Shown: in pieces, positions 1 through 64,000 of the stretch
Layout of the letters: every line of letters starts with the position of its first letter
Position numbering within the stretch: position 1 is the first letter of the stretch
DNA from: a bacterium
GTDB taxonomy: Bacteria; Myxococcota_A; UBA9160; SZUA-336
Assembly: GCA_024226335.1 (NCBI GenBank)
Contig: JAAELY010000545.1
Coordinates: forward strand, 10,523-74,522
Direction of reading: 5' to 3'
Length of the DNA: 64,000 nucleotides
The notes under the pieces: generated by a model
The model's input: the letters and a program-made list of their open reading frames with translations, nothing else
Database searches by the model: none
What the model was told of the DNA's origin: nothing
Made by a program: the position numbers and the translations under genes

Positions 1-2241
1 GTTCCACTCTTGCAGATGAACCAGATCAGGGGGAATACGCCGCCCACGATGAACAGCGTCCCGCCGATTGCGCGGAAGTAAGTCAGGAGCTTCCACACGT
101 CACCCGTCAGGATCTCCTGCGATCGCGCGAACCAGAGTCCTTCCTGAACGACGATCATGATCTGGTACAGACCAACCGGGAACAGGTCGAGGAACATCAT
201 CAGCGCTACGCCGAGCTGTAGCGACCAGAAGGCCGACCGGACCAGCTTCGGGTTCCAGGCTTCCTTGCTGATCAGATGCTGAATGCAGAACAGCATCCCG
301 CCCAGTGCGATGTTTCCCTTTACGCCAAACATGGCGGCATGTGCGTGATTACCCGTCATGTAGGTCGCATGCTCGTAGTAGTTCACGATCGGAAGGTTGA
401 TCAGCGAACCGAATACACCGGCTCCGAAGATGTTCCAGAAGTTGACGGCGAGGACGAACAGCCACACGCCTTCCATCAGGAATACCTGTCTTCCCTCCTG
501 AACGTGCTTCTGAGCACGGCCCGCTTCCGACTTGCCTCGCCACGCATCCAGGGTCAGCAAGAGCAGGGGCAGAACCTGGAGAGTGGAGAAGACGCCTCCA
601 ACCGCGATGATTCCGGTCGGCTTGGCGATCCAGTAGAAGTTATGAGAAATGCCGAGGGTCGCTGTGACCAGGAACATCATCACGGCCAGGAAGATGACGC
701 GCTCGGCCATCATCCGGGAGATGAGGCCCATCTGAACGAGCATGTAGCCGACGATGACGGTCGTGAACACCTCGAAGGTGACCTCGACCCACATGTGAAC
801 GACCATCCAACGCCAGTAATCAGAAACGGCGAAGTTCTGCTCCGGTGAAATCATCAGCCCGAAGAACAGGAACGCGACCATGATTCCGCTGCCGTAGAGC
901 AGCCAGGAGGGCACAGACCAGATGTTCTTCGCAGTCAGCCACGGCTTCACACCGCGGTAGATGATGAAGATCCAGAGGGCGAACGAACTCAGCAGCGTGT
1001 ACTGGAAGGCTCGGCCGACCTCCATGAACTCCCAGCCCTGGCTACCGAACCAGTACGCCGCCTGGCCCGTGAGGATGCCCGTCTGTCCGGCGTAGATTCC
1101 GACCAGTGCACCCGCACCCGTGACCATGCAGATCGCGAATAGCAGGTTGATCAGGAAAAGCTGCCCGTTCGGAACCTTGGAGAGCCGGGGCAGGAAGAAG
1201 ATCGTGTAGCCGACCCACGCCATGAAGAACCAGTAGATCTGGAACAGCGTGTGATAGCTACGCAGAACGTTGAAGGGGATGATATCGCCCAGCGAGATCC
1301 CGAACGGACGAACGAAGTCCATCGACGCGAGAATACCCGCGATGACCTGACACCCGAACAGAATGATCGAAAAGACGAAGAACTTGTAGGTGGACTTTTG
1401 AGTGGCGCGGACACGCCCATCTTCAAGGTCGCTCGTGGTGAGCGAAGTTCCGTCTCCGGTGAAGGGATCACCTTGCTCCTTGAACTGTCCATACACGTAG
1501 AGAACCGCGAGGATGCCCAGGAAAAGTCCGAAGATCGAAATGAAGCTCCAGATCCAGGTCTGGCTGGTCGCGTAGTTTCCGGCATCGGGATCGTACGGCC
1601 AGTTATGCGTGTAGCTATAGACCTGACCGGGGCGGTTCGCTCCGGAAACCCAGCCTCCCCAGAAGAAGAAGGCCGTCAGGTCGCGAAGATCCGTCGGATC
1701 CGAAATGTATCCACTCGGTTCGAACGCTTCTCCGTAGTCCGGGTCGTTGAACATGCTCGTGTAGTGAACGACGAGCTCTTCGTACGCTCGCTCCTGGGCA
1801 TCGCTGATCACGATGTGCCCGGCCTTCTCGTCATAAGTGTTCGCGTGGATTTCTCGGATTACCCGTACCGAGATCGCATCCTTGTCGTGCTGGCTTCCAT
1901 CACCTTGCTCTTCGTAGAAGGCGCGCATGGAAACCACCATGCGGTGCAGGGCATCTGCGGTGAAGTCGGGGCCGCGCTCGGCTCCGTCACCCCAGAAAGA
2001 GCCATAACCCATCAAGCCTCGAAGATGGAAGACTTCCTGTCCGTGCTTGATCTGCTCACGGGAGATCACCGTCTCGCCGGTGACCTTCTTGTAGTCTTCC
2101 AGCGGTGGGGCTCCCACATAGGTTTGCGTTCCCAAATAGACCAGACCTGCGATGCAGATTGCTGAGACGATCAGGAAGTGCACCCACCAGGTGTTCTTGT
2201 CCTGAAGGATCTCAGCAAGGTTTCGGCTCGAATTACTCATG
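1..2241 (-). CDS. norZ: Quinol-dependent nitric oxide reductase (qNOR, NorZ/NorB-like), 5'-partial in window. The start is at 2241; the 3' end runs off the window edge.
   Basis: Reverse-strand translation from the ATG at 2239-2241 gives MSNSSRNLAEILQDKNTWWVHFLIVSAICIAG..., i.e. one TM helix and then a ~250-aa hydrophilic domain with no CXXCH. Twelve or more TM helices of heme-copper subunit-I type follow, with conserved His in the helices (WRWMVVHMWVEVTFEV, ISHNFYWIAKP, MTGNHAHAAMFG). This layout is typical of qNOR: a NorC-like N-terminal extension lacking heme c, fused to NorB. The track does not list it because the stop codon lies outside the window. Confidence 0.75.
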
Positions 2242-2505
2242 TAGGCTCCCCCGCATTATTGGCGGATAGATAAAGCGGCTAATCTGAAGGCGTATCCTAT
2301 CGAGGTCCCGGCTGGGTCCGCGTCGGTCAGATGACCGATACACGCCAGTCTTTTTGAATAAAGACAAGGCTCATGAGAAAGGGTCCTTGGCCCCACTCCA
2401 GGCGTGTGATTACACCCTCATGAGCGTTGTACAGGCACACCCGCCCCGGTCGCCCCATCAATGGGTTTCAGCGGGGCGAGGAGCGGGCGCGTAGCTGCCC
2501 TCAGC

Positions 2506-3471
2506 TCAGTTGACGAGTCCCATTTCCACATAGCCGGGACGCGTCCGCTCCGTGATGAGCCCGAGACGCTCCAGCTGGGGAATGACGTACTGGCGGAAGG
2601 GATTGGGCTGAGAAGCGCGGAATTCCGGATCGGAAAACTTCTCCGTCAGCTCTTTCAACGCCGCATCGGTATCGACCCCGACATCGGCGAAGATCTGGAA
2701 CATGGGGCCACCGTTCTCGGCCTGCGCTGCGGGATCGGCCAAGAGCTTGACTCCCGCAAGGGCGAAGTCCTCGACCTTGTTGCGCTCGTCTTCCGCCATG
2801 CGCGGAAGTTCTTCGCTCATGTAGATCAGACCGAAAGAGACGTGGCGAGCCTCATCTCGAGCCGTCAGATCCACGAGGCGCGAGAGCACCTCGTCCTCGG
2901 TGCCTTCTTTCATCATCTTGAACGAACCCATGGCCAGGCTCTCCGCGATGACCTGCATGCCGACGCACTTCATCTGCCACATATCTGCGGTCAAAACGGC
3001 GTTGAGCAAGGCCTTCAACGAAGGCATGATCGGATAGACGTGGTCCAGTCGCTTGATGTAGCGGTGGAACACCTCGACGTGGCGCGCCTCGTCGATCACC
3101 TGGGTGGACGCGTAGAACTTGCCGTCCATATCGGGCACGACCTCGACGAGCTGCCCGCAGCAGAGCATTGCTCCCTGCTCTCCGTGGAGCATCTGAGACA
3201 GCGTCCAGGCCGAGCGACGACTGTTCAGCTCGATCCGCTTTTCGTCTGAAAGCTCCTGGATGAAGTCAAAACCGGCGAGCGGGTCGCCACCCGGACCGGC
3301 AATCGTGCCGACCTTCGCCGGATCGGTCTCCAGGTCCCAGGGGATGTCGGTCGTCGCGTTCCACTGCTCTTTCTTCGCGACCTCGTAGAGATCGTGAAGC
3401 GCTTTCACGTTCGACTCGTAGTCGAACTTCCACAGTGTCTTGAGCGGTGTAATGATCTCTTCGAGGGTCAA
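2506..3471 (-). CDS. Ferritin-like diiron-carboxylate protein, paralog 1 (AurF/R2-like superfamily; exact family unresolved). Probable TTG start at 3471; the track extends the ORF to 3603.
   Basis: Two E...EXXH motifs are present (GEQGA...DEARHVEVF and AESLAMG...DEARHVSFG). The protein is ~70% identical to the paralog at 12055-13011. The alignment to that paralog's N-terminus (MKMPVEEIIT vs LTLEEIIT) and a GAGGA motif 7 nt upstream support the TTG start at 3469-3471. Confidence 0.6.
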   Translation of the reverse strand: MTLEEIITPLKTLWKFDYESNVKALHDLYEVAKKEQWNATTDIPWDLETDPAKVGTIAGPGGDPLAGFDFIQELSDEKRIELNSRRSAWTLSQMLHGEQGAMLCCGQLVEVVPDMDGKFYASTQVIDEARHVEVFHRYIKRLDHVYPIMPSLKALLNAVLTADMWQMKCVGMQVIAESLAMGSFKMMKEGTEDEVLSRLVDLTARDEARHVSFGLIYMSEELPRMAEDERNKVEDFALAGVKLLADPAAQAENGGPMFQIFADVGVDTDAALKELTEKFSDPEFRASQPNPFRQYVIPQLERLGLITERTRPGYVEMGLVN

Positions 3472-3497
3472 ATCGCGGTCCTCCAGACGAAAATCGA

Positions 3498-3770
3498 TTA
3501 GTTGAGATTGGCGGACGTAGAATCGCCAGCCGGAGTTGATGCGGACGAGACACCGTTGGTCTCGGATTGGGGTTCGCGCGCACGGAGCCCTCCGAGAGGG
3601 CAATACTCGGAAGCCTCGACGCAGGCTTCCTCCTCCTCAGGGGTTTCAGGCTGCTTGACGACCTGAGCCGTCGAGGACCCAGCCGGGATCTCGAAGTTCT
3701 CGGGTGCCCGTTCCTCACACAAACGGCAGCCCGTACAGTCCCGGTCGATTACCTCGAATTGACGTGGCAC
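3498..3770 (-). CDS. Small single-cluster [3Fe/4Fe-4S] ferredoxin with a low-complexity C-terminal tail.
   Basis: CTGCRLCEERAP ... EYCPLGG gives the Cx2Cx2C...CP motif. It lies 27 nt upstream of the diiron gene on the same strand. Confidence 0.65.
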   Translation of the reverse strand: MPRQFEVIDRDCTGCRLCEERAPENFEIPAGSSTAQVVKQPETPEEEEACVEASEYCPLGGLRAREPQSETNGVSSASTPAGDSTSANLN

Positions 3771-4061
3771 AGGAAAGCCTCCAACTGCGGATCTGAGCCG
3801 CGGTACCCCTATACGCTACCGCTACTCAATACTAAAGTTAGACTCCACTCTACGATTAGATAGTACCATAGAATCCCGGGAACCGGCCTAGATTCGAGCC
3901 ATGGGAAGCAAGTTCTGGGGAATCGCTTTGAGATCTCCAGAAGTCGTTGAATTTCAAGCAGATAGCCCGTATCGATGCCAGGTTCGAAGAGTCCGCGGAG
4001 TTCGATGCGGTAAGATGTCTCAGCGAACGCCCGGGTTGAGGGGCGGGTAAGAAGGGATTCT

Positions 4062-4694
4062 TTGTCGGAACTGGTCACACCTGGACGTCGCGAGAGGCGG
4101 AAGATCGAGCTTCGCGCGCGCATCTACGAGGAGGCCAGGAATCTGTTCCGGGTCCACGGCTTCGAAGGCACCACCGTGGGCCAGATTGCCGCGGCTGCGG
4201 ACATCGCACCCGCGACCTTCTTCAATCATTTCCAGAACAAACACGCCCTGTTAGGACAGATGACCGCCGAGGTTCTGGACATCCTCGAGAGCATGCTGAT
4301 CCAGGGGTTCGCGGCCGCCGATTCGACGCGCGAGCGTTTGACCGGATTTGTAGCCAACGCGGCCGATCAGATCGCCGAAACGAGGGATCTGGCCCGCGTC
4401 GTACTTCTGGAACTGGTGCGCGGCGAATCCGAACCGGGGGGCCAGCTTCCGTACGTGGCGCGCATCCACGGACCCTTTGTCGCCATGCTGCAAGAAGGCC
4501 AGGAAAAGGGAGAGGTTCGCCGGGATCAGGAGGCAGTCTTCCTGGCGGAGATGGTGGTCGGTCTGCTCAACGCACCGATCACCAACTGGCTTTCCCACCC
4601 GGACTACCCGATCGAGAAGCGCCTGCGACAGGCGGCCCAGTTCGCCTGGGAAGCCATCCAGTTGAAGGCAGATCCGGACCTCGGAAAAGTCTGA
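4062..4694 (+). CDS. TetR/AcrR family transcriptional regulator (TTG start).
   Basis: N-terminal HTH: RARIYEEARNLFRVHGFEGTTVGQIAAAADIAPATFFNHFQNKHALL. It is divergent from the ferredoxin-diiron-qNOR transcription unit. Confidence 0.8.
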   Translation: MSELVTPGRRERRKIELRARIYEEARNLFRVHGFEGTTVGQIAAAADIAPATFFNHFQNKHALLGQMTAEVLDILESMLIQGFAAADSTRERLTGFVANAADQIAETRDLARVVLLELVRGESEPGGQLPYVARIHGPFVAMLQEGQEKGEVRRDQEAVFLAEMVVGLLNAPITNWLSHPDYPIEKRLRQAAQFAWEAIQLKADPDLGKV

Positions 4695-4698
4695 GCCT

Positions 4699-5208
4699 TC
4701 AGCTCAGGAAACCGAAGCGGTGTCCCAGTGAAACCAGCGCGGCGCGCGTCTTTGCGCCGAGCTTCTCGCGCATATGCTCCACGTGGGTGGCCACTGTCGA
4801 CCGGCTGATACCGAGCTTCTCAGCGGCGGAAGCGGTCGTTTCACCGTCGGCGAGCATCTGGAGCACGTTTCGCTCGCGCGGCGTGAGCAGTTCCCATGAC
4901 TCGGGCGCCTCGCCCGCCGCGCAACTGAGCGTGCACACCACGGTGTCACCGAGCGGGATGCACGTGAGCCCGTGACTGCGCCCTTGAACGTTGATCAGGG
5001 CGTGCTGCGTCTGTTCGAGTCCGCGATTCAGCAACTCGCCCACGCAGCCTCTCCGGCAAGGCAGGCCTTCGGCATCATCCAGTCCCGGCACGACGTCCCA
5101 GCACAGGCTCCCAGTACGAGCGCCCATCATGCCGCGCGCAGGGGAATTTTGCGCAAGGACGGTTCCATCCTTGCTGGCGATCACGACTGCGGGGGACTTC
5201 ATCGTCAT
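4699..5208 (-). CDS. LuxR-family (GerE HTH) regulator with a Cys-rich N-terminal domain.
   Basis: C-terminal LTPRERNVLQMLADGETTASAAEKLGISRSTVATHVEHMREKLG. The N-terminal domain carries 7 Cys (CWD, CRRGC, CIP, CTLSC). Confidence 0.7.
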   Translation of the reverse strand: MTMKSPAVVIASKDGTVLAQNSPARGMMGARTGSLCWDVVPGLDDAEGLPCRRGCVGELLNRGLEQTQHALINVQGRSHGLTCIPLGDTVVCTLSCAAGEAPESWELLTPRERNVLQMLADGETTASAAEKLGISRSTVATHVEHMREKLGAKTRAALVSLGHRFGFLS

Positions 5209-5300
5209 CAGCGCCAGAAATGCTTACACAAGAGACCTGAGAGCGGCATGACCGGGATCATACGCTTCTCCAGATGCCGGGTGGGAACGGGATCGGGGTT

Positions 5301-5678
5301 CTAGGGGAGAGGATTGGGACCCTCCAGAACTCCGGTAATCCGGCGGCCCAGACGCTTGAGGGTGGATCCCAGGGTCCGGTCCTTCGCCCGGAAATGAGAG
5401 GTCTCGGGTCCGAGAACCAATTTGTGGGCGCGTTCGGGCGTGAGCTTCTTGGCGCGCTCGAAGAGCTCCATCTCGGTTCCGGGGTTGTTCGGATCGACCA
5501 CGCAGCAGTCGATCGGACAGGCTCGCGCGCACTGTTGCGTGTGAAAGAAGCCGACGCATTCGGTGCAGCGATCCGGATTGATGACGAAGTTCTCCGAACC
5601 CCTGGTAATGCCGCCGCTCGGGCAGGCCCGCTCGCAGACGCCACAGTTGAAGCAGTCCTCGGTAATCATGTTCGACAC
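5301..5678 (-). CDS. 2x[4Fe-4S] ferredoxin of Allochromatium (Alvin/YfhL) type. GTG start with an AAGGAG RBS.
   Basis: CFNCGVCERACP and CTECVGFFHTQQCARACP. The second cluster has the extended Cx2Cx8Cx3CP spacing, and there is a long C-terminal tail. Confidence 0.7.
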   Translation of the reverse strand: MSNMITEDCFNCGVCERACPSGGITRGSENFVINPDRCTECVGFFHTQQCARACPIDCCVVDPNNPGTEMELFERAKKLTPERAHKLVLGPETSHFRAKDRTLGSTLKRLGRRITGVLEGPNPLP

Positions 5679-5824
5679 GTACGAGACTCCTTCTCAGCTT
5701 CAATACAGTGCGAGGCTACCATCGCATGGGTGAACCTGGCCGGCTATGACACGCGTCATACCTTCTCGCCCTACACATAGAGACAAGTGAAACAGAAGAC
5801 AGGCGCGGCTTGGCAATCCTAGCG

Positions 5825-7162
5825 TCACTCGGGACCAGAAACCGATCGTTCCGGTTGAGATTCAGGACGTTGGCGAAGAACGCGGATCAGGCTCTCGCCA
5901 AACTGGAAGGCACAGGCCAGTAGCAAGAGCCCGGTCATTCGAACCAGCAGGTCGTGAGGGTTGAGGATGGCCGCTACACCCGCGACTAACGTCGTCAGGT
6001 GGAGGGCAAATCCGATGCGGATCGTCGTCTCGGGCAGCAGCTTGCGCAGCGAAGGAACGGGGGCCAATCCCACAAGAGGCGAGAAGCGGTGAAACCAGAC
6101 GAGAAACGGCACGATGCGACAGAGCATCCCGTGCACGATTGCACCCGCCCAACCCCAGATTGCGAGCCACCCAAACAGCAGGTCCCAGCGAGGGTCGAGC
6201 AGTTGATACGCGGCCACCGCTGCGATCGCGGTCAGGGGTGCCATGATCAGGCCCAGTTTCCAGAATAGAAGGCTTCCGTCGACGCGCCGACGCCGGCGCT
6301 TTCCCAGACCTGCCCAGGTCAGAGCGGGTTGCACGCACCAGACACTGACCATCGCCGGCAATGAACCGAGCGCCGCCAACCTGTCCGGCGCACTCCAGCC
6401 GTGTCCGCGAAGCCCGAAGTAGTCCAGCACGAGAATCACTACGGGCAGTAGGACGCCGGCCGCCACACCCAGCAGAATTCCGCGTTGTACACGGTGCCCG
6501 ATCGGTGGCGCCAGATAGAACATGGGCACGACCTGCCAGGACACGGCACTGATCAGGCCACCGACCCAACCCAGCAAGGCCACTCCCAGGTGGACTTGAA
6601 TCCAGAGCGGTCGGGGTCCGGGAAAGCGCATGGCGCTATGGCCGTGCGCCATCCAGAGACCGAGGAAGGCGGCCAGAATCAACGAGTACAGTGCGAGACG
6701 CATGCCGCTCACGGTCGCTGTGCGGGCGGGTGCTCGGCGTAGAGCCCTGGCGACCGGAACGATGAACATGAGCAGGGCTGGCGTGAGCACGGCGATCGCG
6801 TCAAACACCGCCCAGGAGCGGTGAGCGTAGAGACCGAACACGAGCAGACCGAGCGCGACGACGAAGCTCGCGTGTACGACGTGCGCCAGGCCCACCCGCG
6901 GAACGGAAGCTCCCGCGACCACGGGCGTGATCTGATAGAGCGCGCCCATCATCACGATCGAGAGAAAGCCCAGGGTCCCCAGATGGACCAGCGCCAGCGT
7001 CTCGGAAGCCCAGGGAGAGAGAAAGATCTCGCGACCCACGCCGGCAACCAGTACACCGGCTGCGGCGATCGCCACGGGCGCGGTCAAGAAGAACGAACAG
7101 GGAATACGCAGCGGTGGCGCCTGATCGAGGTGCAGACCTTCGGTCGATATTCCGCTGCTCAT
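5825..7162 (-). CDS. Polytopic membrane protein (~12 TM), possibly NnrS family.
   Basis: Hydrophobic throughout, with several intramembrane His. Sits in an NO-stress context beside the TetR-DUF2249 gene. The family assignment is tentative. Confidence 0.4.
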   Translation of the reverse strand: MSSGISTEGLHLDQAPPLRIPCSFFLTAPVAIAAAGVLVAGVGREIFLSPWASETLALVHLGTLGFLSIVMMGALYQITPVVAGASVPRVGLAHVVHASFVVALGLLVFGLYAHRSWAVFDAIAVLTPALLMFIVPVARALRRAPARTATVSGMRLALYSLILAAFLGLWMAHGHSAMRFPGPRPLWIQVHLGVALLGWVGGLISAVSWQVVPMFYLAPPIGHRVQRGILLGVAAGVLLPVVILVLDYFGLRGHGWSAPDRLAALGSLPAMVSVWCVQPALTWAGLGKRRRRRVDGSLLFWKLGLIMAPLTAIAAVAAYQLLDPRWDLLFGWLAIWGWAGAIVHGMLCRIVPFLVWFHRFSPLVGLAPVPSLRKLLPETTIRIGFALHLTTLVAGVAAILNPHDLLVRMTGLLLLACAFQFGESLIRVLRQRPESQPERSVSGPE

Positions 7163-8292
7163 TTCGGCCTCCGTACACAGATCAATGCGCTGCCGTCGAA
7201 CTCCCGGTGCACCTCCCAGGTCAACCCGCGCTCCTTCAGATGGGGAAAGAGCATGCGCGGCTCGCGGGGCACGCGCGCCAGAAGCGCGTCGCCGGACTCG
7301 AGCCCGGGAGTGGCTTCGAGAATCCGCTCCAGCGGAAGCGGGGCCTCGAGGTCGCAGTAGTCCGCGATCTCGGCAGCACCGGGAGGCTGGATCTCAACCC
7401 CCCAGAGGCCGGGCTCCAATTCGCGAGCGCTCAGCCGATAGCCCCGCCCCCCGAGCAAGCTCAGCAGAGGGCCGGGGCGAAAAGGCGCGATGAGCTTCAA
7501 CACACCGTCTGAGGGTAGTTGATCGAGCCGATCGAGGATCCGACTCAGCGGATCGCGACCCTGCTCGAGGATGGGACGCACATCCAGAAACGAGAGCGTG
7601 CAGGTGATGGGGTCGTCCTGGATTGCGTCGGCCTGTTCGGAGTCCCGCGCTTCGGAGTCCTGGGCTTCAAGAATCGGCTCAGCGCGTCGCTGCGGCTCGC
7701 CCGCCGCGAGACCGGCTCGCCACAACGCCAGTAGTGCATCCACTTGCTCCTCGAGTTCCGAACCGCGACCCGAGAGTTGCCACTGCAACAGGACGCCCTG
7801 AATCTGGGCGACGAACAGGCTACCGGCGAGTTCGGGATCGATGGATTCGCGCAGCTCCCCGGATCGCTGCGCCTGCCGAATCAACTCGCTGACCAGCGCC
7901 CGCTGCATCGAGACCAGGTGCCGGAGTGGTTGATGGTGAGGGGCGTCGGAAGGTGTCGCCGCGTCGTAGAACAACAGACGGGGCATACCGGGGTGGGCCC
8001 TGGCATAGCCGACCACGCGTCGAAACAGGGAGTCGAGCGCCTCGAGAGGCGGCCGATCCGGTCGCAGCACGTCCACCGCGAGGATCTCGAGCTGCTCCCG
8101 GGTGTGCACGACGACCGCTTCAAGGATCTCGTCACGCGAGCGGAAATGCCGAAAAAGAGCCGGTTGCGAGACCCCCACGCGCCGCGCGACCGCGCGCGTA
8201 GTAATGCCGTGGATGGGGGTATTGGCGAGCAGCGCCAGGGTCGCCTCGACGATTTCCCGGCGACGCCGCTCGCTGGAGTGACGAGGCGACAT
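7159..8292 (-). CDS. TetR-family regulator fused to two tandem DUF2249-like (TusA-like) domains. The true ATG is at 8290-8292; the track ORF extends spuriously to 8736.
   Basis: MSPRHSSERRRREIVEATLALLANTPIHGITTRAVARRVGVSQPALFRHF is a TetR HTH. The C-terminal half holds two similar ~80-aa units (ITCTLSFLDVRPILEQ...LKLIAPFRPGPLL and DYCDLEAPLPLERILE...ARVPREP). The stop overlaps the next gene as ATGA. Confidence 0.6.
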   Translation of the reverse strand: MSPRHSSERRRREIVEATLALLANTPIHGITTRAVARRVGVSQPALFRHFRSRDEILEAVVVHTREQLEILAVDVLRPDRPPLEALDSLFRRVVGYARAHPGMPRLLFYDAATPSDAPHHQPLRHLVSMQRALVSELIRQAQRSGELRESIDPELAGSLFVAQIQGVLLQWQLSGRGSELEEQVDALLALWRAGLAAGEPQRRAEPILEAQDSEARDSEQADAIQDDPITCTLSFLDVRPILEQGRDPLSRILDRLDQLPSDGVLKLIAPFRPGPLLSLLGGRGYRLSARELEPGLWGVEIQPPGAAEIADYCDLEAPLPLERILEATPGLESGDALLARVPREPRMLFPHLKERGLTWEVHREFDGSALICVRRPK

Positions 8293-8306
8293 CGGAGCCT
8301 GTATGT

Positions 8307-8318
8307 TATCAAACGATA
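8307..8318. promoter_or_regulatory. Short inverted repeat TATC-aaac-GATA in the TetR-DUF2249 / hemerythrin divergent region.
   Basis: tatcaaacgata. Confidence 0.15.
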
Positions 8319-8391
8319 TCCAGTCACTCACGGCGTCGAGCGACGCCCCCGCCGTCCCTTCGCTGGGCGGAATTTCCCGAGAGGATCCCCG

Positions 8392-8844
8392 ATGTCCACC
8401 AGTCTGGTCGAATTCTTCACACGCGGTCATCGGGACATCGACTCCCGCTGGGCCGAGGTCGAAACTGCCGCCGACGCAGCGGATCGCGATGCGGTCCGCA
8501 CGGCCTGGAGCGGTTTCAATGCACTGTTGCGCGAGCACCTCGACATGGAAGAGCAATTGCTCTTCCCCGCTTTCGAGAATGCCACCGGCATGACCGGCGG
8601 ACCGACCGAGGTCATGCGCGGAGAACACACGCAGATGCGCGGACTGCTCGATCAAATGGCGAGCGCACTCGACGCGGGTGACATACAGGAACTGGTCGAT
8701 CAGGGCGACACGATTCTGATGTTGATCCAGCAGCACAACTCCAAGGAAGAAGGCATGCTCTACCCCATGTCCGAGAACGCGCTGGCAAGCGAGTGGCCCG
8801 GACTCGAAGAGAAGCTGCTCAACTGGAAAAAGAACTCGTCTTAG
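8392..8844 (+). CDS. Hemerythrin-like (HHE cation-binding) protein.
   Basis: MSTSLVEFFTRGHRDID..LREHLDMEEQLLFPAFE..MRGEHTQMRGLLDQ..QQHNSKEEGMLYPM. H/HxxxE pairs are present. RBS GAGAGGA precedes the ATG at 8392. It is divergent from the TetR-DUF2249 gene. Confidence 0.75.
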   Translation: MSTSLVEFFTRGHRDIDSRWAEVETAADAADRDAVRTAWSGFNALLREHLDMEEQLLFPAFENATGMTGGPTEVMRGEHTQMRGLLDQMASALDAGDIQELVDQGDTILMLIQQHNSKEEGMLYPMSENALASEWPGLEEKLLNWKKNSS

Positions 8845-8854
8845 AAAGAATTAC

Positions 8855-9526
8855 ATGGATCGCGTTCGCGGTGTCATCTTCGACGTGGACGGTACGCTGG
8901 CCGACTCGCTCGGCTTCTATTACGGAATGGCCTGCTCGCTCGTCGATGCCCTGGACGCTCCAGCAGTGAGCCGGGGGCGGGTTTACGAACTGATGGGCAG
9001 CGGCGATCCCGACCTGCTGGTCAAACTCTTCCCTGCAGGTTTTCCGGATCTGGAAGCGCGGTTGCGCCAGGCGGTTGGCGACGAAGTTCGAGTCTGGATG
9101 CGCCGCCTGGCCAGTGAGACACAGGCTTTTGCCGGCAGCCTCGAACTACTTCGTGACTTGCACGCGGTGGGCCGCCCGCTGGGGATCGCCACCTCATCGG
9201 CAAGCGCTCTGCCATTTCTAGATCGCTGGGGCGTGCGCCAGTTGTTCTCATCGATCGTAGGACGCGAGCACACCGAGCGACGCAAGCCGCATCCCGACCC
9301 CGTGCTTCGCTGCGTTCGCGAACTCGACCTCGAGCCCGGTGAAACCGCGTACATCGGAGACTCGCCGATCGATATCGAGGCAGGCCGGGCCGCGGGCGTC
9401 CGCACGGTCGGCGTACTGACGGGAACCAGCACACGCGAGACCCTCGAAGCAGTTACTCCCGATTACATCATCGACAGCGTGTCCGACCTGGGACGATTGC
9501 TTCCGGGCCACGAGCCGCGATCGTGA
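8855..9526 (+). CDS. HAD-superfamily hydrolase (phosphoglycolate phosphatase-like).
   Basis: VIFDVDGTLADS motif I. A C-terminal GDSPIDIEAGRAAG motif is also present. Confidence 0.8.
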   Translation: MDRVRGVIFDVDGTLADSLGFYYGMACSLVDALDAPAVSRGRVYELMGSGDPDLLVKLFPAGFPDLEARLRQAVGDEVRVWMRRLASETQAFAGSLELLRDLHAVGRPLGIATSSASALPFLDRWGVRQLFSSIVGREHTERRKPHPDPVLRCVRELDLEPGETAYIGDSPIDIEAGRAAGVRTVGVLTGTSTRETLEAVTPDYIIDSVSDLGRLLPGHEPRS

Positions 9527-9539
9527 CGCAGGCGTCAGA
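9526..9539 (+). terminator. Candidate stem-loop after the HAD gene.
   Basis: TGACGC-AG-GCGTCA perfect 6-bp stem, followed by an AT-rich stretch. Confidence 0.3.
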
Positions 9540-9624
9540 ACTACTGTAATATCTCTGGAAGTCCGGTTCTGGGATCTCCGCGCTTGCGAAGTCGGCGCTC
9601 TCCCAGTCGAGTACGACCGGTCGC

Positions 9625-10419
9625 GTGCCAGAGTCACGTGCAGAAGTCGCATGCAACCCGCCGGACGCAGGAGGATCAGCCGTGGCCACTTCCAACGCCG
9701 GCAAGGCGCGCAATCGTCTTCACCCAATCGTCGCCACACGCGCACTGCGCGCCCTCAGCGCAAACCCCGACGACACCACCCAGGCGATCATCGCCATCGG
9801 TGCTCTCTCCGGAAATTCCCACGCGCGTCTCTTCAGACGCTTCAAGAAATCCGAAAAGGGGCGGAAGATCCTGCTCGAGAAGCGCACCCTCTACGACCTG
9901 CTGGCCGACCAGGAGCGGATGCTGGCCATGCCCCCCGGCTCTCTCGGACGGACAATCGTCGAGTGGTTCATTCGCGAGAACCTCAGTGCCGAAGGACTCG
10001 CAGGGGCCAGCCAGGCCGCCGCCAAGGAGTTGGGCGACCGGCCCCCGATAAGCGATGAGGCAGAGGTCTTCGGCACGCGCATACGCAATCTGCACGACGT
10101 CTTCCACGTCGTAACCGGTTACGACCGAGATATGCGCGGCGAGATGGCCGTGCTCTCCTTCACGTTCGCGCAGACGGGCAATACCGGAATCGCGTACATG
10201 GTCGGCAGGTCGCTACTTCGCATGGGATGGAACTCGGAGACGGGCAAGCTGATCCGCCAGGGCTACCGGCGCGGTCGACGCGCGCAATGGCTGCTCGACC
10301 AGGACTGGGAGACACTTTTCGAACAGCCGATCGACCAGGTGCGCGAGCAACTCGGTCTCGGCGAACCGCCGGTCTACGAACAACTTCGCTCCGCCGGCGC
10401 TCCCGCGCTGAGCGCCTGA
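9625..10419 (+). CDS. Coq4-family protein (ubiquinone biosynthesis Coq4-like). GTG start; the start position is uncertain.
   Basis: HDVFHVVTGYDRDMRGE matches the Coq4 HDxxH-x11-E zinc-ligand motif. Confidence 0.55.
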   Translation: MPESRAEVACNPPDAGGSAVATSNAGKARNRLHPIVATRALRALSANPDDTTQAIIAIGALSGNSHARLFRRFKKSEKGRKILLEKRTLYDLLADQERMLAMPPGSLGRTIVEWFIRENLSAEGLAGASQAAAKELGDRPPISDEAEVFGTRIRNLHDVFHVVTGYDRDMRGEMAVLSFTFAQTGNTGIAYMVGRSLLRMGWNSETGKLIRQGYRRGRRAQWLLDQDWETLFEQPIDQVREQLGLGEPPVYEQLRSAGAPALSA

Positions 10420-10457
10420 TCGCTGCCAGCGAAGGTCTCGCGAAGACGAGGAGAAAA

Positions 10458-11942
10458 ATGAGCAGCCGAATCATCGTCGTGGGCGGTTCCGTCACCGGTC
10501 TGGTCGTGGCCCTGGTGCTGGCCCGGGAAGGACATCAGGTCACGGTCCTGGAAAAGGACCCGACGCCGCTACCGGAAACACCCGACGAGGCTTTCCAAGG
10601 TTGGCAGCGGCGGGGCGCTCCCCAGGTCCTGCAATCCCACGCGTTTCTCGGCCGCATGCACAACCTGATCCGCGACCGCGAGCCCGAACTCTTGCAACAC
10701 CTGCTCGACGCAGGGGCCGAAGAGTTGACGTTTCGCAGCATGGCCGGCCAGTACCTGGCCGACCCGGTCTTCGAGCCGGGAGATGACGACCTGGTTCTAC
10801 TGGCCTGCCGCCGGGTCACGCTCGAATGGGTACTGCGCCGCCATGTGCTCGCAACGGGCCTCGTCGAGGTTCGGGACGGCGATGAGGTCACCGGCCTGGT
10901 CGCCGAACGCGATCCCGGGACCGGACTTCAAAGCGTTGCGGGCGTCAACCTGCGCGCGGGCAATGGCGCCACGAGCGTTCTGGCGGGTGACCTGATCATC
11001 GACGCCAGCGGACGGCGTTCGAAGCTCTCCGAGTGGCTCGTCGAGATCGGTGCACCGGCGATGCGCGAAGAATCGAGTTCTTGCGGGATCTTCTACGCGA
11101 GCCGCTTTTATCGGCTGCTCGAAGGCGCGAGTCGGCCGAGCGAGGACGGCATCATAGGTGCGGATCTCGGCTACCTGAAGTACGGCATCTTCCCGGGCGA
11201 CGCGCGCACATTCTCGATCACACTCGCGGCGGCCCCCGATGACGATCCCATGCGCGCGATCCTGCGCACGCCGAGCTTCGAACGTGTGACCGAATCAGTG
11301 CCTATGTTGAAGGAATGGACCGACCCGGCGGTTTCAGAACCGATCACCGAAGCCAACGGCATGGCGAACCTGCGCAACACGCGGCGTTACTTCGTCGAGA
11401 ATGGCGAACCGCTCGCGCTGGGCGTAATTGCGATCGGCGACGCGTTGATCCACGCCAACCCGATCACGGGTCGCGGCTGCAGCCTGGCCTGGATCAGCGC
11501 CTACGCTCTGGCCGATGCGCTGCGAAAGCACTCGGGTGACCCGCGTGCCATCGTGCTCGAACTCGAATCGGTCATCGAGAGCGAACTCGCACCCTGGTTG
11601 CAGATGCAATTGCGCCAGGACGAGGCAGCCATCGAGGTCAACGAAGCCCTGTGCCGCGGCGAGGATCCCTTCCTGGTCGAACGGCCCGATGGAACGCGGG
11701 ATCAGAAGGCTTACATGCAGGACGTGATCCGGCAGGGTCTGGGTCCCGCGATACGCTCGAACGTGGAGATGATGCGCAGCTTCATGCGCGTCGCTCACAT
11801 GCTCGACAACCCCATGGAACTGCTGAGCGATCCGGAAGTGATCCGGCAGGTGCTCGTAGCCTATGAGACTCGCCACGAGCGCGAAACGCTGGTCCGGGGC
11901 CCGGAACGGACGGAGATGCTTGAGATTCTGGCCGCGGCCTGA
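10458..11942 (+). CDS. FAD-dependent monooxygenase/oxidoreductase (PHBH fold).
   Basis: IIVVGGSVTGLVVALVLAREGHQVTVLEKD is a Rossmann FAD site. GDALIHANPITGRGCSLA is a second FAD motif. RBS GAGGAG precedes the ATG at 10458. The 5' part of the track ORF (from 10227) is upstream non-coding read-through. Confidence 0.7.
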   Translation: MSSRIIVVGGSVTGLVVALVLAREGHQVTVLEKDPTPLPETPDEAFQGWQRRGAPQVLQSHAFLGRMHNLIRDREPELLQHLLDAGAEELTFRSMAGQYLADPVFEPGDDDLVLLACRRVTLEWVLRRHVLATGLVEVRDGDEVTGLVAERDPGTGLQSVAGVNLRAGNGATSVLAGDLIIDASGRRSKLSEWLVEIGAPAMREESSSCGIFYASRFYRLLEGASRPSEDGIIGADLGYLKYGIFPGDARTFSITLAAAPDDDPMRAILRTPSFERVTESVPMLKEWTDPAVSEPITEANGMANLRNTRRYFVENGEPLALGVIAIGDALIHANPITGRGCSLAWISAYALADALRKHSGDPRAIVLELESVIESELAPWLQMQLRQDEAAIEVNEALCRGEDPFLVERPDGTRDQKAYMQDVIRQGLGPAIRSNVEMMRSFMRVAHMLDNPMELLSDPEVIRQVLVAYETRHERETLVRGPERTEMLEILAAA

Positions 11943-11973
11943 GCAGATCCGAGCGCTGAAAGAAGGCCGGACA

Positions 11974-11987
11974 TGACTGGGGTCATA
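11974..11987 (+). promoter_or_regulatory. FNR/CRP-family-like palindrome ATGAC-N4-GTCAT upstream of diiron paralog 2.
   Basis: atgactggggtcat. TGAC-N4-GTCA core; centre ~75 bp upstream of the ATG at 12055. Confidence 0.3.
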
Positions 11988-12054
11988 CCCGGAGGACGTA
12001 GCACCGCACTAAGGTAGGGACCCATCTCTAGCCAGGTAAAGCGAGGAATTGAAA

Positions 12055-13011
12055 ATGCCGGTTGAAGAAATCATAACTCAGCTCACCACACACTGGAAGT
12101 TCGACTACGAACCCAAGGTGAAAGCCCTTCGCGATCTCTATGAAGTCGCCAAGAAGGAGCAGTGGAACGCGGCCGCTGATATCAACTGGAACCTGGAGAT
12201 CGACAAAGAGGGCGACATTCTCGCGCAGCCCCAGGATCCCACTCGCGAACTCGACGCGGTTCTGGCCCTGCCGGACAAGAAGCGCTCGGAATTCGCGATC
12301 GCCAACGCAGCCTGGACCCTGTCTCAATTCCTGCACGGAGAACAGGGCGCCCTGCTCTGCTGTGGCCAACTGGTCGAAGCCGTTCCCGACATCGATGGCA
12401 AGCTCTACGCAGCGACCCAGGTCGTGGACGAAGCGCGTCACGTAGAAGTCTTCCATCGCTACCTCAAGCGACTCCACCGCGTCTACCCCATCGACCCCGC
12501 GCTCCAGGCCGTGCTCAACGCGATCCTGGAAGCCGATATGTGGCAGATGAAGTGCGTCGGCATGCAGGTGATCGTCGAGGGGCTGGCGATGGGCTCTTTC
12601 AAGATCATGAAGGAAGAGTCCAACGACGAGTTGCTGCGCAACGTCGTCGAGCTGACCGCTCAAGACGAGGCGCGTCACGTGTCCTACGGGCTGATCTACA
12701 TGAAGGACGAACTGCCTCGCATGAGCGATCCTGACCGCAATCGGGTCGAGGACTTCGCCTACACCGCAGTCGAGGCGCTGTCCGGGCGCAAGCCGGGCAC
12801 CGGTTTCACCAGTCAGATCGATCTCTTCCAGGAGGTCGGCCTGGACGTGGGCGAGGTGGTGACCGAGCTAACGGGCAAGATGGCGGATCCCGAGTTCGTG
12901 GCCAAACAGCCGGATGCCTTCCGCGACTACGTCATGCCGCAACTCAATCGCCTGGGCATCATCACCGACCGCACCGCGCCCAAGTACCGCGAGTTGGGTT
13001 TCGAGGTCTAA
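12055..13011 (+). CDS. Ferritin-like diiron-carboxylate protein, paralog 2.
   Basis: ~70% identical to the 2506-3471 protein. It has GEQGA...DEARHVEVF and VEGLAMG...DEARHVSYG. RBS GCGAGGA sits upstream of the ATG at 12055. Confidence 0.65.
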   Translation: MPVEEIITQLTTHWKFDYEPKVKALRDLYEVAKKEQWNAAADINWNLEIDKEGDILAQPQDPTRELDAVLALPDKKRSEFAIANAAWTLSQFLHGEQGALLCCGQLVEAVPDIDGKLYAATQVVDEARHVEVFHRYLKRLHRVYPIDPALQAVLNAILEADMWQMKCVGMQVIVEGLAMGSFKIMKEESNDELLRNVVELTAQDEARHVSYGLIYMKDELPRMSDPDRNRVEDFAYTAVEALSGRKPGTGFTSQIDLFQEVGLDVGEVVTELTGKMADPEFVAKQPDAFRDYVMPQLNRLGIITDRTAPKYRELGFEV

Positions 13012-13130
13012 CAGGCGTCGAAAACCCGAGCCGGGCCCCGGCAGACCTCTTTCATTCCAGGGTCGCGCGTATGCCACAATGGGGCATACCTGCTCAGAGC
13101 CTCGCCTTCAGCGCGGCCAGCTAGCAATGA

Positions 13131-14114
<984 letters not shown>

Positions 14115-14118
14115 TTAG

Positions 14119-14133
14119 CGGGGGCGGCCCGCG
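14119..14133. terminator. Candidate bidirectional hairpin between the convergent NMO and nirDL genes.
   Basis: GCGGG-GGCGG-CCCGC. Confidence 0.3.
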
Positions 14134-14141
14134 ATAGGAGG

Positions 14142-15152
14142 CTAGGCTCCGTGCTCCGCCCACCACTCGTCGAGTTCGGGCAGGAAATAGCGCAGGCGGA
14201 TCTTCTTGTACTCCTCGAGGCTCACCAGCAGGCGGTAGTCTTCGCGAGCGAGTTGCAGCTTGTCGGCCAGGCGAGCTGCGACGACCTCGCAGGCTTGCAG
14301 ATCCGGACCGTGGATCATGCTGTAGAGCGTGTAGGGAAAGCCCTCGATGGGATTGCGTGCGTAGCAGTGGCTGACCTCGGGTGCAGCCGCCAGGATGGCC
14401 CCGAGTTCGCTCGAGCGCTGGCTCGGTGCGCACCACACGGTCATTGCATTGGCGCGAACGCCGAGTTTGCGATGGCGCAGGGTGCCGACGTAGCGGCGGA
14501 TTGCGCCTCCCAGATGCTCGCGACCGAATGCGATCAGCGTCGCCTCGTCGGTACCACAAGCGCTGGCCAGCTCTGCAAAAGGCCGTAAAACCAGAGGGGC
14601 CGGGGTCTGCAGGGCGCGAAACAGACGACGGCTCTCGTCAGTGAGCCGCACGGCACCCGTTTCGGAGGGAGGGGCCACCTCGGTATGGTTCTGGCGCGTA
14701 CGCAGATCGAAATTGACGCCAATCTTGAAGGTCTCGGTGCGCCGCAGCGCGTGAAAGGCGGTTCCGCAGGCGCTTGAGAGCGCCGCGATATGCGCATCGA
14801 CTCCAGGGGCGAATGGCGCTGCGATCGTGTACCAGAGGTTGTACTCGTGATCGCGCAAATAGTTATGCGTGATGGTGGGGTGATCGTTCAGGATTGCGAC
14901 TACTTCGGCGAGGCGCTCCTCGGCGACCCTTCCTGCGACAAGGGCACTGTCGTAACCGAGCGCGCTGCCTTCGAGAACTGCCGAGATCTCGCGCAGAGTC
15001 CCCTGCTCGCTCCACTTCTGGAGGAACTCCAGAACCTCTGGCTCTGGAATGCCCAGCTCAGTCCCGATCTCCGCAAACGGTCGCTCGCTGAACGGCACCG
15101 CGTGTTGAACCGCACGGATGATCTGATTCTCGTGCTCCTCGCTCAGCTTCAC
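14142..15152 (-). CDS. nirDL: Siroheme decarboxylase, fused two-domain AsnC/Lrp-like protein (NirD-NirL / AhbA-AhbB type).
   Basis: Two tandem Lrp/AsnC-like halves (DHPTITHNYLRDHEYNLWY and EVSHCYARNPIEGFPYTLYSMIHG). Downstream of nirF and nirJ. Confidence 0.7.
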   Translation of the reverse strand: MKLSEEHENQIIRAVQHAVPFSERPFAEIGTELGIPEPEVLEFLQKWSEQGTLREISAVLEGSALGYDSALVAGRVAEERLAEVVAILNDHPTITHNYLRDHEYNLWYTIAAPFAPGVDAHIAALSSACGTAFHALRRTETFKIGVNFDLRTRQNHTEVAPPSETGAVRLTDESRRLFRALQTPAPLVLRPFAELASACGTDEATLIAFGREHLGGAIRRYVGTLRHRKLGVRANAMTVWCAPSQRSSELGAILAAAPEVSHCYARNPIEGFPYTLYSMIHGPDLQACEVVAARLADKLQLAREDYRLLVSLEEYKKIRLRYFLPELDEWWAEHGA

Positions 15153-15174
15153 ATCAATTCCTTTCCGCAGCCCC

Positions 15175-16362
15175 TTACAACCCGATCTCGAATGCGCGCC
15201 AGGGACCGAAGATACCGGAAGGCGAAGCCAGAGTCTCGACGTCCTCGATCTTGCGGGTCGTCGCGTTCACGAGCAGTAGCTGGTTGGCGCGATTCGCGCT
15301 GACGAGCACATGCGAGCCACGCGGCGTGAAATCCATGTGGTAGATGCGGCCGGCCAGTTTGATCGTATCGACCACGGCCAGTCGCTCGACATCGATCACC
15401 TGAACGAAAGCATCATCCTTCTCGCCCGAAAAACTCACCCAGACCTCGCGTTCCGTCGGCGAACGCACGGCGTATACAGGATGGCCGCGCAGGGGAATCG
15501 ATTGCATGAAGGCAAATGAACTCCGATCGAGCACGGCTAGTCGGCCCTCACCGACCAGGGGCACGAAGATGAACTGGCCCGCGACGGCCCACGACGCCAG
15601 GTGTGGCAGCTTCACGGGCGCACCGCGCGGATAGGTGCGCTTCGGATCGCGCAGAGACACCGCCCGAGGACGTGACTGCGGATCGGTGAGATCGAGCACC
15701 GTGACAGTGTCGGACTCCAGATGACCCACCACGTAGTTCCGACCGTCCGGAGTGATCATGGCGTCGTAGGGCATGCCGTGCTCTTCGAGCTTCACGCGCC
15801 TCTCGACGACGAGTTCGGGGCCCGAAGCGTCGATCACCCAGATCTCGGCACCTTCCATCAACACACAGACGAAACGGTTTCCAGGCGCATCGACGATACC
15901 GGTCACACGCGAGGGCACGGCTTCGCCTTTGTACTGAAACGTAGCGTCGAAGCGCTTCACCAGCTTCAAGGTCCGCGCGTCGAGGACGGTGACGCCCCCC
16001 GGCACGTACTCGGCCGTGGCGATCAAACGCCCGTCCTGGCTGATCGCGTTATCGATCGAACTCTTCGAGGTGAACACCTCTCCCGCCCGTTCGAGCTTTT
16101 CCAGATCAATTCGGCTCACCTGGCCGCTGCGCGAAGAGAGATAGCCATATCTCAGATCCGGCGAAAAGATCATCGTGGCATGACGCAGATTGCCGAGGCC
16201 CGTGATGCGCTTCGGATTGAGTTCTCGCGTGGCCAGATCATAGACGGCGAGGCTACTGGAAGCGCGCTCCACAACGAATACCCGCGAGCCCGTTCCCTGT
16301 GCATGCGCAACCTCGGCGCTGAACAAGCAAGCAAGCAAAATACTGATGATGACAAGTCTCAT
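15175..16362 (-). CDS. nirF: NirF, heme d1 biosynthesis protein (cd1-like 8-bladed propeller without a heme c domain). ATG at 16360-16362 with a signal peptide.
   Basis: MRLVIISILLACLFSAEVAHAQ is a signal peptide. The protein is propeller-only and sits between nirJ and nirDL. Confidence 0.7.
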   Translation of the reverse strand: MRLVIISILLACLFSAEVAHAQGTGSRVFVVERASSSLAVYDLATRELNPKRITGLGNLRHATMIFSPDLRYGYLSSRSGQVSRIDLEKLERAGEVFTSKSSIDNAISQDGRLIATAEYVPGGVTVLDARTLKLVKRFDATFQYKGEAVPSRVTGIVDAPGNRFVCVLMEGAEIWVIDASGPELVVERRVKLEEHGMPYDAMITPDGRNYVVGHLESDTVTVLDLTDPQSRPRAVSLRDPKRTYPRGAPVKLPHLASWAVAGQFIFVPLVGEGRLAVLDRSSFAFMQSIPLRGHPVYAVRSPTEREVWVSFSGEKDDAFVQVIDVERLAVVDTIKLAGRIYHMDFTPRGSHVLVSANRANQLLLVNATTRKIEDVETLASPSGIFGPWRAFEIGL

Positions 16363-17525
16363 GTAGACACTCCGATCTCGGAATCTTCGAGTACGCAGGC
16401 CGGATCGGGATCCCATAGTTCTCCGCCGTCGGCGAGAGCGCGTTCACGGTGTGAACCGCGACACAACGCGCGGTATTTGCACGCACCGCAGCGTCCTTTG
16501 AGATAACCGCTGCGATCGGCCAGTAGTGTACGCATGGGGTGCTCGAGTATGTCCTTGAAAGCATCGCGGCGCACATCCCCGAGCGTCTCCTGACGCCAGA
16601 ACTGGTCCGGGTGAACGTGACCGCGGTGGTCGATGTTCAGGATCTTCTCGCCGGCAGAGTTTCCACCCCGCTCGCTCAATAGGACGCGCACAGGTGTGGC
16701 CGCATTCGCGCCGTATTGCGATTCGATCCAGCGCAGCAACAACGGCCCATCGGAGTCATTCGAGCCGGTAACGATGCGCGTTTCGGCAGCATCGACGAGC
16801 ATTCCCTCGGCTGCCGAGAAAAGGCCAAAAAGCAGCGCGCGCACGTGCTCTTGCCCGACGTCCTCAGCCGCCATCTTGCGACCGCGCCCGGAATAGAGCA
16901 AGTGGGAAACATAGAAGCGATCAGCACGAACTTCGCACGCAAGCGCGAGCATCGCGTCAATCTGCTCGAAGTTGCGCGCGGTGAGTGTCATGCGCAACCC
17001 CGTGCGCATTCCAGCCGCCTTCGCGAAACGCAAGCCACGAACGGCCGCCTCGTGGCCACCCTGCAGACCCCGATACTCGTCGTTGAAAGCCGGGATGCCA
17101 TCGATGCTGATGCCGACGTAGGCAAAACCCGCCTCGGCCAATCGGTCCGCGCACGCCTCGTCGATGAAAACACCATTGGTCGAAAGCTGCGGAGCGATGC
17201 CGATCCGTCGCGCATGCGTCGCGAGTTCAACAAGATCATCGCGTAGCAAGGGTTCTCCGCCGCTGAAGATGACGATTCGCACGCCACAGGAAGCGAGGTC
17301 ATCGAGCAGGCGCAGCGCCTCTTCCGTATCGAGGTCATCCGAAGAAGGACGAAAGGCCGCGCCGGCGTAGCAATGCGGACACGACATATTGCAGTGCCGG
17401 CAGATATTCCAGACGATGACGGGAGCGCTGATATCCGGTGCGAAGCGCTGAGGTGCACGCGCACCCACTTCGGCAGGAGTGACCCGTTGACGGGCCACTT
17501 CGAGCATATCGCTCACCGGCAGCAT
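16359..17525 (-). CDS. nirJ: NirJ, radical SAM heme d1 biosynthesis protein with a SPASM domain.
   Basis: NICRHCNMSCPHCYA is the CxxxCxxC radical-SAM motif. C-terminal CGACKYRALCRGSHRE is the SPASM domain. Overlaps nirF by 4 nt. Confidence 0.8.
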   Translation of the reverse strand: MLPVSDMLEVARQRVTPAEVGARAPQRFAPDISAPVIVWNICRHCNMSCPHCYAGAAFRPSSDDLDTEEALRLLDDLASCGVRIVIFSGGEPLLRDDLVELATHARRIGIAPQLSTNGVFIDEACADRLAEAGFAYVGISIDGIPAFNDEYRGLQGGHEAAVRGLRFAKAAGMRTGLRMTLTARNFEQIDAMLALACEVRADRFYVSHLLYSGRGRKMAAEDVGQEHVRALLFGLFSAAEGMLVDAAETRIVTGSNDSDGPLLLRWIESQYGANAATPVRVLLSERGGNSAGEKILNIDHRGHVHPDQFWRQETLGDVRRDAFKDILEHPMRTLLADRSGYLKGRCGACKYRALCRGSHRERALADGGELWDPDPACVLEDSEIGVST

Positions 17526-17599
17526 CGATATCTCCTTCCCATCACGTCTGATGCGCTTCTTGACATGTCCCGAGATCCACTGGTAGAGGACGAGACCTC

Positions 17600-19024
17600 A
17601 TGTTCATACGCAACGCCATACGACTCAGCATCGCCCTTTTCCCCATCGTTGCCCTGGCCGGTGGCGCAGCACCAGACACGGCGGAAGTGTACGCTGCCAA
17701 CTGCGCCTCGTGCCACGGTGTCAGGCGGTACGGAGACTACGCTCCTCCGCTGATCCCGAGCACCCTCAAGCGAAAGAGCGACGAACGCCTGCTGAAGGCG
17801 ATCCTCGAGGGCCTTCCGGCCACGCAGATGCCCCCGTTCGGCCAGTTGATCGACGAGGAAACTGCCAGGAAACTGGTGACCTGGATGCGCCAGCCCGTGG
17901 GCAAAATCCACTGGGACGTCGCAGACGTGGCCTCGAACCGCATAGCCTTCCCCCCAGGGGAAAAGCGGCTCCCCACCTCGCTCGCCCGCGAGCACGTAAT
18001 GCTGGTCGTGGAGCGCGGGAGCGGCAATATCTCGGTGCTCGACCGCAAGCTCGATGAAGTCGACCGCTTCCCCGTCGGACGCGTTCACGGCGGGCCGAAA
18101 TTCGACCTCGACTTCCGGCGAATCTGGGCAACCACCCGCGACGGAACGCTGGTCGTCTACGATCTCGAACGCGGCGGCCTGAGGGCCAAGGCGAAGGTGG
18201 GAGTCAACACCCGCAACGTGGCCGTTAGTCCGGATGGCGCGCTGGTCGCCGCTGCCAATCTTCTGCCGCCGGGCGTGATGCTGCTCGACGCCGACCTGAA
18301 CCCCCTCCATCGACTCGCGCTGGACGGCCAGACTTCGGGAATCTACGCCTTGCCCCATTCGGATCGCTTCATCCTTTCGTTGCGCGACCGCCCCACGCTG
18401 ATCGAGATCCCCTATGCCAAACCGTCGTTGATCGAGACGGCGCTGCCAGAACCCTTTGAGGATTTCACGCTCGTGCCGGGCCGCAACCAACTGCTCGCCA
18501 GTTCGCGCGAAGGCCAACGCATCATGCTCTGGGATCTCAAACAACGGCGAGTCGTTTCGGCACTCGACACGGAAGCGCTGCCTCATCTATTCTCCGCTTG
18601 TTTCTTCGAGCGGGACGGGCGCCTCCACGCGGCTCTGAACCACATGGGCGTGCCGCGCATGTCGATCCTCGACCTCGAGTCGTTCAAGATCGTGAAGGAG
18701 ATCGAACTACTGGGCGCTGGTTTCTTCGTCCGAACACACCCGGGTACGCCCTGGCTCTGGGCCGACACGAACACCGAAGCCATCCAACTGGTCGACAAGG
18801 CCTCGCTGACACTGAGAGAACCGGCACTGATTCCAGAGCGCGGGAAGAAGTCTCTCCATGTGGAATTCAGCGCCGATGGCGCGCAAGCCCTGGTCAGCGT
18901 CTGGAACAAGGAAGGCGCAGTCGTGGCCTACGATTCGCACTCGATTGAAGAGCAACGTCGCTTGCCGTACGCGATGCCGGTAGGGAAGTACAACGCAACC
19001 AACAAGACTCGGCTACTACGCTAG
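17600..19024 (+). CDS. nirN: NirN-like cytochrome cd1-family protein (c-heme domain plus d1 propeller; dihydro-heme d1 dehydrogenase).
   Basis: Signal peptide followed by CASCHG. The propeller domain is homologous to NirS/NirF. At 474 aa it is shorter than NirS, and a bona fide nirS is present elsewhere in the window. Confidence 0.6.
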   Translation: MFIRNAIRLSIALFPIVALAGGAAPDTAEVYAANCASCHGVRRYGDYAPPLIPSTLKRKSDERLLKAILEGLPATQMPPFGQLIDEETARKLVTWMRQPVGKIHWDVADVASNRIAFPPGEKRLPTSLAREHVMLVVERGSGNISVLDRKLDEVDRFPVGRVHGGPKFDLDFRRIWATTRDGTLVVYDLERGGLRAKAKVGVNTRNVAVSPDGALVAAANLLPPGVMLLDADLNPLHRLALDGQTSGIYALPHSDRFILSLRDRPTLIEIPYAKPSLIETALPEPFEDFTLVPGRNQLLASSREGQRIMLWDLKQRRVVSALDTEALPHLFSACFFERDGRLHAALNHMGVPRMSILDLESFKIVKEIELLGAGFFVRTHPGTPWLWADTNTEAIQLVDKASLTLREPALIPERGKKSLHVEFSADGAQALVSVWNKEGAVVAYDSHSIEEQRRLPYAMPVGKYNATNKTRLLR

Positions 19025-19046
19025 CCAGACCGTGTACGTGCACCGG

Positions 19047-19062
19047 TGACGGGCGCGGGTGC
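19047..19062. terminator. Candidate bidirectional hairpin between the convergent nirN and napB genes.
   Basis: GGGCGC-GGGT-GCGCCC. Confidence 0.3.
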
Positions 19063-19070
19063 GCCCAGGC

Positions 19071-19589
19071 TCACTTCTTTGCTTTGTCCCCTCGGAATAA
19101 ACTCTTCAATGACTTGACGTTTCCCGCCTGGGGCGCGTGACACATCGTGCAGTTGAAACGCGTCCCCGCGACATCCTTGGCCTTCTCGTAGCCCTTTACC
19201 CGATTGCGCATAGCGTCGCTCTTCTTGCCCTGCACGATCACTGCGCGTTCGAAGTGCGTCTTGGGCAGAGGCAGATCCTGCTTGCTCGTGGCATTTTCGG
19301 GATGGTGGCACACCATGCATTCGTTGTCGTCCGAAGTGATCGGAAGCATGTCCTCGACGGTATGCGGGATCGAAGGTGGCGCTTCAGAGAAGGAGCGTTC
19401 GATCAGCTTCGATTCGCCAGCGGCCGTCCCGATGTAGTTCGCCAGGTCCTGCCGACTCATCGCGTCGAGATCCGAGTCGCGGAACCAGACATCGAGACCG
19501 TCGTCCACCTCCTTGACTGGATCGGCTGCGGGCGCAAGACCGGGCAGCAAGAGTGCGCTCGCGATCAGGATGCAGAATATCGCTCTCAT
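19071..19589 (-). CDS. napB: NapB, diheme cytochrome c subunit of periplasmic nitrate reductase.
   Basis: Signal peptide. CMVCHHP and CTMCHAP are the two CXXCH motifs. Confidence 0.8.
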   Translation of the reverse strand: MRAIFCILIASALLLPGLAPAADPVKEVDDGLDVWFRDSDLDAMSRQDLANYIGTAAGESKLIERSFSEAPPSIPHTVEDMLPITSDDNECMVCHHPENATSKQDLPLPKTHFERAVIVQGKKSDAMRNRVKGYEKAKDVAGTRFNCTMCHAPQAGNVKSLKSLFRGDKAKK

Positions 19590-20416
19590 GGTGACCCCTC
19601 CTCCGGGCTATTTACCGCGCCTCCGCCGAAGCGGAGCGCGAAGTGATAGGCATCGCGCGGGCACACCTCGAGGCAGCGCGCGCAGTTCAGACAGTTTCCA
19701 TGGTCGATGAAGCCCCGTTGCTCCATCTCGTCGTAGCGAATGACCTTGGGTTCGGGACAGATGCGGATGCAATCGCCACAGTAATCGCAGCGTTCCTGAG
19801 CGAAACGCACACGCAGCAGCGACCAGCGGCCGACGAGTGAATAGAAGGCGCCGAGCGGGCAGAGTGAGCCGCACCAGCCCGGCCGCAGAACGAACAGGTC
19901 GAGCACGAAGATCCCGGCCACGACCAGCAAACCCAGACCCGGACCGTAGATCAACTCTCGATGAGTCATGGCGATCGGACTCAGCCACTCGAAGGCCGCC
20001 ACTCCGGTGATCGCCGAGACCGGCAACGCCAGAAACATGATCCAATAGCGAACGCTGCTGTCCACATGCAGGCTGCGACGACCGTCTAGACGCGGACGCA
20101 GCCAGGCGGCCAGATCCGTGACTGGATTCAGCGGACAAACCCAGGCGCAAAATCCGCGACCTCCGAATACGTACCAGAAGCCGAGTACCGTCACCGCACC
20201 CAACAACACCGTATTCTTCAGGGTATGACCCGTTGAAAGAATCTGCAGAACGGCGTAGGGGTCGGACAGAGGAAGCGTGCGCAAGACTCGAGAGGCCGAG
20301 AGATTCCCCGTCAGTACGCCGAGGTGCCAATGCGCACCTAGCCAGAACAGAACGAGAATTCCGATCTGGGTCGTTCGCCGGGCAAGTAGGTAGCGGTGCT
20401 TCCGTAGCCAACTCAA
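19586..20416 (-). CDS. napH: NapH, membrane-bound ferredoxin-type quinol dehydrogenase subunit (TTG start).
   Basis: TM helices carry CxxCP (FCAWVCP, WCGSLCP). C-terminal [12 protein letters not shown] and [12 protein letters not shown] are two 4Fe-4S motifs. Confidence 0.8.
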
Positions 20417-21207
20417 GGCCCCTCAATTCCAGAGAGATCATCCATCTGCTCGAGTACGCGCTCGAGACTGTTCTCCCATTGCGGCAGGTCCGGCGCCGTC
20501 TCCGGCGCCTTGAAATCACCACTGATGTCCGTTTCTTCGAGCCAACCGAAGCGATAGTTGTCGCCCAGTTTGCCCCGCGCCTGCTCAACGGGCAGCACCT
20601 TGATCGCAGCCTCTTCGAGTACGCAGACGTGCTCACACTTTCCACAGCCGGTGCAGGCGTCGGAATTGACGACCGGAATGAAGTAGGCGTGCTTGCCCGT
20701 GCGCTCGTTCTGCCGGAACTCCAGGCCGATCGCCTGGCCCATGAGCGGGCAGGCTCGGTAGCAGACCTCACAACGCAGACCCTTGTAGGCCAAACAGTTC
20801 TCGTGGTCGACGAGCACCGCGAGCCCCATCTCGGCCTCTTCGATGGGCGTTCCGGACACGAGTGCATCGGTGGGACAAGCCTCGGTACAAGGCGAATCGG
20901 GGCACATTTCGCACGGTACTTTGCGCGGTTCGAAGTACGGCACGCCGATCGCCTCACCGTCTCCAGCCGTCGCGATCTGCAGCGTATCGTAGGGACAGGC
21001 TTCCACACACTGGGAACACTTGATGCAGCTCGCCAGGAAGGCGGGCTCATCTTGAGCACCAGGAGGACGAGGCGCAGAGACGCTGGCTCGCGACTCACCG
21101 GCGACATGCACCCAGGTCATGCCACCAGTCAGCGCCAGAGCCAGGCTCTGCGGCTTGAAAGCCGCCAGGAAACCCCGGCGGCTGACGTCCTTTGCGGGAA
21201 GGCTCAC
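20413..21207 (-). CDS. napG: NapG, periplasmic 4x[4Fe-4S] ferredoxin-type subunit. Probable GTG start at 21207, right after the napA stop; the track extends it to 21270.
   Basis: Tat motif SRRGFLAAF. Four Cys clusters ([46 protein letters not shown]). Confidence 0.8.
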
Positions 21208-21209
21208 GG

Positions 21210-23810
21210 TCAGGCCTTTCGCACTCTCACAGCGCACTTCTTGTAGTCGGTCTCCTTCGAGATCGGACAAGTCGCATCCAGAGTCAGCTTGTTGATCAAC
21301 ACGTTCTCGTCGAACCAGGGCACGAATACCAGACCTTTCGGTACACGATTGCGACCCTGTGTATCAACGCGCACGCGCACCTTTCCGCGCCGCGACTCCA
21401 TCACGACCTCGTCGTTGCGCTTGATGCCACGCGAGGCCGCATCCTCAGGGTGCATCCAACACACCGCGTAAGGCACCGCACGGTTGAGCTCCGCAACACG
21501 CTTGGTCATCGAACCCGAGTGCCAGTGCTCGAGCACCCGACCCGTGCACAACCACAGGTCATAGCCCTTGTCCGGAATCTCTGCGGCCTCAGCGTAGGGC
21601 CGGAAGAAGATCTTCGCGCGACCCGCCACACTCACCTTCTCACCCTTGAGACTGCCGTTCGGGATCTTCTTCAGCGCCTTGCCGTAGAAGTCGTACCCCT
21701 TGCCGGGCTTCACGTAGGGATCGTAGCCCTCCTTGAAGCGCCACTGCGTCTCGCGCCCATTAACCACCGGCCAACGCAGACCTCGCACCTTGTGATAGGT
21801 ATCGAAATCCGCCAGGTCGTGACCATTGCCGAGACCGAACTCGCGGTACTCGGCCCACAGCGCCTTGTGCACGAAGAATCCCGCCTCCTCGGCCACATCG
21901 TTGGGATGGCCATTGGCAATCGGATCGGGCCAGGCGTGCTTCTTGTATTCGGGCCGCGCGAACAGAACTTCGTACAGCGTCTGTTCGGGGTCGTAGCCCA
22001 TCTTCTTGGCATCTGCGAGCACATCGGGAAGCTTGCCGTCGGGGAAACCGTCGACCTTCAGACCGGGCAGTGGCTGCTCCTTCCACACTTCCTTCAGCTT
22101 GAAGCGCTTCGAGAATTCCATCGTCTGCCAGATATCGGCCTTCGCCTCACCTGGAGCCTTCACCTGCTGACGCCAGTGTTGCGTTCGCCGCTCGGCGTTT
22201 CCGTAGGCGCCCCACTTCTCGTAGATCATGGCCGCTGGCAGGACCAGATCGGCGACCTTGGCCGACACCGTAGGATAGGCATCCGAGACGACGATGAAGT
22301 TATCGCCCTCGCGCGCCGCCTTGACCCACTCGTTGGCGTTGGCGAAGTCCTGGAATGGATTGGTCACCTGCGCCCAGAAAAAGCGCACCTTGCCCGACCG
22401 CAACTGGCGCATCATCTTGACCGCGTGCGTCCCCACCTTGGGGTTGAGCGTCTTCGCGGGCAGATGCCAGAGCTTCTCGCTCTTGGCACGATGGCCACCG
22501 TTGAAAACCACCATGTCCGACGGTAGGCGATGCGCGAAGGTGCCGACCTCGCGCGCGGTACCGCAAGCCGAAGGCTGTCCGGTGAGCGAGAAAGCTCCCG
22601 AACCGGGCGTCGACATCTTGCCACCCAGGAGGTGAATGGCGTAGATCTGCTCGTTCACCCAGGTACCGCGCGAATGCTGGTTGAAACCCATTGTCCAGAA
22701 CGAAATGATCTTCTTCTTGCGATCCGAATACAGATCAGCCAGCTCGATCAGCTTCTCCTTCGACACGCCCGAGATCTTGCTCACGTGCTCGGCCGTGTAG
22801 GGCTCGAGCTGCTTCTTGTACTCCTCGAAACTGATCTTCCAGTGTGCGCCGGCTTTGCCGCGCATCTTCTGGCCTTTCTCGCGCGGGTGGTCGGCAGGCA
22901 ATCCGTAACCGATATCCGTCGGGCCGGTTGCAAACACACAGTGCTTGTCGATGAACTCCTTGTCGATCGCCCCCTTCTTGATCATGTGGCGAGCGATGTA
23001 GTTCATGATCGCCAGGTCGGTCTGCGGCTTGAAGATGATCTCGACGTCCGCGAGATCGCTACAACGATTCCCGTAGGTAGAGAGATTGATGACCTTGGTC
23101 GCGGGCTTGCTGAGCTTGCGATCGGTGACCCGCGACCACAGGATCGGATGGCACTCGGCCATGTTCGCGCCCCAGGTCACGACGGCATCTGTCTGTTCGA
23201 TATCGTCGTAGCAGCCCGGAGGCTCGTCGATACCAAACGTCTGGATGAATCCAGCAACCGCGGACGCCATGCAGTGTCGAGCGTTCGGGTCGAGATTATT
23301 CGAGCGGACGCCCGCCTTCATGAACTTGGCGGCGGCATACCCCTCGTCAATCGTGTATTGGCCAGAGCCGAAGACCGCAACACTCGACGGACCGTACTGG
23401 CCGTAGTACTGCTTGAATTTCTGCTCCATCACGTCGAAGGCCTTGTCCCAGGACACCGGAGTGAAGCGGCCCTTCTTGTCGTACTTGCCATCCTTCATGC
23501 GCAAGAGGGGCTTCGTGAGCCGATCCTCTCCGTACATGATCTTGGCGTTGAAGTAGCCCTTGATGCAGTTGAGACCCCGGTTCACAGGCGATTCAGGGTC
23601 GCCCTTGACCGAAACCACACGGCCCTCCTTGGTGGCCATCATGATTCCGCAACCGACGCCACAGAAGCGGCACACGGACTTGTCCCACTTCCAATCCTTC
23701 TGCAGTTCTGCAGCCTGTGCCCGCGCTTCGGGCGGAATGGAAATTCCGATTCCGGTGGCCACTGAGGCCGCAACCGCCGTCTTGACGAACTCCCGTCGCG
23801 TCTGTGCCAT
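21210..23810 (-). CDS. napA: NapA, periplasmic nitrate reductase catalytic molybdopterin subunit.
   Basis: Tat signal [45 protein letters not shown] is the N-terminal [4Fe-4S] motif. 866 aa. Confidence 0.9.
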
Positions 23811-23910
23811 GGATCCCTCCGTGGTATCGCGCCTTGTTGGCGCGTGCCGTTTTGTCCCTGCATCGGGACGGCGGCCCCAGTTACAGCAAGCCGCGTGCCG
23901 ATCCGTGAGT

Positions 23911-24150
23911 TCAGTCGCCGTCGGGCAGCGTCACGGATTCCGCCATTTCAGCCATCGCCACGTGTTCGAGTTGTTGGATTTCACGAAGGCGATCGGCGCC
24001 CTCACCTCCACTGACGGCTTCGATCGTCACCACAAGACGCCCCACACCGTCGTGGTGGTGTACCTGGGCCCAGGGAAACGCGTTTATTGCGGTAGATACC
24101 TTTTCGAGATTCTCGGGACGACACGCGACGACCACGCCAGAAACATTCAC
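23911..24150 (-). CDS. napD: NapD, NapA maturation chaperone (GTG start).
   Basis: 79 aa, immediately upstream of napA ([13 protein letters not shown]...). GAGG RBS. Confidence 0.65.
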
Positions 24151-25124
24151 GATGCACCTCCGTCCGACACGTCCCAGACCAGCACGCGGGCATCATTGCC
24201 CGCGGACAACAACCTGCGGCCTCCGTCGGTAAAACGTAGCACCTGAACCGGTGCAGTGTGGCGATCTAACACATGCGTGACTCGACCGCTCAGCAAGTCG
24301 ATCACCTTGATCCGATCGCCCTGCAGGGCAATGGCCAGACGCCCGCGCACACGATCAGCCGCCAGCGCCGTAATATAATGATCGTCTCGATAGAGTACGC
24401 GAGGCTCGGAACCGTTCAGGTCCCATACGAGCAGGCGTTTGTCCTTGCTCGCGGTGGCCAGTCGCGTTCCCGATAGCCAGGCCAGTCCGAAGACGCTGTC
24501 GCGGTGCCCGCGCAACACGGACGCCGTCTCTCCATTGGAGATGTCGATCAACTGCACGCGACTCGAGCGAAGCGCCACCGCCATCTGCTTCCCGTTCGGA
24601 CTCATGGCCAGAGCGTAGACCGGATCGTAGTCGAGCTGGCGGCGGAAGCGCTCCTCTCCGGTCGTCACGTCAAACAGGCTGACTTCTCCTGTCATATGGC
24701 CCAGGAAAAGCCGATCGTCGTCGACGAAACGGCAGGTCGTAACTCGAGCCAGTTCGAACTGATGCGTCGTTTCCGGGCGACCGTCAGCAGTGAAACGCCA
24801 GAACCGCAAGCGGTCATCGGAAGCCGCTACTGCGACCCGCGTTCCCGAGGGCGACACAGCGACACAACTCACGGTTGCCGGAAACTCCTTCTCTCCGGCA
24901 TCGATCACGAGCAGAGGAGCAAGCACGCGCTGCCTGCGCCAGTCGAGAACATCTACATGACCGGACTGCGTCGCTACCAGTAGTATCGATTCGCGCAACG
25001 CGCCGTCGAGCACCATGTGGTCTGCGCGCATCTCGGCCTCGAGTTGCGCGTGGGCTGGAGTGGCTAGAAAAAAGGCCGAGAATAGAGCGGCTGCAACACC
25101 GACCCGCGCGTCAGCCGTCCTCAT
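24147..25124 (-). CDS. napL: Periplasmic WD40 beta-propeller protein, NapL-like.
   Basis: Signal peptide (AALFSAFFLATPAHAQ). Repeated WD-like blades (RLLVWD, ARVLVWDV). Embedded in the nap operon, overlapping napD as ATGA. Confidence 0.5.
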   Translation of the reverse strand: MRTADARVGVAAALFSAFFLATPAHAQLEAEMRADHMVLDGALRESILLVATQSGHVDVLDWRRQRVLAPLLVIDAGEKEFPATVSCVAVSPSGTRVAVAASDDRLRFWRFTADGRPETTHQFELARVTTCRFVDDDRLFLGHMTGEVSLFDVTTGEERFRRQLDYDPVYALAMSPNGKQMAVALRSSRVQLIDISNGETASVLRGHRDSVFGLAWLSGTRLATASKDKRLLVWDLNGSEPRVLYRDDHYITALAADRVRGRLAIALQGDRIKVIDLLSGRVTHVLDRHTAPVQVLRFTDGGRRLLSAGNDARVLVWDVSDGGAS

Positions 25125-26334
25125 AGCGGAGTTGACCGTTGTTGATGGCCATTGCGACCTTCACCATGAGCGTGAACAGCAGCGCTCCGATCGACCAGAC
25201 AGCTGCACCAACCATGAGTTCGTTCAGGCTCGGGTTGTAGGCGTAGACCTCACCCAATGCGTCGGGCGTCATACCGGGAAGCAGCAGACCGAGACCCTTC
25301 TCGATGAACACACCCAACACCGCGAGCGCACAACCCAGGTTCAAGACGGCGATGCGGTGGCGCAATACCGGAATTACGAAGATCACAAAGGCCGCGAGGT
25401 TGCTCAGCAGTGCCGTCCAGGTGTAGATGGCGATGTCAGTGCGCTCCGCCGTTCCAAACCACTGGAAGTGTCCGTGGGTCGTGTGGGCCGTTTCGAAGTA
25501 GAACTCCTTGAATACCTCGACGCCCAGGAAGAACAGGTTGACGGCCATCGCGTAGGCCAGCAACTCGCCGATCTTCAGCAGAGCGGTGTCCGTCAGGCGC
25601 ATATGCCCAACACGACGCAGGATCTGGAAGATCAGCACGAGAAGGGCGGGACCCGAGCAAAACGCGCTGGCCAGGAAACGCGGCGCAAGTATGGCCGTGT
25701 GCCAGAACGGCCGCGACGCCAGACCCATGAAGAGGAAGGCCGTCACGGTATGGATGAGGACCGCCAGTGGAATCGACAGGAAGATGACCGGCATGATGAA
25801 GGCGGCGTTGTACTTCTGGCCAAGGAAGCTCTTGTAGAGCAAGTAGGTGACGATGAAGTAGTTGACCAGCAGGTACAACGAGACCACCAGGATGTCCCAT
25901 ACCAATAATGATGATGGGAAATTCGGTTGACCGACCCCGGGCATCAGGTGCCAGATCACTTCGGGTCGGCCGACGTCGACGTTCACGAAGAGAATCGCCA
26001 TCACGATGGCCGCCACAGCCACGAGTTCTCCGACCAGGACCAGTTCCTTGATGGGCCCCCAGTCGTAGATATAGGCGGGTATCACCAGCACGACTGCCGC
26101 GGCTGCCACACCCACGAGAAACGCAAAGTTACCGATGTAGAAGCCCCAGGAAACCTGATCGCGCATGTTCGAGGTGATCAGGCCGTTCTGGAGCTGATTG
26201 GCGTAGGCGAGCCCGCCGACGGCAATCACGACCAGGAGTACGCCGATCCAGGTCCAGTAGCCGGAGTGCCCCCGTGTAACCACGGAGATGCTGCCCTTCA
26301 CGAAGCTCAAGAAATGGAGGAGTACCTGTCTCAT
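25111..26334 (-). CDS. NrfD/PsrC-family polytopic membrane quinol-interacting subunit.
   Basis: ~10 TM, 407 aa. Follows the NrfC-like FeS protein. Confidence 0.65.
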   Translation of the reverse strand: MRQVLLHFLSFVKGSISVVTRGHSGYWTWIGVLLVVIAVGGLAYANQLQNGLITSNMRDQVSWGFYIGNFAFLVGVAAAAVVLVIPAYIYDWGPIKELVLVGELVAVAAIVMAILFVNVDVGRPEVIWHLMPGVGQPNFPSSLLVWDILVVSLYLLVNYFIVTYLLYKSFLGQKYNAAFIMPVIFLSIPLAVLIHTVTAFLFMGLASRPFWHTAILAPRFLASAFCSGPALLVLIFQILRRVGHMRLTDTALLKIGELLAYAMAVNLFFLGVEVFKEFYFETAHTTHGHFQWFGTAERTDIAIYTWTALLSNLAAFVIFVIPVLRHRIAVLNLGCALAVLGVFIEKGLGLLLPGMTPDALGEVYAYNPSLNELMVGAAVWSIGALLFTLMVKVAMAINNGQLRYEDG

Positions 26335-26339
26335 GGCGC

Positions 26340-27272
26340 TTACCCGTAGAAATAGAAGAACTTGGGGTTGGTCTTGAGTTCCGCTTTGAGCACGAAGGTT
26401 CGCTTGTGCTTGAGCAGATATCGGATCTCGCTATTCGGGTCGAGCAGGTTCCCGAACTTGCGCGCGCCAACCGGACAGGCCTCATGGCATGCCGGGTAGC
26501 GTCCCTCGCGCACCCGCTGAATACAGAAGGTGCACTTCTCCACGACACCCCGCGGTCGCGGCCGATTGCCGATGATATGCGTATCGGTATTGATCTCGTC
26601 CTTGGGAATACTCGGCTCACCCCAGTTGAAGTGGCGCGCGCCGTAGGGACATGCGGCCATGCAGTAGCGACAGCCGATGCACCAATCGGAATCGATCACG
26701 ACGATGCCGTCCGCTTCCTTCCACGTCGCTCCAGTCGGGCAAACACTGGTACACGGCGAGTCCTCACAGTGCTGGCAGGCGATCGGGAGATACATCTTGT
26801 CTTCAGCGGGCACTTTTTCGTGGTCGTAATAGGCGTTGCCATGCTCGAGGTCGATGCCGCGTATCATGTCCTCGCGCTCGAACTCGAGCACGCGGATCCA
26901 GTGGATCTCAGGATCGCGGGACTGGTTGTTCTCCGCCACGCATGCATACTCACAGCGTCGACAACCGATACAACGGGATACGTCGAGACCGTAGCCAAAG
27001 ACCACACCGTCGACGGGCCCGGTGGCCTTCACCTTCATGTCGACGCCGAGCTTCTTGGAGTACTTGCGCTCGAGGCGCTCCAACACCTCGGCCAGTTCTT
27101 CGTCGGACATCTCGCGGAAGTGCTTCTGCAGAAAGGTCTCGAAGTCGAAGGCCTGCGCGGCGCCTGGAACGGCCGCCGCGGCGCCAATACCCGCCAGCGA
27201 CGTCTTCAGGAACTCGCGGCGCGAGGCACCGCGTTCTTTGCGCTCTTGCGGCTTCGCGCTAGCTCGCTTCAT
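26340..27272 (-). CDS. NrfC/PsrB/DmsB-like 4x[4Fe-4S] electron-transfer subunit with Tat signal. ATG at 27270-27272.
   Basis: Tat signal SRREFLKTSLAGIGAAAAVPGAAQA. Four clusters: CIGCRRCEYAC, CQHCEDSPCTSVCP, CIGCRYCMAACP, CTFCIQRV...CHEACP. Confidence 0.75.
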   Translation of the reverse strand: MKRASAKPQERKERGASRREFLKTSLAGIGAAAAVPGAAQAFDFETFLQKHFREMSDEELAEVLERLERKYSKKLGVDMKVKATGPVDGVVFGYGLDVSRCIGCRRCEYACVAENNQSRDPEIHWIRVLEFEREDMIRGIDLEHGNAYYDHEKVPAEDKMYLPIACQHCEDSPCTSVCPTGATWKEADGIVVIDSDWCIGCRYCMAACPYGARHFNWGEPSIPKDEINTDTHIIGNRPRPRGVVEKCTFCIQRVREGRYPACHEACPVGARKFGNLLDPNSEIRYLLKHKRTFVLKAELKTNPKFFYFYG

Positions 27273-27900
27273 CGTGCGGCTCCTTGCCGGCGATTGCCTC
27301 CGGCCGGCGTGGTGGGCGCTTCGGCTCGATGGGCTTGAAAGGTGGATTGTGCGGATCGTGGCAGACCACACATGTGCGGTATTCCTTCGGACCCCACCAA
27401 TGCCCCGTGCGCTTGCCGTGCACGCCTGCACGCCAGTCGGGCAACTTCTTGGCGTGGCACTGTGTGCACAGTTTCCACGAGTCTTCGAACGGAATATTCG
27501 TATCGTCGGCTAGACGCAGTTTCTGCCGATCCCGCGGATTCGGATTGTGGCAGCTGTAGCACCAGAGATTGCCGTGCGCGAAATCCAGTTCGTCGTGCTC
27601 GTCCTCCAACTCGCGCACATCGCGCTCTGGGAGATCGCTCGACTCGTGGCAATCCGAGCACGGCAGGTAGTCGTCGGCGATTTCGGGTGCAGCGAGAAGA
27701 ACGGGTTCGGGCTCGGGCGGCAACGTGCGACTTGCCGATGGGCGCGGAGTGTCGGGATCGAAATCGGTCTGCACCGAGAAGAGCACGAACGCCAGAAGCA
27801 CTGCCCCGCTGATCACAGCCCAGGTCGCCATCTGGTGTGGAGGGGGCGCCCACTCCCCCTCGACTTCTTCTCCCGGTTGACCGGAGTCACCTTCCGCCAT
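27259..27900 (-). CDS. Membrane-anchored tetraheme cytochrome c (NapC/NirT/NrfH-like).
   Basis: One N-terminal TM helix (WAVISGAVLLAFVLFSV). Four CXXCH motifs: CSDCH, CYSCH, CTQCH, CVVCH. Confidence 0.7.
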   Translation of the reverse strand: MAEGDSGQPGEEVEGEWAPPPHQMATWAVISGAVLLAFVLFSVQTDFDPDTPRPSASRTLPPEPEPVLLAAPEIADDYLPCSDCHESSDLPERDVRELEDEHDELDFAHGNLWCYSCHNPNPRDRQKLRLADDTNIPFEDSWKLCTQCHAKKLPDWRAGVHGKRTGHWWGPKEYRTCVVCHDPHNPPFKPIEPKRPPRRPEAIAGKEPHDEAS

Positions 27901-27902
27901 GA

Positions 27903-28511
27903 CTACTCAGGGTCGTCTGCCGTCGGGTCGTAACCCTCGGGCACAGGGTGGGCGATCTTCTTCAAAGCCTCTTCGTAGTCGAAGCCCGATTTGCCGCCGT
28001 CGGAGCAACTGTAGCGTTCAGGATCCCAGGCTGGACTTTCGTCGTTGTGGCAGGCGACGCAGACCTTCTCGCTCTGTTCGACCAGACCCTTCGAGAGCGC
28101 CTTGTCTCGGTCGATCATGACCTTCTTCTTGCGATAGTCCTTGCCCGCACCGTGGCAGGATTCGCACTGCACACCGGCGGTGCGAACGAACTTGCGCGAT
28201 ACCATCTCATCGGGCACGCCGTGGGCCGTCACGTGGCACTTCACGCATTCGTCGGCCTTCTGGGGATCTCCGAGACCCTTCTCAGTGGCCCACTTGCGAG
28301 CCTTGTCACTCGCAAGCGTCTCGAACGCCTTGCTATGCAGTGAATCCTTCCACCAGGCGTACTGATCTCCGATGGCTTCTTTCTCGTGACAGGACTTGCA
28401 CTTCTTCACGCCGACAAACTTGTGGTCTTTGGCTTGAACGGATCCCGGACCAACAACCAACAACATCGAAAATACCAGCAGAAAAAGAGTCATTACGCGC
28501 AAGCCAATCAC
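27903..28511 (-). CDS. Periplasmic tetraheme cytochrome c.
   Basis: Signal peptide. Four CXXCH motifs: CKSCH, CVKCH, CESCH, CVACH. Confidence 0.7.
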   Translation of the reverse strand: MIGLRVMTLFLLVFSMLLVVGPGSVQAKDHKFVGVKKCKSCHEKEAIGDQYAWWKDSLHSKAFETLASDKARKWATEKGLGDPQKADECVKCHVTAHGVPDEMVSRKFVRTAGVQCESCHGAGKDYRKKKVMIDRDKALSKGLVEQSEKVCVACHNDESPAWDPERYSCSDGGKSGFDYEEALKKIAHPVPEGYDPTADDPE

Positions 28512-28590
28512 GATCCCGTCTCCTTACGACTGAAGCGCCCCGCAAAAAGGGGACGCTTCAGTTAGATGACGCTCACCCTCCGTGAACGCT

Positions 28591-30207
28591 TCAGTAAATA
28601 TCGTGAACTGTGTTGTACACGTTCCACTTGCCGGTGGGCGTTTGCAGCCAATCATTCTTGAGGCGCTGCTTCTCCTTCAGCGTCTTGTCGTCGTAAATGA
28701 TGACCTCGCCCTGCTTGTCCCATACCGACGCCCATACTTCATCGCCCGCCTTGTTGTACTCGAAGTGGACGATCTTTCCGTGGTCGGTGGCCTTCCAGCA
28801 CTTGGCACCCTCGTCGAAGGCGTCCTTTCTGAAGACACAGATCTGCTGGTTGTCGCCCTTTTCCTTGGACAAAGTTGCGTCAGTCCAGACGTGATTGCTC
28901 TTGGGATGCGTCTTCAGGAACAGTCCGGGACCACCGGTCTCCTCCTCTCGGACGACCTTCCAGGCGTGCTCCGGATGCCCGGCCGGGTCCGACCCGTACA
29001 CGGATATGAGTCCTTCACCTAGATGGGTGGTTGCGCTCACCGGTCCGTATTTCGGGTCTACCCAGTTCGCACCGCGTCCGGGATGTGGCTTTACCCCGGT
29101 CTCGAACTTGGTCACGAACTTCTTTTCCTTTGTATCCACGACGACGATCTGGTCACGCATGTTCGCCGCGATCAGGAGATAGCGCTTGGTGGCGTCCCAA
29201 CCTCCGTCGTGCAGGAACCGCTCGGTCGCGATCTGCGTCATCTTCAGGTTGTCGAGGTCAGAGTAGTCCACCAACCAGACCATTCCGGTCTCTTTGATCG
29301 CCACGACCCACTCGGAGTCGAAGTGCGAAGCGATGATCGTCGCCACGCGCGGTTCCGGGTGATACTCGTTTGTATCGTAGGTGGAGGATCGGGTGGAGAT
29401 GACCTTGATCGGCTCGAGGGTCTGTCCATCAACCACGACCATCTGCGGCGGCCAGTAGCAACCGACGATCGCCAACTTGTCGCGGAAGTCACCCTTGGGT
29501 CCCTTGTACTTCGAAACGTCAACGGATCGCGCGTCCAGGCAGACACGAACCTCGGCCACCACCTCGGGCTTCTTCTGGTAGAGGTCGATCAGGGTGAGCT
29601 TGCCGTCGCGACCGATCGTGTAGAAGTAACGACCGGTGAAGGAAGCTCGGAAAATGTGAACGGCGAAACCGGTCTTGAGGACGCTTACCGCCTCCTTGGT
29701 GTCGCCGTCAATGATTGCGGCCTTACCAACGTCGCGCAGGATGTAACCGAAGGTGTTGTCGATGTCCCGGCTGTGTTCGGGCTTCTTCGGCCGCTTGGAA
29801 ACCGGAATGTGGACCTTATGGGTCTCCTTCATCTCCTTCAGGCTCATCTCCGGCGGAATCGGCACCGGATTCTGTACAAACTTCGCCATCAGGGCCGTCT
29901 GGGCCTTGGTCATCTCACCTGTTCGGCCCCAGCCGGGCATTCCGGCGTCGGTACCTTCGAAGATCGTCTTTTCCAATTCGGGAAGCGTCTGCTCCAACAT
30001 CTTCTTGTCGGTGATGCCGGGGCCGGTAGCGCCCTTGCGAAGCGCACCGTGACAGCCGGAGCAGCGGTCGAAATAGATAAACTGCGCTTCCTCAAACTCC
30101 TTCTCGGAAAGCTTGGGAGCCGTTGCACCGCTGGCAATCGAGGGGGCGATCAGTGCAGTCGTCGCCAGGACCACCGCGAAGAACCGAAAAATTCGCAAGC
30201 CTGTCAT
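28591..30207 (-). CDS. nirS: Cytochrome cd1 nitrite reductase NirS. ATG at 30205-30207; the track ORF extends to 30429.
   Basis: MTGLRIFRFFAVVLATTALIAPSIASGA is a signal peptide. FDRCSGCHG is the heme c site. Followed by a d1 propeller ending ...TGKWNVYNTVHDIY. GGAGG RBS. Confidence 0.85.
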   Translation of the reverse strand: MTGLRIFRFFAVVLATTALIAPSIASGATAPKLSEKEFEEAQFIYFDRCSGCHGALRKGATGPGITDKKMLEQTLPELEKTIFEGTDAGMPGWGRTGEMTKAQTALMAKFVQNPVPIPPEMSLKEMKETHKVHIPVSKRPKKPEHSRDIDNTFGYILRDVGKAAIIDGDTKEAVSVLKTGFAVHIFRASFTGRYFYTIGRDGKLTLIDLYQKKPEVVAEVRVCLDARSVDVSKYKGPKGDFRDKLAIVGCYWPPQMVVVDGQTLEPIKVISTRSSTYDTNEYHPEPRVATIIASHFDSEWVVAIKETGMVWLVDYSDLDNLKMTQIATERFLHDGGWDATKRYLLIAANMRDQIVVVDTKEKKFVTKFETGVKPHPGRGANWVDPKYGPVSATTHLGEGLISVYGSDPAGHPEHAWKVVREEETGGPGLFLKTHPKSNHVWTDATLSKEKGDNQQICVFRKDAFDEGAKCWKATDHGKIVHFEYNKAGDEVWASVWDKQGEVIIYDDKTLKEKQRLKNDWLQTPTGKWNVYNTVHDIY

Positions 30208-30334
30208 CGTAGGACCTCCATACGCGCGCTGGTTTGCAAGCGGCATGCCCGGAGAGACGTTCTCGGGGACCGCCGGATAGTGCCGAATCTGCTGACTCAT
30301 CGGGTGCAATACCCTACAGCCCGCATTCAAACTG

Positions 30335-30347
30335 TGACAATTCGTCA
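30335..30347. promoter_or_regulatory. Palindrome TGAC-aattc-GTCA ~130 bp upstream of the nirS start; possible CRP/FNR (Dnr/NnrR)-type site with atypical N5 spacing.
   Basis: tgacaattcgtca. Confidence 0.2.
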
Positions 30348-30392
30348 AACGCAATCTCTTATAAGGTGCGGCTAAGTGGCGCAGACTAGCAA

Positions 30393-30788
30393 CTAGCCCA
30401 CGTCTGCGAGTGTGGTCGTTGAGGCCCACGAACGGAAGGCTTCACTCATCTGGACCCAGGCCGGATGCAATGGGCAGGGATCGCTCGGGTCACACGCACC
30501 CCAACCGAAAACACACCGGTCGTCACCGGGATAAGCGTCGACCGCAGCCAGGATTTCTGTAAAGGGAATCTCCGACGGTGGACGCGCCAGCTCGAAGCCC
30601 CCTCCCACTCCTTTGTAAGACTCGAGCACCCCGGCCACGACGAGACGTCGGAGAATTTTGGCCAGATACGGCGCGGGAATGCCCGTCTCATTGGAGAGAT
30701 CGCGAGCGCGGACCGGCGTCTCGTCGGGATTCGCCGCGAGCCAGGCCGCTGCGCGAAGAGCGTATTCGGCTGTCTGTGACAGGACCAT
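30393..30788 (-). CDS. nsrR: Rrf2-family transcriptional regulator, NsrR-like NO sensor.
   Basis: N-terminal wHTH (TAEYALRAAAWLA..). Three-Cys cluster CVFGWGACDPSDPCPLH. Upstream of nirS and divergent from the nnrS-like gene. Confidence 0.75.
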   Translation of the reverse strand: MVLSQTAEYALRAAAWLAANPDETPVRARDLSNETGIPAPYLAKILRRLVVAGVLESYKGVGGGFELARPPSEIPFTEILAAVDAYPGDDRCVFGWGACDPSDPCPLHPAWVQMSEAFRSWASTTTLADVG

Positions 30789-30801
30789 CCGCTGCCCGAC
30801 C

Positions 30802-30826
30802 TCGTTTCGCAGTCTCGTTTCGCAGA
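30802..30826. repeat. Tandem direct repeat 2x ctcgtttcgcag (1-nt spacer) in the nsrR/nnrS-like divergent region.
   Basis: cctcgtttcgcag t ctcgtttcgcag, seen directly in the sequence. Confidence 0.5.
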
Positions 30827-30876
30827 TTTCGTCCCGCCCTGGTGCTGCAAAACATGGACCGGAAGAACTCGATATC

Positions 30877-30889
30877 TGCTACTGTAGCA
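30877..30889. promoter_or_regulatory. Inverted repeat TGCTAC-T-GTAGCA in the nsrR/nnrS-like divergent promoter region; candidate Rrf2 operator.
   Basis: Perfect 6-1-6 palindrome in the sequence. Confidence 0.3.
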
Positions 30890-30961
30890 TCCTGGTGGAC
30901 CAACGGATCTGAAGGTCCACTATCCCCCCCATGGATCATCGCAGGCGAGGAGGCTCGAGGA

Positions 30962-32404
30962 ATGTCCGCGTCCGGAAGCATGCCGCAACCGGAAGAGTCG
31001 CCCGTCGCACGCCTGTGGCTGGGACTCTCCCTGTTGGTGCTGGTCTTCGCGGGCCTGTTTGCGCTGGCCGTGGTCGTCGCTCGAACGCCACCGTTCGACC
31101 GCCTGGTGACCGATCCACTGTTCTTCAAACGATGCCTGGCCGCGCACGTAAACCTGGCCCTGGTCGCGTGGTTCTACTCCTTCCTGGCCGGCCTGCTCTT
31201 CCTGCTTCCGGGACGCGAACGCCCCGGGTGGCTGGCGAGGCACTCGGTCCATATCGCTGGCACGGGCATCGCCCTTTTACTCGTCGGCGCGTCCATGCCC
31301 GGCGGTCGCCCCGTACTCGCGAACTACATCCCGAGCATCGACCATCCACTTTTCCGCACGGGTCAGTTCCTGTTCGGCCTGGGCGTTCTCACCAGCTTGT
31401 TCGACCGTCGGTTGTTCTGGGCGCGCGATGCGGTATCGGGCCCCCTGCAACTTTCGGATGCATGTATCGCGGGCCTGCGGGTTGCCGCACTCGGACTGTT
31501 GCTGGCGTTGCTTACTTTCGGTCTCTCCGCCCTGAGCCTTCCGGCGGGACTCGACCCCGATGCGCGCTGGGACTTGCTGGTATGGGGCGGGGGCCACGTT
31601 CTTCAGCTGGTTTGTGTAATCGCAATGCTCTCGGTCTGGCTGCTGTTGCTCACACCGGTACTGGGCAGACCCCCGGTCAGCGGCCGGGGCGCGACCTGGA
31701 TCTTCGGCGCGATGCTCATGCCCTGGACCCTGGGCCTGCTCTTCCTGCTTCAGGGAACCGGGAGTCCGGCCTATCGGACCGGCTTCACCTCGCTGATGCA
31801 GTGGGGAATCTTCCCGCCCGTACTGGTGTTTCTGGCACTGTGCGGACGCGCGTTGGTACTCGCCGTGCGCGAGCAGCGCATCGGCCGACGAGCTTTCGGC
31901 GATCTGCGCATATCGGCCTTCCTGGTGAGTGCTGCACTCACCTTGGTGGGCTTCGCCCTCGGTGCCTCGATCCGCGGATCGAACACGATGGTACCGGCGC
32001 ACTATCACGCCTCGGTCGGTGCGGTGACGGTGGCCTTCATGGCGGCCGCCTACCCGATACTCGCCTGCTTTGGGCTGGCACTTCCCACTGCGCGGATGCG
32101 CAAAGCCGCGGCCTGGCAGCCGCTATTGTACGGTGGGGGTATGCTAGTGTTCGCAGCCGGTTTTGCGCTTGCGGGCGCCTACGGCATGGGCCGAAAGGTC
32201 TATGGCGCCGAACAGGCAGCGCGAGGGCTGGCCGAGTCGGTGGGGCTGGGCTTGATGGGGTTTGGCGGCTTGATCGCAATTGTCGGGGGAATGCTTTTCC
32301 TCGTCGTGGTCGCCAACGCCTGGTGGCGCGGCATCGAATCGGATGAACCGATTACTCTTCACCTGGGACGGAGGTGGCGCTTTGGAAACGAAGAACACGG
32401 ATGA
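30962..32404 (+). CDS. 12-TM membrane protein, NnrS-like (heme/copper membrane protein of NO-responsive regulons). Assignment tentative.
   Basis: 12 predicted TM helices. Intramembrane His in TM2, TM3 and TM6, plus HYH in TM10. GAGGAGG RBS before the ATG at 30962. Divergent from the Rrf2 gene. Confidence 0.45.
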   Translation: MSASGSMPQPEESPVARLWLGLSLLVLVFAGLFALAVVVARTPPFDRLVTDPLFFKRCLAAHVNLALVAWFYSFLAGLLFLLPGRERPGWLARHSVHIAGTGIALLLVGASMPGGRPVLANYIPSIDHPLFRTGQFLFGLGVLTSLFDRRLFWARDAVSGPLQLSDACIAGLRVAALGLLLALLTFGLSALSLPAGLDPDARWDLLVWGGGHVLQLVCVIAMLSVWLLLLTPVLGRPPVSGRGATWIFGAMLMPWTLGLLFLLQGTGSPAYRTGFTSLMQWGIFPPVLVFLALCGRALVLAVREQRIGRRAFGDLRISAFLVSAALTLVGFALGASIRGSNTMVPAHYHASVGAVTVAFMAAAYPILACFGLALPTARMRKAAAWQPLLYGGGMLVFAAGFALAGAYGMGRKVYGAEQAARGLAESVGLGLMGFGGLIAIVGGMLFLVVVANAWWRGIESDEPITLHLGRRWRFGNEEHG

Positions 32405-32427
32405 AAAGCATCCCATTCAACGGCTCA

Positions 32428-32537
32428 TGGACAACCCGTGGCTACTACTCGTGCTGGGAGTCTTGATCCCGACCGTGTCCTACACGATCTGGGGCTGGAT
32501 CGAGTTACTGAGCACGCCTGCGGCCACACTACCGTGA
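32428..32537 (+). CDS. Candidate 36-aa single-TM peptide, possibly an oxidase subunit IIa analogue.
   Basis: MDNPWLLLVLGVLIPTVSYTIWGWIELLSTPAATLP lies directly upstream of the one-TM CuA subunit II. The RBS is weak. Confidence 0.3.
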
Positions 32538-32559
32538 CGGTCCGGCAAGGGAGAACGAT

Positions 32560-33087
32560 ATGAGTATCCATCAGCCACCGGCTGACTGGTTCAAGGCACC
32601 GGACAGCACCGAGCGCCTGTGGGTGGGACTCGCGTTGATCTGGTGCCTGGTGATGTTCATCGCCATGCCGTACTGGTATTTTTACGGCAAGCAGAACAGC
32701 GTCGGTGAGGGGTACCTCGTCGAGCCGATGGAGTTCAGCCAGCGTGTCAGCAAGTTCGTAGAGACCAATAAGGTCGGCGAATTGAAGGGCATTCCGATCG
32801 TCGAGGCGGCGCCGGGAGGCGACGTCTATCTACAGGCGATGATGTGGAGCTGGTTCCCGGTCATCCAGATGCGCAAGGATCAAACCTACCGTCTGCACAT
32901 CTCGTCGTTGGACCTGCAACACGGCTTCTCGATACAGCCGCTCAACATGAACTTCCAGATCCTGCCCGGCTACGACCACGTACTGACCATCACGCCGACG
33001 AGTGCCGGCGAATTTTCGATCGTATGCAACGAGTTCTGCGGTATCGGGCACCACCTGATGACCGGCCGCATTCTCGTCGTCGAGTAG
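32560..33087 (+). CDS. Heme-copper oxidase superfamily subunit II, single TM plus a cupredoxin CuA domain (B-family / NOR-like).
   Basis: DLQHGFSI followed by CNEFCGIGHHLM gives the H...CxExCGxxHxxM CuA ligand set. 175 aa with one TM helix. Confidence 0.8.
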   Translation: MSIHQPPADWFKAPDSTERLWVGLALIWCLVMFIAMPYWYFYGKQNSVGEGYLVEPMEFSQRVSKFVETNKVGELKGIPIVEAAPGGDVYLQAMMWSWFPVIQMRKDQTYRLHISSLDLQHGFSIQPLNMNFQILPGYDHVLTITPTSAGEFSIVCNEFCGIGHHLMTGRILVVE

Positions 33088-33108
33088 GAGAGGCCGCGAT
33101 GACCACGA

Positions 33109-34847
33109 CGACCATCGGAGACGTCCCGTTCGAAGGCGGGGCTTCGGGAAACCACCAGGGCGCAGTCCGCAGTTGCGATACAACGGGCCTGCCCGTCTGC
33201 CTGGGCGCACAGCGCTTCATCAAGCTTCACGCAGTAGTCGCCGTCGTGTGGCTACTCATCGGCGGCACCGCCGCCATCCTGATCGCACTCACGCGTTGGC
33301 CGGCCGTGCATCTGCTCCCCGCAGACTGGTACTACCGGCTTCTGACACTGCACGGTCTCGACATGCTGATCTTCATGATCTTGAACTTCGAGATCGCGAT
33401 CCTGTATTTCGCAGGCACGACGTTGCTGAATTGCCGACTAGCATCGACCAAGGCCGCCTGGCTCGCTTTCGCGCTGATGCTGATCGGCGGCATCATGGTG
33501 AATATCGCGGTACTGAACGGCAGTAGCGATGTGCTGTTGACGTCGTACGTGCCCCTCAAGGCCAGCCCCTGGTTCTACCTGGGCATCATCCTCCTGGCCG
33601 TGGGTGCGCTGGTCGCAGTAATCAACTTCTTGGCCACGCTCTATATCGCGAAGCGAGACCACACCTACGAGGGTTCGGTGCCGCTCGTGGTATTTGGCGC
33701 GACGGCTGCCGCCATCATCGCAGTCGTGACCCTCTTGCACGGCGCGGTCGTGATGATCCCGACCTGGCTGTGGTCGATGGGCGTGGTCGAGTACATCGAT
33801 CCGGCCTGGTACCGCATAACCTGGTGGGCACTGGGCCATATGTCCCAGCAGATCAACGTATGCGCAATGGTCTCGGTCTGGTATCTGCTGGGGACACTGA
33901 CTGTAGGAGCTCAGCCGGTAAGTCAGCTCGTGTGCCGGGGCGCTTTCGTGCTCTACATCTTGTTCATCAACGTGGCTTCGGCCCACCACATCCTGGTCGA
34001 TCCGGCCGTGGGCGCAAGCTGGAAGATCTGGAACACCGGTTACGCCATGTACCTGGCCGTACTGGCTTCGATGATCCACGGCCTGACCGTACCGGCCTCG
34101 ATCGAGGTCGCCCAGCGCAAGAAGGGCTTCAACCGCGGTCTGTTCGGCTGGCTGGTGGCAGCTCCGTGGAGCAACCCGGGTTTCTCGGGTTTCTTCCTTT
34201 CGCTGATCATTTTCGGCTTCGGCGGCGGCATCACCGGAGTCGTGCTGGGCACGCAACAGATCAACATCATGGCGCACAACACACTGCGCATTCCCGGGCA
34301 CTTCCACGTGACCGTCGTAGGCGGTACGGCACTGGCTTTCATGGCAGTCACCTACTATGTGGTGCCCCTGATTTTCCAGCGCGAGTTCTACCTGAAGACC
34401 TGGTGCCGCATCCAGCCGTGGCTGTTCGGCGGCGGTATCACCCTGATGTCGATCGGCATGTCGTTCGCAGGTTCCTACGGGGTCCCGCGCCGGCACTGGG
34501 ACATGGAGTTCACAGGGGCCATGTTCTCGACCGGATTCGACTCGGGCGCACACCTGATGCTGGGCTTGATGGGAGTGGGTGCGATCATCGCAGTCACCGG
34601 CCTGTTGGTATTCGTCCTGCTCGTGGTCGCGGCCGTATTCTTCGGCCGCTCGAACGCGGGCCGCGCGATGACACCGTGGCACGAGGAACGGCAGGTCGCC
34701 GAGAAGTTCCGCACCGAAGACACAGCCGGAGATGACGAACACAGCATGCCGGGAACTCTTGTACTGGCACTGTTCTTCCTGGCCTGCTTCGTCGTGTACT
34801 ACTTCGCCAACTGGATGTGGCTGGCCGACGTCTGGCACGTGCGCTGA
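33109..34847 (+). CDS. Heme-copper oxidase superfamily subunit I, B-family-like. The helix VI Tyr is replaced by Gln (candidate eNOR-type NO reductase).
   Basis: TM2 LTLHGLDMLIFM (heme His). Helix VI WWALGHMSQQ aligns to WFFGHPEVY (His kept, Tyr replaced by Gln). Helix VII ASAHHILV (the HH pair). Helix X IPGHFHVTVVGG (HxH). RBS GAGG before the ATG at 33109. Confidence 0.75.
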
Positions 34848-34863
34848 TCGTGGAGAAACGACG

Positions 34864-35784
34864 ATGGAACGGATCACGCGCTTCGTAACGGGGGGCGGGC
34901 TACCCGCCTTTGCGCTGCCACTGCTGGTCTTCTATCAGGGGTTGCTGGTCGCTCTCCTGTTCACGCCACCCGCGGCGACGGGGCTGGGTGCGTTCGCTGA
35001 GGATTTCCGTCTCTGGTGTTTCGGTTACGACCCGTCGACGGGCAATCTGAGATGGGGCCCGGTTGTGGCCATGCTCCTACCACCACTGGTGCTGGGCGTG
35101 GCCTTTCTGGTTTTCTGGTGGAAACAGCTGGGCGAGATGGCGATGCGACCGATGACGCTGATCCGACCGGCCGCACTCGCGGCCAGCCTGGTCATTGCCG
35201 CCGCTTTCGTCTTCTCCCTGCTAGGCGGCAGCAGCCCGCAGGCGGGCGACCTGAGTTTTCCGGCAGACGCATTGCGCACGAGTTTCAAACCGCCCGAGAT
35301 CTCGCTGACCAGCCACACAGGGGAACCCGTCGACCTGGCACGATTGAAAGGCAAGGTCGTCCTGGTGACGGCTGTCTACGCCAGTTGCCCGCACACCTGC
35401 CCGCTGATCCTGACCCAGGCAAAAAAAGCCATCGCCGAACTGGATCCCACTGAGCGCCGAGATCTGCACGTGATCGGCGTGACCATCGACCCCTCCAACG
35501 ACAGCCCGGAAGTACTCGCCGAGCTGGCCGAGATGCACGACCTGACACCCCCTCTTTACAACCTGGTGACCGGTGACACCGCGGAAGTAGAGCGGGTTCT
35601 CGACGATCTCGGCGTCGCCAGGCAGTACAACGAAGAAACTGGACAGATCGACCACGCCAATCTCTTCGTTCTGGTGGACCGAAGCGGTCGCATCGCGTAC
35701 CGCTTCTCGCTTGGAGAGAACCAGCAGCGCTGGCTGGTTTCGGGCCTGCGCGTGCTACTGCACGAGCCCGGAAACCTTGGCTGA
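34864..35784 (+). CDS. SCO1/SenC-family copper chaperone with an N-terminal multi-TM membrane domain.
   Basis: Thioredoxin-like domain with CPHTCP (Cx3CP). 3-4 N-terminal TM helices. RBS GGAGAAA. Confidence 0.7.
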   Translation: MERITRFVTGGGLPAFALPLLVFYQGLLVALLFTPPAATGLGAFAEDFRLWCFGYDPSTGNLRWGPVVAMLLPPLVLGVAFLVFWWKQLGEMAMRPMTLIRPAALAASLVIAAAFVFSLLGGSSPQAGDLSFPADALRTSFKPPEISLTSHTGEPVDLARLKGKVVLVTAVYASCPHTCPLILTQAKKAIAELDPTERRDLHVIGVTIDPSNDSPEVLAELAEMHDLTPPLYNLVTGDTAEVERVLDDLGVARQYNEETGQIDHANLFVLVDRSGRIAYRFSLGENQQRWLVSGLRVLLHEPGNLG

Positions 35785-37834
35785 GCAGGCTCCGTCGCTA
35801 GGGCAACCCGTCCGCGCACACGGGGTCCTGGAACGACTCGAACGCGGTTTTCTGTACCTGGATCGACTGGTTGAGACGTTCCTCCCCCGATCGCTGAACG
35901 CCCTGCACCACACCGGCGCGATCGCAATCACCGCTCTTTTTGTCGCCACCGTCACGGGCGTGCTGCTGTTGCTCTGGTACCGACCGAGCGTCCACATGTC
36001 CTACTCATCGGTCGCGGCCATGTCGAGTCATCCTTGGACCGCCGGACTGATGCGCTCGCTGCACCGCTATAGCTCCGACGCCTGCGTTTTCTTCGTGCTG
36101 ATCCACTTCCTGCGCGTACTTTTTGAAGGGCGCTTTGCGGGGGCGCGCTGGTTGGCCTGGGTCACCGGGGTGATCACCGTCGGTTTTCTGGAGGTCGTCG
36201 GCTGGAGTGGTTACTGGCTGGTCTGGGATGCTCGCGCCCAGCACATTGCGACCGGCACGGCGCGCATGCTCGACGTACTGCCGATCGTGGTAGACCCGAT
36301 GGGGCGCTCCTTCCTGTTCGACGAAGCGGTCAACTCCCTGCTCTTCTTCGTCGTCTTCTTCATCCACATGCTGGTTCCAATCAGCCTCGCGATCGGCCTT
36401 TGGCTGCACCTGACACGTGTGAGTCGCTCGCGATTCGTCACCGAAACTCCGATGACGATCTGGACCCTGGGCCTTTTGATGCTGCTCTCGGTGGCCTATC
36501 CGGCGACGAATGCTCCTATCGCCGACCTGACCGCACTCGGGCAGAGCTTCACCATGGACTGGTGGTACCTGATGCCGCTCGCGTTCACCGACCGCTTATC
36601 CGGAGGCGCACTCTGGTCACTGGCGCTCGTGGTCGGTCCGGTGCTCGGCACCTTCCCCTGGTGGATGACCCGAGGCAAACCGAAACCCGCACGCGTCGAC
36701 CCCGCGCGCTGCAATGAGTGCCTGCAGTGTTACAACGATTGCCCCTTCGAGGCGATCACGATGATCCCCCGCACCGAAGCCAACCCGCGCTACGCCCTCC
36801 AGGCCGACGTGAATCCCGCGCGCTGCGTAGGTTGCGGAATCTGCTCGGGTTCCTGTGACTCCATCGCGATCGACCTGGACTGGTTCAACATCCGCGAACA
36901 GCGCAAGAAGATCGAAGGATGGCTGGCTGAAGCCGCAGAAAGGGACGAAAAGATCGATATCGCCGTCACCTGCACGAGTTCTGCGGGCGGCCTCCTTTCG
37001 ATCGACCGCGAAACCGGCGTTTGCAGCGAATTGCCGGGCTACCGCGTGCTCGAGGCACCGTGTGCGGGCTGGCTGCATCCCCTTACGCTCGAGCGAGCAC
37101 TGCGTCGCGGCGCCGATCGCGCGATCATCATCGGCTGTGGCGGAGAGTGCCACTATCGCGAGGGCACCGACTGGCTGAATCTTCGCCTGTCGGGGGAGCG
37201 CAATCCGACGCTGCGCACGCAATTCGTGGAGCGTGAGCGCATTTCCACGCTGTTCTTCGACCGCACGCGCAAAGCCGAGATGATTCGGGTCGCGAACACG
37301 CTTCACGACGATGGAACACGCGCGGCATCGAAACCCCTTTCGACTTTGCGCATGGGCCTGGCGTTCGTCACTACCGCCGTTATTACCGCGATGATCATCG
37401 GGTTGGTGAGCGATCTCAATTACTCCGCGCCGCAGGCCGATGGCTCGCAGCTCGTCGTTACGTTCAAACACCCCGGGCAGATGAGTGAAGACTGCCACGA
37501 ACTCTCGGAGGAAGAGAAGGCTGCGCTTCCCGTGCATATGCGCCTGGAGAAGATCTGCGACCGGGGACGCTCGGATGTGCGCCTGGCCGTGTACCTGGAT
37601 GGCGCATCCGTCCTGGAACGCGCCTACCCACCTGCGGGTTTCTGGGGCGATCTCAACAGCCTCGCTATCGAGGAGATCAACGTGAAACCGGGCGAACATC
37701 TCGTTGGCGTAAAGATCGGGGACAGCCGCGATCCCGATGAGTGGACCTTCGTCGCAGAGCGCAAACTGACTTTCGGCCTGGATAAGCGCGAAGTGGTCGC
37801 ATTCGACCGGCTCGCCGGTTTCAAGTGGTACTGA
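35777..37834 (+). CDS. Fusion protein: diheme cytochrome b (bc1/b6-type 4-helix core), then a 2x[4Fe-4S] ferredoxin domain, then an MvhD/FlpD-like domain, then a TM helix and a ~170-aa C-terminal domain. The start is uncertain: TTG 35777 or ATG 35711.
   Basis: Helix B LHRYSSDACVFFVLIH and helix D IHMLVPISLAIGLWLH are both H-x13-H. CNECLQCYNDCP and CVGCGICSGSCD are ferredoxin clusters. RAIIIGCGGECHYREGTDW is the MvhD-like CHY..G motif. A TM follows (LAFVTTAVITAMIIGLV). Confidence 0.65.
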   Translation: MAEQAPSLGQPVRAHGVLERLERGFLYLDRLVETFLPRSLNALHHTGAIAITALFVATVTGVLLLLWYRPSVHMSYSSVAAMSSHPWTAGLMRSLHRYSSDACVFFVLIHFLRVLFEGRFAGARWLAWVTGVITVGFLEVVGWSGYWLVWDARAQHIATGTARMLDVLPIVVDPMGRSFLFDEAVNSLLFFVVFFIHMLVPISLAIGLWLHLTRVSRSRFVTETPMTIWTLGLLMLLSVAYPATNAPIADLTALGQSFTMDWWYLMPLAFTDRLSGGALWSLALVVGPVLGTFPWWMTRGKPKPARVDPARCNECLQCYNDCPFEAITMIPRTEANPRYALQADVNPARCVGCGICSGSCDSIAIDLDWFNIREQRKKIEGWLAEAAERDEKIDIAVTCTSSAGGLLSIDRETGVCSELPGYRVLEAPCAGWLHPLTLERALRRGADRAIIIGCGGECHYREGTDWLNLRLSGERNPTLRTQFVERERISTLFFDRTRKAEMIRVANTLHDDGTRAASKPLSTLRMGLAFVTTAVITAMIIGLVSDLNYSAPQADGSQLVVTFKHPGQMSEDCHELSEEEKAALPVHMRLEKICDRGRSDVRLAVYLDGASVLERAYPPAGFWGDLNSLAIEEINVKPGEHLVGVKIGDSRDPDEWTFVAERKLTFGLDKREVVAFDRLAGFKWY

Positions 37835-37873
37835 CAAACTCGGTAGAATCCCTGCGGATTCGGCCGAGCCTCA

Positions 37874-38803
37874 TTGACTGAGTTTTCAGGAGCAACCATG
37901 ACGGTCGTGGACCCGGGCATCGCGCTGACTTCGAAAAGGACCTGGTCCGATCGGGCTCGCGCCTACTTCTCCCTCACACGCCCCCGTCTGCTGCCGCTCG
38001 TCTTGTTGACGGGGCCTGCGGCAATGATGCTCGGGAGCGCGTGGCCGGGAGCGGGCACGGCGACGGCGATCGTCGTGGCTACGGGCCTGCTGACCGGCGC
38101 TGCCGGTACTCTCAATGCCTGGTACGAGCGCGACCGGGACGCACTCATGGAGCGCACACGCGACCGCGCGCTACCGGCTCAGCGGATCTCCCCTCGGAGC
38201 GCACTCTGTTTCGGGCTGTTGCTAGCGACACTCGGGCTCGTGCTCGTTGGCGCCGCCGGTGGCTGGCTTGCCTTCGCAATCGGCCTGGCCGCCCTGCTCC
38301 ACTATCTGCTCGTCTACACCGTCTGGCTGAAACCGCGAACTCCGCTCGCGGTGGTCGTGGGAGGGATCTCGGGAGCGATCTCTCCACTGGTTGCGGGCGC
38401 AGCCGCTTCTGGCCAGATCGACCTCTGGAGCCTGGGACTGTTTGCGATCGTATTCGTGTGGCAGCCACCCCATTTCTGGGCAATCGCCCTGTATCGCCGC
38501 GATGAATACGCCAAAGCTGGATTCCCGGTATTGCCCAGCGCAATCGGGGCCCGCGCCACCCGCTGGCACCAACTCGCCTGGGCTCTCGCGTTGATTCCGG
38601 TGACGCTGATTCCCTGGCTGATCGGCCCGCTCGGTTTTGGTTACCTCGTCACAGCCGTGGCCGGCGGAACCTTCTTCTGCCTGCGCATCATTCAGGCTAT
38701 GCGCTGTAATTCGAAGACAGCCGATCGAGCGGTCTTCGCGGCTTCGCTTCTCTACCTGACCGGCTTGTTCGCGGTACTCACTCTCGAACTCGTGTGGGCC
38801 TGA
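37874..38803 (+). CDS. ctaB: Protoheme IX farnesyltransferase (heme O synthase).
   Basis: UbiA-family motif NAWYERDRDALMERTRDRALP. Nine TM helices. Confidence 0.8.
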   Translation: MTEFSGATMTVVDPGIALTSKRTWSDRARAYFSLTRPRLLPLVLLTGPAAMMLGSAWPGAGTATAIVVATGLLTGAAGTLNAWYERDRDALMERTRDRALPAQRISPRSALCFGLLLATLGLVLVGAAGGWLAFAIGLAALLHYLLVYTVWLKPRTPLAVVVGGISGAISPLVAGAAASGQIDLWSLGLFAIVFVWQPPHFWAIALYRRDEYAKAGFPVLPSAIGARATRWHQLAWALALIPVTLIPWLIGPLGFGYLVTAVAGGTFFCLRIIQAMRCNSKTADRAVFAASLLYLTGLFAVLTLELVWA

Positions 38804-39189
38804 ACTGGAGATGGGGCATTTCGTTGCATCACTTCGCTTTCTTCCGCTGCTTCTGCCTTGCCCGAGACCGACAGACCTTTGGGCGCGGGAAGATCGTCAT
38901 CGGACGAGCGGAGCGAATCCCTCGGCCCGCTTCGAGCGCGCGAAAAGCTGAAGTGGCGAGTCAGTTATGCGAGACTCCGCCAAGTCTGTCCGGGAATGAG
39001 CACTGGTGTGGCACGAAGGCCAGTAGTGGGGTTATTCGCCACATACCCGCAACGCGGCAGAGAACAGGTCGCAGGACAGAAAATCTTTCCAGAACAAGTA
39101 CTTGAGCCGTATTCAGATCGCACCGTGCTTGGCATGCGAGTTGCGATCCGGACAGCGAAAATTCTCCAAGAAAAAGAGGGGGACACAGG

Positions 39190-41487
39190 GTGTCGATCTC
39201 ACGACTGACGCGCTGCGCGGGCCTGATCGGGCTGGCGCTCGGATTCCTGGTAACGGGTGCGCTTACAGCGCATGCACAGACACTCCAGGAAGTGATGAAA
39301 GCTCGCGAACTGACTCAGAAAGACGTGCTGGCCGCAGCCAAAACCTACGTACCGACGGGCAAGCGCGACGAGTACCTCGTGTTCAGCTCGGGCGGTCAGA
39401 ACGGCTCGGTCATCGTGTACGGCATTCCTTCGATGCGCCTTCTGAAGTACATCGCGGTATTCGCGCCCGAGCCGTGGCAGGGCTACGGCTTCGAGGAAGA
39501 AAGCAAGCGGGTGCTCGAGCAAGGCTATATGAACGGGCGGGAAATCACCTGGGGCGACACGCATCACCCCGCGCTTTCCGAAACCGGAGGCAACTACGAC
39601 GGCCAGTACCTGTTCATCAATGACAAGGCCAATCCGCGCCTCGCGGTGATCGACCTGCACGACTTCGAGGCCAAGCAGATCGTCGTCAATCCGATCTTCC
39701 AGTCCTCGCACGGCGGTGCGTTCGTTTCCAACGACACGGAGTACGTGATCGAAGCCGCGCAGTATCCCGCGCCTCTGGGTGGTGAGTATGCGCCGCTGCA
39801 ACAGTTCGACGACAAGTATCGCGGCGGCGTCACCTACTGGAAGTTCAACCGCGAGAAGGGGCGACTCGAGCCCGAAAACTCGTTCTCGATCGAACTTCCG
39901 CCGTACTCACAAGACCTGAGTGACTTCGGCAAGGGGCCCAGCGAATCCTGGACATTCACGAACTCGTTTTGCACTGAGCGATACGTGGGCGGGATCGAAC
40001 TCGGGCGTCCGCCCTTCGAGGCCGGTTGCTCGGCCAAGGACACCGACTACCTGCACATGGTCAATTGGCGCAAAGCGGTGAAGGTCGCGGCGGCCGGCAA
40101 GACGACAAAGATAAACGGACATAACGTCATTTCGATCGAGACGGCCGTGAAGGAAGGCCTGGTCTTTCTGATTCCCGAACCGAAGAGCCCCCACGGAGTC
40201 GATGTGTCGCCCGACGGCAAGTACATCGTGATCTCGGGCAAGCTCGACTCGCACGTATCGGTCTATAGCTTCGCGAAGATGAAAGCCGCGATCGACGCCA
40301 AGAAGTTCGCATCGACCGACCCCTACGGGATTCCAATCCTCGATCTCAAGGAGTCTTTGCACACCCAACTGGCGCTTGGACTGGGCCCCCTGCACTCGCA
40401 GTTCGGTTCCGAGCCGGGCGTGGTCTACACCTCGCTGTATGTAGACTCGCAGGTGGCGCGCTGGAACTATCTCGAAGGCAAGCTGCTCGACAAGATCTCC
40501 ATCCACTACAACATCGGCCACCTGATGACCATGCACGGAGATACGGTCGCGCCGGAAGGCAAGTATCTCGTGTCCTTGAACAAGCTGGCGATCGACCGTT
40601 TCAATCCGGTCGGCCCGTTACATCCGCAGAACCACCAACTGATCGACATCTCGGGCAAGAAGATGCAACTGCTCTACGATATGCCACTTCCGCTGGGAGA
40701 ACCGCACTACGCCCAGGCGATCCGCGCGTCCCTCCTTAAACCGCGGGTGCGCTACAAGTCGGGCACGAACACCCGAACAGGTCAACGCTCACCTTTCAAG
40801 ACGCGTGCTGGAGAAGAGCGTATCGAGCGCAACGGCAAGAAGGTCGAAGTCTTCGGTACGTTGATCCGCTCGCACATCACGCCCGAGATCATCGAAGTCG
40901 AAGAAGGGGATGAAGTCACCATCCACCTGAGCAATCTGGAGCGGGCCGAGGACCAGACGCATGGATTCACGGTCAGCAAGTACAACGTGCACGGCTCTTT
41001 CGAGCCAGGCGAGACTGCGACGGTTGCCTTCACCGCTGACGTCGCGGGAGTCTTCCCGTACTACTGCACGGAGTTCTGCTCTGCGTTGCACCTGGAGATG
41101 GAAGGTTATCTGCTCGTCAGACCCAAGGGCTTCGTGGCCCCGGTCGGCGAACTCGAAGCCAAGGAACGTTACACCAAGGCTGACTTCGAAAAGCAGGTAA
41201 AGACCAACGTAGAAACCCAGGCCGTGATCGATTCAGTCGTTGCCTACATCACGAGCGTCAACTACAAGAGCTTTCCCGAAGTGGCGAGTCTGATGGAAGA
41301 CGCCGTCGATCAACTCGGCCGCATGGAAGGAGCCAAGGAGAAGGCGGAAACAGCCGCAGCCGCCGGAGACTATCAGAACGCGACTCTCTGGGCCGGACAG
41401 TGGTGGCAATACCAGGTAAAGGCCGCCGACATCGGTCTTCGGGCAAAGACTTTCCTGGAGCAACACGGCGCGACACCGGTGCAGTAG
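39190..41487 (+). CDS. nosZ: Nitrous oxide reductase NosZ, Sec-dependent (clade II) type with a ~110-aa C-terminal extension. GTG start.
   Basis: Sec-type signal (no twin-Arg). ITWGDTHHP is the CuZ His region. CTEFCSALHLEMEGY is the CuA motif. 765 aa. AAGAGGGGG RBS. Confidence 0.9.
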   Translation: MSISRLTRCAGLIGLALGFLVTGALTAHAQTLQEVMKARELTQKDVLAAAKTYVPTGKRDEYLVFSSGGQNGSVIVYGIPSMRLLKYIAVFAPEPWQGYGFEEESKRVLEQGYMNGREITWGDTHHPALSETGGNYDGQYLFINDKANPRLAVIDLHDFEAKQIVVNPIFQSSHGGAFVSNDTEYVIEAAQYPAPLGGEYAPLQQFDDKYRGGVTYWKFNREKGRLEPENSFSIELPPYSQDLSDFGKGPSESWTFTNSFCTERYVGGIELGRPPFEAGCSAKDTDYLHMVNWRKAVKVAAAGKTTKINGHNVISIETAVKEGLVFLIPEPKSPHGVDVSPDGKYIVISGKLDSHVSVYSFAKMKAAIDAKKFASTDPYGIPILDLKESLHTQLALGLGPLHSQFGSEPGVVYTSLYVDSQVARWNYLEGKLLDKISIHYNIGHLMTMHGDTVAPEGKYLVSLNKLAIDRFNPVGPLHPQNHQLIDISGKKMQLLYDMPLPLGEPHYAQAIRASLLKPRVRYKSGTNTRTGQRSPFKTRAGEERIERNGKKVEVFGTLIRSHITPEIIEVEEGDEVTIHLSNLERAEDQTHGFTVSKYNVHGSFEPGETATVAFTADVAGVFPYYCTEFCSALHLEMEGYLLVRPKGFVAPVGELEAKERYTKADFEKQVKTNVETQAVIDSVVAYITSVNYKSFPEVASLMEDAVDQLGRMEGAKEKAETAAAAGDYQNATLWAGQWWQYQVKAADIGLRAKTFLEQHGATPVQ

Positions 41488-41497
41488 GAGATCAAGA

Positions 41498-41839
41498 GTG
41501 ATACGACCGATTTTTTCATTCACACTCGTCCTGACCCTCGCTCTGGCATGGGCCGGCTCGGGAAGCGCAGAAGATTCCGGCAAGAATCCAGACGGCGCGA
41601 CGCTGTATAACGAACGCACTTGCGTCGCCTGTCACGGGAAGGATGCGAAAACCCCGATCCTACCCGTGTATCCGAAACTCGCCGGGCAAAACGCCGACTA
41701 CATGCTGCAACAGATGAAGGACATCAAGAGCGGCGCGCGTAACAACGCGAATACAGCGGCGATGAGGGCTGTGATGGTCCTGGTAAATGAACAAGAGATG
41801 GGAGCTCTGGCGAGCTACATCTCCACCCTCAAGCCATAA
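41498..41839 (+). CDS. Monoheme c-type cytochrome, nos-cluster associated.
   Basis: Signal peptide. CVACHG. Confidence 0.75.
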   Translation: MIRPIFSFTLVLTLALAWAGSGSAEDSGKNPDGATLYNERTCVACHGKDAKTPILPVYPKLAGQNADYMLQQMKDIKSGARNNANTAAMRAVMVLVNEQEMGALASYISTLKP

Positions 41840-41852
41840 AGGAGAGCATCGG

Positions 41853-42566
41853 ATGCTCAGTCCGCGAACACCCGCTTCCATCATCGTATTGCTGCTGCTC
41901 GTCTTCACGCCCGCACTGGCACTAGCTCAGGCACCAGCCAAGAGCGAAGGCATCGAGTCAGAGGGCTATAAGTGGAACGACATGATCGGAGAGAAGGTCA
42001 AGGCGCTCACGCTCGAAGGTGACATCGAGAACGGCGAAGAAGCGTATGAGATCTGCGCCGCCTGCCACCTGCCCAACGGCGCGGGTCGTCCTGACGGAAC
42101 CTTTCCGCAGCTTGCGGGCCAGCACTCGACGGTGTTGATCAAACAGATCGCGGATATTCGCGAGGGACGGCGCGATAACCCGACCATGTACCCCTTCGCC
42201 AAGACGCTTGTCGATCCCCAGGAGTTGGCAGACGTGGCGGCCTACATCCAGACCCTGCCGATTCCCACCGGCGCAGGGAAGGGTGGAGGCGAAGCACTGG
42301 AACTGGGCGAGAAGCTCTACAAGCGCGACTGTACTTCGTGTCACGGGAAATTCGGCGAAGGGAACAAGGACAAGTTCTTCCCCGTACTCGCGGGCCAGCA
42401 CTACAAGTACCTGCTTCGACAGATCGGCGACATTGCCGAAGGACGACGCCGAAATGCCAACCCCGATATGGTGAAGGTGGTCAAGAGTTACAAAGAAGAT
42501 GAACTGAAGGCCGTGGTCGACTACATGTCTCGACTGCGCTGGCCCGAGCGCGAAGCCAAGGACTGA
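41853..42566 (+). CDS. Diheme cytochrome c4-like.
   Basis: Signal peptide. CAACH and CTSCHG are the two CXXCH motifs. AAGGAGAG RBS. Confidence 0.75.
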   Translation: MLSPRTPASIIVLLLLVFTPALALAQAPAKSEGIESEGYKWNDMIGEKVKALTLEGDIENGEEAYEICAACHLPNGAGRPDGTFPQLAGQHSTVLIKQIADIREGRRDNPTMYPFAKTLVDPQELADVAAYIQTLPIPTGAGKGGGEALELGEKLYKRDCTSCHGKFGEGNKDKFFPVLAGQHYKYLLRQIGDIAEGRRRNANPDMVKVVKSYKEDELKAVVDYMSRLRWPEREAKD

Positions 42567-42569
42567 AGA

Positions 42570-43265
42570 ATGCAGCGTGGCCCGATCCCCGCCGCGCTGA
42601 GCGCACTCGCGGTCGTATTGATGACCGCGGGCTATTTCTCGCCGATGTGGTGGGTGTCGCTGACGGCTCCCAACTACCCGGAACACACGTTTCCAGACGG
42701 CGTTCGCATTCACATGCACTTCAACGGCGTGTTCAACGGTTGCCAGGCCCGCGAAAGCGAGGAAGTCTACGAAGAAGAGGGCCTGGATTGCGTGCACGAG
42801 ATGAACACCATCAACCACTACATCGGCATGGAGGCGCTGGAGCGCGGCGCACAGCACGAGTTCGCGATTGCGCCGTTTGTTTTCGTGCTCTTCGGTGCAC
42901 TCGCGATCGTCGCGCTGTTCTACTCGGGACCACTGTGGTGGATACTCCCTCTGCCGGCGATCTTGCTCCCTGTGTTATTCGTGGTCGACTTCGCGGCCTG
43001 GCTCTGGTGGTTCGGCCACAACCTCCACCCCTGGGCGGCGTTCACGGTAAAACCGTTCATGCCTACAGTGCTCGGACAAGGCAAAGTCGCACAGTTCAGC
43101 ACGTATTCTTATCCCCAGTACGGAATGGGCCTGATGTGTCTCGCATCCTTCAGCCTGCTGCTCTCGACTCTGATCCGTCGCAAGACGATCGCAAAGCAGA
43201 AGTCGGCTTCCTCCGTCGGTCCGCGGGCCGGGGAGGCAACGGGTGAGCCAGGCGCTTCGCTTTGA
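42570..43265 (+). CDS. nosB: Integral membrane protein, NosB-like (clade II nos-cluster accessory).
   Basis: 4-5 TM helices. Sits between the nos cytochromes and nosD, as in Sec-type nos clusters. Confidence 0.4.
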   Translation: MQRGPIPAALSALAVVLMTAGYFSPMWWVSLTAPNYPEHTFPDGVRIHMHFNGVFNGCQARESEEVYEEEGLDCVHEMNTINHYIGMEALERGAQHEFAIAPFVFVLFGALAIVALFYSGPLWWILPLPAILLPVLFVVDFAAWLWWFGHNLHPWAAFTVKPFMPTVLGQGKVAQFSTYSYPQYGMGLMCLASFSLLLSTLIRRKTIAKQKSASSVGPRAGEATGEPGASL

Positions 43266-44508
43266 TGCGCGGCGGAAGCGCGCCCTCCTAGCCGCGCTCT
43301 GGCTGGCTCTCCTGCTGCCAAGCGCGGAAGCCGTACCCGGTTCTGGGCTTCCCTCGTTTCAGAGACTCGTCGATGCCACGCCCACAGGAGGTCTGCTCCA
43401 GCCCAAGGCAGGAATCTACGCTGGGCCAGTCGTCATACGCCGAGCCATGCGTATCGACGGCGCGAACTCGGTCGAGATCCGCAACGGAGGCGTGGGTACG
43501 GTCGTGACCATCAATGGCGATGACATCGTGCTGCGCGGACTGCACCTGAGCGGATCCGGCGAGATTCACGATACCCTGGACGCCTGTGTTCGGGTTCGAG
43601 GCCACCGGAATACGATCGAACAGAACCGACTCGACGATTGCCTGTTCGGAATCGAACTCCAGAAATCTGACGACAATCTGCTGCGCGGGAATACGATCAC
43701 CTCCAAGCCCTTGATGATGGGCCTGCGCGGTGACGGGATCCGGCTGTGGTACAGCATGCGCAATCGTATTGAACACAATCGGATTCGCGACGTGCGCGAC
43801 ACAGTCGTCTGGTATTCGCGCGACAACGTGATCTCAGACAACGTCACGAGTGGAAGCCGCTACGCGCTGCACTTCATGTACGCCCAGGAGAACGTGGTCG
43901 AGCGAAATGACTACCACGGAAATCTGGTAGGCATTTTTCTCATGTACAGCGACGACGTGATCGTCCGAGACAACCGCATCTATCGATCGGTGGGTCCCAC
44001 GGGAATGGGGATCGGCTTCAAGGAGACGAGCAGAGTCCGAGTAGAGCGCAATTCGATCCTGTACAACGCCGCCGGTATCTATCTGGACGTCTCACCCTAC
44101 CAGCCTGGATCGACCAATCAGATCCTCGACAATCGGATCGCGTTCAACGGAAGCGGGGTGCTGTTCCACACGGACTGGCCGGGGAATGTGCTCAGCGGGA
44201 ATCGCTTTGAAGGCAATCACGCCCAGGTAGCCGTTCGCGGGGGTGGGAGCGTGCGACGCAATTCCTGGAAGGGCAACTACTGGGACGATTACCAGGGCTT
44301 CGATCGCGATGCAGACGGGATCGGAGACACGCCTTACAAGCTGATGGCCTACTCCGATCGGCTCTGGATGGAAGTTGCGGCCATCGAATTCTTCCGAGCC
44401 TCACCCGCACTCGAAGCACTCGACTTCCTCGAACGCCTACTCCCCTTCAGCAAGCCAACCGTCATTCTCGAAGACTCACAGCCTGTCTTCCATGGGGATG
44501 GAGACTGA
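43243..44508 (+). CDS. nosD: NosD, periplasmic right-handed beta-helix (CASH) copper-processing protein.
   Basis: Signal peptide. Repeated parallel beta-helix units (NRIEHNRIRDV, VERNDYHGNLVGIF, VERNSILYNAAGIYL). Confidence 0.8.
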   Translation: MSQALRFDARRKRALLAALWLALLLPSAEAVPGSGLPSFQRLVDATPTGGLLQPKAGIYAGPVVIRRAMRIDGANSVEIRNGGVGTVVTINGDDIVLRGLHLSGSGEIHDTLDACVRVRGHRNTIEQNRLDDCLFGIELQKSDDNLLRGNTITSKPLMMGLRGDGIRLWYSMRNRIEHNRIRDVRDTVVWYSRDNVISDNVTSGSRYALHFMYAQENVVERNDYHGNLVGIFLMYSDDVIVRDNRIYRSVGPTGMGIGFKETSRVRVERNSILYNAAGIYLDVSPYQPGSTNQILDNRIAFNGSGVLFHTDWPGNVLSGNRFEGNHAQVAVRGGGSVRRNSWKGNYWDDYQGFDRDADGIGDTPYKLMAYSDRLWMEVAAIEFFRASPALEALDFLERLLPFSKPTVILEDSQPVFHGDGD

Positions 44509-45289
44509 GGTGAGCGAAGCCAGACCGAACAAGAAGCGCGCTCGGAGGCGCCCGAAGCTCGGACGCAAGCAGGAACGGCGCAGGCAGGTCCTTCGCAGTT
44601 TCATGGTCGGAGCGGGGATCGTGCTCCTGCAGCCTCTGGCCTGGCTTCCCGTCATCCGTCGCTGGCAGACTCGGCTGCGCCCGCCCGGAGCCCTCGAGGA
44701 GAGTGAATTCCTGGCCGCCTGCATCAAGTGCGGTCAATGCGTGCAGGTCTGTCCGGTGCAGGCCATTGCACTCGCGGATGCCGACGATGGACTCGGGGTC
44801 GGTGTTCCCTTCATTGAAGCGCGCGCTCAAGCTTGTGATTTCTCTTGTGACGCCCTCTCCTGCATTCTCGCCTGTCCGACAGGCGCCCTCGATCACGAGG
44901 TCAGCGCCAAGGAAGAAGTTCAAGCGGGTGTAGCAGTCCTGACGAATCCAGACACCTGCCTTGCACGACATGGCCTGGAGTTCCGAGGCAAGGCGCGCGG
45001 CGGCGAATTCGACGGCCTTCTGCGCTACAAGGAAATCGACCGCTGGACTCCTCTATCCGTCGGCGGTCACTCCTACGACCGCGACCTGTGCGACCTCTGC
45101 GTTCTCGAGTGCCCGATCGGCGAAAAGGCGATCGGACTCATTCCGCTGGGAGCTGAAGCTCCGAAGGGAGCCATGACACCCGAAGTACGGAAAGCCTGCG
45201 TGGGCTGTGGCGTCTGCGAGATGATCTGCCCGGTAGCAGATGCGCCGTCGATCGCGGTCAAACCGCGCGAGCACTGGAAGAACGCATGA
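44491..45289 (+). CDS. nosG: NosG, NapG-like 4x[4Fe-4S] ferredoxin. The start is uncertain: 44491, 44497 or 44509.
   Basis: CIKCGQCVQVCP, CDFSCDALSCILACP, CDLCVLECP, CVGCGVCEMICP. Confidence 0.7.
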
Positions 45290-46242
45290 GACTACTCAAG
45301 GATCTCGGCGTGATGCTAGGCCGTGCTCCGCGACGAGCGCAGAGGATTTCCGATGCGGCCAAGGCCGTGTATGCGGCGAAACGGGGCTATCTGCAAAGGG
45401 ACGCACTCCTTGCCGAGATGGCCGCAGATCCGCGACCTCATCCCTGGCGCAAGAAGCGCTGGGCCGTTCTGATCTCGACCAACCTGCTGTTCACTCTGTC
45501 ATTCTGGGTCGATGTGCAACTGGTCGAAGGATCGATGACAGCCTCGCGCTTTCTGGGCTTCCATATGGCTGACCCCTATTCGAGTCTGCTCGTCGTACTC
45601 GCGCACCGGCACATCTTCGTGAACCTGATGATCGGCGCTATCACCGCGATGATCTTCTGGACGCTGCTGGGCGGACGCAGTTTCTGCTCCTGGGTCTGCC
45701 CCTATCACTTTGTCTCGGAACTGGGAGAGATGCTACACCTGCGACTCGCGGAAAAAGGGTGGGTACGCGATCACATCCTGCACCGCGGGGTCCGGAGTGC
45801 GCTATGGATCGTCTTCGCGCTACTCGCGTTCGGGAGCGGGTACGTGCTCTTTCTCGCCCTCAATCCAATCGGCATCCTGAGCCGTGCCCTGGTTTACGGC
45901 CCGAGCCTGGCCCTGGCCTGGGTGGGAATGATCCTACTCTTCGAAGTCTTCTACTCGCGTCGCGCATGGTGTCGCTACGTCTGCCCGGTCGGGCTGAGCT
46001 ATGGCTTGCTCGGACTTCTCGCACCATTGCGCGTGACCTATGACCTGGAAGCTTGCAGCCACGAAGGCGAGTGCCGCAAGGTTTGTGAAGTACCGCACGT
46101 ATTGGAGATGACCATCAAGGGACGTGCAGAGGATCTGAGTGTGGACATCGGTCCGGATTGCACGCGCTGCGGCATGTGTGTCGACGTGTGCCCGACCGAT
46201 TCGTTGAACTTCAAGGTGCGCGGCGTCGGTGACCTGCTTTGA
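45286..46242 (+). CDS. nosH: NosH, NapH-like membrane FeS protein.
   Basis: TM CxxCP motifs (FCSWVCP, WCRYVCP). C-terminal clusters CRKVCEVP and CTRCGMCVDVCP. Confidence 0.75.
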   Translation: MRLLKDLGVMLGRAPRRAQRISDAAKAVYAAKRGYLQRDALLAEMAADPRPHPWRKKRWAVLISTNLLFTLSFWVDVQLVEGSMTASRFLGFHMADPYSSLLVVLAHRHIFVNLMIGAITAMIFWTLLGGRSFCSWVCPYHFVSELGEMLHLRLAEKGWVRDHILHRGVRSALWIVFALLAFGSGYVLFLALNPIGILSRALVYGPSLALAWVGMILLFEVFYSRRAWCRYVCPVGLSYGLLGLLAPLRVTYDLEACSHEGECRKVCEVPHVLEMTIKGRAEDLSVDIGPDCTRCGMCVDVCPTDSLNFKVRGVGDLL

Positions 46243-47123
46243 ATTCACCGGTGATCGGGATCGCGGGGCTCACGAAAGGGTTCGGCCGCAAGTCTGTGCT
46301 AGAAGGCGTCGACCTGGACATCGTAACGGGTGAGCGGGTCGCGCTGGTCGGCGCAAACGGTGCAGGCAAGACCACTCTGGTGCGCTGCCTGCTGGGTGAG
46401 TACGCTCACGGGGGATCGGCGCTGATCGGCGGTGCTTCGGCACGCGAGCAGCGACGCGAAGTCCTTTCGCGCGTCGGCTTCGTGCCGCAGACCCCTCCCC
46501 CCCTGCCCCATCCGGTCGGTGTGCTGATTGGCTTCGCGGCATCGATCTGCAGGTGTGAACCGCGCGACATCCAGGCCGTGGCAACCCGCCTGGGCATGGA
46601 CGCTCGTGACGTCTGGCGTCAGCCCTTCGTCAAACTCTCGGGCGGGCAGAAGCAGAAACTATTGATCGCGATCGCCCTGGGACGGCAGACTGAGGTTCAA
46701 ATCATGGACGAACCAGCGGCCAACCTGGACCCGGATGCCCGACGTGTTTTCTTCGAACTACTGGCCGAGCGCAGCGAGGGCCAGACCATGCTGCTGTCCA
46801 GCCATCGCCTGGACGAGGTCTCGGGCCTGGTGAACCGCGTGGTCGAGATCGATTCCGGGCGCGTCTCCTTGGATTCTCCGCTCGCCGACGCGGTCTCGCT
46901 GTCGACTCTGCTCTCCTGCGAACTCCGACTGCGACGCAACGAGCGGACAATCGCCCTCACTCTCGAGAACTGGGGCCTGCGCGATCAAGGCGACGGCTTG
47001 TATTTCAAGGGACGCATTGCCGGACCCGATAGACTGCGCTTCATGGGCATGCTCTCTCGCTATTCCGGCCTGGTCGCCAACCTCGTCCTGCGCGAAGAAC
47101 CGGGCCAAGAGGACGGTGGATGA
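46239..47123 (+). CDS. nosF: NosF, ABC transporter ATP-binding protein.
   Basis: Walker A GANGAGKTT. Signature LSGGQKQK. Walker B IMDEP. Confidence 0.8.
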   Translation: MNSPVIGIAGLTKGFGRKSVLEGVDLDIVTGERVALVGANGAGKTTLVRCLLGEYAHGGSALIGGASAREQRREVLSRVGFVPQTPPPLPHPVGVLIGFAASICRCEPRDIQAVATRLGMDARDVWRQPFVKLSGGQKQKLLIAIALGRQTEVQIMDEPAANLDPDARRVFFELLAERSEGQTMLLSSHRLDEVSGLVNRVVEIDSGRVSLDSPLADAVSLSTLLSCELRLRRNERTIALTLENWGLRDQGDGLYFKGRIAGPDRLRFMGMLSRYSGLVANLVLREEPGQEDGG

Positions 47124-47548
47124 CACGCCTGTTTTCGCTGCTGATCGCGTTGCTATGCGCCTGCTCTGAGCCGAGCACCGGGCCGACGCCGATCCGCTGG
47201 GATCGGGACACTTGCGAGCGTTGTCGCATGACCATTTCAGATCCGCGTTTCGCAGCGCAGATCCGACTCTCGGACTCGGGCCAGGTCCGCGACTTCGACG
47301 ATCTGGGCTGCGCAGTACTCTGGCTGGATGAATCCGAAGCGCGGTATTCGGAAATCTGGATTCGGGACCACCGCACGAGCGTCTGGCTGGATGCTCGGCA
47401 GGCGTACTACGAACCGGCGCGGGGCACACCCATGGACTTCGGCTGGGGAGCAACGAGCGATCCGGGCGAGAAACACCTGAGTTTCGAGCAAGTGCGCGCT
47501 CGCGTTCGCAGTGAAGAACGAAGTGCCCATGGGAGCGTCAGACGATGA
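47120..47548 (+). CDS. nosL: NosL-like copper chaperone lipoprotein.
   Basis: Lipobox LLCACS. DTCERCRMTISDPRFAAQI is the NosL-type Cx2CxM motif. Confidence 0.6.
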   Translation: MTRLFSLLIALLCACSEPSTGPTPIRWDRDTCERCRMTISDPRFAAQIRLSDSGQVRDFDDLGCAVLWLDESEARYSEIWIRDHRTSVWLDARQAYYEPARGTPMDFGWGATSDPGEKHLSFEQVRARVRSEERSAHGSVRR

Positions 47549-48372
47549 GTGCACTCCTCGCCACTGCCCACCTTGACGTGAGCGAATCGCTACGCGCACG
47601 CTGGTTCCTGGTCTACTCGCTGGTCTTCGGCGGTGCGGTCGCTCTGCTATTCGCTCTAGGGCTTACGGAGTCGCGCGTACTCGGCCTGATCGGGCTATCG
47701 CGTTTCCTCGCCACCTACATCCAGCTGTGCATGGCCATCCTGCCGATCTTCGTCCTGTTGACGACCGTGCGCTCCGTAGCTGGCGATCGCGAGGCGGGCA
47801 TCAACGAGTATCTGCTCGCCCTGCCCATCCCTCTCTGGGCCTGGTACTGGGGAAAACTCCTGGGACGCTTTGCGGTTGTATTCCTGCCCGTTTTCCTGGC
47901 AATGGCGGCGGCTGCGGGCTGGGCGAGTTGGAGTGAGGCCCACGTTCCGTGGCGTCTCTTCGCCATCTACTCCGGGCTGCTCGCGGGCCTGATCTGGTGC
48001 TTTCTCGGCCTGGGGATGCTGATCTCGACGCTGGCGCGCTCTGTCGACGTAGCCCAGGGAGCGGCCTTCGTACTCTGGCTCGGCTTGTTGCTCTTTCTGG
48101 ATCTGATCCTGCTCGGCCTGTTGATTCAGGGCGGCATCGAAGCCGATACCGCGATCGGTCTGGCACTGGCCAACCCGCTTCAGGTCTTCCGGACCGGTGC
48201 GATGATGCTATTCGATCCGGAGCTGATCGTACTCGGACCGACGGCATTCGTGATCTTTGATACCTTCGGTCACGAAGCGTATCTGGCGTGGGCCGCCCTG
48301 TATCCCGTCACACTCGGCTCACTCGCGGCAATCGCAGGTTTCCTGGCCTTTCGTCGCGGTGATCTGCCCTGA
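47545..48372 (+). CDS. nosY: NosY, ABC-2 type permease.
   Basis: Six TM helices. Follows nosF and nosL. Confidence 0.7.
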   Translation: MSALLATAHLDVSESLRARWFLVYSLVFGGAVALLFALGLTESRVLGLIGLSRFLATYIQLCMAILPIFVLLTTVRSVAGDREAGINEYLLALPIPLWAWYWGKLLGRFAVVFLPVFLAMAAAAGWASWSEAHVPWRLFAIYSGLLAGLIWCFLGLGMLISTLARSVDVAQGAAFVLWLGLLLFLDLILLGLLIQGGIEADTAIGLALANPLQVFRTGAMMLFDPELIVLGPTAFVIFDTFGHEAYLAWAALYPVTLGSLAAIAGFLAFRRGDLP

Positions 48373-48391
48373 TCGCGGAGTGTTGAGCAGC

Positions 48392-49039
48392 CTAGGAACG
48401 CCGACAGGCGCGCTCAGCGGTTTCCGCCAGATCGCGGATCTCGCGGGTCTGGAAGCGCGGCAGGGCAGAATCGCTCCCACCCCCCTCCAGGCGCACGATG
48501 TGCTCGGTGACGGCTCGAAGCGGGACCAGCAGACCCCTTCGAACAAGCAGGTAGATCACTGCGGAGAATACGAGCGAACCGAGCACCACCGCGATCACGA
48601 GGTCCAGGATGATTCGAATCGACTCCCGGCGCACGGGTGCCAGATCGAAGTGCATCTCCGTTAGCCAGGTCTGCCCATCAGGAGCGAGCACGGCCGGAGC
48701 CACGTAGCTGAAGTCAGTTCCGAGAACGCGTGTCAGCGCTCCGCGTCGACGATCCATAGGCAACTCTTCTCCGGGCTGGAGAGTGCGCAAGGCCATCTCG
48801 ACGCCGCCGACGTTTTGCAGTCGGTTGACCAGGCTGCGAATATCTTCACCGCGACTGACCGCCTCGCTGACCCCGACGTGAATCACGCTGCCAAGGCGAT
48901 GCGCCTCGACGCGCGCGTGGCGGATGTCCCGCTCGTACATGCGATAGGGAAGAATCGCAAGCACGCCGACGATCGCGACCGCAGCGATTCCGCCCAATGC
49001 CCGAACTAGACGAGACTCAAGACTCGGTAACTGCTCCAT
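48392..49039 (-). CDS. Hypothetical 2-TM membrane protein.
   Basis: ORF with two hydrophobic segments. No recognisable motif. Confidence 0.3.
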   Translation of the reverse strand: MEQLPSLESRLVRALGGIAAVAIVGVLAILPYRMYERDIRHARVEAHRLGSVIHVGVSEAVSRGEDIRSLVNRLQNVGGVEMALRTLQPGEELPMDRRRGALTRVLGTDFSYVAPAVLAPDGQTWLTEMHFDLAPVRRESIRIILDLVIAVVLGSLVFSAVIYLLVRRGLLVPLRAVTEHIVRLEGGGSDSALPRFQTREIRDLAETAERACRRS

Positions 49040-49222
49040 GGGTCAAATAGTATCAGCCGTTCCGGAGATTTCCGCCGTGTGAGAATTGGGCAGGCTCCCA
49101 CGGCCGGGGGTAGACTGCGGTTGCCAGGGGATTCACATCCTCGCCATGCCATCGTCACCGGCTCGTAACACGGCTGCGCTACTGCTTGAATCCGATCTCG
49201 AGTCCGAGGAGGAAGGGATTCC

Positions 49223-49903
49223 GTGAACAAGAGAGTCCTCGTCATTGACGATGAGCCCGACATCCTGGAACTGGTGAGCTTCGGCCTGAAACAGGAGGGC
49301 TTTTCAGTGGAGACGGCCGCTACGGCCAAAGAGGGGCTCGAATGTGTCGCCGGGCGCCTGCCGGACCTCGTCCTGCTCGACCTGATGCTGCCGGATATGC
49401 CGGGAACCGATGTGTGTCGGGAACTCCGGAGTCGGAAAGAGACAGCCCAGCTTCCCGTGATCATGCTCACGGCTCGCGCCGAAGAAGTGGACCGTATCGT
49501 GGGGTTCGAACTCGGAGCCGACGATTATGTGACCAAGCCCTTCAGCCCACGCGAACTCGCGTTGCGGGTCAAAGCCGTATTGCGCCGTCCGGAATCCTCT
49601 TCATCTGCAGCCCGCTACCTGGAACACGGATTCCTCCTGCTGGACCTCGAGCGCCATCGCTGTACGGTCGAAGAAAAGGAGATCTACCTGACCGCAAAGG
49701 AGTTCGGCCTCTTGAGTGCGTTGATGAGCCGACCGGGGCGAGTACTGTCCAGGGAGAAACTCCTGGATGAACTCTGGGGATCAGACATCACCGTGACCCA
49801 CCGTACGGTGGACACGCATTTGATGCGACTGCGGGAAAAACTCGGCAACGCCGGTGGCTATATCCATACTGTTCGTGGCGTGGGTTATCGGTTCACTGAC
49901 TGA
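49223..49903 (+). CDS. OmpR/PhoB-family response regulator.
   Basis: Receiver VLVIDDEPDILELV...DLVLLDLMLPDMPG. Winged-helix C-terminus GYIHTVRGVGYRF. Confidence 0.85.
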   Translation: MNKRVLVIDDEPDILELVSFGLKQEGFSVETAATAKEGLECVAGRLPDLVLLDLMLPDMPGTDVCRELRSRKETAQLPVIMLTARAEEVDRIVGFELGADDYVTKPFSPRELALRVKAVLRRPESSSSAARYLEHGFLLLDLERHRCTVEEKEIYLTAKEFGLLSALMSRPGRVLSREKLLDELWGSDITVTHRTVDTHLMRLREKLGNAGGYIHTVRGVGYRFTD

Positions 49904-49962
49904 TGCCCGCTCCCGCGCTCGGTGAAAATGGAATGAAGCCCTGAGACGATCCCGGAGCCGTC

Positions 49963-51756
49963 ATGTCGAGAATCCAGCTCAAGATCATGGGTGCGCTTGC
50001 GCTACTCATCGTCGTCGTCATCAGTTCCAGTGGCTTCCTGGCCGAGAGAACGTTTCGAGAACGCACTACGAGCAATATGGAGGCCAACCTCGAGCACCAG
50101 GCCAATCTGGTGGCTCAGCTGGTCCAGAGAGTCGGATTCGACCCAGTCCATGCCGAGCGACTCCAGGGGATTGCATTCGAGGGATCCGCTTCGATCGGTG
50201 CGCGAATCACTCTGATCGATCCATCCGGCCTCGTACTCGCAGACTCCGAAGTTTCCCTGGCCGAGATCTCCGGGCTCACGAACCACTCCGATCGCCCCGA
50301 AATCGTCGCAGCCCTGCACACGGGTGTCGGACACAGCATTCGACGAAGCGATACGCTGAAACGATCTCTCCTGTACGTCGCAGTTCGCGTACCGGATGAG
50401 GATTCCGGGAAAGTCTACGGCGTCGTCCGTCTGTCCGTCTTCCTCGATCAACTCGAAGCAGCTATTGCGGAGCTGCGCAAAGAACTGATCGTCGCAAGCT
50501 TGGTCGGCCTCGTCGCAGCGCTCGGGCTTTCATACGCTCTCTCCCTTCTCAGCCTGCGACCGATTCGCGAACTCCGCGAAGTGGTGGCAGACATCGCTGA
50601 GGGCAAGCTCGGAAGTCGTTTGAACTGGGCTAGTAAGGACGAGCGGGGCGAGATCGCCGCCTCGATCAATCTCCTGGCACGGCAGATGCGCGCCAGCACG
50701 GACGAGGTACTGCGAGAAAGAGTACAGCTCGAAGCCGTCGTCTCGAGCATGGTGGAAGGCGTGATCGTGATCGACCGCGAGGGAAAGGTGTTGCTCGTCA
50801 ACCCGCGCGCGAGAGAGATGCTCTCCGTCTGGGGCAAGTTTCACGGCCGTCCCGTGCCCGAGATCATCCGCTCGCCCGAGATCATCCAGGCCTTGCACGA
50901 TGCCGCGACCGGCAATGAAATTGTTGTTCGAGAGCTGGAAGTCCAGGCGGAGAAGAACAGAGTGTTGTTGATGCACGCCTCGGGTTTTCCCGCGACGAGT
51001 CCTCGCTCAGGTACGGTCGCCGTATTCCACGACGTTTCAGAACTGCGACGTGTCGACGAAGTACGACGGGATTTCATCGCCAACGCGTCCCACGAACTGC
51101 GCACACCGCTGACGGCCATCCAGGGTTTCGCCCATTCTCTTTCCGGCCCGGGCACAGAAGTCAGTCCTGAAGAGCTCTCGCACTACCTCGACGTAATCGT
51201 GCGCAACGCTCAGCGCATGTCGAACCTGATCGACGATCTTCTCACCTTGTCTCGAATCGAGAGCGGCACGACGACACTCGAGTTCAATGCACTAGACGTA
51301 CCGCCCATAATCGAATCCGTTGTCGCAGACTTCGGGCCGCGTTTTCAGGAAGCGGCCATCGAACTGAAGCTCCACGCGAATCAGGTTCCTCGGTGCTACG
51401 CGAATCGCGGCGCGCTGGAACAGATTCTGTCCAATCTTCTCAGCAATGCTGCACGCTACTCCAATCCCGGATCCAGGGTCGACGTCTACTGCGAGCAGCG
51501 CGGTATCCGCCTGGAGATTCGCGTCGCCGATACAGGGATCGGAATCCCAGAGGGGGATCGCGAGCGGATCTTCGAGCGCTTTTATCGAGTTGACGCAGCC
51601 CGATCGCGCGCACTGGGAAGCACCGGACTCGGCCTTTCAATCGTCAGGCATCTGGTTCGCGCGATGGACGGCCAGATTCATCTCACGAGCGAAGTCGGAA
51701 AGGGCTCCACGTTCAGCTTCACTCTGCCAATCGCCGAAGCATCGGACGCGGACTAA
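49963..51756 (+). CDS. Sensor histidine kinase (TM, periplasmic domain, HAMP, PAS, HisKA, HATPase_c).
   Basis: H-box ANASHELRTPLTAIQGF. N/G boxes LLSNAARYS and DTGIGIP...GLGLSIV. Confidence 0.85.
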   Translation: MSRIQLKIMGALALLIVVVISSSGFLAERTFRERTTSNMEANLEHQANLVAQLVQRVGFDPVHAERLQGIAFEGSASIGARITLIDPSGLVLADSEVSLAEISGLTNHSDRPEIVAALHTGVGHSIRRSDTLKRSLLYVAVRVPDEDSGKVYGVVRLSVFLDQLEAAIAELRKELIVASLVGLVAALGLSYALSLLSLRPIRELREVVADIAEGKLGSRLNWASKDERGEIAASINLLARQMRASTDEVLRERVQLEAVVSSMVEGVIVIDREGKVLLVNPRAREMLSVWGKFHGRPVPEIIRSPEIIQALHDAATGNEIVVRELEVQAEKNRVLLMHASGFPATSPRSGTVAVFHDVSELRRVDEVRRDFIANASHELRTPLTAIQGFAHSLSGPGTEVSPEELSHYLDVIVRNAQRMSNLIDDLLTLSRIESGTTTLEFNALDVPPIIESVVADFGPRFQEAAIELKLHANQVPRCYANRGALEQILSNLLSNAARYSNPGSRVDVYCEQRGIRLEIRVADTGIGIPEGDRERIFERFYRVDAARSRALGSTGLGLSIVRHLVRAMDGQIHLTSEVGKGSTFSFTLPIAEASDAD

Positions 51757-52238
51757 CCCGCTTCAGGATCAACGGTCAGCTCGGCACGAACTCCCTCGCC
51801 GTGAGATTCGAGCTTCAGGCTGAGCGAGCGAGTGCCCTTGGTAGCGAGAATCGCTTGCTGTCTTCCGTTGCTCAACGCCTCAGAGATTACGACCTCCCAC
51901 CCGGCCTCCGCGAGTGATTTCCCGAACGCCAGTCGCAGACGGGCGGGATCCCCGTCGCCCACAAACTCCAGCCTATGGCTCCCCTGGTTCAAGAATTCGA
52001 CCTTACTGGGCTGGAGCCCACCGATCGCCGGAACATCCGCCGGGTAGTTTTCCGGTAGCGAAACCGAATGAGAGACTGGAACCTTTGCAGTCGAGGCCTC
52101 ATCGATATTCGGTATGGCGGGCTCGGCGGGAAGAACTTCCTTCGTCGTCTGTGCATCGCCTCCACAGGCGAAGAGCAGACCGGTCAAGAGCCCGACCAAG
52201 AGTTGGCGGGTCGTTGTATGTCGGCGACTAAGACTCAT
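51753..52238 (-). CDS. Lipoprotein of unknown function. ATG at 52236-52238 with GGAGG RBS.
   Basis: Lipobox LLFACGG. Confidence 0.45.
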   Translation of the reverse strand: MSLSRRHTTTRQLLVGLLTGLLFACGGDAQTTKEVLPAEPAIPNIDEASTAKVPVSHSVSLPENYPADVPAIGGLQPSKVEFLNQGSHRLEFVGDGDPARLRLAFGKSLAEAGWEVVISEALSNGRQQAILATKGTRSLSLKLESHGEGVRAELTVDPEAG

Positions 52239-52308
52239 TTCAAACTCCTCCATCAACCTGAATGCACCCGGAGTTCCCCAGGGAGATCCGAAAACCCGAC
52301 GCGGGACA

Positions 52309-53757
52309 TCAGTTCGGCTCCAGAATGCGCTCGATCGCTCGCTTCCAGCGTGCACGGGCCGCCTGGCGCTCGCTCTCGTCTAGCGCAGGTGCAAAGCGCT
52401 TCGGCTGGGCGAGCAGCGAGGCGCAATGCGCGGGATTTTCGAAGACTCCGACCGCGAGTCCGGCCAGGAAGGCCGCACCCAAGGCAGTCGACTCGAACTC
52501 GGCAGCCCGCAGCACATCGCGGTCAGCGTGATCGGCAATCAGTTGTAACAGCAACTCGCTGCGCGCCAGGTTTCCATCGACTCGCAGTGGCGTATCGTCG
52601 AGATCCAGAGCCGTCGCCAGTTCGACACAACGAAAGGCGATCCCCTCGAAGAGAGCGCGAGCGAGTTGTGCCCGCCCAGAGCCTCGCGTCATACCGGTAA
52701 AGATCGCACGCACATTGTCATCGCCGTATGGCGTGCCCAGTCCCTGAAGAGCGGGTATGAAACAGACACCTTCGGAGGAATCGACACTGGCCGCGAGCGC
52801 ACTTGCCGCAGCAGCATCAGGGGCCAGTCCGAGTTCGACGAACCACTCGATCGCCGACCCGGCGGTCTTGACCGTACCTTCGACACAGAACGCGCGTTCG
52901 CCGCTCGAAAGACGCCAGAGCGAGAGCGGAAACGCCCCGCGGGGAGGCTCGACGACGACGTCGCCGGTGTGCAGATCCAGCATTGCGCTGGTCCCCAGCG
53001 TCAGCTTGGCTTCTCCGGCGCGATGGACTCCTTGGCCAAAACTCGCGGCCTGCTGATCTCCGGCGCGCGCGGCTACCGGGATCGCCGCCCCGAGCATGGA
53101 CTTCGGGGTTTCACCGACGACCTCACTGGTGGCCACGACCTCGGCCAATGCATCTGCCGGTACCGAGAAGAGTTCGACCAGAGGAGCCGACCACTCCCCG
53201 ACGGCATTGTCGAGCAGACCCGTGCACGATGCGTTGCTCGGATCCGTTATGTGCGCCGTTCCGCCGGTCAGCTTTGCAGTCAGCCAGGTGTCGGGTGTTC
53301 CAATTCGCAGACTGCCAGCCGCCGCTGAAGCGCGAATGGTCTCGTCGTTTTTCATCCACCATTCGTACTTGGTGAGTGACGCCATGGTGGTGAGCGGGAT
53401 TCCCATGGCGTGAAACTCCGCCACGCGCTCCTCGGTTCGCTGGTCTTGCCAGCCAATCACCGGCGCGAGTGGTTCCAGACTCCTGGCATCCCACGCGATC
53501 GTCGGCCCGCGCTGATTGACCACACCGATCGCAGAAATCTCTTGCGCTCCGATCCCCGCTTCGTCGAGCGCACCGCGCATCACTTCGAGGCTGCGCTCCC
53601 ACATATCGAGAGCATCCTGCTCCACGCGACCAGGCGACGGATACGAGACCGCCAAAGGCGCGTAGATGCGCGAACAAACCCGGCCATCGGGATCGATCAC
53701 CAGCGCGCGCACACCCGTCGTCCCCAGATCCAGGGAAAGGACGGGAGAGGAACTCAC
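52309..53757 (-). CDS. glpK: FGGY-family carbohydrate kinase, probable glycerol kinase.
   Basis: LSLDLGTTGVRALVID is the N-terminal FGGY motif. Adjacent to glpD. Confidence 0.6.
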   Translation of the reverse strand: MSSSPVLSLDLGTTGVRALVIDPDGRVCSRIYAPLAVSYPSPGRVEQDALDMWERSLEVMRGALDEAGIGAQEISAIGVVNQRGPTIAWDARSLEPLAPVIGWQDQRTEERVAEFHAMGIPLTTMASLTKYEWWMKNDETIRASAAAGSLRIGTPDTWLTAKLTGGTAHITDPSNASCTGLLDNAVGEWSAPLVELFSVPADALAEVVATSEVVGETPKSMLGAAIPVAARAGDQQAASFGQGVHRAGEAKLTLGTSAMLDLHTGDVVVEPPRGAFPLSLWRLSSGERAFCVEGTVKTAGSAIEWFVELGLAPDAAAASALAASVDSSEGVCFIPALQGLGTPYGDDNVRAIFTGMTRGSGRAQLARALFEGIAFRCVELATALDLDDTPLRVDGNLARSELLLQLIADHADRDVLRAAEFESTALGAAFLAGLAVGVFENPAHCASLLAQPKRFAPALDESERQAARARWKRAIERILEPN

Positions 53758-55163
53758 TCGCCCTTCTCCGGCGGAAGCAGGGCACCGGGATTCAGAAGGC
53801 CCTGCGGATCGAGGGCAGATTTGATCTTGCGCAAGAGCGCAACCCCGCTCTCGCCGACCTCATCCACGAGTCTGCCGCGACGCACACGGCCAATGCCGTG
53901 GTGATGGGCCACTCCGGCACCCGCTTCGACCGTTGCTTGCATGGTGCGGTCCCAACACTCGCTGTAGATTTCGGGCATGCGAGCGCGGTCTTCAGCGCGC
54001 GCTACGAAGGTGAAGTAGAGGTTCGTACCCGAGCGATAGGAATGGCTCGAATGCGCCGAAGCGATCAGGACCTCGGGCATCTCGCGAAGCGCCCTGGTGA
54101 CGCGTTCGTAGAGATCGGCGACACGTGACCAGGTGCTCGCGACTTCGATCGTATCAACCACCAACCCGCGATCGTTCAGTTCCTTGAAACCCGGCACCTT
54201 GTTGCGGTGCCCCAGCCATTCGCTGACACAGGCGGAGTCAGCTTCCGCGCCGCCCGCAGCCTGGCATAACTCGGCCACTCCTTCGAACTGTGCCTCGACC
54301 GCGGAAACCGGACCGTCGTGAAGCAGGATCAGCAGGTTTCGGTCTTCGGGCGTGTAGTCGCTGAAGATGCGCTGTGATTCATGCGCATCGTAGAGGCGGA
54401 CGACCGGAGGGCGCCAGCCCGCGCGCATGAAGCGACGAATCGCTTCGATTCCACTTTCGAGCGAGGGAAAGTGAAACGCCTGCTCTTTCGTAGCTTCGGG
54501 AAGAGGCCGCAACGAGAAGGTGACCTCGGTGACAACACCGAGGATTCCCTCGCTGCCCATGAAGAGATTGCGAAGATCGGGACCCGCTGCAGCGCGGGGA
54601 GTTTCGCGGGTTCGCACGATGGAACCGTCGGGCAAGACGACTTCGAGGGCGAGCACGAGATCTTCGATCGAGCCGTAGGCTGTCGAGTACTGGCCTGCGG
54701 CTCGCGTGGCGACCCATCCCCCGACCGTCGAGAGTTCGACCGATTGCGGCCAGTTTCCGATCGTCAGGCCATCCTGTTGCACGCGCCGTTCCGCGTCGAT
54801 ACCCATCGTCCCGGCGCGGAAGGTGGCCGTAAGATTCTGGTCGTCGATTCGGACCAGCCCCTCGATATCGCGCGTCGAGAGCACGACGGATTCCGGAGAT
54901 GCTTCGATTGCACCACAGACTCCGGAAGCCCCGCCAAACGGAATCACGGGAACACCGCTCTCCCGACACGTGCGCAGGGTTCGCACCACATCTTCGGTAC
55001 AAGATGCGAGCACGACGCAGCACGGACGGGGCGGGCCCTTGCCGATCGCATCGTTCAACTCGGCCAGTGCCCAGTAGTCACGCCGATGGGCGTCGAGAAC
55101 CTCGTCATCGGTACAGACGAGGTCCCCTAACGAATCTCGCAACTTCGCAACGATATCGCTCAC
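53754..55163 (-). CDS. FAD-linked oxidase (PCMH-type FAD-binding; GlcD / alkyl-DHAP synthase-like).
   Basis: FAD-binding domain IPFGGASGVCG. ~470 aa, between glpD and glpK. Confidence 0.6.
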   Translation of the reverse strand: MSDIVAKLRDSLGDLVCTDDEVLDAHRRDYWALAELNDAIGKGPPRPCCVVLASCTEDVVRTLRTCRESGVPVIPFGGASGVCGAIEASPESVVLSTRDIEGLVRIDDQNLTATFRAGTMGIDAERRVQQDGLTIGNWPQSVELSTVGGWVATRAAGQYSTAYGSIEDLVLALEVVLPDGSIVRTRETPRAAAGPDLRNLFMGSEGILGVVTEVTFSLRPLPEATKEQAFHFPSLESGIEAIRRFMRAGWRPPVVRLYDAHESQRIFSDYTPEDRNLLILLHDGPVSAVEAQFEGVAELCQAAGGAEADSACVSEWLGHRNKVPGFKELNDRGLVVDTIEVASTWSRVADLYERVTRALREMPEVLIASAHSSHSYRSGTNLYFTFVARAEDRARMPEIYSECWDRTMQATVEAGAGVAHHHGIGRVRRGRLVDEVGESGVALLRKIKSALDPQGLLNPGALLPPEKGE

Positions 55164-56785
55164 GACCGACCTCCAGAGAAGCTCAGATCCACAGCAAGCT
55201 GTTTTCGCGTCTGCTCCACCTGCTCGCTCACCTGTTGAGTGTTCCAGCCGAGCAACTCGGCCATGCGACGCGCCACCGGCTCGACGATGCGATGGCTCGC
55301 CTCGGGTGAATAGAGCGCCGCACGAGTGCGACGGTACACGACGTCTTCTACCTTTGCAGCGCCTTCGATCGACACGGCCCAGTCCACTTCCCCGACCAGG
55401 ATCGGCACATCGTCCACGATCGGCTCGGGGCCGAGTCCGACGACTTCGCGCGCCTCGCAGCCGTACAGGCGAGACATGCGTGCGGCGGCGAGTTCGCTGA
55501 TACCGAATTCCGCCGCGAGTCCGGCGGAAAGCCGTTCGAGATCACCGTCGAAGTCGCCCCCGGGCAGAGGCCCCTCCTCGACGTCGGCAATCTTCCCCCC
55601 CAGAACATCCCCGGCACTGTCCAGAATTCTCTCAACGGTGCGCCGATAGCCCGTCAGCTTACCGCCCGCCACGGTGACCACACCGCCGCGACTCACCATG
55701 ATCTCGTCTTTGCGCGACATGTCCTTGGCCTTCTTGCCGGGTTGCGCAACCAGTGGCCGCAAGCCGGCCCAGGCGGCCGTCACGTCACCGGGCTGAGGCG
55801 GGTCGACCGAGAAATAGGAAGCCAGCGGTCGCAGCAGATACTCGACATCTTCGATCCCGATTTCCGGCCACAGGCTCGGCTCGTGCTCGTAGCTCGTATC
55901 CGTCGTTCCCAGGAAGACGACTTCACCCTGGCGAATCGCGAATATCGAGCGCCCGTCCTTCTGGTTCAGCACCAGCATATGGTTCAAAGGCAGGCGTTGT
56001 GCGGGCAGTGACACGTGCACGCCCTTGGACAGATGCAAAACGGAAGGCGCGTCCGGTTCTTCCAGCTTGCGGACGGCTTCCACCCACGGCCCTGCGGCAT
56101 TGACGACGCAACGCGCGCGCACGGCAATCTTCTGTCCGCCGATACGATCCGTGGCCTCGATCCCGGAAGCTCTGCCACCCTCGACGCGAATACCGTCGAC
56201 CTCGGCGTGATTGAGCAGGCACGCACCCGCCGCCGCAGCCGAGCGCAGGTTCGCGATCACCAGGCGCGCATCGTCGGTCAGGTACTCGCGATACGCGACC
56301 GCATTGGGGTAACGCTCGGTATTGAGCAGAGGTTCTTCTCGCGCGAGATCCTCTTTCTGCCAGTTCTGATGCAGATCGTCACCCTCGACTGCGCCGAGTT
56401 TCTCGTAGGCAGTGACCGCCGCGCGAAACTTGATCATGCCCGCGTACGATCGCGTCGGCAGGACCATCCAACGCCGCTCTGCAAGATGGGGGGCCATGCG
56501 GAAGATGACCTTTCGCTCCAGGGCGGTTTCTCGCACCAGAGCCACATCACCCATCGCCAGGTAGCGCAAGCCTCCGTGGATCAGCTTCGAAGAGCGACTC
56601 GATGTACCGGAGGCGAAATCCGCGGATTCCAGCAATGCGACCGCAAGACCCCGGAGCGCGGCCTCACGCGCGAGTCCCGCGGCGGTAATCCCGCCGCCGA
56701 TGATCGCCAGATCGAAAACCCGCGTCTCCAGTTCCTGGAACACGCGGTCGCGATCGAGCGTGGAAAATCCCTGGGCAGCAGACAT
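55160..56785 (-). CDS. glpD: FAD-dependent glycerol-3-phosphate dehydrogenase.
   Basis: DLAIIGGGITAAGLAREAALRGLAVALLE...SSRSSKLIHGGLRYL. Confidence 0.8.
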   Translation of the reverse strand: MSAAQGFSTLDRDRVFQELETRVFDLAIIGGGITAAGLAREAALRGLAVALLESADFASGTSSRSSKLIHGGLRYLAMGDVALVRETALERKVIFRMAPHLAERRWMVLPTRSYAGMIKFRAAVTAYEKLGAVEGDDLHQNWQKEDLAREEPLLNTERYPNAVAYREYLTDDARLVIANLRSAAAAGACLLNHAEVDGIRVEGGRASGIEATDRIGGQKIAVRARCVVNAAGPWVEAVRKLEEPDAPSVLHLSKGVHVSLPAQRLPLNHMLVLNQKDGRSIFAIRQGEVVFLGTTDTSYEHEPSLWPEIGIEDVEYLLRPLASYFSVDPPQPGDVTAAWAGLRPLVAQPGKKAKDMSRKDEIMVSRGGVVTVAGGKLTGYRRTVERILDSAGDVLGGKIADVEEGPLPGGDFDGDLERLSAGLAAEFGISELAAARMSRLYGCEAREVVGLGPEPIVDDVPILVGEVDWAVSIEGAAKVEDVVYRRTRAALYSPEASHRIVEPVARRMAELLGWNTQQVSEQVEQTRKQLAVDLSFSGGRS

Positions 56786-56935
56786 GAAACTCCTCGGGGT
56801 CGGGTCGGTGACACGACTACGGACCTGCCCTGGGAATCGGCACGCGGCGCGAGTTCCAGAGCTTTCGCCTATAGAACAGCGGACTCTGAGTCAGCGCAAG
56901 TGCGGGTTTTGCCCGCTGTGGAAACGGCCCCTACA

Positions 56936-59515
56936 ATGCGCGAAACCATGCGCCTCAATCCGCTCCCTCGGCCCGAATCCTATGATCTTCACGTCACCGT
57001 CGACCCCCGCCGAGACCGTTTCGATGGAGTCGTCGGAATCACCCTCTCGGGAGCGGCCGGGCTGCGCTCGATCGAGCTGCACGCCGTCGACCTCGACTTC
57101 GACCAGACCCAGGTAGAGGACCAGCAGGGCCCGATTCCGGTCACTGCGGTCAAGACGGACGAGAAGCGCGAAACCAGCACTCTGAAGCTCTCCCGCGCCA
57201 TCGAGAGCGACGATGCCAGCATCCACATCGCCTTCGAGGGCCCGCTTCGATCCGACCTCCGCGGTCTGTACCTGGCGCTCTCCGGGAGCCGGCGCTACGC
57301 GGCGACCCAACTCGAGGCCGCTGACGCGCGGCGCTTTTTCCCGTGTTTCGACGAACCCGACAAGAAGGCGCGCTTCCGCATCCGGGTAACCACCCCGCAG
57401 AAGAACTCGATCGTCTCCAACGGTCCCGCGATCAAGACCCAACGCCACGGCAAGCTCAAGACCGTCACCTTCGGCGAGACTCCCCGCCTGTCGACCTACC
57501 TGATCGCACTGGTCGTGGGTGAAATGGAAGCTTCGCGCAGCAAGATGTGTGGCGACACGCCGATCCGCGTCTGGAGCGTGCCGGGCAAGAAGCACCTGGC
57601 GGGCTTCGCCCTGAATGCCGCCTTCGAAAGCCTGGTTCGACTCGAGAAGTTCTTCGGCCTGAAGTACCCCTACGACAAGCTCGATCTGATCGCGGTACCC
57701 GACTTCGAATTCGGTGCGATGGAGAACGCCGGGGCGGTGACTTTCCGGGAGAGCCTGCTCCTGGTCGACTCCAAGACCATCACGCTCGCCGAGAAGAAAC
57801 GCGTGGCCGAGGTGATCGCTCACGAACTCGCGCATATGTGGTACGGGGACCTCGTGACCATGGCCTGGTGGGACGACCTCTGGTTGAACGAAGCCTTCGC
57901 CACCTGGATGGCGTTCTACGTCGTGGACGACTGGATGCCCGAATGGAATATGTGGCTCGATTTCGAGCAACACCGCGGACCGGCTTACACGATGGATGCC
58001 ATGAAGAACACGCATCCGATCTACGTAGACGTGAGCACACCGGACGAAGCTACCGAGAACTTCGACCTGATCACTTACGAGAAAGGCGCGTCGGTCGTGC
58101 GCATGGTCGAACGCTGGCTCGGGTCTGTAGCCTTTCGCAAAGGCGTGCGTACCTACATCCGGCGGCACAGGGAAGACAACGCCCAGGCCGCAGATCTGTG
58201 GCGCGCGCTCGAAGAGGCCTCCGGCGAGAACGTCGAGAAGATCGTCGGTGCCTGGGTCAAGGAATCCGGCTTCCCGCTCGTGAGCGTCCGCCTCGGCGAA
58301 CGCCGCGGACGCGCCGTCCTCAAGACCCACCAGGAACTCTTTCTCGCAGACCCTCGCCGCCCAGAGAGCGCACGCCGTAGCACTCGCCCCATTCCCGTGG
58401 TGTTGCGGGTGAGACCGGTGCGCGGCCGTACGAAGCTGGCGCAAGGACTCCTGGACCGCACACGCAATGAAATCGACGTAGGCGCTGCGAACGAGGTCAA
58501 ATGGGTGTACGCGAACGCGGACGAGGCCGGTTTCTATCATCCGGTCCACCACCCGGATCTACTGCAGGACATCGGTGCTGAGCTGAAACGCTTGAGCGCG
58601 GTCGAGCGCATGGGTTTGCTAGGCCACCAGTGGGCCTGCGTGTGCGCCGATCGCGGCGATTTCGCGAGCATCCTGTCACTCATCGAACGTCTCGGCGATG
58701 AAGAAGAGCCCGACGTACTGGCGGCAATCGGTACACCGCTTTCCTGGCTCGACGGTCAGGCCTTGCCGGAACTGAGCGCCTCCACGGCAGCCGAGCATCG
58801 CGAGTGGACGGGGAGGATTTTCCGCGCTGCCTTCGACGCGCTCGGCTGGCGACCCCGACGGGGAGAGACCGATGCTCTGCGCCAGCGCCGTGCGACCCTG
58901 CTCGGCTTTCTCGGCGGACTCGCCGAGGACAAAGACATACTGGCCCAGGTACAGAAGTGCATCGGTCCGTATCTGAAGGAGCGTTCGACTCTGGATGCGA
59001 ATCTCGCCGGGCCCGTAGTCGATCTCGCAGCGCGTTCCGGCAACAAGACCTTGTACGACAAGTACCTGCGGCAAATGAAGAAAGCGCGCACTCCCCAAGA
59101 GCGCACCCGTTTCGAGATGGCGCTTGCGAGTTTCCGCGATCCCGCACTGGTCGAACGCACGCTCACTCTCTCTCTGAGCGACGACGTACCGATGCAGGAC
59201 GTCGTACCACTACTCATGCGACTACTCGCAAATCCCAGAGCGCGCGAAACAACCTGGGCCTTCATCCGCAAGCGCTGGACTCAGCTTGCACCTCGCGTCT
59301 CCCCTGGACTCGCGCCCCGTCTCGTAACGGCAACCTCGGCCCTCCAGACTCCGGCCTACAAGAAGGAGGTCGCCGAGTTCTTCAACGCACAGAAGCTGCC
59401 CACGACGAAACGCGCGCTCAAGCAGGCGCTCGAACGCTTCGATCTGAACGCGAATCTGCGACGCAGAGCAGTGCGGGAACTGCGTCAATGGATTCCCAAC
59501 TCTGGAGGCCGCTGA
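56936..59515 (+). CDS. pepN: M1-family aminopeptidase N. True ATG at 56936; the track ORF starts at 56015 and its first ~300 codons are antisense of glpD.
   Basis: GAMEN and HELAHMWYGDLVTMAWWDDLWLNEAFATW give the HEXXH-x18-E signature. Confidence 0.85.
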   Translation: MRETMRLNPLPRPESYDLHVTVDPRRDRFDGVVGITLSGAAGLRSIELHAVDLDFDQTQVEDQQGPIPVTAVKTDEKRETSTLKLSRAIESDDASIHIAFEGPLRSDLRGLYLALSGSRRYAATQLEAADARRFFPCFDEPDKKARFRIRVTTPQKNSIVSNGPAIKTQRHGKLKTVTFGETPRLSTYLIALVVGEMEASRSKMCGDTPIRVWSVPGKKHLAGFALNAAFESLVRLEKFFGLKYPYDKLDLIAVPDFEFGAMENAGAVTFRESLLLVDSKTITLAEKKRVAEVIAHELAHMWYGDLVTMAWWDDLWLNEAFATWMAFYVVDDWMPEWNMWLDFEQHRGPAYTMDAMKNTHPIYVDVSTPDEATENFDLITYEKGASVVRMVERWLGSVAFRKGVRTYIRRHREDNAQAADLWRALEEASGENVEKIVGAWVKESGFPLVSVRLGERRGRAVLKTHQELFLADPRRPESARRSTRPIPVVLRVRPVRGRTKLAQGLLDRTRNEIDVGAANEVKWVYANADEAGFYHPVHHPDLLQDIGAELKRLSAVERMGLLGHQWACVCADRGDFASILSLIERLGDEEEPDVLAAIGTPLSWLDGQALPELSASTAAEHREWTGRIFRAAFDALGWRPRRGETDALRQRRATLLGFLGGLAEDKDILAQVQKCIGPYLKERSTLDANLAGPVVDLAARSGNKTLYDKYLRQMKKARTPQERTRFEMALASFRDPALVERTLTLSLSDDVPMQDVVPLLMRLLANPRARETTWAFIRKRWTQLAPRVSPGLAPRLVTATSALQTPAYKKEVAEFFNAQKLPTTKRALKQALERFDLNANLRRRAVRELRQWIPNSGGR

Positions 59516-59853
59516 TGTCGAAGCTTGCCGAGCGCGATTGCGAGCCCAGCCCTCCCGATGCAAACCCACTGGGAGCGGAACAGATCCGACCCCTGCTCGG
59601 GCAGATCGACGAAGATTGGCAGGCCGTCGACGACCAGCTCCTGCGCCGGGAGTTCCGTTTCGAGAACTTCGCGGAGGCTCTCGCGTTCACCAACCGGGTG
59701 GGTGAGATGGCCGACGCGCAGGACCACCACCCGGATATCCACCTGGCCTGGGGCAAGGCGGCAATCGAGATCTGGACGCACACGGTCAACGGATTGCGAG
59801 AGGCCGACTTCGTGTTCGCGGCAAAATGCGACGCGTTGTACCCGCGGACATAG
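59515..59853 (+). CDS. phhB: Pterin-4a-carbinolamine dehydratase.
   Basis: FRFENFAEALAF...QDHHPDIHLAWGKAAIEIWTH...EADFVFAAKCD. ATGA overlap with the pepN stop. Confidence 0.8.
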   Translation: MSKLAERDCEPSPPDANPLGAEQIRPLLGQIDEDWQAVDDQLLRREFRFENFAEALAFTNRVGEMADAQDHHPDIHLAWGKAAIEIWTHTVNGLREADFVFAAKCDALYPRT

Positions 59854-60794
59854 CCGCAAGACCGTTCGAGGCAATCCGCTCGCGCTGCGCGCGGGTCGCG
59901 GAAAGAGCGCGCTTCGTACACATCGATGAGAGCGCGCTGAGCAGATACACCGCCCAGCTACCGCTTGAAGAGGTTCGCACCCCGGGCGTCACCTCATTGC
60001 CAGCGCTGGACGACCCCGAGACGCTCACCGCCTTCGTGTTGCAACTGGACTCTGTGAACTTCGGTTCGGGCTACTTTCCCCATCTGCGCAAGCTTCCGGG
60101 CAAGTCGGGCTATCGCACCGTGGAAGCCAGACTGCTTGCCCGCTTCGAAGAGAAAGGGGCCCTGAGCCCAGAAGAGCTTGCGGGCTTTCGCGCGAAAGAC
60201 GCGGCGGACTTGTTTGAACAGGACCTGGACGCGGAACCCATCGCCGAGTTGATGGATCTATTCGCAAGAGCGTTTCGCTCACTGGGACTTCTGGTTGCAA
60301 CGCGTTTCGACGGGTGCTTCTCCAACCTGGTCGAAGCGGCCGATCGGAGCGCGGCACAACTCTTGCGCATCCTGATCGAGATGCCTCTGTACCGCGACAT
60401 CGCCCGATATGAGGATTTCGACGTGCCTTTCTTCAAGCGCGCGCAGATCGCCTCGGCCGATCTGGCGCTGGCCTTGCCCGGAGGCCTGGGCCGTTTCGAA
60501 GATCTGGACGAGTTGACGATATTCGCCGACAACCTGGTCCCACACGTACTGCGCATGGACGGAGTTCTGATCTACGATCGGGAATTACTGGCGCGCATCG
60601 AACGAGAAGAGCGGCTCGAGAGCGGATCTTCCGAGGAAACCGAGATCCGGGCCTGCGGAGTACATGCGGTCGAGCGGCTCGCATCGCTGAGCGGACTCAG
60701 GGCTGCGGATCTGGACCACTGGCTCTGGACACGAGGGGGCGGCTCCCATTACAAAGCCCGTCCCCGGCATCGGGCGCGCAGTGTTTTCTACTGA
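59826..60794 (+). CDS. Queuosine-salvage protein family (DUF2419 / Qng1-like).
   Basis: LDSVNFGSGYFP and ADNLVPHVLR are motifs characteristic of this family. Confidence 0.55.
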   Translation: MRRVVPADIAARPFEAIRSRCARVAERARFVHIDESALSRYTAQLPLEEVRTPGVTSLPALDDPETLTAFVLQLDSVNFGSGYFPHLRKLPGKSGYRTVEARLLARFEEKGALSPEELAGFRAKDAADLFEQDLDAEPIAELMDLFARAFRSLGLLVATRFDGCFSNLVEAADRSAAQLLRILIEMPLYRDIARYEDFDVPFFKRAQIASADLALALPGGLGRFEDLDELTIFADNLVPHVLRMDGVLIYDRELLARIEREERLESGSSEETEIRACGVHAVERLASLSGLRAADLDHWLWTRGGGSHYKARPRHRARSVFY

Positions 60795-61495
60795 TCCCCC
60801 CGCAGACCCGCGCGCGAAACGGGGATCTCGAGCGTCATGCGAGTACCGGTACAGGAGGGATCGCTCAAACGGAGCGTGCCGGAATGGCCTTCTACGATCT
60901 GTCGGGCAATCGGAAGACCGAGCCCGGCACCGCTGTGCCTCGATGTGACGAAGGGCTCGAATACCTCCTCGCGAAGATCGGCGGGAATCCCGCGCCCGGT
61001 GTCGGTCACGCTGAGCACGACCGATCCCGGACCCTCGCCAGGCCGATACTCGGCTTCGAACTGCAGCTCGCCACCGGTTTCCTCCATCTCATCGACAGAG
61101 TTTTCCGCCAGGCTGACCAGAGCGGTCACCAGCAATATCTTGTCGGCATCAAAAATCGGGACATCTGGCCGCACTCTCGTACTTATATCGATGCCAGATT
61201 TCTCACAGCGGTCGCTCAACTCGGCCGCCGCTTCGCCCAACAACCCGCGGGCCGAGTTCTTCGACCAGTCGAGAGTTTGAGTGCGCGAGAGGTCGAGCAT
61301 GCCACGCACGATCGCGGCGACCCTGCGGCTCAAGCGCAGGATGCGATCGAGACGGGGATCGCTACCATTCGCATCCTCGACGCACATCTGTGCTGTACCG
61401 ATCAGGGCCGAGAGCGGCGTGCCGATCGCGTGCGCGACGCGACCCGGCAGGTCTTCTGAATCTGTTCGCGAGTGGTTCTGGTTCGATGTCTGCAT
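60788..61495 (-). CDS. Standalone histidine kinase core (HisKA + HATPase_c, no sensor or TM).
   Basis: VAHAIGTPLSAL is the H-box. DTGRGIP...GAGLGLPIA are the N/G boxes. Confidence 0.7.
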   Translation of the reverse strand: MQTSNQNHSRTDSEDLPGRVAHAIGTPLSALIGTAQMCVEDANGSDPRLDRILRLSRRVAAIVRGMLDLSRTQTLDWSKNSARGLLGEAAAELSDRCEKSGIDISTRVRPDVPIFDADKILLVTALVSLAENSVDEMEETGGELQFEAEYRPGEGPGSVVLSVTDTGRGIPADLREEVFEPFVTSRHSGAGLGLPIARQIVEGHSGTLRLSDPSCTGTRMTLEIPVSRAGLRGDQ

Positions 61496-61908
61496 GCTAC
61501 CCAGGTGAAGTCAACGAGTTCGTGGATCAACCGTATGTGCTATGCCCGCAGACGCCGCAAGCGCGTTTTGGGAATGCTTCCGTGATGAGCGCGATTGTTG
61601 TCGCAGATGTCTCAACCCGGAAAAAGCCGTCGCACCTGTCCGCAATTTTCGGGCCGCCAGGCCGGAGCCACCGGGGAGCCGTTGGGCAACAACACGCGCG
61701 GGGGAACAAGGCCGTCCACTGGATACCCCGGTCGTGCGTCAATCGACAAATAGTGCAAAATTCCGCCCAAACAGGGCTATTCGATGCACGTTTTCATCGG
61801 CCAGAACTGGATTTACGAGCTAGTGTCCTGTGCCGGAAGTCCGGCAAGGGCATCGGCACCGGGCATCCCTATCGGGATGTCGGAAAAACCGCAATCTGAA
61901 CTCATGCC

Positions 61909-63057
61909 GTGAGAGGAAGAACCTTGATCATTGGCGCACCTCGAGAAATCGCCCCGGGAGAGAACCGCATCGCGATCACTCCCGATTCAGCAAAGAAATT
62001 GATCGGACTCGGACTCGACGTACACGTCGAAGTCGCGGGCGAGCACCGTCCCGCTTTCGAAGACGCTGCTTACGAGAAGGCCGGTGCAAAACTGGTCGGC
62101 TCCGCTGCCGAACTCTACGGCGCAGCCGATCTGATCGCGAAGGTGCAGGCGACCGACTCTCGTGAAGTCGAGATGATGCGCGAAGGCAGCACCCTTCTGT
62201 GCATCCTCAATCCATACGCGAACCTGGAAATCGTGCGCGCGCTGGCCGATCGCGGAGTCACGACGTTTGCCATGGACCTCATGCCGCGCATAACGCGAGG
62301 ACAGAGCATGGACGTTCTGAGTTCCATGAGCACCATCACCGGCTATCGCGCTGTGCTGCTTGCGGCTCTGGCACTGCCGAAACTCATGCCAATGATGATG
62401 ACCGCTGCCGGAACGCTTAAACCGGCACGCGTCCTCGTATTGGGTGCGGGTGTCGCAGGGTTGCAGGCCATCGCTACGGCACGACGGCTGGGTGCCGTGG
62501 TCGAAGCATTTGACATCCGGGCCGCGGTCAAGGAACAGGTCGAGAGTCTCGGAGCGCGATTCGTCGCGCAAGAAGCGATCGGTGGCGACGCCGAAGACAA
62601 GGGCGGTTATGCCCGAGAGCAGACCGAAGAACAACAGGCGAAGCAGCGCGAGGTCCTGAGCAAGCACATCGCAAACTCCGACGTCGTGATCTGCACCGCG
62701 TTGGTACCTGGCCGTCGCGCCCCGATCCTCTTGACGACCGAGCAGGTGCAGCGCATGAGCCCAGGCTCACTGGTCATCGATCTGGCCGCCGAACAGGGCG
62801 GGAATTGTGAATTGACCGAAGCAGGCGAGATCGTGGACTCGAACGGTGTTCGGGTACACGGCCCCGTCAATGTAGCCAGCGACACACCGGTGCATGCGAG
62901 CCAGATGCTCGGCCGGAATTTCCAGAACTATCTCACGCATCTCGTCGAAGAGGGACAGCTGAAGCTCGACCTGGAAGACGAACTCACCAGCGGACCCCTC
63001 GTAACCCGAGGCGGCAAGGTCGTACACGACGGTGTGCGCGCTGCTCTGGAGGCATGA
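61909..63057 (+). CDS. pntA: NAD(P) transhydrogenase alpha subunit, part 1 (GTG start).
   Basis: AlaDH/PNT domains, LVLGAGVAGLQAIATARRLGA. Confidence 0.85.
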   Translation: MRGRTLIIGAPREIAPGENRIAITPDSAKKLIGLGLDVHVEVAGEHRPAFEDAAYEKAGAKLVGSAAELYGAADLIAKVQATDSREVEMMREGSTLLCILNPYANLEIVRALADRGVTTFAMDLMPRITRGQSMDVLSSMSTITGYRAVLLAALALPKLMPMMMTAAGTLKPARVLVLGAGVAGLQAIATARRLGAVVEAFDIRAAVKEQVESLGARFVAQEAIGGDAEDKGGYAREQTEEQQAKQREVLSKHIANSDVVICTALVPGRRAPILLTTEQVQRMSPGSLVIDLAAEQGGNCELTEAGEIVDSNGVRVHGPVNVASDTPVHASQMLGRNFQNYLTHLVEEGQLKLDLEDELTSGPLVTRGGKVVHDGVRAALEA

Positions 63058-63353
63058 TGGAAGGCGATTTCATTCTGGTCATCACGGTTTTCGTGCTGGC
63101 CCTGTTCGTCGGCTTTGAACTGATCACCAAGGTTCCGCCCACGCTACACACGCCGCTGATGTCGGGCTCGAATGCGATCTCTGGAATCGCGATCATCGGC
63201 GCGCTGCTCGCAGCCGGCGCGGAGAAGACGAATCTGGCGTCCGTCCTCGGCGTCGTCGCCGTTGCACTCGCTACGGTGAACGTGGTGGGCGGATTCCTCG
63301 TAACCAATCGCATGCTCAAGATGTTCCGCAGCAAGAAAGAGAGGGACGCCTAA
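63054..63353 (+). CDS. pntA: NAD(P) transhydrogenase alpha subunit, part 2 (membrane).
   Basis: 99 aa, three TM helices. Overlaps adjacent genes by 4 nt. Confidence 0.8.
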   Translation: MMEGDFILVITVFVLALFVGFELITKVPPTLHTPLMSGSNAISGIAIIGALLAAGAEKTNLASVLGVVAVALATVNVVGGFLVTNRMLKMFRSKKERDA

Positions 63354-64000
63354 TGCCAACCCTCATCTCGCTTGCGTACCTGGCCGCGTCGATACTGTTC
63401 ATCGTCGGGATTCAACGCCTGAGTTCGCCGAAGACCGCATCCACAGGAAACCTGCTCGCGGCCGTCGGCATGGGCATCGCGATCGTCGCAACCCTGTTGC
63501 ACCAGGAAGTCGTCAGCTACGCGGGAATCACGTTAGGAGTCGCGGTCGGAGCGATCTTCGGCGTCATCGCAGCCACACGTGTACAGATGACGGCCATGCC
63601 GCAGATGGTCGCCGTATTCAACGGACTGGGCGGCGCTGCGTCCGGATTGGTGGCCGCCGCCGAATTGATCCGGCTCGGAAACGACGGCGTCTCTCCTGTT
63701 CTGGAGATCTCGATTCCCATCGTTCTGGGCACGCTGATCGGCGCCGTGACGCTCACGGGTAGCTTCATCGCCTTTGCAAAGCTCCAGGAACTGATGTCGG
63801 GACAGCCGATCGTCTTCCCGGCGCAGCAACTCGTCAACGCTGCGATTGGTATTGCCATCGCGGCTCTCGGGGTGATGGTCGTCATGGATCCGGTCGCCGG
63901 AGACTCGTTCTGGCTGCTGGCGGGGCTGTCGCTATTGCTCGGCGTGCTGCTGGTGATTCCGATCGGCGGAGCGGACATGCCCGTGGTGATCTCTCTGCTC
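63353..64000 (+). CDS. pntB: NAD(P) transhydrogenase beta subunit, 3'-truncated at the window end.
   Basis: MPTLISLAYLAASILFIVGIQRLSSPKTASTGN is the typical PntB N-terminus. Confidence 0.8.
   Translation, partial: MPTLISLAYLAASILFIVGIQRLSSPKTASTGNLLAAVGMGIAIVATLLHQEVVSYAGITLGVAVGAIFGVIAATRVQMTAMPQMVAVFNGLGGAASGLVAAAELIRLGNDGVSPVLEISIPIVLGTLIGAVTLTGSFIAFAKLQELMSGQPIVFPAQQLVNAAIGIAIAALGVMVVMDPVAGDSFWLLAGLSLLLGVLLVIPIGGADMPVVISLL

Follow-up and report, generated by a model that had tools for sequence, protein, structure and literature searches.

Two paralogous genes in a 64,000-nt stretch of bacterial DNA (the window, meaning the whole stretch that was analyzed) encode proteins that are, judged from their sequences, probably soluble ferritin-fold dimetal oxidases of the C-H/O-H-oxidizing rather than the N-oxygenase type. 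The metal pair is probably diiron, although by analogy with R2lox it could be Mn/Fe. Our preferred explanation, held with modest confidence, is that these proteins carry out a ferredoxin-driven, O2-dependent oxidation of a lipid-like substrate in a low-oxygen gene island. A small [4Fe-4S] ferredoxin would hand two electrons to the dimetal site, the reduced site would activate O2, and the activated site would desaturate, hydroxylate or deformylate a hydrophobic, lipid-like substrate. The copy 1 operon would be switched by a divergent FadR/YsiA-like TetR regulator, with a fatty acyl thioester or aldehyde as the most likely substrate of its enzyme. Because genes for a Coq4-like protein and an FAD oxidoreductase accompany copy 2, a prenylated quinol or other isoprenoid lipid may be the alternative there. 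Both genes sit in a denitrification gene island, and this position would then reflect shared low-oxygen regulation, marked by a hemerythrin, a CRP/FNR-type palindrome and a Cys-rich LuxR-type regulator, and not a step in NO reduction. The features are listed in Table 1.

Table 1. Genes and putative regulatory sites of the two diiron loci in the window
Feature	Position	Strand	Basis or remark
qNOR (quinol-dependent nitric oxide reductase)	3-2240	minus	Pfam NorB_cytochrome_c-like 158.8 bits, COX1 165.2 bits; truncated by window start
Diiron copy 1 (c1 type)	2506-3471	minus	321 aa; ferritin-like 2-His/4-carboxylate oxidase
Single-cluster ferredoxin (CxxCxxC...CP)	3498-3770	minus	90 aa; Pfam Fer4_13 47.7 bits (cut-off 24.5)
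Candidate TetR operator ATCTAATCGTAGAGTGGAGTC (minus-strand reading)	3841-3861		TetR/ferredoxin intergenic region
TetR regulator, YsiA/FadR-like	4062-4694	plus	Pfam TetR_N 48.9 bits, TetR_C_4 (YsiA-like) 29.3 bits (cut-off 21)
Weaker third palindrome site	5247-5262		2 mismatches; upstream of Cys-rich LuxR-type regulator gene (4699-5208)
Second palindrome copy TATGAC-ACGC-GTCATA	5745-5760		Upstream of YfhL-type ferredoxin gene
Hemerythrin-domain protein	8404-8844 (start codon not fixed)	plus	Pfam Hemerythrin 74.5 bits; head of copy 2/NMO run
Coq4-like protein	9625-10419	plus	Pfam Coq4 77.2 bits; HDxxH-x11-E motif intact; upstream of copy 2
FAD-dependent oxidoreductase	10458-11942	plus	N-terminal Rossmann region match; between Coq4-like gene and copy 2
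Operator-like palindrome cATGAC-TGGG-GTCATAcc	11972-11987		68 nt upstream of copy 2
Diiron copy 2 (c2 type)	12055-13011	plus	318 aa; Pfam AurF 50.4 bits
NMO/FabK-family flavoprotein	13143-14114	plus	Pfam NMO 186 bits; downstream of copy 2

Both proteins keep the six ligands of a predicted dimetal site

The original prediction described two paralogues of about 320 aa with a duplicated E...EXXH motif, and we found both open reading frames, each with the HGEQGA...DEARHVEVF and E..DEARHVS(F/Y)G motifs. The identity of about 70% that it gave holds for the DNA (70.5% over 928 nt) but not for the proteins (62%), and is therefore a nucleotide value. The start codon of copy 1 is a TTG located 7 nt past a GGAGG, and NCBI protein P0001 (321 aa) is 100% identical to copy 1 from this start. 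Each copy has the four-helix core, the repeated E...EXXH and the four Glu and two His of the ferritin-like diiron-carboxylate superfamily, and the six metal ligands are invariant across 21 diverse family members. The fold and the ligand set bear out the superfamily placement.

An AurF-like N-oxygenase was one of the options raised for the family. Such an enzyme, of the AurF/CmlI/DnfA type, would oxidize the nitrogen of an amine or amide substrate to the hydroxylamine, nitroso or nitro level, either making or using up an organic N-oxide, and the NMO-family flavoprotein might act on the product. In the profile search both copies passed the gathering threshold of Pfam AurF (PF11583; copy 1, 72.6 bits; copy 2, 50.4 bits; threshold, 29.6 bits), genes of the NMO family are present both after copy 2 and in the operon of locus L003, and the PF11583 enzyme DnfA with its reductase partner can feed inorganic nitrogen turnover (PMC9478400, PMC11160463). 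However, the N-oxygenases have a 3-His/4-carboxylate site with the extra His at position -4 relative to the Glu of the second EXXH (PMC9478400, PMC7848743). At this position, mapped by motif spacing and not by structural superposition, both copies have T202 and the 21 relatives have Thr or Val, and no His (H-x3-E-x2-H) is present on the helix bearing the second EXXH, core helix 4. Identity to AurF and CmlI was 14-16%. Neither enzyme was detected in the PDB at E<=10 by a single-sequence or a 17-sequence (A1) profile search, neither was among the best 60 listed matches of the A2 profile search of the PDB, and both came up in fold searches only. In addition, glutamine amidotransferase or natural-product genes are not nearby, and the ‘NMO’ scores highest among NCBIfam models against FabK (245 bits, under the cut-off of 453). 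The AurF-type N-oxygenase option was not sustained, and we consider N-oxygenation highly improbable.

Among solved structures, R2lox (R2-like ligand-binding oxidase) was the top profile-to-sequence match (E 9.6e-9), but the NCBIfam R2lox model NF006200 scored 33.9 and 33.8 bits, under its cut-off of 194. In the HMMER alignment to 6qk1/6f6c (‘vYNMIVEG’ vs ‘GMQVIvEg’), the position of the R2lox cross-link Tyr is occupied by Met171. We take the Tyr of the R2lox Tyr-Val ether cross-link to be Y162 in the enzyme of Geobacillus, which precedes the third Glu ligand by five residues, a numbering that comes partly from PDB entry titles. Of the models for aldehyde-deformylating oxygenase (ADO), copy 2 matched Ald_deCOase (16.2 bits vs 28) and TIGR04059 (15.1 bits vs 222) under the cut-offs, and copy 1 matched neither model. 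BioE was evaluated as a close relative and rejected; it is ADO-like and accompanied by a MocR/GntR regulator. We consider an iron-storage or ferroxidase role unlikely because of the dedicated ferredoxin, the substrate-type regulators and the enzyme-domain fusions.

The ferredoxin-copy 1 operon and its predicted regulator

The ferredoxin-copy 1 pair proved to be arranged as predicted, co-directional, just upstream of the qNOR gene at a distance of 265 nt, and divergent from the TetR gene. The ferredoxin stop codon and the copy 1 start are separated by 26 nt. The 265-nt gap between copy 1 and qNOR showed no terminator-like site, and a search around the operon revealed no sigma-70-like promoter. 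The predicted single-cluster ferredoxin, with cysteines at C12-x2-C15-x2-C18...C56-P, is kept as the upstream partner: a Fer4_13 ferredoxin precedes the diiron gene in eight loci (window, L001, L003, L005, L082, L083, L087 and L169), with gaps of -4 to ~120 nt. In two more loci (L002 and L165) the ferredoxin gene adjoins the diiron gene on the opposite strand. From this gene order, the ferredoxin is likely the electron donor to copy 1.

The top NCBIfam match of the TetR regulator was Bacillus-type FadR at 51.5 bits, far under the cut-off of 200. Its orthologues (54-72% identical) flank c1-type genes in six loci (L003, L005, L081, L082, L168 and L169). The TetR/ferredoxin intergenic region holds a candidate operator, and L082, L169, L168 and L081 have related ATCTAATC...TGGAGT / ACTCCAAGCTTGGAGT elements in their orthologous intergenic regions. 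We infer that the TetR regulator acts at this candidate operator.

Copy 2, its gene run and a conserved palindrome

The earlier description of copy 2 as monocistronic was not demonstrable, as the gene sits in a six-gene co-directional run (hemerythrin, HAD, Coq4-like, FAD oxidoreductase, copy 2 and NMO). The NMO gene and then the heme d1 genes (NirDL-like, NirF, NirJ and NirN) do follow it as claimed. Orthologues of copy 2 (68-85% identical) were found in L002, L004, L082, L086, L165 and L166, often as tandem pairs; a genome carries 2-5 or more paralogues, often in tandem. The window hemerythrin is 62% identical to one near the c1-type gene of L168.

The FNR/CRP-like palindrome reported upstream of copy 2 is real and conserved and has a CRP/FNR-type TGA-N6-TCA core, although its position had been given one base off (11974-11987), the ATGAC-N4-GTCAT core lying at 11973-11986. 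This core occurs twice in the window vs 0.02 expected, and a count of the exact 14-mer over 2.15 Mb gave 10 occurrences, confined to the window and its close relatives. The palindrome stands ahead of Coq4, diiron, ferredoxin and PhyH genes, and the L166 homologue of the LuxR-type regulator also has a site upstream, at 11745. On this sequence evidence we regard the palindrome upstream of copy 2 as a genuine conserved operator; the TATGAC-N4-GTCATA element would unite oxygenase, Coq4-like, PhyH and ferredoxin genes in a single regulon. A canonical FNR box (TTGAT-N4-ATCAA) was not found in the window, even at one mismatch, and no Crp/FNR-family gene is among the annotated window genes.

The genes upstream of copy 2 bear on the possibility that the diiron proteins, and copy 2 in particular, correspond in function to Coq7 and build or modify a prenylated quinone. 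The Coq4-like protein as an oxidative decarboxylase, the FAD oxidoreductase in a Coq6/UbiH-like role and the ferredoxin would be the partners of such a quinone-ring hydroxylase, and the resulting quinone could supply qNOR, Nap and other quinol-dependent enzymes. The Coq4-like gene, with its motif intact, and the FAD oxidoreductase gene are directly upstream of copy 2. An orthologue of the FAD oxidoreductase (60-63%) is encoded in a Coq4 - FAD oxidoreductase - ferredoxin operon that faces the c1-type gene of L081. Coq4-like genes also adjoin family members in L166 (two) and L167, as diiron-Coq4 pairs, and in L094 and L050, near distant members. Other family members are fused to an ABC1/UbiB-Coq8 kinase, the palindrome is common to the Coq4, diiron, ferredoxin and PhyH genes, and COQ4 decarboxylates prenyl-hydroxybenzoate oxidatively at C1 in an O2-dependent reaction (PMC10680789). 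However, no Pfam COQ7 match was found at E<=1, and the FAD protein meets the UbiH/Coq6 models in a 35-residue Rossmann motif only, its other matches being weak ones to monooxygenase/geranylgeranyl-reductase models. UbiA/UbiE/UbiG-type genes were not with the module in the loci examined, the Coq4-like gene is missing from most family loci, and the number of paralogues per genome is unusual for a housekeeping hydroxylase. We consider quinone-ring hydroxylation unlikely.

Gene neighborhoods and domain fusions of relatives

Neighborhoods were taken from homologue loci. A metagenome scan, whose listed matches were mostly distant relatives with three close ones, served as a source of negative controls. 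De novo neighbor clustering of 80 genome loci revealed no dominant neighbor, the commonest cluster being present in 13/80; the cluster names rest on our reading of representative sequences. No single housekeeping synteny was found among the family loci examined.

Some members (32-40% identical, motifs intact) are fused to AMP-binding, PP-binding and NAD_binding_4 domains, a carboxylic-acid-reductase-like module that, by analogy, would make aldehydes following the same logic as AAR+ADO. Acyl-CoA operons are another setting in which relatives are found. The gene order in L003 is TetR / Fdx - diiron - ChsH2-like - thiolase - enoyl-CoA hydratase - acyl-CoA dehydrogenase - NMO - carboxyltransferase, and L083 has thiolase/ChsH2 followed by Fdx - diiron - GST - ACAD. 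A membrane FA_desaturase gene is close by in L004, a CoA-transferase gene is in the neighborhood in L002, and PhyH genes are in the neighborhood in L081 and L166. Both the fusion partners and the operon settings speak for fatty-acyl/aldehyde or prenyl-quinone substrates. Several points weigh against the lipid-type reading: placing an O2-dependent enzyme among genes of anaerobic respiration calls for an extra low-oxygen assumption, the wider family has no uniform neighborhood, the FadR match of the TetR regulator is far under the cut-off, and the closest c1-type loci have the qNOR, NirK, hemerythrin and DUF2249 neighbors described next.

The original prediction conceived of an NO- or N-oxide-related role, and we checked it by co-occurrence with nor/nir genes. 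A ferredoxin-reduced dimetal site could bind or reduce NO or nitrite, or could repair or replace NO-damaged functions, as a ferritin-fold counterpart of the hemerythrin-type NorA/YtfE, which is encoded upstream of norB in some bacteria. Copy 1 lies directly upstream of qNOR across a gap with no terminator-like site. In the six closest c1-type loci with long flanks, qNOR adjoins two (the window and, at the ferredoxin-diiron pair, L082) and NirK adjoins one: in L169, TetR / Fdx - diiron is ~600 nt from a bona fide NirK (TIGR02376, 481 bits), with a hemerythrin and a Crp-family gene nearby. A fourth locus, L168, has hemerythrin and DUF2249 genes ~4-5 kb off, a combination that is also near family genes in the window. 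A c2-type gene adjoins qNOR in L166; the association with qNOR in L082 and L166 persists despite rearrangement. DUF2249 genes are induced in denitrifying Haloferax and linked to Thermus nitrate sensing (PMC11218638, PMC6282519), and di-iron proteins are able to handle NO and nitrite (PMC9052748, PMC8913304). The links in these 4/6 closest c1-type loci exceed what chance would give, though the qNOR loci share ancestry: the three qNORs (window, L082 and L166) are 77-81% identical to each other and the loci therefore represent about one evolutionary event.

In contrast, qNOR, NirS, NirK, NapA and NosZ were found within up to 10 kb in 0/152 loci of the 31-45%-identical relatives. The operon's own regulator is FadR-like and not an NO sensor, the fusion partners are lipid-handling domains, and none of the window's promoters for nirS, nap, nos and qNOR has the palindrome. 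With 0/152 distant loci and lipid/quinone contexts on one side, and 4/6 close loci near qNOR, NirK, hemerythrin or DUF2249 on the other, an NO-related role is therefore quite unlikely. We give a similarly low chance to the narrower proposal that the c1-type ferredoxin-diiron pair is an accessory of NO/nitrite respiration in this Myxococcota-like clade, either as a ferredoxin-driven cytoplasmic dimetal protein that handles NO or nitrite or as an oxidase for the removal of NO-derived lipid damage. Under this proposal, the pair would have stayed by qNOR/NirK through rearrangements because of a joint function. If the NO-related reading were true, the pair would be a new accessory to qNOR- and NirK-based denitrification.

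Significance for family annotation

The family is sizeable, with >7,900 database matches, and with 218 clusters at 50% identity (E<=1e-30) or 1,720 (E<=1e-3), and is annotated to date just as ‘ferritin-like domain-containing protein’ or ‘diiron oxygenase’. To our knowledge, none of its members has been characterized. We offer a working definition of the family as R2lox/ADO-like six-ligand dimetal oxidases with a dedicated [4Fe-4S] ferredoxin, a FadR-like repressor and fusions to aldehyde-forming reductases and UbiB/Coq8 kinases, which should stop PF11583 membership near nor/nir genes from being taken for N-oxide chemistry. The bacterial Coq4-like/FAD/diiron/ferredoxin module and the conserved TATGAC-N4-GTCATA operator are by-products of the analysis for separate follow-up.

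Comparison with known systems

Unlike AurF, CmlI and DnfA of PF11583, the family described here lacks the seventh ligand (the third His) and an amine-metabolite or natural-product context. It resembles R2lox in the N-terminal LYEKAKR-x-WN motif, the 2-His/4-carboxylate site and the length of ~320 aa, but differs in scoring 34 bits against NCBIfam R2lox models with cut-offs of at least 194, in having Met171 at the cross-link Tyr and in having a ferredoxin partner, none being described for R2lox. R2lox binds (long-chain) fatty acids (PMC9314684), and its function is likewise not established. Cyanobacterial ADO, which works with acyl-ACP reductase, and BioE are ~230 aa in length, without the N- and C-terminal extensions of this family, and copy 2 scores just 16 bits against the ADO model Ald_deCOase (cut-off 28). 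BioE, a ferritin-like oxygenase with a 2-His/4-carboxylate site, cleaves acyl-CoA/ACP (PMC12704756).

The eukaryotic complex Q (Coq7/Coq4/Coq6/Coq8/ferredoxin) is matched in outline by the diiron hydroxylase-like, Coq4-like, FAD oxidoreductase and ferredoxin genes and by the ABC1/Coq8 fusions in relatives, but Pfam gives no match to COQ7, the FAD protein cannot be placed clearly with UbiH/Coq6 and the module has no prenyltransferase or methyltransferase genes. The norA-norB gene arrangement is that of Cupriavidus/Ralstonia. As with NorA/YtfE (RIC), a di-iron protein gene is located directly upstream of a qNOR gene, but NorA/YtfE is a hemerythrin-like four-helix bundle without a ferredoxin partner, whereas the fold here is ferritin-like; NorA and NorB have been treated together (PMC9045102). 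In the desT/desCB system of Pseudomonas aeruginosa, neither the membrane histidine-box desaturase DesB nor the oxidoreductase DesC has homology to the proteins described here, and the resemblance is one of logic only. In both cases a TetR-family repressor is divergent from an operon for an electron-transfer protein and an O2-dependent diiron enzyme, predicted as such here and a desaturase in Pseudomonas, where the acyl-CoA-sensing repressor DesT is paired with an electron carrier and a desaturase (PMC10634369).

Gene organization around the two diiron copies

With ~62% G+C, the window represents a denitrification island. At the DNA level the two diiron copies share 70.5% identity over 928 nt, in agreement with the ~70% given in the original prediction, and their proteins are 62% identical; both proteins carry the predicted duplicated motifs (HGEQGA, DEARHVEVF and DEARHVS(F/Y)G). 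Copy 1 starts at a TTG (3471) behind GGAGG, and its product is identical to NCBI protein P0001. The stop codon of the ferredoxin gene, whose product has the expected single-cluster motif (C-x2-C-x2-C...C-P) and passed Pfam Fer4_13, lies 26 nt from this start, and 265 nt separate the copy 1 stop codon from the qNOR start, a gap in which no terminator-like hairpin was found. Copy 2 had been described as monocistronic, which was not established because the gene sits within a co-directional run.

The window also encodes a complete set of denitrification enzymes (NapDABH; NirS plus heme d1 genes; qNOR; NosZ plus NosD/F/Y/L), together with an NrfD/4Fe-4S/cytochrome module and a fusion of cytochrome b and FeS domains. 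Two heme-copper-oxidase subunit I genes adjoin nirS, the first very divergent (COX1 just 45.7 bits); they may belong to one of the alternative NO-reductase families proposed among heme-copper oxidases.

Coordinates, gene orders and palindrome sites in the window and in homologous loci (L handles)
Feature	Location	Strand	Remarks
qNOR	3-2240, running past window edge	-	left end
Diiron copy 1, 321 aa	2506-3471	-	
Ferredoxin (Fdx), 90 aa	3498-3770	-	
TetR gene	4062-4694		divergent from ferredoxin, copy 1 and qNOR
LuxR/GerE-type regulator, Cys-rich N-terminal half	4699-5208	-	homologues: L166 11798-12322; L167 5666-6175
YfhL-type dicluster ferredoxin	5301-5678	-	other regions: L082 14455-16381; L166 14963-16835, 16854-17471
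Membrane protein, 445 aa, without Pfam match	5825-7162	-	
TetR-DUF2249x2 fusion	7159-~8290	-	
Hemerythrin	8404-8844	+	first gene of co-directional run
Membrane protein/DUF2249/hemerythrin region	5825-8844		other regions: L168 13798-15968; L082 7244-8632
HAD hydrolase	between hemerythrin and Coq4-like gene	+	co-directional run
Coq4-like protein	9625-10419	+	co-directional run
FAD oxidoreductase	10458-11942	+	co-directional run
Coq4-like sets elsewhere	L081 12246-14442; L166 10984-11694, 18618-19112; L167 11012-11683		
Diiron copy 2	12055-13011	+	co-directional run
NMO/FabK-family flavoprotein	13143-14114	+	co-directional run
Heme d1 genes, NapDABH, NirS, two COX1-family genes, NosZ cluster	beyond NMO/FabK-family gene		
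Denitrification pathway	21210-23810, 28591-30429, 39190-41487 and neighbours		
Heme-copper-oxidase subunit I genes	30578-32404; 32844-34847	+; +	
Diiron-like pairs	L165 12093-15807; L168 11019-13720; L167 7986-9672; L107; L058		
Palindrome, window	5745-5760, 11972-11987, 5247-5262		
Palindrome, other loci	L002 9631; L004 8805; L081 10986/12179/14500; L082 2845; L086 ~2527; L165 9660; L166 9798/11745/15384/19550; L167 9890; L168 830/7200/13787; L169 7898/8721		
c1-type	window		qNOR adjacent
c1-type	L082		TetR divergent from Fdx - diiron, NorE-like COX3, qNOR
c1-type	L169		SCO1 - NirK - cytochrome c, TetR divergent from Fdx - diiron, hemerythrin, Crp
c1-type	L168		TetR divergent from diiron; DUF2249 divergent from hemerythrin ~4-5 kb off
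c1-type	L081		TetR divergent from diiron - PhyH, opposite Coq4 - FAD oxidoreductase - Fdx operon
c1-type	L083		thiolase/ChsH2, Fdx - diiron - GST - ACAD
c2-type	L166		diiron - Coq4 - LuxR - qNOR - YfhL-type Fd - 99 aa - radical SAM

Family assignment and active site

The original observation was confirmed and its family question largely resolved. In the profile-HMM check both copies passed Pfam AurF/PF11583 (copy 1, 72.6 bits; copy 2, 50.4 bits; cut-off, 29.6); no NCBIfam model reached its cut-off for either, the best being R2lox (34 bits vs 194). An AlphaFold model from 17 homologues had a pLDDT of 82 and a pTM of 0.84. When 21 diverse members of the family were combined into a profile and compared with solved structures, R2lox was the best match (9.6e-9), followed by ADO and RNR R2; AurF and CmlI were absent from the 60 best of 100 matches. 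Alignments revealed an N-terminal LYEKAKR-x-WN motif common to R2lox and the diiron family. Met171 of the diiron protein falls at the position of the cross-link Tyr in R2lox.

Six ligands (E97, E127, H130, E176, E206 and H209) are invariant across the family. A seventh is present in the N-oxygenases AurF, CmlI and DnfA: a His on the helix of the second EXXH, four residues ahead of its Glu (PMC9478400, PMC7848743); the diiron proteins have Thr202 at this position, and their relatives Thr or Val, so that an AurF-type N-oxygenase role is disfavoured. Both copies thus belong to the PF11583 superfamily and are neither N-oxygenase-type nor R2lox proper. Their family is a sister group, so far uncharacterised, whose six-ligand site matches the type seen in enzymes that carry out C-H/O-H oxidation.

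Distribution and neighbours of the wider family

A word-indexed search yielded at least 7,960 homologues. Among these, the 120 top-ranked were 62-100% identical, derived from MAGs with the labels Deltaproteobacteria, Myxococcota or Acidobacteriota, and bore the database names 'ferritin-like domain-containing protein' or 'diiron oxygenase'. In an exhaustive search of 50%-identity representatives, 1,720 clusters passed E<=1e-3 and 218 passed the stricter E<=1e-30. Genome and metagenome contigs were scanned as well; the matches listed covered 160 loci, and 152 of them hold relatives just 31-45% identical (SAR86, Alcanivorax, Halieaceae, Cellvibrionales, Caulobacter/Hyphomonadaceae, Binatia, spirochaetes and others). 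We found no qNOR, NirS, NapA or NosZ in these 152 listed distant loci by tblastn with all window proteins, and no NirK with a NirK query.

Neighbour clustering of the wider-family loci showed no dominant partner; on manual reading of representative sequences, the commoner neighbours were SDR, AraC/TetR/GntR regulators, luciferase-like monooxygenase, acyl-CoA dehydrogenase and acyl-CoA synthetase. In several representatives the diiron domain is C-terminal in ~1,400-aa proteins with AMP-binding, PP-binding and NAD_binding_4 domains (P0157, P0192, P0247 (~1,400 aa), P0243 and P0180), and in others (P0155, P0141) it follows an ABC1/UbiB-Coq8 kinase domain. The fused domains keep all family motifs and are 34-40% identical to copy 1. 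The three-domain combination, in which a carrier protein and a thioester reductase join the AMP-binding domain, is a carboxylic-acid-reductase-like (CAR-like), aldehyde-releasing module, and its fusion to the diiron domain might form hydrocarbons or oxidise aldehydes within a single polypeptide. The kinase fusion and the recurrent Coq4-like neighbour point to prenyl-quinone or related lipid metabolism, and quinone hydroxylation by the Coq4-linked copies is a serious alternative to the function proposed below. The Coq4-like protein has an intact HDxxH-x11-E motif, described together with COQ4 activity (PMC10680789). A set comprising a bacterial Coq4-like protein, an unusual FAD oxidoreductase, a ferredoxin and diiron genes recurs in the window, L081, L166 and L167.

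Close relatives and the denitrification link

The close clade has two types. The c1-type genes (at least 73% identical to copy 1) are single, with a FadR-like TetR and/or ferredoxin; the c2-type genes (at least 68% identical to copy 2) are often tandem pairs with the palindrome upstream (L002, L004, L082, L086, L165, L166). Four of the six long-flank c1-type loci lie beside qNOR or NirK, or near hemerythrin/DUF2249, which would suit an NO-related role; with no nor/nir linkage in the 152 listed distant loci, we consider that role improbable. In L003, a more distant locus from an oxygen-minimum-zone Myxococcota MAG, TetR diverges from a ferredoxin-diiron pair that leads into a beta-oxidation-like operon. 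The window, L082 and L166 have qNORs that share 77-81% identity; these loci therefore descend from one island and amount to roughly one event, and the NirK-linked L169 is a second.

Several other genes recur in these loci. A YfhL-family dicluster ferredoxin with a ~45-aa C-terminal extension accompanies qNOR in the window, L082 and L166; in the latter two its companions include a 98-99-aa protein, a radical SAM protein and a COX3/NorE-like gene, none of which was seen in the window. The 445-aa membrane protein (50-55% identity among homologues, no Pfam or NCBIfam match) adjoins DUF2249 in both the window and L168, where a hemerythrin gene diverges beside them; the DUF2249 pair of the window carries a fused TetR DNA-binding domain. 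The small LuxR/GerE-type regulator (homologues 56-57% identical) has a ~100-aa Cys-rich N-terminal domain and no receiver domain, lies directly 5' of qNOR in L166, and could be a redox or NO sensor.

Putative regulatory elements

The intergenic regions between TetR and ferredoxin in five loci have a common ATCTAATC...TGGAGT-type element, whose L168 version is a perfect ACTCCAAGCTTGGAGT palindrome; the window TetR passed a YsiA-like C-terminal domain model. The FNR/CRP-like palindrome ATGAC-N4-GTCAT predicted upstream of copy 2 was present, at 11973-11986 and not 11974-11987, and its TGA-N6-TCA core, of the CRP/FNR type, makes that label reasonable. It occurs twice in the window against 0.02 expected, and all 10 occurrences of the exact 14-mer in 2.15 Mb fall in the window or close relatives. 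The full putative operator, the conserved palindrome (GG)TATGAC-N4-GTCATA(CC), was found only in the window's clade. With up to two mismatches allowed, sites lie 5' of c2-type diiron genes, Coq4-like genes, PhyH, Fer4_13 and YfhL-type ferredoxins, the LuxR-type regulator (window and L166) and the multi-gene cassette of a diiron-like pair (L168), and flank a Crp-family gene on both sides in L169. Within the window, the promoters of nirS, nap, nos and qNOR lack the palindrome, which marks a putative oxygenase/ferredoxin regulon, not the core denitrification regulon.

Proposed function and comparison with known systems

The six-ligand site, the affinity to R2lox and ADO, the lipid-handling fusions, the acyl-CoA operons, the FadR-like repressor and the lack of nor/nir linkage in the 152 listed distant loci of the wider family favour a ferredoxin-dependent, O2-activating oxidation of a lipid-like substrate by the diiron proteins. 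Shared low-oxygen control might explain their place in a denitrification island, which would fit the hemerythrin, the CRP/FNR-type operator and the many O2-dependent enzymes in the regulon; the denitrification link is lineage-specific and probably regulatory. The diiron genes are uncharacterised additions to a known kind of enzyme.

The divergence of TetR from ferredoxin and copy 1 resembles the layout of desT and desCB, in which an acyl-CoA-sensing repressor controls an electron-transfer protein and a desaturase (PMC10634369). The CAR-like fusion mirrors the pair of acyl-ACP reductase and ADO, and the Coq4-like, FAD, ferredoxin and diiron set resembles, in its types of parts, the eukaryotic complex Q (Coq4, Coq6, Coq7 and ferredoxin). 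Distant diiron-like paralogue pairs (~365-395 aa, without Pfam match) accompany a conserved 145-aa protein, an arrangement that resembles the alpha, beta and small subunits of multicomponent diiron monooxygenases.

Follow-up and report, generated by a model that had tools for sequence, protein, structure and literature searches.

The window, meaning the whole 64,000-nt stretch of DNA that was analysed, contains eleven genes at 19071-30207, all on the (-) strand, exactly as an earlier note on this DNA had described. In order of transcription these are nirS, cytA, cytB, the genes for an NrfC-like and an NrfD-like protein, a gene for a WD40 protein, napD, napA, napG, napH and napB. The array and its neighbours are as follows, listed in the direction of transcription of the array.

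30393..30788 (-): regulator gene of the Rrf2 family, with the motif C-X7-C-X5-C (Pfam Rrf2, 98.6 bits; TIGR00738, 109.9 bits)
28591..30207 (-): nirS, cytochrome cd1 nitrite reductase, 538 aa, with a signal peptide, one CXXCH and a d1 propeller
28529..28562 (-): GC-rich hairpin after nirS, 13-nt arms 92% complementary, without a U tract, in the 79-nt nirS-cytA gap
27903..28511 (-): cytA, a c554-family tetrahaem cytochrome, soluble and periplasmic, with four CXXCH and a signal peptide
27259..27900 (-): cytB, membrane-anchored tetrahaem cytochrome, with one N-terminal helix and four CXXCH
26340..27272 (-): NrfC-like periplasmic iron-sulfur protein, four clusters, Tat signal (SRREFL)
25111..26334 (-): NrfD-like integral membrane protein, ~10 hydrophobic segments by hydropathy, presumed quinol site
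24147..25124 (-): WD40 protein, a periplasmic seven-bladed beta-propeller with a signal peptide and Pfam WD40 hits
23911..24150 (-): napD, NapA chaperone (Pfam NapD, 72.6 bits)
21210..23810 (-): napA, periplasmic nitrate reductase catalytic subunit, Tat signal (TRREFV)
20413..21207 (-): napG, periplasmic ferredoxin-type subunit, Tat signal (SRRGFL; NF007012, 323 bits, cut-off 269)
19586..20416 (-): napH, membrane quinol dehydrogenase ferredoxin subunit (NF007013, 342.6 bits, cut-off 234)
19071..19589 (-): napB, dihaem cytochrome with two CXXCH (Pfam NapB, 79.5 bits), which ends the co-directional run
19050..19067 (-): short GC hairpin without a U tract, in the 46-nt gap between napB and nirN
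17600..19024 (+): nirN-like gene with haem c and d1 domains (Pfam Cytochrom_D1, 179.9 bits; Cytochrome_CBB3), convergent with napB
14142..17525 (-): nirJ, nirF and a fused nirDL, for haem d1 biosynthesis

Neighbouring genes overlap or are separated by no more than 5 nt at 8 of the 10 junctions. Counting overlaps as negative, spacings are 79 nt (nirS/cytA), 2 nt (cytA/cytB), -14 nt (cytB/nrfC) and 5 nt (nrfC/nrfD) from nirS to nrfD, and -14 nt (nrfD/WD40), -4 nt (WD40/napD, GTGA), 100 nt (napD/napA), 2 nt (napA/napG), -4 nt (napG/napH, TTGA) and -4 nt (napH/napB, ATGA) thereafter. The tight packing described earlier is thus real, but the range then given for the gaps, 3-80 nt, is exceeded by the napD-napA spacer. 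GC content is 0.615 in the window and 0.602 in the cluster, not the ~65% previously stated.

Support for the nirS start at 30207 comes from a ribosome-binding site (GGAGG), from the signal peptide and from the starts of orthologues; the product (MCP4007710, annotated “nitrite reductase”) matches Pfam Cytochrom_D1 (407 bits) and, in its haem c domain, Cytochrome_CBB3. Upstream, on the same strand and across a 185-nt gap, lies the Rrf2 gene. Its product scores 29.8 bits against the NsrR equivalog cut-off of 182, and the name NsrR, used for it before, reflects context only. Beyond the nap genes and nirN lies the rest of the nir cluster, where NirJ matches TIGR04051 (378 bits) and the nirF/nirDL side matches Cytochrom_D1 (207.8 bits) and the AhbA/AhbB siroheme decarboxylase models.

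Modules in related loci

Approximately 100 related loci were compared; the source is an uncultivated bacterium, and the related MAGs carry the labels Deltaproteobacteria or Myxococcota. The synteny comparison that the earlier note had called for upholds the gene order, which recurs in four or more diverged lineages whose WD40 proteins are as little as 47% identical. The full order is found in L002/L003/L007, L010, L009, L017 and L021. The cluster is nevertheless a mosaic of separable denitrification modules. A nirS-(cytA)-cytB-nrfC-nrfD core without nap occurs in L023, L095 and L096, with nirN directly after nrfD; the slot for the nap cassette is bounded downstream by the nirN-like gene. WD40-napDAGHB stands on its own in two groups of loci, L004/L005/L008 and L006/L011. 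In L016 this slot, between nrfD and convergent nirN, is taken by napDAB, without WD40 or napGH, and in L094, a single 3.67-Mb contig of a MAG, by a decayed nap cassette; WD40 remnants remain in L020 and L014. The Rrf2 gene is placed as in the window in L002, L094 and L095 and follows nirDL in L023.

The WD40 gene is the first of the nap cassette, sharing 14 nt with nrfD and 4 nt with napD, and in its loci it is always immediately 5' of napD. Its AlphaFold2 model (pLDDT 92.5, 27 strands) resembles G-beta propellers with a TM score of ~0.82. The family is distinct and tight, with ~79 orthologues, found only in MAGs and metagenomes. None of the 120 WD40 relatives listed carries the name NapL or comes from Campylobacterota; the likeness to NapL is limited to size, periplasmic location and the position right before napD.

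Electron supply to NirS and NapA

CytA matches Pfam Cytochrome_C554 (68 bits) and, in the PDB, Nitrosomonas cytochrome c554 (1bvb, E 1e-11); its gene stands alongside nirS in most core loci and is missing from L095. CytB has one hydrophobic segment (residues 25-43) and belongs to a family of at least 490 members in which the four CXXCH and four further His are all invariant. It has no solved or characterised relative, and in a PDB profile search it matched NrfB no more than marginally (2ozy, E 0.014). The NrfC-like protein, whose start at 27272 gives the 14-nt overlap with cytB, matches Pfam Fer4_11 and related families, NCBIfam DsrO (198.4 bits, cut-off 200) and, in the PDB, ArrB (6cz7_B, E 1e-37) and PsrB (2vpw_B). 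The NrfD-like protein, annotated “polysulfide reductase NrfD” by PGAP, matches Pfam NrfD (135.5 bits), NCBIfam DsrP over its full length (365.8 bits, cut-off 350) and, weakly, the PDB entries of ACIII ActC and Psr-type proteins (E 8e-11). More than 560 metagenome relatives of the cytB-nrfC-nrfD trio were found.

CytB-NrfCD is most likely a quinol dehydrogenase of the NrfBCD/DsrJOP kind, feeding NirS and possibly Nap. As such it would be a quinol:cytochrome oxidoreductase with a cd1 enzyme as its electron acceptor. The NrfD-like membrane protein would oxidise quinol and pass electrons through the four iron-sulfur clusters of the NrfC-like protein to membrane-anchored cytB, from there to soluble c554-type cytA and on to the haem c domain of NirS. 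The last step, from cytA to NirS, is suggested by gene adjacency only, and L095 lacks cytA.

For the nap cassette, the napDAGHB order reported earlier is borne out. NapA (MCP4007703) scores 1434 bits with NF010055, an NCBIfam equivalog model, and 1379 bits with TIGR01706, in both cases above the cut-off. NapG, whose start at 21207 agrees with those of its orthologues, and NapH are genuine, both scoring above their NCBIfam equivalog cut-offs. The reported lack of napC also stands: there is no NapC/NirT-type cytochrome in the 64 kb, and cytA and cytB, the only tetrahaem ORFs there, do not match Pfam Cytochrom_NNT. The description of this organisation as typical of Campylobacterota does not apply; that group has napAGHBFLD, and napDAGHB, known from Shewanella, is recognised as a type of its own (PMC13223375; PMC5114592).

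NapH and NapG would oxidise quinol and reduce NapB, which would in turn reduce NapA. NapGH had been put forward before as the quinol dehydrogenase of the system. Both genes are indeed intact, but that account passed over the co-encoded cytB-NrfCD, and L016 has napDAB without napGH. In S. oneidensis, which has napDAGHB, NapA alone is strictly required, NapGH is dispensable and electrons come from CymA (PMC5114592). CymA is unrelated to cytB and cytA; NapB here may also be fed by cytB or cytA, in a role likened to that of CymA.

A stronger version would make cytB-NrfCD the shared and principal quinol dehydrogenase of both NirS and NapAB, with NapGH auxiliary, in one branched periplasmic network that the WD40 protein may hold together. 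The Shewanella precedent is consistent with it, as are napDAB following nrfD in L016, napD-A-G-B-cytB-nrfC-nrfD (napG only) in L025, and napDAB divergent from cytB-nrfCD, without nirS, in L065, L067 and L068. However, the window retains NapG and NapH above their equivalog cut-offs, stand-alone WD40-napDAGHB loci have no cytB-nrfCD within 10 kb, and contact of cytB or cytA with NapB is hypothetical. We regard this version as possible, if the less probable one.

Promoter-like elements and extent of transcription

Two -24/-12 elements accompany the array.

30235..30250 (-): sigma-54-type promoter-like element GGGCATGCCGCTTGCA, ending 28 nt 5' of the nirS ATG
23885..23900 (-): sigma-54-type promoter-like element CGGCACGCGGCTTGCT, 75 nt 5' of the napA ATG, within the 100-nt spacer between napD and napA

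Exact matches to GGCAYN5TTGCW number two in the 64 kb when both strands are searched (128 kb; expected 0.46), and both fall on the coding strand, in the two long gaps of the cluster. When the regions upstream of nirS from five lineages were aligned, GGCAT and TTGCA were the sole invariant blocks, the flanks having diverged. This element is kept in 7 of 9 lineages, including L094 and L095, and is absent in L023 and L096. The napA element agrees with the consensus at 11 of 12 positions and is present in all four assessable fused lineages; it lies 75 nt from napA in L002/L003/L007 and somewhat closer in L010 (62 nt) and L020 (61 nt). When each spacer was shuffled 5000 times, the observed score was reached in 2, 18, 4 and 38 cases, and per-spacer shuffle frequencies were 0.0004 to 0.025. 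In stand-alone nap cassettes the signal precedes the WD40 gene: L004 has an FNR/DNR box there, and L006, L011, L012 and L013 have a sigma-54-type signal.

These elements bear on the earlier proposal that the eleven genes form one transcription unit behind the Rrf2 gene. With one promoter, 3' of the Rrf2 gene, for all eleven, nitrate and nitrite reduction would be strictly co-expressed. The packing at 8 of 10 junctions, the order kept over large divergence and the tight nrfD/WD40 junction in every fused lineage (-14, +10, -4 and -4 nt) argue for such a single operon. A consensus scan, although uninformative by itself since its sites were no more frequent than in shuffled sequence, picked up neither a sigma-70 promoter nor a canonical terminator above chance. 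Against the single operon stands the conserved candidate promoter in the napD-napA spacer, with a second before nirS; an internal promoter is what the proposal named as able to refute it, and the evidence for one is in silico. In addition, relatives carry the two halves separately, and each half then has promoter signals of its own; a strong hairpin also follows nirS. The nirS-cytA gap has a fold energy of -37.6 kcal/mol (z-score -3.3), and no intergenic inverted repeat in 19000-30900 is better than the hairpin, which is unique in the window. The statement that terminator-like hairpins are lacking until after napB therefore fails, the strongest intergenic one being directly 3' of the nirS stop. 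Note that this hairpin is not found in L002 and L010, in which the gap is ~16-30 nt, and is specific to the present lineage; it may reduce read-through or make the nirS message more stable.

A single promoter for the whole array is unlikely on this evidence, and strict co-expression from one operon is doubtful; nirS-to-napB read-through is plausible. Because nrfD overlaps the WD40 gene and the latter overlaps napD, a transcript from nirS probably continues at least through napD. Maturation of NapA needs upstream transcription in any case: since its chaperone gene, napD, lies upstream of the candidate internal promoter, that promoter would only supplement read-through. If so, the single-operon picture partly survives.

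It is also conceivable that the -24/-12-like motifs are not promoters at all and arise by chance, from RNA structure or as the site of another protein, the real promoters being of another type. Neither a sigma-54 activator gene nor rpoN is present in the window, nor within 10 kb of any fused locus; the genomes are GC-rich; a comparable match in L009/L017 falls inside the WD40 signal-peptide coding sequence; and three more matches reach the same score threshold in the window, two inside ORFs (31258 and 50675) and one at 39130, ~60 nt upstream of nosZ. However, the GG-GC spacing is exact in every case, the half-sites alone are invariant while their flanks diverge, the elements keep their distance from the start codon, shuffle frequencies are low, and NtrC-type sigma-54 activator genes adjoin the same module in L059, L062 and L049. 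We judge this explanation unlikely, more so than the single operon.

That the array is an artefact, a chimeric contig mixing nir and nap genes of different organisms, is very improbable: the source is a metagenome-assembled genome, but the same order recurs in independent assemblies from different samples and sources (a 116-kb NCBI MAG contig, a separate 14.7-kb contig, JGI contigs and Meg19-prefix MAGs), the modules are joined by overlapping stop and start codons, and GC is even throughout the array region.

A two-module arrangement

The array is a nap cassette inserted in a nitrite-reductase operon, probably with its own internal promoter. The first module is the conserved core nirS-cytA-cytB-nrfC-nrfD, which would be driven by the sigma-54-type promoter 28 nt 5' of nirS. 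The second is the optional cassette WD40-napD-napA-napG-napH-napB between nrfD and nirN, in which the promoter in the napD-napA spacer would allow separately controllable expression of napAGHB. Taken together, the two-module mosaic, the path from quinol to NirS and the two sigma-54-type promoters make up the account that we favour, with moderate confidence. Rather than a single new machine, the array is a variation on respiratory systems already known; in it, nitrite made by NapA would be used by NirS in the same compartment.

Gene content, junctions and borders of the run

Genes were identified from a listing of open reading frames and from Pfam and NCBIfam scans of the window. The earlier note had described eleven consecutive, tightly packed minus-strand genes from 19071 to 30207. 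This was borne out by the reading frames, the family matches and the junctions, and that observation was largely right.

Genes of the run and its flanks (window positions, with the junction to the next gene downstream)
30393-30788, minus strand: Rrf2-family gene upstream of nirS on the same strand; 185 nt to nirS
28591-30207, minus strand: nirS, with a cd1 propeller (407 bits), a haem c domain and a signal peptide; ATG preceded by GGAGG; 79 nt to cytA
27903-28511, minus strand: cytA, soluble tetrahaem cytochrome of the c554 family; 2 nt to cytB
27259-27900, minus strand: cytB, 213 aa, one N-terminal membrane helix, four CXXCH motifs; overlaps nrfC by 14 nt
26340-27272, minus strand: NrfC-like, four-cluster ferredoxin with Tat signal; 5 nt to nrfD
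25111-26334, minus strand: NrfD-like, about ten hydrophobic segments; overlaps the WD40 gene by 14 nt
24147-25124, minus strand: WD40 protein, 325 aa, signal peptide; overlaps napD by 4 nt
23911-24150, minus strand: napD, Pfam NapD 72.6 bits, above the gathering score; 100 nt to napA
21210-23810, minus strand: napA, NF010055 1434 bits (cut-off 904), TIGR01706 1379 bits (cut-off 930), TRREFV Tat motif; 2 nt to napG
20413-21207, minus strand: napG, NF007012 323 bits (cut-off 269); overlaps napH by 4 nt
19586-20416, minus strand: napH, NF007013 342.6 bits (cut-off 234); overlaps napB by 4 nt
19071-19589, minus strand: napB, Pfam NapB 79.5 bits, above the gathering score, two CXXCH motifs
17600-19024, plus strand: nirN-like, convergent with napB
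past nirN, minus strand: nirJ, nirF and a fused nirDL

Sec signals were found on NirS, cytA, NapB and the WD40 protein, and Tat signals on NrfC, NapA and NapG. The run stops at napB because the nirN-like gene converges on it. Two minus-strand reading frames (18583-18909 and 17513-18586) considered as a continuation were rejected as spurious, having no family match and an odd composition, with nirN on the plus strand there. Since nirN, nirJ, nirF and nirDL follow beyond napB, the nap genes lie within a nir cluster.

Some details of the earlier description were revised. Gaps had been put at 3-80 nt, but the napD-napA spacer is 100 nt; G+C content had been put at about 65%, but was measured as 61.5% for the window and 60.2% for the cluster. 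The Rrf2-family protein had been labelled NsrR, yet it scores 29.8 bits on NF008240 against a cut-off of 182; it has three clustered Cys residues and matches the general Rrf2 superfamily only. The run had also been said to contain no terminator-like hairpin before the end of napB, whereas a strong one (28529-28562) lies directly 3' of the nirS stop codon. It has 13-nt arms that are 92% complementary, a fold z-score of -3.3 and no U tract, and is the best intergenic inverted repeat within 19000-30900. It was considered as a repeated element and rejected, being present in one copy only in the window and missing in relatives. The surrounding minus-strand segment (28512-28600) holds an extra ~60 nt between nirS and cytA that relatives lack. 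This segment is bounded by a 10-nt direct repeat, ACTGAAGCGT, one copy lying across the nirS stop codon and the other forming the 5' arm of the hairpin; it looks like a small insertion or duplication.

Other gene sets surround the run. Divergent from rrf2 on the plus strand (30931-38803) are genes for two proteins like subunit I of haem-copper oxidases, a COX2-like cupredoxin, SCO1, a fused cytochrome b/ferredoxin/FlpD protein and a UbiA-type prenyltransferase. One of the subunit I-like proteins has no NCBIfam match and the other scores 78 bits on CtaD against a cut-off of 670. This set, kept beside nirS in five related loci (L002, L006, L023, L095, L096), is a candidate for an unusual nitric oxide reductase, which would complete a denitrification pathway. 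It is followed on the plus strand (39130-48372) by a Sec-dependent (clade II) nosZ (875 bits on TIGR04246) and then by a dihaem cytochrome, nosD, paralogues of NapG and NapH (44375-46242), nosF and nosY; a sigma-54-type element, TGGCATGCGAGTTGCG, is present at 39130, about 60 nt upstream of nosZ. On the other side lie a long reading frame with a TetR DNA-binding domain and two DUF2249 domains, which may be two genes read as one, and two AurF-like di-iron oxygenase genes (7159-8736, minus; 2506-3603, minus; 12049-13011, plus). The two oxygenase genes border the nir genes, as does one for a nitronate monooxygenase (13143-14114).

The nirS core and the nap cassette in related loci

About 100 related loci (given L numbers here) were annotated by tblastn with the proteins of the window. 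Their sources were look-ups of identical proteins and two scans, one covering species-representative genomes and the other metagenome contigs.

Arrangements found in the related loci
Full eleven-gene order: L002/L003/L007 and L010; partial contigs L009, L017 and L021
Core nirS-(cytA)-cytB-nrfC-nrfD followed directly by convergent nirN, no nap genes: L023, L095, L096
WD40-napDAGHB on its own: L004/L005/L008, L006/L011
napD-napA-napB occupying that slot behind nrfD, with neither WD40 nor napGH: L016
Decayed nap cassette in the slot (napD, an unrelated reading frame, NapA and NapB fragments): L094
C-terminal WD40 remnants between nrfD and napD: 97 aa in L020 (6515-6811), 153 aa in L014 (2859-3416)
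nap genes beside cytB-nrfC-nrfD without nirS: L025, L065/L067/L068

Comparison of these arrangements shows the five-gene nirS core to be the conserved unit; nap forms an optional cassette, inserted between nrfD and nirN, which has been gained, exchanged and lost. A chimeric contig as the source of the gene order is excluded because independent assemblies agree on it. The decayed cassette of L094 (CP070734.1, a single MAG contig of 3.67 Mb) occupies 12854-15554, where an intact napD is followed by a 539-aa reading frame without a family match and then by remnants of NapA (two short stretches, residues 21-57 and 427-525) and of NapB.

Four types of nap operon are distinguished in a recent review: napEDABC, napDAGHB, napCMADGH and napAGHBFLD (PMC13223375). 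The nap part of the window is, as the earlier note had it, of the napDAGHB type, with NapG and NapH both above their NCBIfam cut-offs; this type is known from Shewanella. Its gene order is D-A-G-H-B and the cluster has no napC, napE or napF; the NapF model was matched only secondarily, by NapG and NapH. The reported absence of napC holds for the whole 64-kb window, in which no NapC/NirT-type reading frame was found. NapB and NapD score far under the cut-offs of the E. coli-type NCBIfam equivalogs and are thus divergent members. Shewanella napDAGHB (NAP-beta) has the same five genes in the same order, including napG and napH, and likewise lacks napC, napE and napF in the cluster; there a separate quinol dehydrogenase, CymA, feeds Nap, and in the window a separate one may do so (PMC13223375; PMC5114592). 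In the model napDAGHB organism NapA alone is strictly required, and electrons are supplied by CymA from outside the cluster (PMC5114592). The window differs in that a periplasmic WD40 gene precedes and overlaps napD, the cassette is joined to the nirS operon, the quinol dehydrogenase candidate encoded with it combines NrfCD-type proteins and a cytochrome instead of belonging to the NapC/NirT type, and the promoter signals are sigma-54-type where Shewanella uses NarQP and Crp. The organisation had been called typical of Campylobacterota, but that type is napAGHBFLD (PMC13223375), whereas the window has WD40-D-A-G-H-B and no napF. The Campylobacterota operons (Wolinella, Campylobacter) are NapC-independent and contain NapGH, as here, and their napL, for a periplasmic accessory protein, stands directly before napD, the position that the WD40 gene takes in the window. 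They contain napF, however, and have napD last, whereas it is the first of the nap genes in the window.

The tight family to which the WD40 protein belongs numbers about 79 orthologues (37-70% identity, scores of 167 bits or more); beyond them scores fall sharply, to 95 bits or less for generic WD40 proteins. Its members are all from metagenomes or from MAGs labelled Deltaproteobacteria, Myxococcota or 'bacterium', and among the 120 relatives listed none is named NapL and none is from Campylobacterota. An NCBIfam scan of the protein gave no match. Its predicted structure is a seven-bladed propeller (pLDDT 92.5); a PDB fold search with this model returned generic G-beta propellers only, and a tblastn search of plasmids generic WD40 proteins only. 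The literature searched yielded neither sequence nor fold details for NapL. Likeness to NapL is positional only: both are periplasmic proteins of about 32 kDa (range 30-35 kDa) encoded directly before napD, a resemblance and not proof of membership. An overlap of 4 nt with napD is seen in the window, L002, L004 and L010; in L016, L020, L014 and L025 the gene is lost or decayed, which fits the non-essential character of NapL (PMC10609526). Its constant overlap with napD and its loss in some lineages suggest that the WD40 protein is a dispensable periplasmic accessory or docking factor for Nap.

Promoter signals and transcription units

Alignment of the region upstream of nirS from five lineages left only two invariant blocks, GGCAT and TTGCA, spaced five bases apart, which are a putative -24/-12 signature of sigma-54. 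The pattern GGCAYN5TTGCW occurs exactly twice in both strands of the 64-kb window, where 0.46 matches were expected. Each of the cluster's two long gaps holds one of them (30235-30249 and 23885-23899), on the minus strand. In both, GG and GC are exactly 10 nt apart within the sigma-54 consensus TGGCACG-N4-TTGCW, on the coding strand upstream of a gene.

Sigma-54-type elements of the cluster
30235-30250, minus strand: upstream of nirS, 28 nt before the ATG; 10 of 12 positions
23885-23900, minus strand: napD-napA spacer, 75 nt before the napA ATG; 11 of 12 positions

The nirS element was found in 7/9 lineages. The napA element lies 75, 62 and 61 nt before napA in the other three assessable fused lineages (those in which the nirS core and nap cassette are joined). 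Of 5000 composition-preserving shuffles made of each spacer, 2 to 38 (napA) and 8 to 127 (nirS) attained the observed score. A match between nrfD and WD40 in L009/L017 was rejected, as it falls inside the coding sequence for the WD40 signal peptide. Scans for consensus sigma-70 promoters and terminators gave no more sites than shuffled sequence and were uninformative.

With a putative promoter in the napD-napA spacer, conserved in the assessable fused lineages, the proposal of one operon from nirS to napB is not well supported. Note that napD lies upstream of this internal element, so the element would only supplement read-through from the nirS promoter and could not replace it. Shortly before the napA ribosome-binding site (23811-23880, minus strand) is a hairpin rich in GC, CACGCGCC-loop-GGCGCG; it is common to the window and L002, with a related hairpin in L006, and would fall in the 5' leader of a transcript begun at the putative internal promoter. 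Rfam gave 0 matches for the whole window at the gathering threshold and 0 for 18900-31000 at E up to 1, so that the napD-napA spacer holds no recognisable riboswitch, for Moco or otherwise.

In stand-alone nap cassettes the signal stands before the WD40 gene and is sigma-54-type in L006/L011, L012 and L013. Upstream of the stand-alone WD40-napDAGHB of L004, an FNR/DNR-type box, TTGATCTAGGTCAA, is present at 9723-9736 with a gene of the Crp/Fnr family nearby; the same cassette thus appears to be under different regulators in different lineages. No FNR/DNR box was found upstream of nirS in the fused loci; the box of L004 was the only good one. The window contains no rpoN, and neither it nor the flanks of the fused loci contain a Sigma54_activat gene. 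Genes for NtrC-type sigma-54 activators do adjoin the cytB-nrfCD module in three unrelated loci. These encode response regulators with sigma-54 interaction domains, beside more distant cytB-nrfC-nrfD copies (L059, 2585-3988; L062, 6024-7412; L049, 4325-5674); the same loci also encode large multihaem cytochromes with 8 to 13 CXXCH motifs.

The cytochrome-NrfC-NrfD module and electron supply

The NrfD-like protein scores 135.5 bits on Pfam NrfD and is, beside the NrfC-like protein, a membrane subunit of the NrfD/PsrC superfamily. The NrfC-like protein has a Fer4_11 match, four Cys clusters and an SRREFL Tat motif; it matches PsrB and ArrB in the PDB at E values of 1e-33 to 1e-38 and, with 119.8 bits, stays far under the 377.6 bits set for the NrfC equivalog. 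On NCBIfam DsrP the NrfD-like protein is above the cut-off (365.8 bits against 350), and the NrfC-like protein falls just under that of DsrO (198.4 bits, cut-off 200). No dsrM, dsrK, dsrAB or trihaem DsrJ was found in the window, and cytB has four haems and no DsrJ match, so the module resembles DsrOP but is not part of a Dsr system. Although its architecture is like that of NapC/NirT, cytB gave no match to Pfam Cytochrom_NNT (PF03264) at E up to 0.001, and a precomputed PF03264 match is held by 3 of the 120 cytB homologues listed. A profile search of the PDB with cytB found no NrfH or CymA and only a marginal match, to NrfB. By Pfam, cytB is not a NapC/NirT member. Solved relatives of the other proteins are subunits of the alternative complex III (ACIII)/Psr type for the NrfD-like protein, ArrB and PsrB for the NrfC-like protein, and Nitrosomonas c554 for cytA.

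By sequence the module is closest to DsrOP; DsrJOP of DsrMKJOP has the same order of cytochrome, iron-sulfur protein and NrfD-type protein, whereas the context in the window is nitrogen-oxide respiration. In its working, the module would be most like NrfBCD of E. coli nrfABCDEFG, in which a cytochrome, NrfC and NrfD pass electrons from quinol to a periplasmic nitrite reductase of the same operon. The terminal enzyme there is pentahaem NrfA (nitrite to ammonium), whereas here it is cd1 NirS (nitrite to NO); NrfB is a soluble pentahaem protein, whereas cytB is a membrane-anchored tetrahaem one, and the window has an extra c554-type cytochrome. Alternative complex III (ActABCDEF), which oxidises quinol and reduces periplasmic acceptors, likewise joins a subunit of the NrfD type to an iron-sulfur module of the NrfC type and a multihaem cytochrome anchored in the membrane. 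Its subunits are the best PDB matches of the NrfD-like protein (6f0k_C and 6btm_C), at a weak similarity (E 1e-6 to 1e-11); in contrast to it, the window module has three or four subunits only, without the molybdopterin-like ActB domain, a second NrfD-type subunit, ActD or ActE. In nirSTB of Pseudomonas stutzeri, NirT is a membrane quinol dehydrogenase of the NapC/NirT type, a single tetrahaem protein that binds quinol itself. There too a dedicated membrane quinol dehydrogenase gene directly follows nirS and could bypass the bc1 complex, but the quinol site in the window is presumed to lie in a haem-free NrfD-type subunit.

Quinol would be oxidised at the NrfD-like subunit, with electrons passing through the NrfC-like clusters to cytB, cytA and NirS; by a parallel route, NapH and NapG would reduce NapB and NapA. 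Probably cytB-NrfCD can feed Nap too, because relatives keep napDAB behind nrfD without napGH and CymA provides a precedent (PMC5114592). Metagenomes contain more than 560 relatives of the cytB-nrfC-nrfD trio, in many other settings and frequently next to large multihaem cytochromes. The loci L059, L062 and L049, with their multihaem cytochromes, suggest that the module is a general quinol hub for periplasmic or extracellular electron transfer.

A wider reading, which we hold tentatively and think somewhat doubtful as a whole, is that cytA-cytB-NrfC-NrfD is a previously uncharacterised, bc1-independent quinol:cytochrome c oxidoreductase related to DsrJOP and NrfBCD; that throughout a large clade of uncultivated bacteria it is the dedicated source of electrons for cd1 nitrite reductase; that it also feeds NapAB, with the periplasmic WD40 propeller as a Nap adaptor; and that the network is switched by sigma-54 activators and not by the textbook FNR, DNR or NnrR. 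The feeding of NapAB would then account for nap cassettes, some without NapGH, having repeatedly been inserted directly behind nrfD.

All components are of known families, and the genes are already in public MAGs. In an NCBI MAG that carries them on a 116-kb contig (proteins MCP4007703-MCP4007710), the annotation gives 'polysulfide reductase NrfD' for the NrfD-like protein and 'hypothetical protein' for cytB. In the literature searched, no description was found of a c554-type cytochrome combined in a nirS operon with a quinol dehydrogenase of the NrfCD type, of WD40-headed nap cassettes inserted behind a nirS operon, of sigma-54-type signals before nirS, napA and nosZ, or of this arrangement among the nir/nap clusters of Myxococcota. 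No principle is overturned. In textbook denitrifiers, cd1 nitrite reductase is fed by the bc1 complex through small cytochromes or cupredoxins, and nir and nap are under FNR-family factors. In this cluster and its many uncultivated relatives the wiring looks to be different, with an NrfCD-type quinol dehydrogenase and its own tetrahaem cytochromes in the nirS operon, nitrate-reductase cassettes moving in and out of one fixed slot, and sigma-54-type promoter signals. If this is true, an annotation trap is flagged, as the NrfD-like protein (25111-26334) passes the NCBI DsrP model without any context of sulfur metabolism and could be misassigned to it automatically; cytB and the WD40 gene would serve as marker genes in metagenome surveys; and a different energy yield would have to be assumed for the reduction of nitrite and nitrate by these bacteria of sediments and low-oxygen zones.

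Follow-up and report, generated by a model that had tools for sequence, protein, structure and literature searches.

How does the cytochrome cd1 nitrite reductase (NirS) encoded in this DNA receive its electrons? The stretch analyzed (64,000 nucleotides, here termed the window) has a nirS gene followed on its 3′ side, on the minus strand, by four open reading frames, which in order encode a c554-like tetraheme cytochrome c, a membrane-anchored tetraheme cytochrome c, an iron-sulfur (FeS) protein and an NrfD-type membrane protein (Table 1). The make-up of the genes, their domain and family assignments, the operon-like spacing and the conservation of synteny were read directly, and on these grounds it is fairly probable that the four genes specify a menaquinol:cytochrome c oxidoreductase, predicted to be co-transcribed with nirS and to feed electrons to NirS.

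Table 1. Features of the nirS region, in window coordinates.
Feature	Position	Strand	Characteristics
napD-napA-napG-napH-napB	19071-24150	-	downstream; NapD, molybdopterin, Fer4, Fer4_5 and NapB matches (Pfam)
napD	23911-24150	-	Pfam NapD 72.6 bits
Periplasmic WD40 beta-propeller protein	24147-25124	-	WD40 repeats (Pfam)
NrfD-family integral membrane subunit, DsrP/ActC type	25111-26334	-	407 aa; 10 TM helices
Tat-exported 4x[4Fe-4S] DsrO/NrfC-type protein	26340-27272	-	310 aa; Fer4_11, TAT signal
Membrane-anchored tetraheme cytochrome c	27259-27900	-	213 aa; one TM helix, Pro-rich linker, four-heme domain
c554-family tetraheme cytochrome c, secreted	27903-28511	-	202 aa; PF13435 Cytochrome_C554
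nirS, cytochrome cd1 nitrite reductase	28591-30207	-	N-terminal heme c domain and d1 propeller
Rrf2-family regulator	30393-30788	-	Pfam Rrf2 98.6 bits; directly upstream of nirS

The four-gene module occupies the centre of the window, which is itself a complete denitrification island. The nirS and c554-like genes are 79 nt apart, with no terminator-like site found in this interval by a consensus scan; 2 nt separate the c554-like gene from the anchored tetraheme gene, which overlaps the FeS gene by 14 nt, and the NrfD-type gene follows after 5 nt. The original prediction of a four-gene block downstream of nirS that is devoid of a molybdopterin catalytic subunit is borne out, as all four open reading frames are present on the minus strand and no molybdopterin gene is found within the block. 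The block was also described as inserted between nirS and the nap genes. It does lie between them, but it does not abut napA, from which it is set apart by the WD40 gene, napD and a 100-nt gap. The nirS start at position 30207 is preceded by a GGAGG ribosome-binding site, the protein matches Pfam Cytochrom_D1 (407.7 bits) and Cytochrome_CBB3, and the gene is 82% identical to nirS of related loci. NirS is proposed as the terminal acceptor of the module. The module was also predicted to be an alternative to the bc1 complex, a role that it may have; pet, act and dsr genes are absent from the 64-kb window, the part of the genome covered here.

The FeS and membrane subunits are, by sequence, specifically DsrO and DsrP homologues that occur without dsrMKJ, a point absent from the original prediction. 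The FeS open reading frame spans positions 26340–27431, and the start at 27272 is most likely the real one because an AAGGAG ribosome-binding site lies 8 nt upstream and because of the Tat motif SRREFLK. Four ferredoxin-type motifs contribute 16 Cys residues, and the protein matches Pfam Fer4_11 (70.7 bits) plus a TAT signal. With NCBIfam models it scores 192.5 bits for DsrO (cutoff 200), 160 for QrcC and 121 for NrfC (cutoff 377.6), and its PDB relatives are ArrB, PsrB and the C-terminal domain of ActB. Its proposed role is to conduct electrons from the quinol site onward to the hemes. The membrane subunit displays a Pfam NrfD match of 135.5 bits (cutoff 25.8) and ten transmembrane helices, a count on which hydropathy and the AF2 model (pTM 0.81) agree; it scores 365.8 bits with NCBIfam DsrP (cutoff 350) and gives no match to the NCBIfam NrfD equivalog. 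The best Foldseek matches of the model are to ActC of ACIII, at a TM-score of 0.76–0.79. Residue D120 is invariant and aligned with His139 of ActC, and a strictly conserved Asp has been reported in DsrP at the matching position (preprint 10.64898/2026.08.25.746951). A menaquinol-oxidising role is proposed for this subunit. Thus the predicted Tat-exported 4x[4Fe-4S] NrfC-like protein and ~10-TM NrfD/PsrC-like subunit are both present.

Automatic annotation of close relatives, labelled "DsrMKJOP subunit DsrP" in NCBI records, would make these two genes DsrO and DsrP of the sulfite-reduction complex DsrMKJOP, and the DsrP score does exceed its cutoff. However, that cutoff is passed by every tested family member from non-sulfur contexts, thus the NCBIfam DsrP model is too broad, and the DsrO score falls short of its own cutoff. 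The genes dsrM, dsrK, dsrJ, dsrAB and dsrC are absent from the 64-kb window and none occurs among the genes annotated with Pfam in the related loci inspected, the partner cytochrome is a putative all-His tetraheme and not the triheme DsrJ, and DsrOhPh proteins are set apart from canonical DsrOP in the literature (PMC13047784). Membership in a sulfite-reduction complex is extremely improbable. The likeness is one of construction: DsrJOP has a 10-TM DsrP-type subunit with the conserved quinol-site Asp, a Tat-exported 4x[4Fe-4S] DsrO-type subunit and, above these, a multiheme cytochrome tethered to the membrane, and it oxidises quinol at the P-side. In contrast, the window has no DsrM/DsrK to return electrons across the membrane, its putative acceptor is periplasmic, and DsrJ carries a His/Cys heme where the window cytochrome shows only His candidates.

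The anchored tetraheme cytochrome displays a single TM helix at residues 22–44 (AF2 pLDDT above 90 there, 60 for the whole model), a Pro-rich linker of ~35 residues from the helix to heme 1, and CXXCH motifs at positions 81, 114, 145 and 177. Eight His residues are invariant among 40 homologues, the four in the CXXCH motifs and H102, H109, H161 and H184, and the hemes are probably all bis-His. This protein was predicted to be a membrane-anchored tetraheme of the NapC/NirT type; the anchor and the four heme motifs hold, but the family assignment does not, the PF03264 NapC/NirT match being 14 bits against a cutoff of 24.1. Weak PF03264 matches occur in 33 of the 40 relatives (best E = 7e-6). The sub-threshold score and the long linker suggest a relay rather than a quinol-oxidising subunit, and the protein is proposed to pass electrons from the FeS subunit to the c554-like protein or NirS. 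In about 70 loci its gene directly precedes that of the FeS protein. An anchored tetraheme gene, nirT, also adjoins nirS in the nirSTB cluster of Pseudomonas stutzeri, and the heme domain is weakly similar to those of NapC, NirT, NrfH and CymA. These lack the window protein's combination of a ~35-residue linker and probable all-bis-His ligation, and quinol oxidation, which they assign to the cytochrome, is here assigned to the NrfD-type subunit. The expectation that the locus departs from the nirSTB arrangement is sustained.

The c554-like protein has an N-terminal hydrophobic signal-like segment and CXXCH motifs at residues 38, 89, 116 and 151, in agreement with the periplasmic tetraheme cytochrome foreseen. 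The PF13435 match is 68 bits (Pfam cutoff 20.8), and the sequence aligns with Nitrosomonas europaea c554 (PDB 1BVB) over all four heme motifs (E = 1e-11), with the same order and spacing. It is not an orthologue of N. europaea CycA, since it scores 65.8 bits with the NCBIfam CycA model, where the equivalog cutoff is 400. Among its candidate distal His residues H59 and H188 are invariant, H30 is mostly kept and the fourth is not conserved: H97 is a Tyr in most relatives, and Met132 is conserved. CycA likewise has three conserved distal His residues and one heme without. One heme of the c554-like protein may thus be five-coordinate or His/Met ligated. This heme, and the known place of the c554 family in the hydroxylamine oxidation chain, could suggest that electrons flow the other way through the complex, from a periplasmic oxidation to the quinone pool, making it a cytochrome c:quinone reductase comparable to Qrc or the nitrifier c554/cM552 pair, or that the c554-like protein is itself catalytic, e.g. 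in NO binding or reduction. Either is very unlikely: HAO or another periplasmic dehydrogenase is absent from the window and related loci, the neighbours are all reductases, and the CycA score is far under the cutoff. CycA gives electrons to a quinol-linked partner, whereas the c554-like protein, which has no HAO or cM552 partner here, is placed to receive them from a quinol dehydrogenase, and it is proposed to be a soluble or peripheral shuttle from the membrane complex to NirS.

The locus encodes all the parts of a quinol-to-periplasm wire with no extras, i.e. signal peptide and Tat motifs, eight hemes, 16 cluster Cys residues and a 10-TM NrfD fold. In the predicted complex, quinol would be oxidised at a periplasm-facing site of the cofactor-less DsrP/ActC-type subunit, its protons being released to the periplasm; any further proton pumping would be conjectural. 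Electrons would then cross the four [4Fe-4S] clusters of the DsrO-like subunit to the all-bis-His tetraheme, tethered alongside by one helix and a flexible linker, then pass to the secreted c554-like tetraheme and finally to the heme c domain of NirS and its heme d1, where nitrite would be reduced to NO. In the cryo-EM structure of DsrMKJOP, quinol in DsrP is <8 Å from a DsrO cluster, and electrons flow from DsrP via DsrO to the DsrJ hemes (preprint 10.64898/2026.08.25.746951).

Compared by description, the trio of anchored tetraheme, FeS protein and membrane subunit matches the "DsrOhPh-tetrahaem" cluster named in 2026 (PMC13047784) from cable bacteria, some Desulfobulbales and Gamma-/Betaproteobacteria (see also preprint 10.64898/2026.08.25.746951). 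There too, DsrO/DsrP homologues encoded away from dsrMKJ adjoin an all-His cytochrome c with four hemes, and that cluster is found in organisms that lack sulfur metabolism. However, the window tetraheme has its own membrane helix where cable bacteria use a separate small TMH1 gene, and the window adds a second, c554-family tetraheme and has the cluster fused to the nirS operon. The cluster was proposed to carry quinol electrons to the periplasm, its function being stated as unknown (PMC13047784); the nirS context suggests a job for this family.

Other quinol dehydrogenases are more distant. Cbc4 (CbcSTU) of Geobacter sulfurreducens is a quinol:cytochrome c oxidoreductase (preprint 10.1101/2025.04.14.648717) with three parts identical in kind: an anchored tetraheme with bis-His ligation and a linker, a 4x[4Fe-4S] protein and a membrane subunit devoid of cofactors. 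Its electrons go to a soluble multiheme cytochrome of the periplasm. The heme core of CbcS, the analogue of the window tetraheme, is reported to be similar to NrfH and CymA. The likeness is architectural only and Cbc4 appears to be a distant paralogue: a CbcSTU-sized trio in Geobacter sp. and Desulfuromonas sp. TF, equated with Cbc4 by size and architecture alone, shares 25%, 34% and about 30% identity with the window proteins and lacks a DsrP-like membrane subunit; for a second trio directly upstream of it, the identities are 48%, 63% and 49%. NrfBCD of E. coli, SirCD of Shewanella and MccCD of Wolinella similarly join an NrfD-type quinol site, an NrfC-type FeS protein and a multiheme cytochrome to a periplasmic N- or S-oxide reductase without a molybdoenzyme. 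They represent another NrfD-family branch with eight TM helices; the window proteins give a low NrfC score and no NrfD equivalog match, and in NrfBCD the partner is the pentaheme NrfB and the acceptor NrfA, in place of a tetraheme pair and cd1 NirS. ACIII (ActABCDEF), also a quinol:cytochrome c oxidoreductase, has in ActC the nearest solved fold and combines the anchored multiheme ActA with a periplasmic FeS module. The window lacks the molybdopterin-like ActB domain, ActD, ActE and ActF; its cytochrome is a tetraheme, not a pentaheme, and its membrane subunit has Asp at the quinol-site position that is occupied by His in ActC.

The trio is kept in Myxococcota, Planctomycetota, Acidobacteriota, Nitrospirota, Desulfobacterota and Gemmatimonadota, and in Myxococcota-like MAGs it is accompanied by the c554-like partner. 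Among related loci with c554 before the trio and at least 3 kb of upstream DNA, nirS is directly upstream in eight of eight (L001, L004, L006, L013, L091–L094). All carriers of the nirS-linked module are uncultured MAGs. The flanks vary: downstream are WD40-napDAGHB, napD-napA-napG-napB without WD40 or napH, or nirC/nirN, and upstream an NOR-like cluster or other genes. In related loci, small monoheme cytochromes resembling NirC are encoded beside nirN, and these could be what actually donates electrons to NirS.

Elsewhere the trio keeps other company. In Desulfobacterota (e.g. Desulfopila aestuarii) and Gemmatimonadota it follows napD-napA and a NapB-like tetraheme inside nap operons, and a search confined to napG/H homologues, covering 10 kb around the trio in loci of D. 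aestuarii, Desulfobulbaceae and Gemmatimonadota, found none; in L067 there is only a weak 25% NapH-like match upstream of napA. To judge by gene order, the trio there stands where a Nap quinol dehydrogenase is expected. In the sister subclade L016–L019 the module, including c554, comes after napA/napB with nirS not within reach, thus NirS is not the sole possible partner. These operons, to which L017 adds another with no napG/H homologue detected, and the same-strand position of the window module upstream of napDAGHB, could mean that it is the quinol dehydrogenase of NapA(B), near nirS merely through nir/nap clustering. This is unlikely, as NapG, NapH and NapB are encoded in the window, nap genes are absent within 7–10 kb of nirS and the module in L001, L004 and L093, and nirS is the far closer neighbor.

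A broader role, as a general periplasmic substitute for complex III in which the reduced c554-like protein feeds NirS, the CuA-type NOR-like oxidase, NosZ and perhaps Nap, is possible, if on balance doubtful. The central position in the island is consistent with it, relatives adjoin nap genes or large multiheme cytochromes instead of nirS, and the cable-bacterial homologues have been termed "candidate alternative complex III" (PMC13047784). However, nirS linkage is constant in the eight c554-upstream loci whereas nap and NOR linkage is variable, and Nap and Nos have candidate quinol dehydrogenases of their own: NapGH for Nap, which also has NapB, and a NapH-like protein (45286–46242) for Nos, which also has c-type cytochromes. 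This leaves NirS as the reductase without another linked donor system and argues for the NirS-feeding module. The original prediction of a quinol:cytochrome c module dedicated to NirS stands as to anatomy, the lack of a molybdoenzyme and nirS linkage, but not as to exclusivity for NirS, since nap operons of other lineages also contain this trio.

By its same-strand position the module could also serve Nap, the neighboring NOR-like oxidase or NosZ. The first 14 nt of the WD40 gene overlap the end of the NrfD gene, and the protein has a hydrophobic, signal-peptide-like N-terminus as read from the sequence. L011, L047, L066, L091, L092 and L094 likewise have this gene interposed between the NrfD gene and napD, and L001, L004, L006 and L093 lack it; an accessory or scaffold function is possible. 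The Rrf2-family protein possibly regulates the operon in response to NO or nitrite.

Four closely packed genes are found at positions 25111–28511 of the window on the minus strand, immediately after nirS, and encode a c554-like cytochrome, an anchored tetraheme cytochrome, an iron-sulfur (FeS) protein and an NrfD-type membrane protein. Inside the block, neighbouring genes overlap by as much as 14 nt or stand as much as 5 nt apart; the gap between nirS and the block is 79 nt, and no terminator-like site was found in this gap. The original prediction of a four-gene block after nirS is borne out by the coordinates, motifs, family matches and packing. The genes are present, but the start of the FeS protein, the description of what separates the block from napA, and the family to which the anchored cytochrome was assigned had to be corrected. 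The most likely start of the FeS protein is at 27272, where an AAGGAG site and the Tat motif are located. A gene for a periplasmic WD40 beta-propeller protein follows the block and is translationally coupled to the NrfD-type gene, the stop of which it overlaps by 14 nt; napD and napAGHB come after the WD40 gene. The WD40 gene between the NrfD-type gene and napD is kept in several related loci and is missing in others.

Features of the window and of related loci (L-numbers), with positions in each
Feature	Position	Strand	Remarks
nirS	28591–30207	-	upstream neighbour of the four-gene block
c554-like cytochrome	27903–28511	-	202 aa; N-terminal hydrophobic signal-like segment; four CXXCH
anchored tetraheme cytochrome	27259–27900	-	213 aa; one TM helix, residues 22–44; four CXXCH
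FeS protein	26340–27272	-	310 aa; Tat motif SRREFLK; 16 Cys in four ferredoxin motifs
NrfD-type membrane protein	25111–26334	-	407 aa; Pfam NrfD 135.5 bits; ten TM helices
WD40 beta-propeller gene	24147–25124	-	periplasmic
nirDL/F/J/N			island genes in window
napDAGHB			island genes in window
Rrf2 regulator			upstream of nirS
heme-copper-oxidase cluster	30578–38803	+	divergent from nirS
nosZ cluster	39190–48372	+	nosZ and accessory genes
c-type cytochromes of nosZ cluster	41498–41839, 41787–42566		mono- and diheme
NapH-like protein of nosZ cluster	45286–46242		Fer4_5 membrane protein
TetR-DUF2249 fusion / AurF-like homologues	7159–8736, 2506–3603, 12049–13011	-, -, +
L087, nap-operon tetraheme	3453–4133		Desulfopila aestuarii DSM 18488; also in L080, L083
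L006/L007/L010, napG-napB	14258–15705
L088, tandem trios	4388–9997
L090, tandem trios	4409–10199

The membrane subunit belongs to the NrfD/PsrC family. Its match to Pfam PF03916 is far over the gathering score of 25.8, the number of TM helices is within the 8–10 of the fold, and the partner gene of the family, for a Tat-exported four-cluster ferredoxin, is 5 nt upstream. An AF2 model (pTM 0.81) has ActC chains as its top Foldseek matches (8k9e_C, 6btm_C and 6lod_C, TM-score 0.76–0.79), and ActC chains of alternative complex III (ACIII) are the only solved sequence relatives of the subunit. With NCBIfam models, the membrane subunit displays 365.8 bits to DsrP (cutoff 350) and the FeS protein 192.5 bits to DsrO, just under the cutoff of 200; both are well above the scores for QrcC/D, NrfC/D and TtrB. 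At least 97% of 77 family members share residue D120 of the membrane subunit, and in the alignment this residue is matched to His139 of ActC (6f0k_C). The quinol pocket of DsrP is reported to be lined by a strictly conserved Asp, with His at the same position in ActC (preprint 10.64898/2026.08.25.746951). D120 is equated with DsrP Asp107 on the statement of that preprint and not by direct alignment. An Asp at this pocket position, in place of the His of ActC, is a feature in common with DsrMKJOP. The FeS protein in addition shows a helical N-terminal extension of ~50 residues after the Tat signal (residues ~42–90, consensus FxxFxQKHFREMSxEELxxVLERLER...), which is outside of the DsrO model match and is kept in Geobacter and Desulfopila homologues. 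It may be a family-specific docking element.

That the block is part of a DsrMKJOP complex is an explanation that fails. Neither the 64-kb window nor the Pfam-annotated genes of the related loci inspected contain dsrM, dsrK or dsrJ, and the cytochrome is of the wrong type: the partner cytochrome has four hemes and eight invariant His, whereas DsrJ is a triheme protein with a His/Cys heme. Every family member tested passes the NCBIfam DsrP cutoff regardless of context, i.e. the model takes a non-Dsr family at 366–431 bits, including homologues from nap operons, Geobacter, Holophagaceae and Planctomycetota. Because the model accepts the whole family, NCBI records name relatives DsrP (records P0044, P0077, P0166 and P0210; loci L024, L030, L087 and L088), and the automatic name “sulfate reduction ... 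DsrP” is found on proteins of denitrifiers, Geobacter relatives, Holophagaceae and Planctomycetota. This is likely a systematic mis-annotation.

The anchored cytochrome had been labelled as NapC/NirT type, which is not sustained. The match to Pfam PF03264 (NapC/NirT) is 14.0 bits (E = 0.042), below the cutoff of 24.1, and a Pro-rich linker of ~35 residues separates the TM helix, which ends near residue 44, from heme 1, where the first CXXCH is at position 81. In NrfH, heme 1 is near the TM helix and forms the quinol site; the anchored tetraheme does not display this arrangement. A remote relationship of the heme domain to NapC/NirT is nevertheless possible, since 33 of 40 relatives give weak PF03264 matches (best E = 7e-6). 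The heme core of Geobacter CbcS has been reported as NrfH/CymA-like. Eight His residues are invariant among 40 homologues, the four in CXXCH together with H102, H109, H161 and H184, which suggests that the protein carries four bis-His hemes. The TM helix is the only confident part of an AF2 model made from the 40-sequence alignment (mean pLDDT 60.6), and a PDB sequence search with this cytochrome gave noise-level matches only.

The first gene of the block encodes a protein with 68 bits to Pfam PF13435, Cytochrome_C554 (cutoff 20.8). Its alignment with Nitrosomonas europaea c554 (PDB 1BVB; E = 1e-11) brings each of the four CXXCH motifs into register. Orthology with nitrifier CycA was rejected, as the score for the NCBIfam CycA equivalog is 65.8 bits against a cutoff of 400 and the window has no HAO-like gene that could be the partner. 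One heme is without a conserved distal His (H97 is replaced by Tyr in most relatives, Met132 is conserved) and therefore a five-coordinate or His/Met heme is possible, as in the nitrifier c554.

Several named systems were compared with the block. An ACIII is rejected: the FeS protein is ferredoxin-only at 310 aa, the ActB Mo-like domain and ActD–F are absent, the cytochrome has four hemes where ActA is pentaheme, and the block has no second NrfD-like gene or ActD/E homologue. NrfBCD is also rejected, with an NrfC score of 121.3 bits versus 377.6 and equivalog scores far below cutoff; there is no match to the NCBIfam NrfD equivalog, and NrfB-like Pfam matches do not reach the cutoff. Reading the block as a molybdoenzyme anchor of the Psr/Ttr type for NapA is rejected as well, since NapA has NapGH and NapB, and the WD40 gene and napD are situated in between. 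The original prediction of an electron delivery module is largely sound but is not new in kind; NrfCD-type quinol dehydrogenases without a molybdoenzyme are established in NrfBCD, SirCD and MccCD (review PMC8076601; PMC11434368).

The last three genes of the block form a trio (anchored tetraheme, FeS protein, membrane subunit) that is organised like Geobacter Cbc4 (CbcSTU), i.e. an anchored tetraheme, a 4x[4Fe-4S] protein and a cofactor-less membrane subunit in one operon. In vitro, Cbc4 passes electrons to the periplasmic protein PpcA (preprint 10.1101/2025.04.14.648717). Tandem cytochrome/FeS/NrfD trios are found in L088 and L090, and also in L045, L033, L046 and L017, the hosts being Geobacter sp. 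and Desulfuromonas sp. TF together with certain other members of the Deltaproteobacteria and of the Bdellovibrionales. Of the two, the first trio is DsrOP-like; the second is CbcSTU-sized and its membrane subunit is not DsrP-like. In L088/L090 the CbcSTU-sized trio (163/257/431 aa), which by size and architecture may correspond to GSU0068–0070, is only 25%, 34% and ~30% identical to the window proteins and is a distant paralogue; orthology of the window trio with CbcSTU is rejected. The adjacent unnamed trio (203/308/435 aa) shows 48%, 63% and 49% identity and is the true relative of the window trio. Names of the Geobacter/Desulfuromonas trios in cluster look-ups are generic, e.g. “cytochrome c3 family” and “NrfD/PsrC family”.

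The window block also resembles the DsrOhPh-tetrahaem cluster, in that its DsrO/DsrP homologues are apart from dsrMKJ and beside a four-heme cytochrome c predicted to be all bis-His. That cluster is present in cable bacteria and some proteobacteria (PMC13047784), and earlier speculation took it for a candidate ACIII (PMC13047784; PMC10926707). Two 2026 papers state that the function of the DsrOP homologues with a tetraheme is unknown (PMC13047784; preprint 10.64898/2026.08.25.746951). The window block is a nirS-fused form of this noticed, uncharacterised family with an added c554-family subunit. No description of the nirS-linked form or its c554-like partner was found in the literature; in Thermosulfurimonas, a similar idea has been put forward for another NrfD/FeS/cytochrome locus, which adjoins nap (PMC5276818).

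Homologues of the membrane subunit number in the thousands. In a survey of eighty genome loci and metagenome contigs, the trio order of anchored tetraheme, FeS protein and membrane subunit is kept. Identity is 60–76% in Myxococcota-like MAGs, ~50% in Planctomycetota, Holophagaceae, Nitrospirota, Bdellovibrionota and Desulfuromonadales, and ~40% in Gemmatimonadota and Desulfobacterota, where the nearest Desulfobulbaceae MAG homologues (38–39%) are nap-linked. A neighbour-joining tree splits the family into three groups. The Myxococcota-like clade has the c554-like gene in every case. Trios of the clade without a linked N-oxide reductase are often beside large multiheme cytochromes. In the nap-linked clade, napD-napA comes first, next a four-heme protein whose NapB domain scores above threshold, and last the trio. 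The loci of D. aestuarii, Desulfobulbaceae and Gemmatimonadota that were examined for napG and napH gave no homologue of either within 10 kb, and L067 shows nothing stronger than a weak 25% NapH-like match upstream of napA. In the cultured Desulfopila aestuarii, NapA scores above the cutoffs of both NapA equivalogs. The tetraheme of its nap operon, of 226–233 aa across L080, L083 and L087, contains two PPxIPH NapB-type motifs and scores 28.2 bits, above the Pfam NapB cutoff; it looks like a duplicated NapB.

The order nirS-c554-tetraheme-FeS-NrfD is common to eight independent loci (L001, L004, L006, L013 and L091–L094). Downstream are WD40-napDAGHB in L091, L092 and L094, napD-napA-napG-napB without the WD40 gene or napH in L006, and nirC-nirN in L001, L004 and L093, while the L013 contig ends ~1.2 kb past the NrfD gene; upstream is an NO reductase-like cluster or unrelated genes. 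That the block serves Nap only is contradicted by loci which keep nirS and the module without nap genes within 7–10 kb (L001, L004 and L093). In the sister group L016–L019 the trio is followed by c554. Here L016, L017 and L019 have napA and/or napB directly upstream of the trio, L017 being without napGH; no nap genes were seen in L018, a short contig. In the relative recorded as L006/L007/L010, napG is followed directly by napB without napH, with a DsrOP-like module just upstream, and this NapG may use another membrane partner.

Electron supply to cd1 nitrite reductase is a textbook matter only with bc1 and c551, azurin or pseudoazurin, or with NirT. The nirS operon of these uncultured denitrifiers appears to carry a different, self-contained route. 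What is observed is the set of parts with their export signals and cofactor motifs, the fold, the operon-like packing and the conservation of synteny; the assembly, flow direction, acceptor and energy conservation are inferred as follows. The membrane subunit would likely oxidise menaquinol on its periplasmic side, and electrons would pass through the four [4Fe-4S] clusters to the tethered tetraheme, on to the c554-like cytochrome, then to NirS heme c and heme d1. This proposed path is based on the gene anatomy and the homologous DsrJOP module, in which quinol in DsrP is <8 Å from a DsrO cluster and electrons move on to the DsrJ hemes (10.64898/2026.08.25.746951). Proton release to the periplasm would yield 2 H+ per 2 e- with no charge separated, unless the subunit acts as a pump, which has been proposed for ACIII. 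Operation in reverse is unlikely, as no periplasmic dehydrogenase is linked to the block.

The chief value of the block is that it gives a noticed family a physiological context and thus a testable function; the nirS- and nap-linked contexts make that hypothesis specific. It is possible, if somewhat doubtful, that DsrOhPh-tetraheme complexes make up a widespread class of quinol:cytochrome c oxidoreductase, the third after bc1 and ACIII. The window and its relatives would then provide its first physiological assignment, as a dedicated and possibly proton-motive entry for cd1 nitrite reductase (uncultured Myxococcota-like denitrifiers) and as the entry for NapA (Desulfobacterota, Gemmatimonadota), with lineage-specific shuttles, i.e. 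the c554-like protein versus the four-heme protein with a NapB domain. The family bears on denitrification energetics (H+/e- yield), on avoiding false “dsr” calls in metagenomes and on the modular way in which NrfD-type complexes evolved. Among cultured organisms, related forms are found in D. aestuarii DSM 18488, where the form is nap-linked, and in Desulfuromonas sp. TF and Geobacter.

The window contains a complete denitrification island, and no pet, act or dsr genes are among its remaining ORFs. The strongest rival to a dedicated NirS donor is a general cytochrome c reductase serving all denitrification enzymes, which agrees with the central position of the block in the island and with the existence of nap-linked relatives; the dedicated donor is favoured by the linkage to nirS that all loci of the c554-upstream subclade show, and by NapGH and the NapH-like protein being systems of their own. 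The nosZ cluster has its own c-type cytochromes and NapH-like protein along with nosD, nosF, nosL, nosY and a 231-aa protein with no Pfam match, and these suggest that NosZ is supplied by a separate electron route dedicated to it. The oxidase cluster contains genes for a 608-aa protein with weak likeness to COX1, a small ORF, a COX2-like protein of 175 aa that carries a CuA-type motif CNEFCGIGHHLM, a 582-aa COX1, SCO1, a UbiA prenyltransferase and a 707-aa protein in which cytochrome b is fused with a 2x[4Fe-4S] ferredoxin and with an FlpD/MvhD-like domain. Its synteny is repeated in L001, L004, L006, L092 and L093. It is probably a non-canonical heme-copper NO reductase, and looks to have its own unusual quinol-linked partner. 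Genes on the flanks of the denitrification island encode a TetR-DUF2249 fusion and two homologues of AurF-like di-iron oxygenases.
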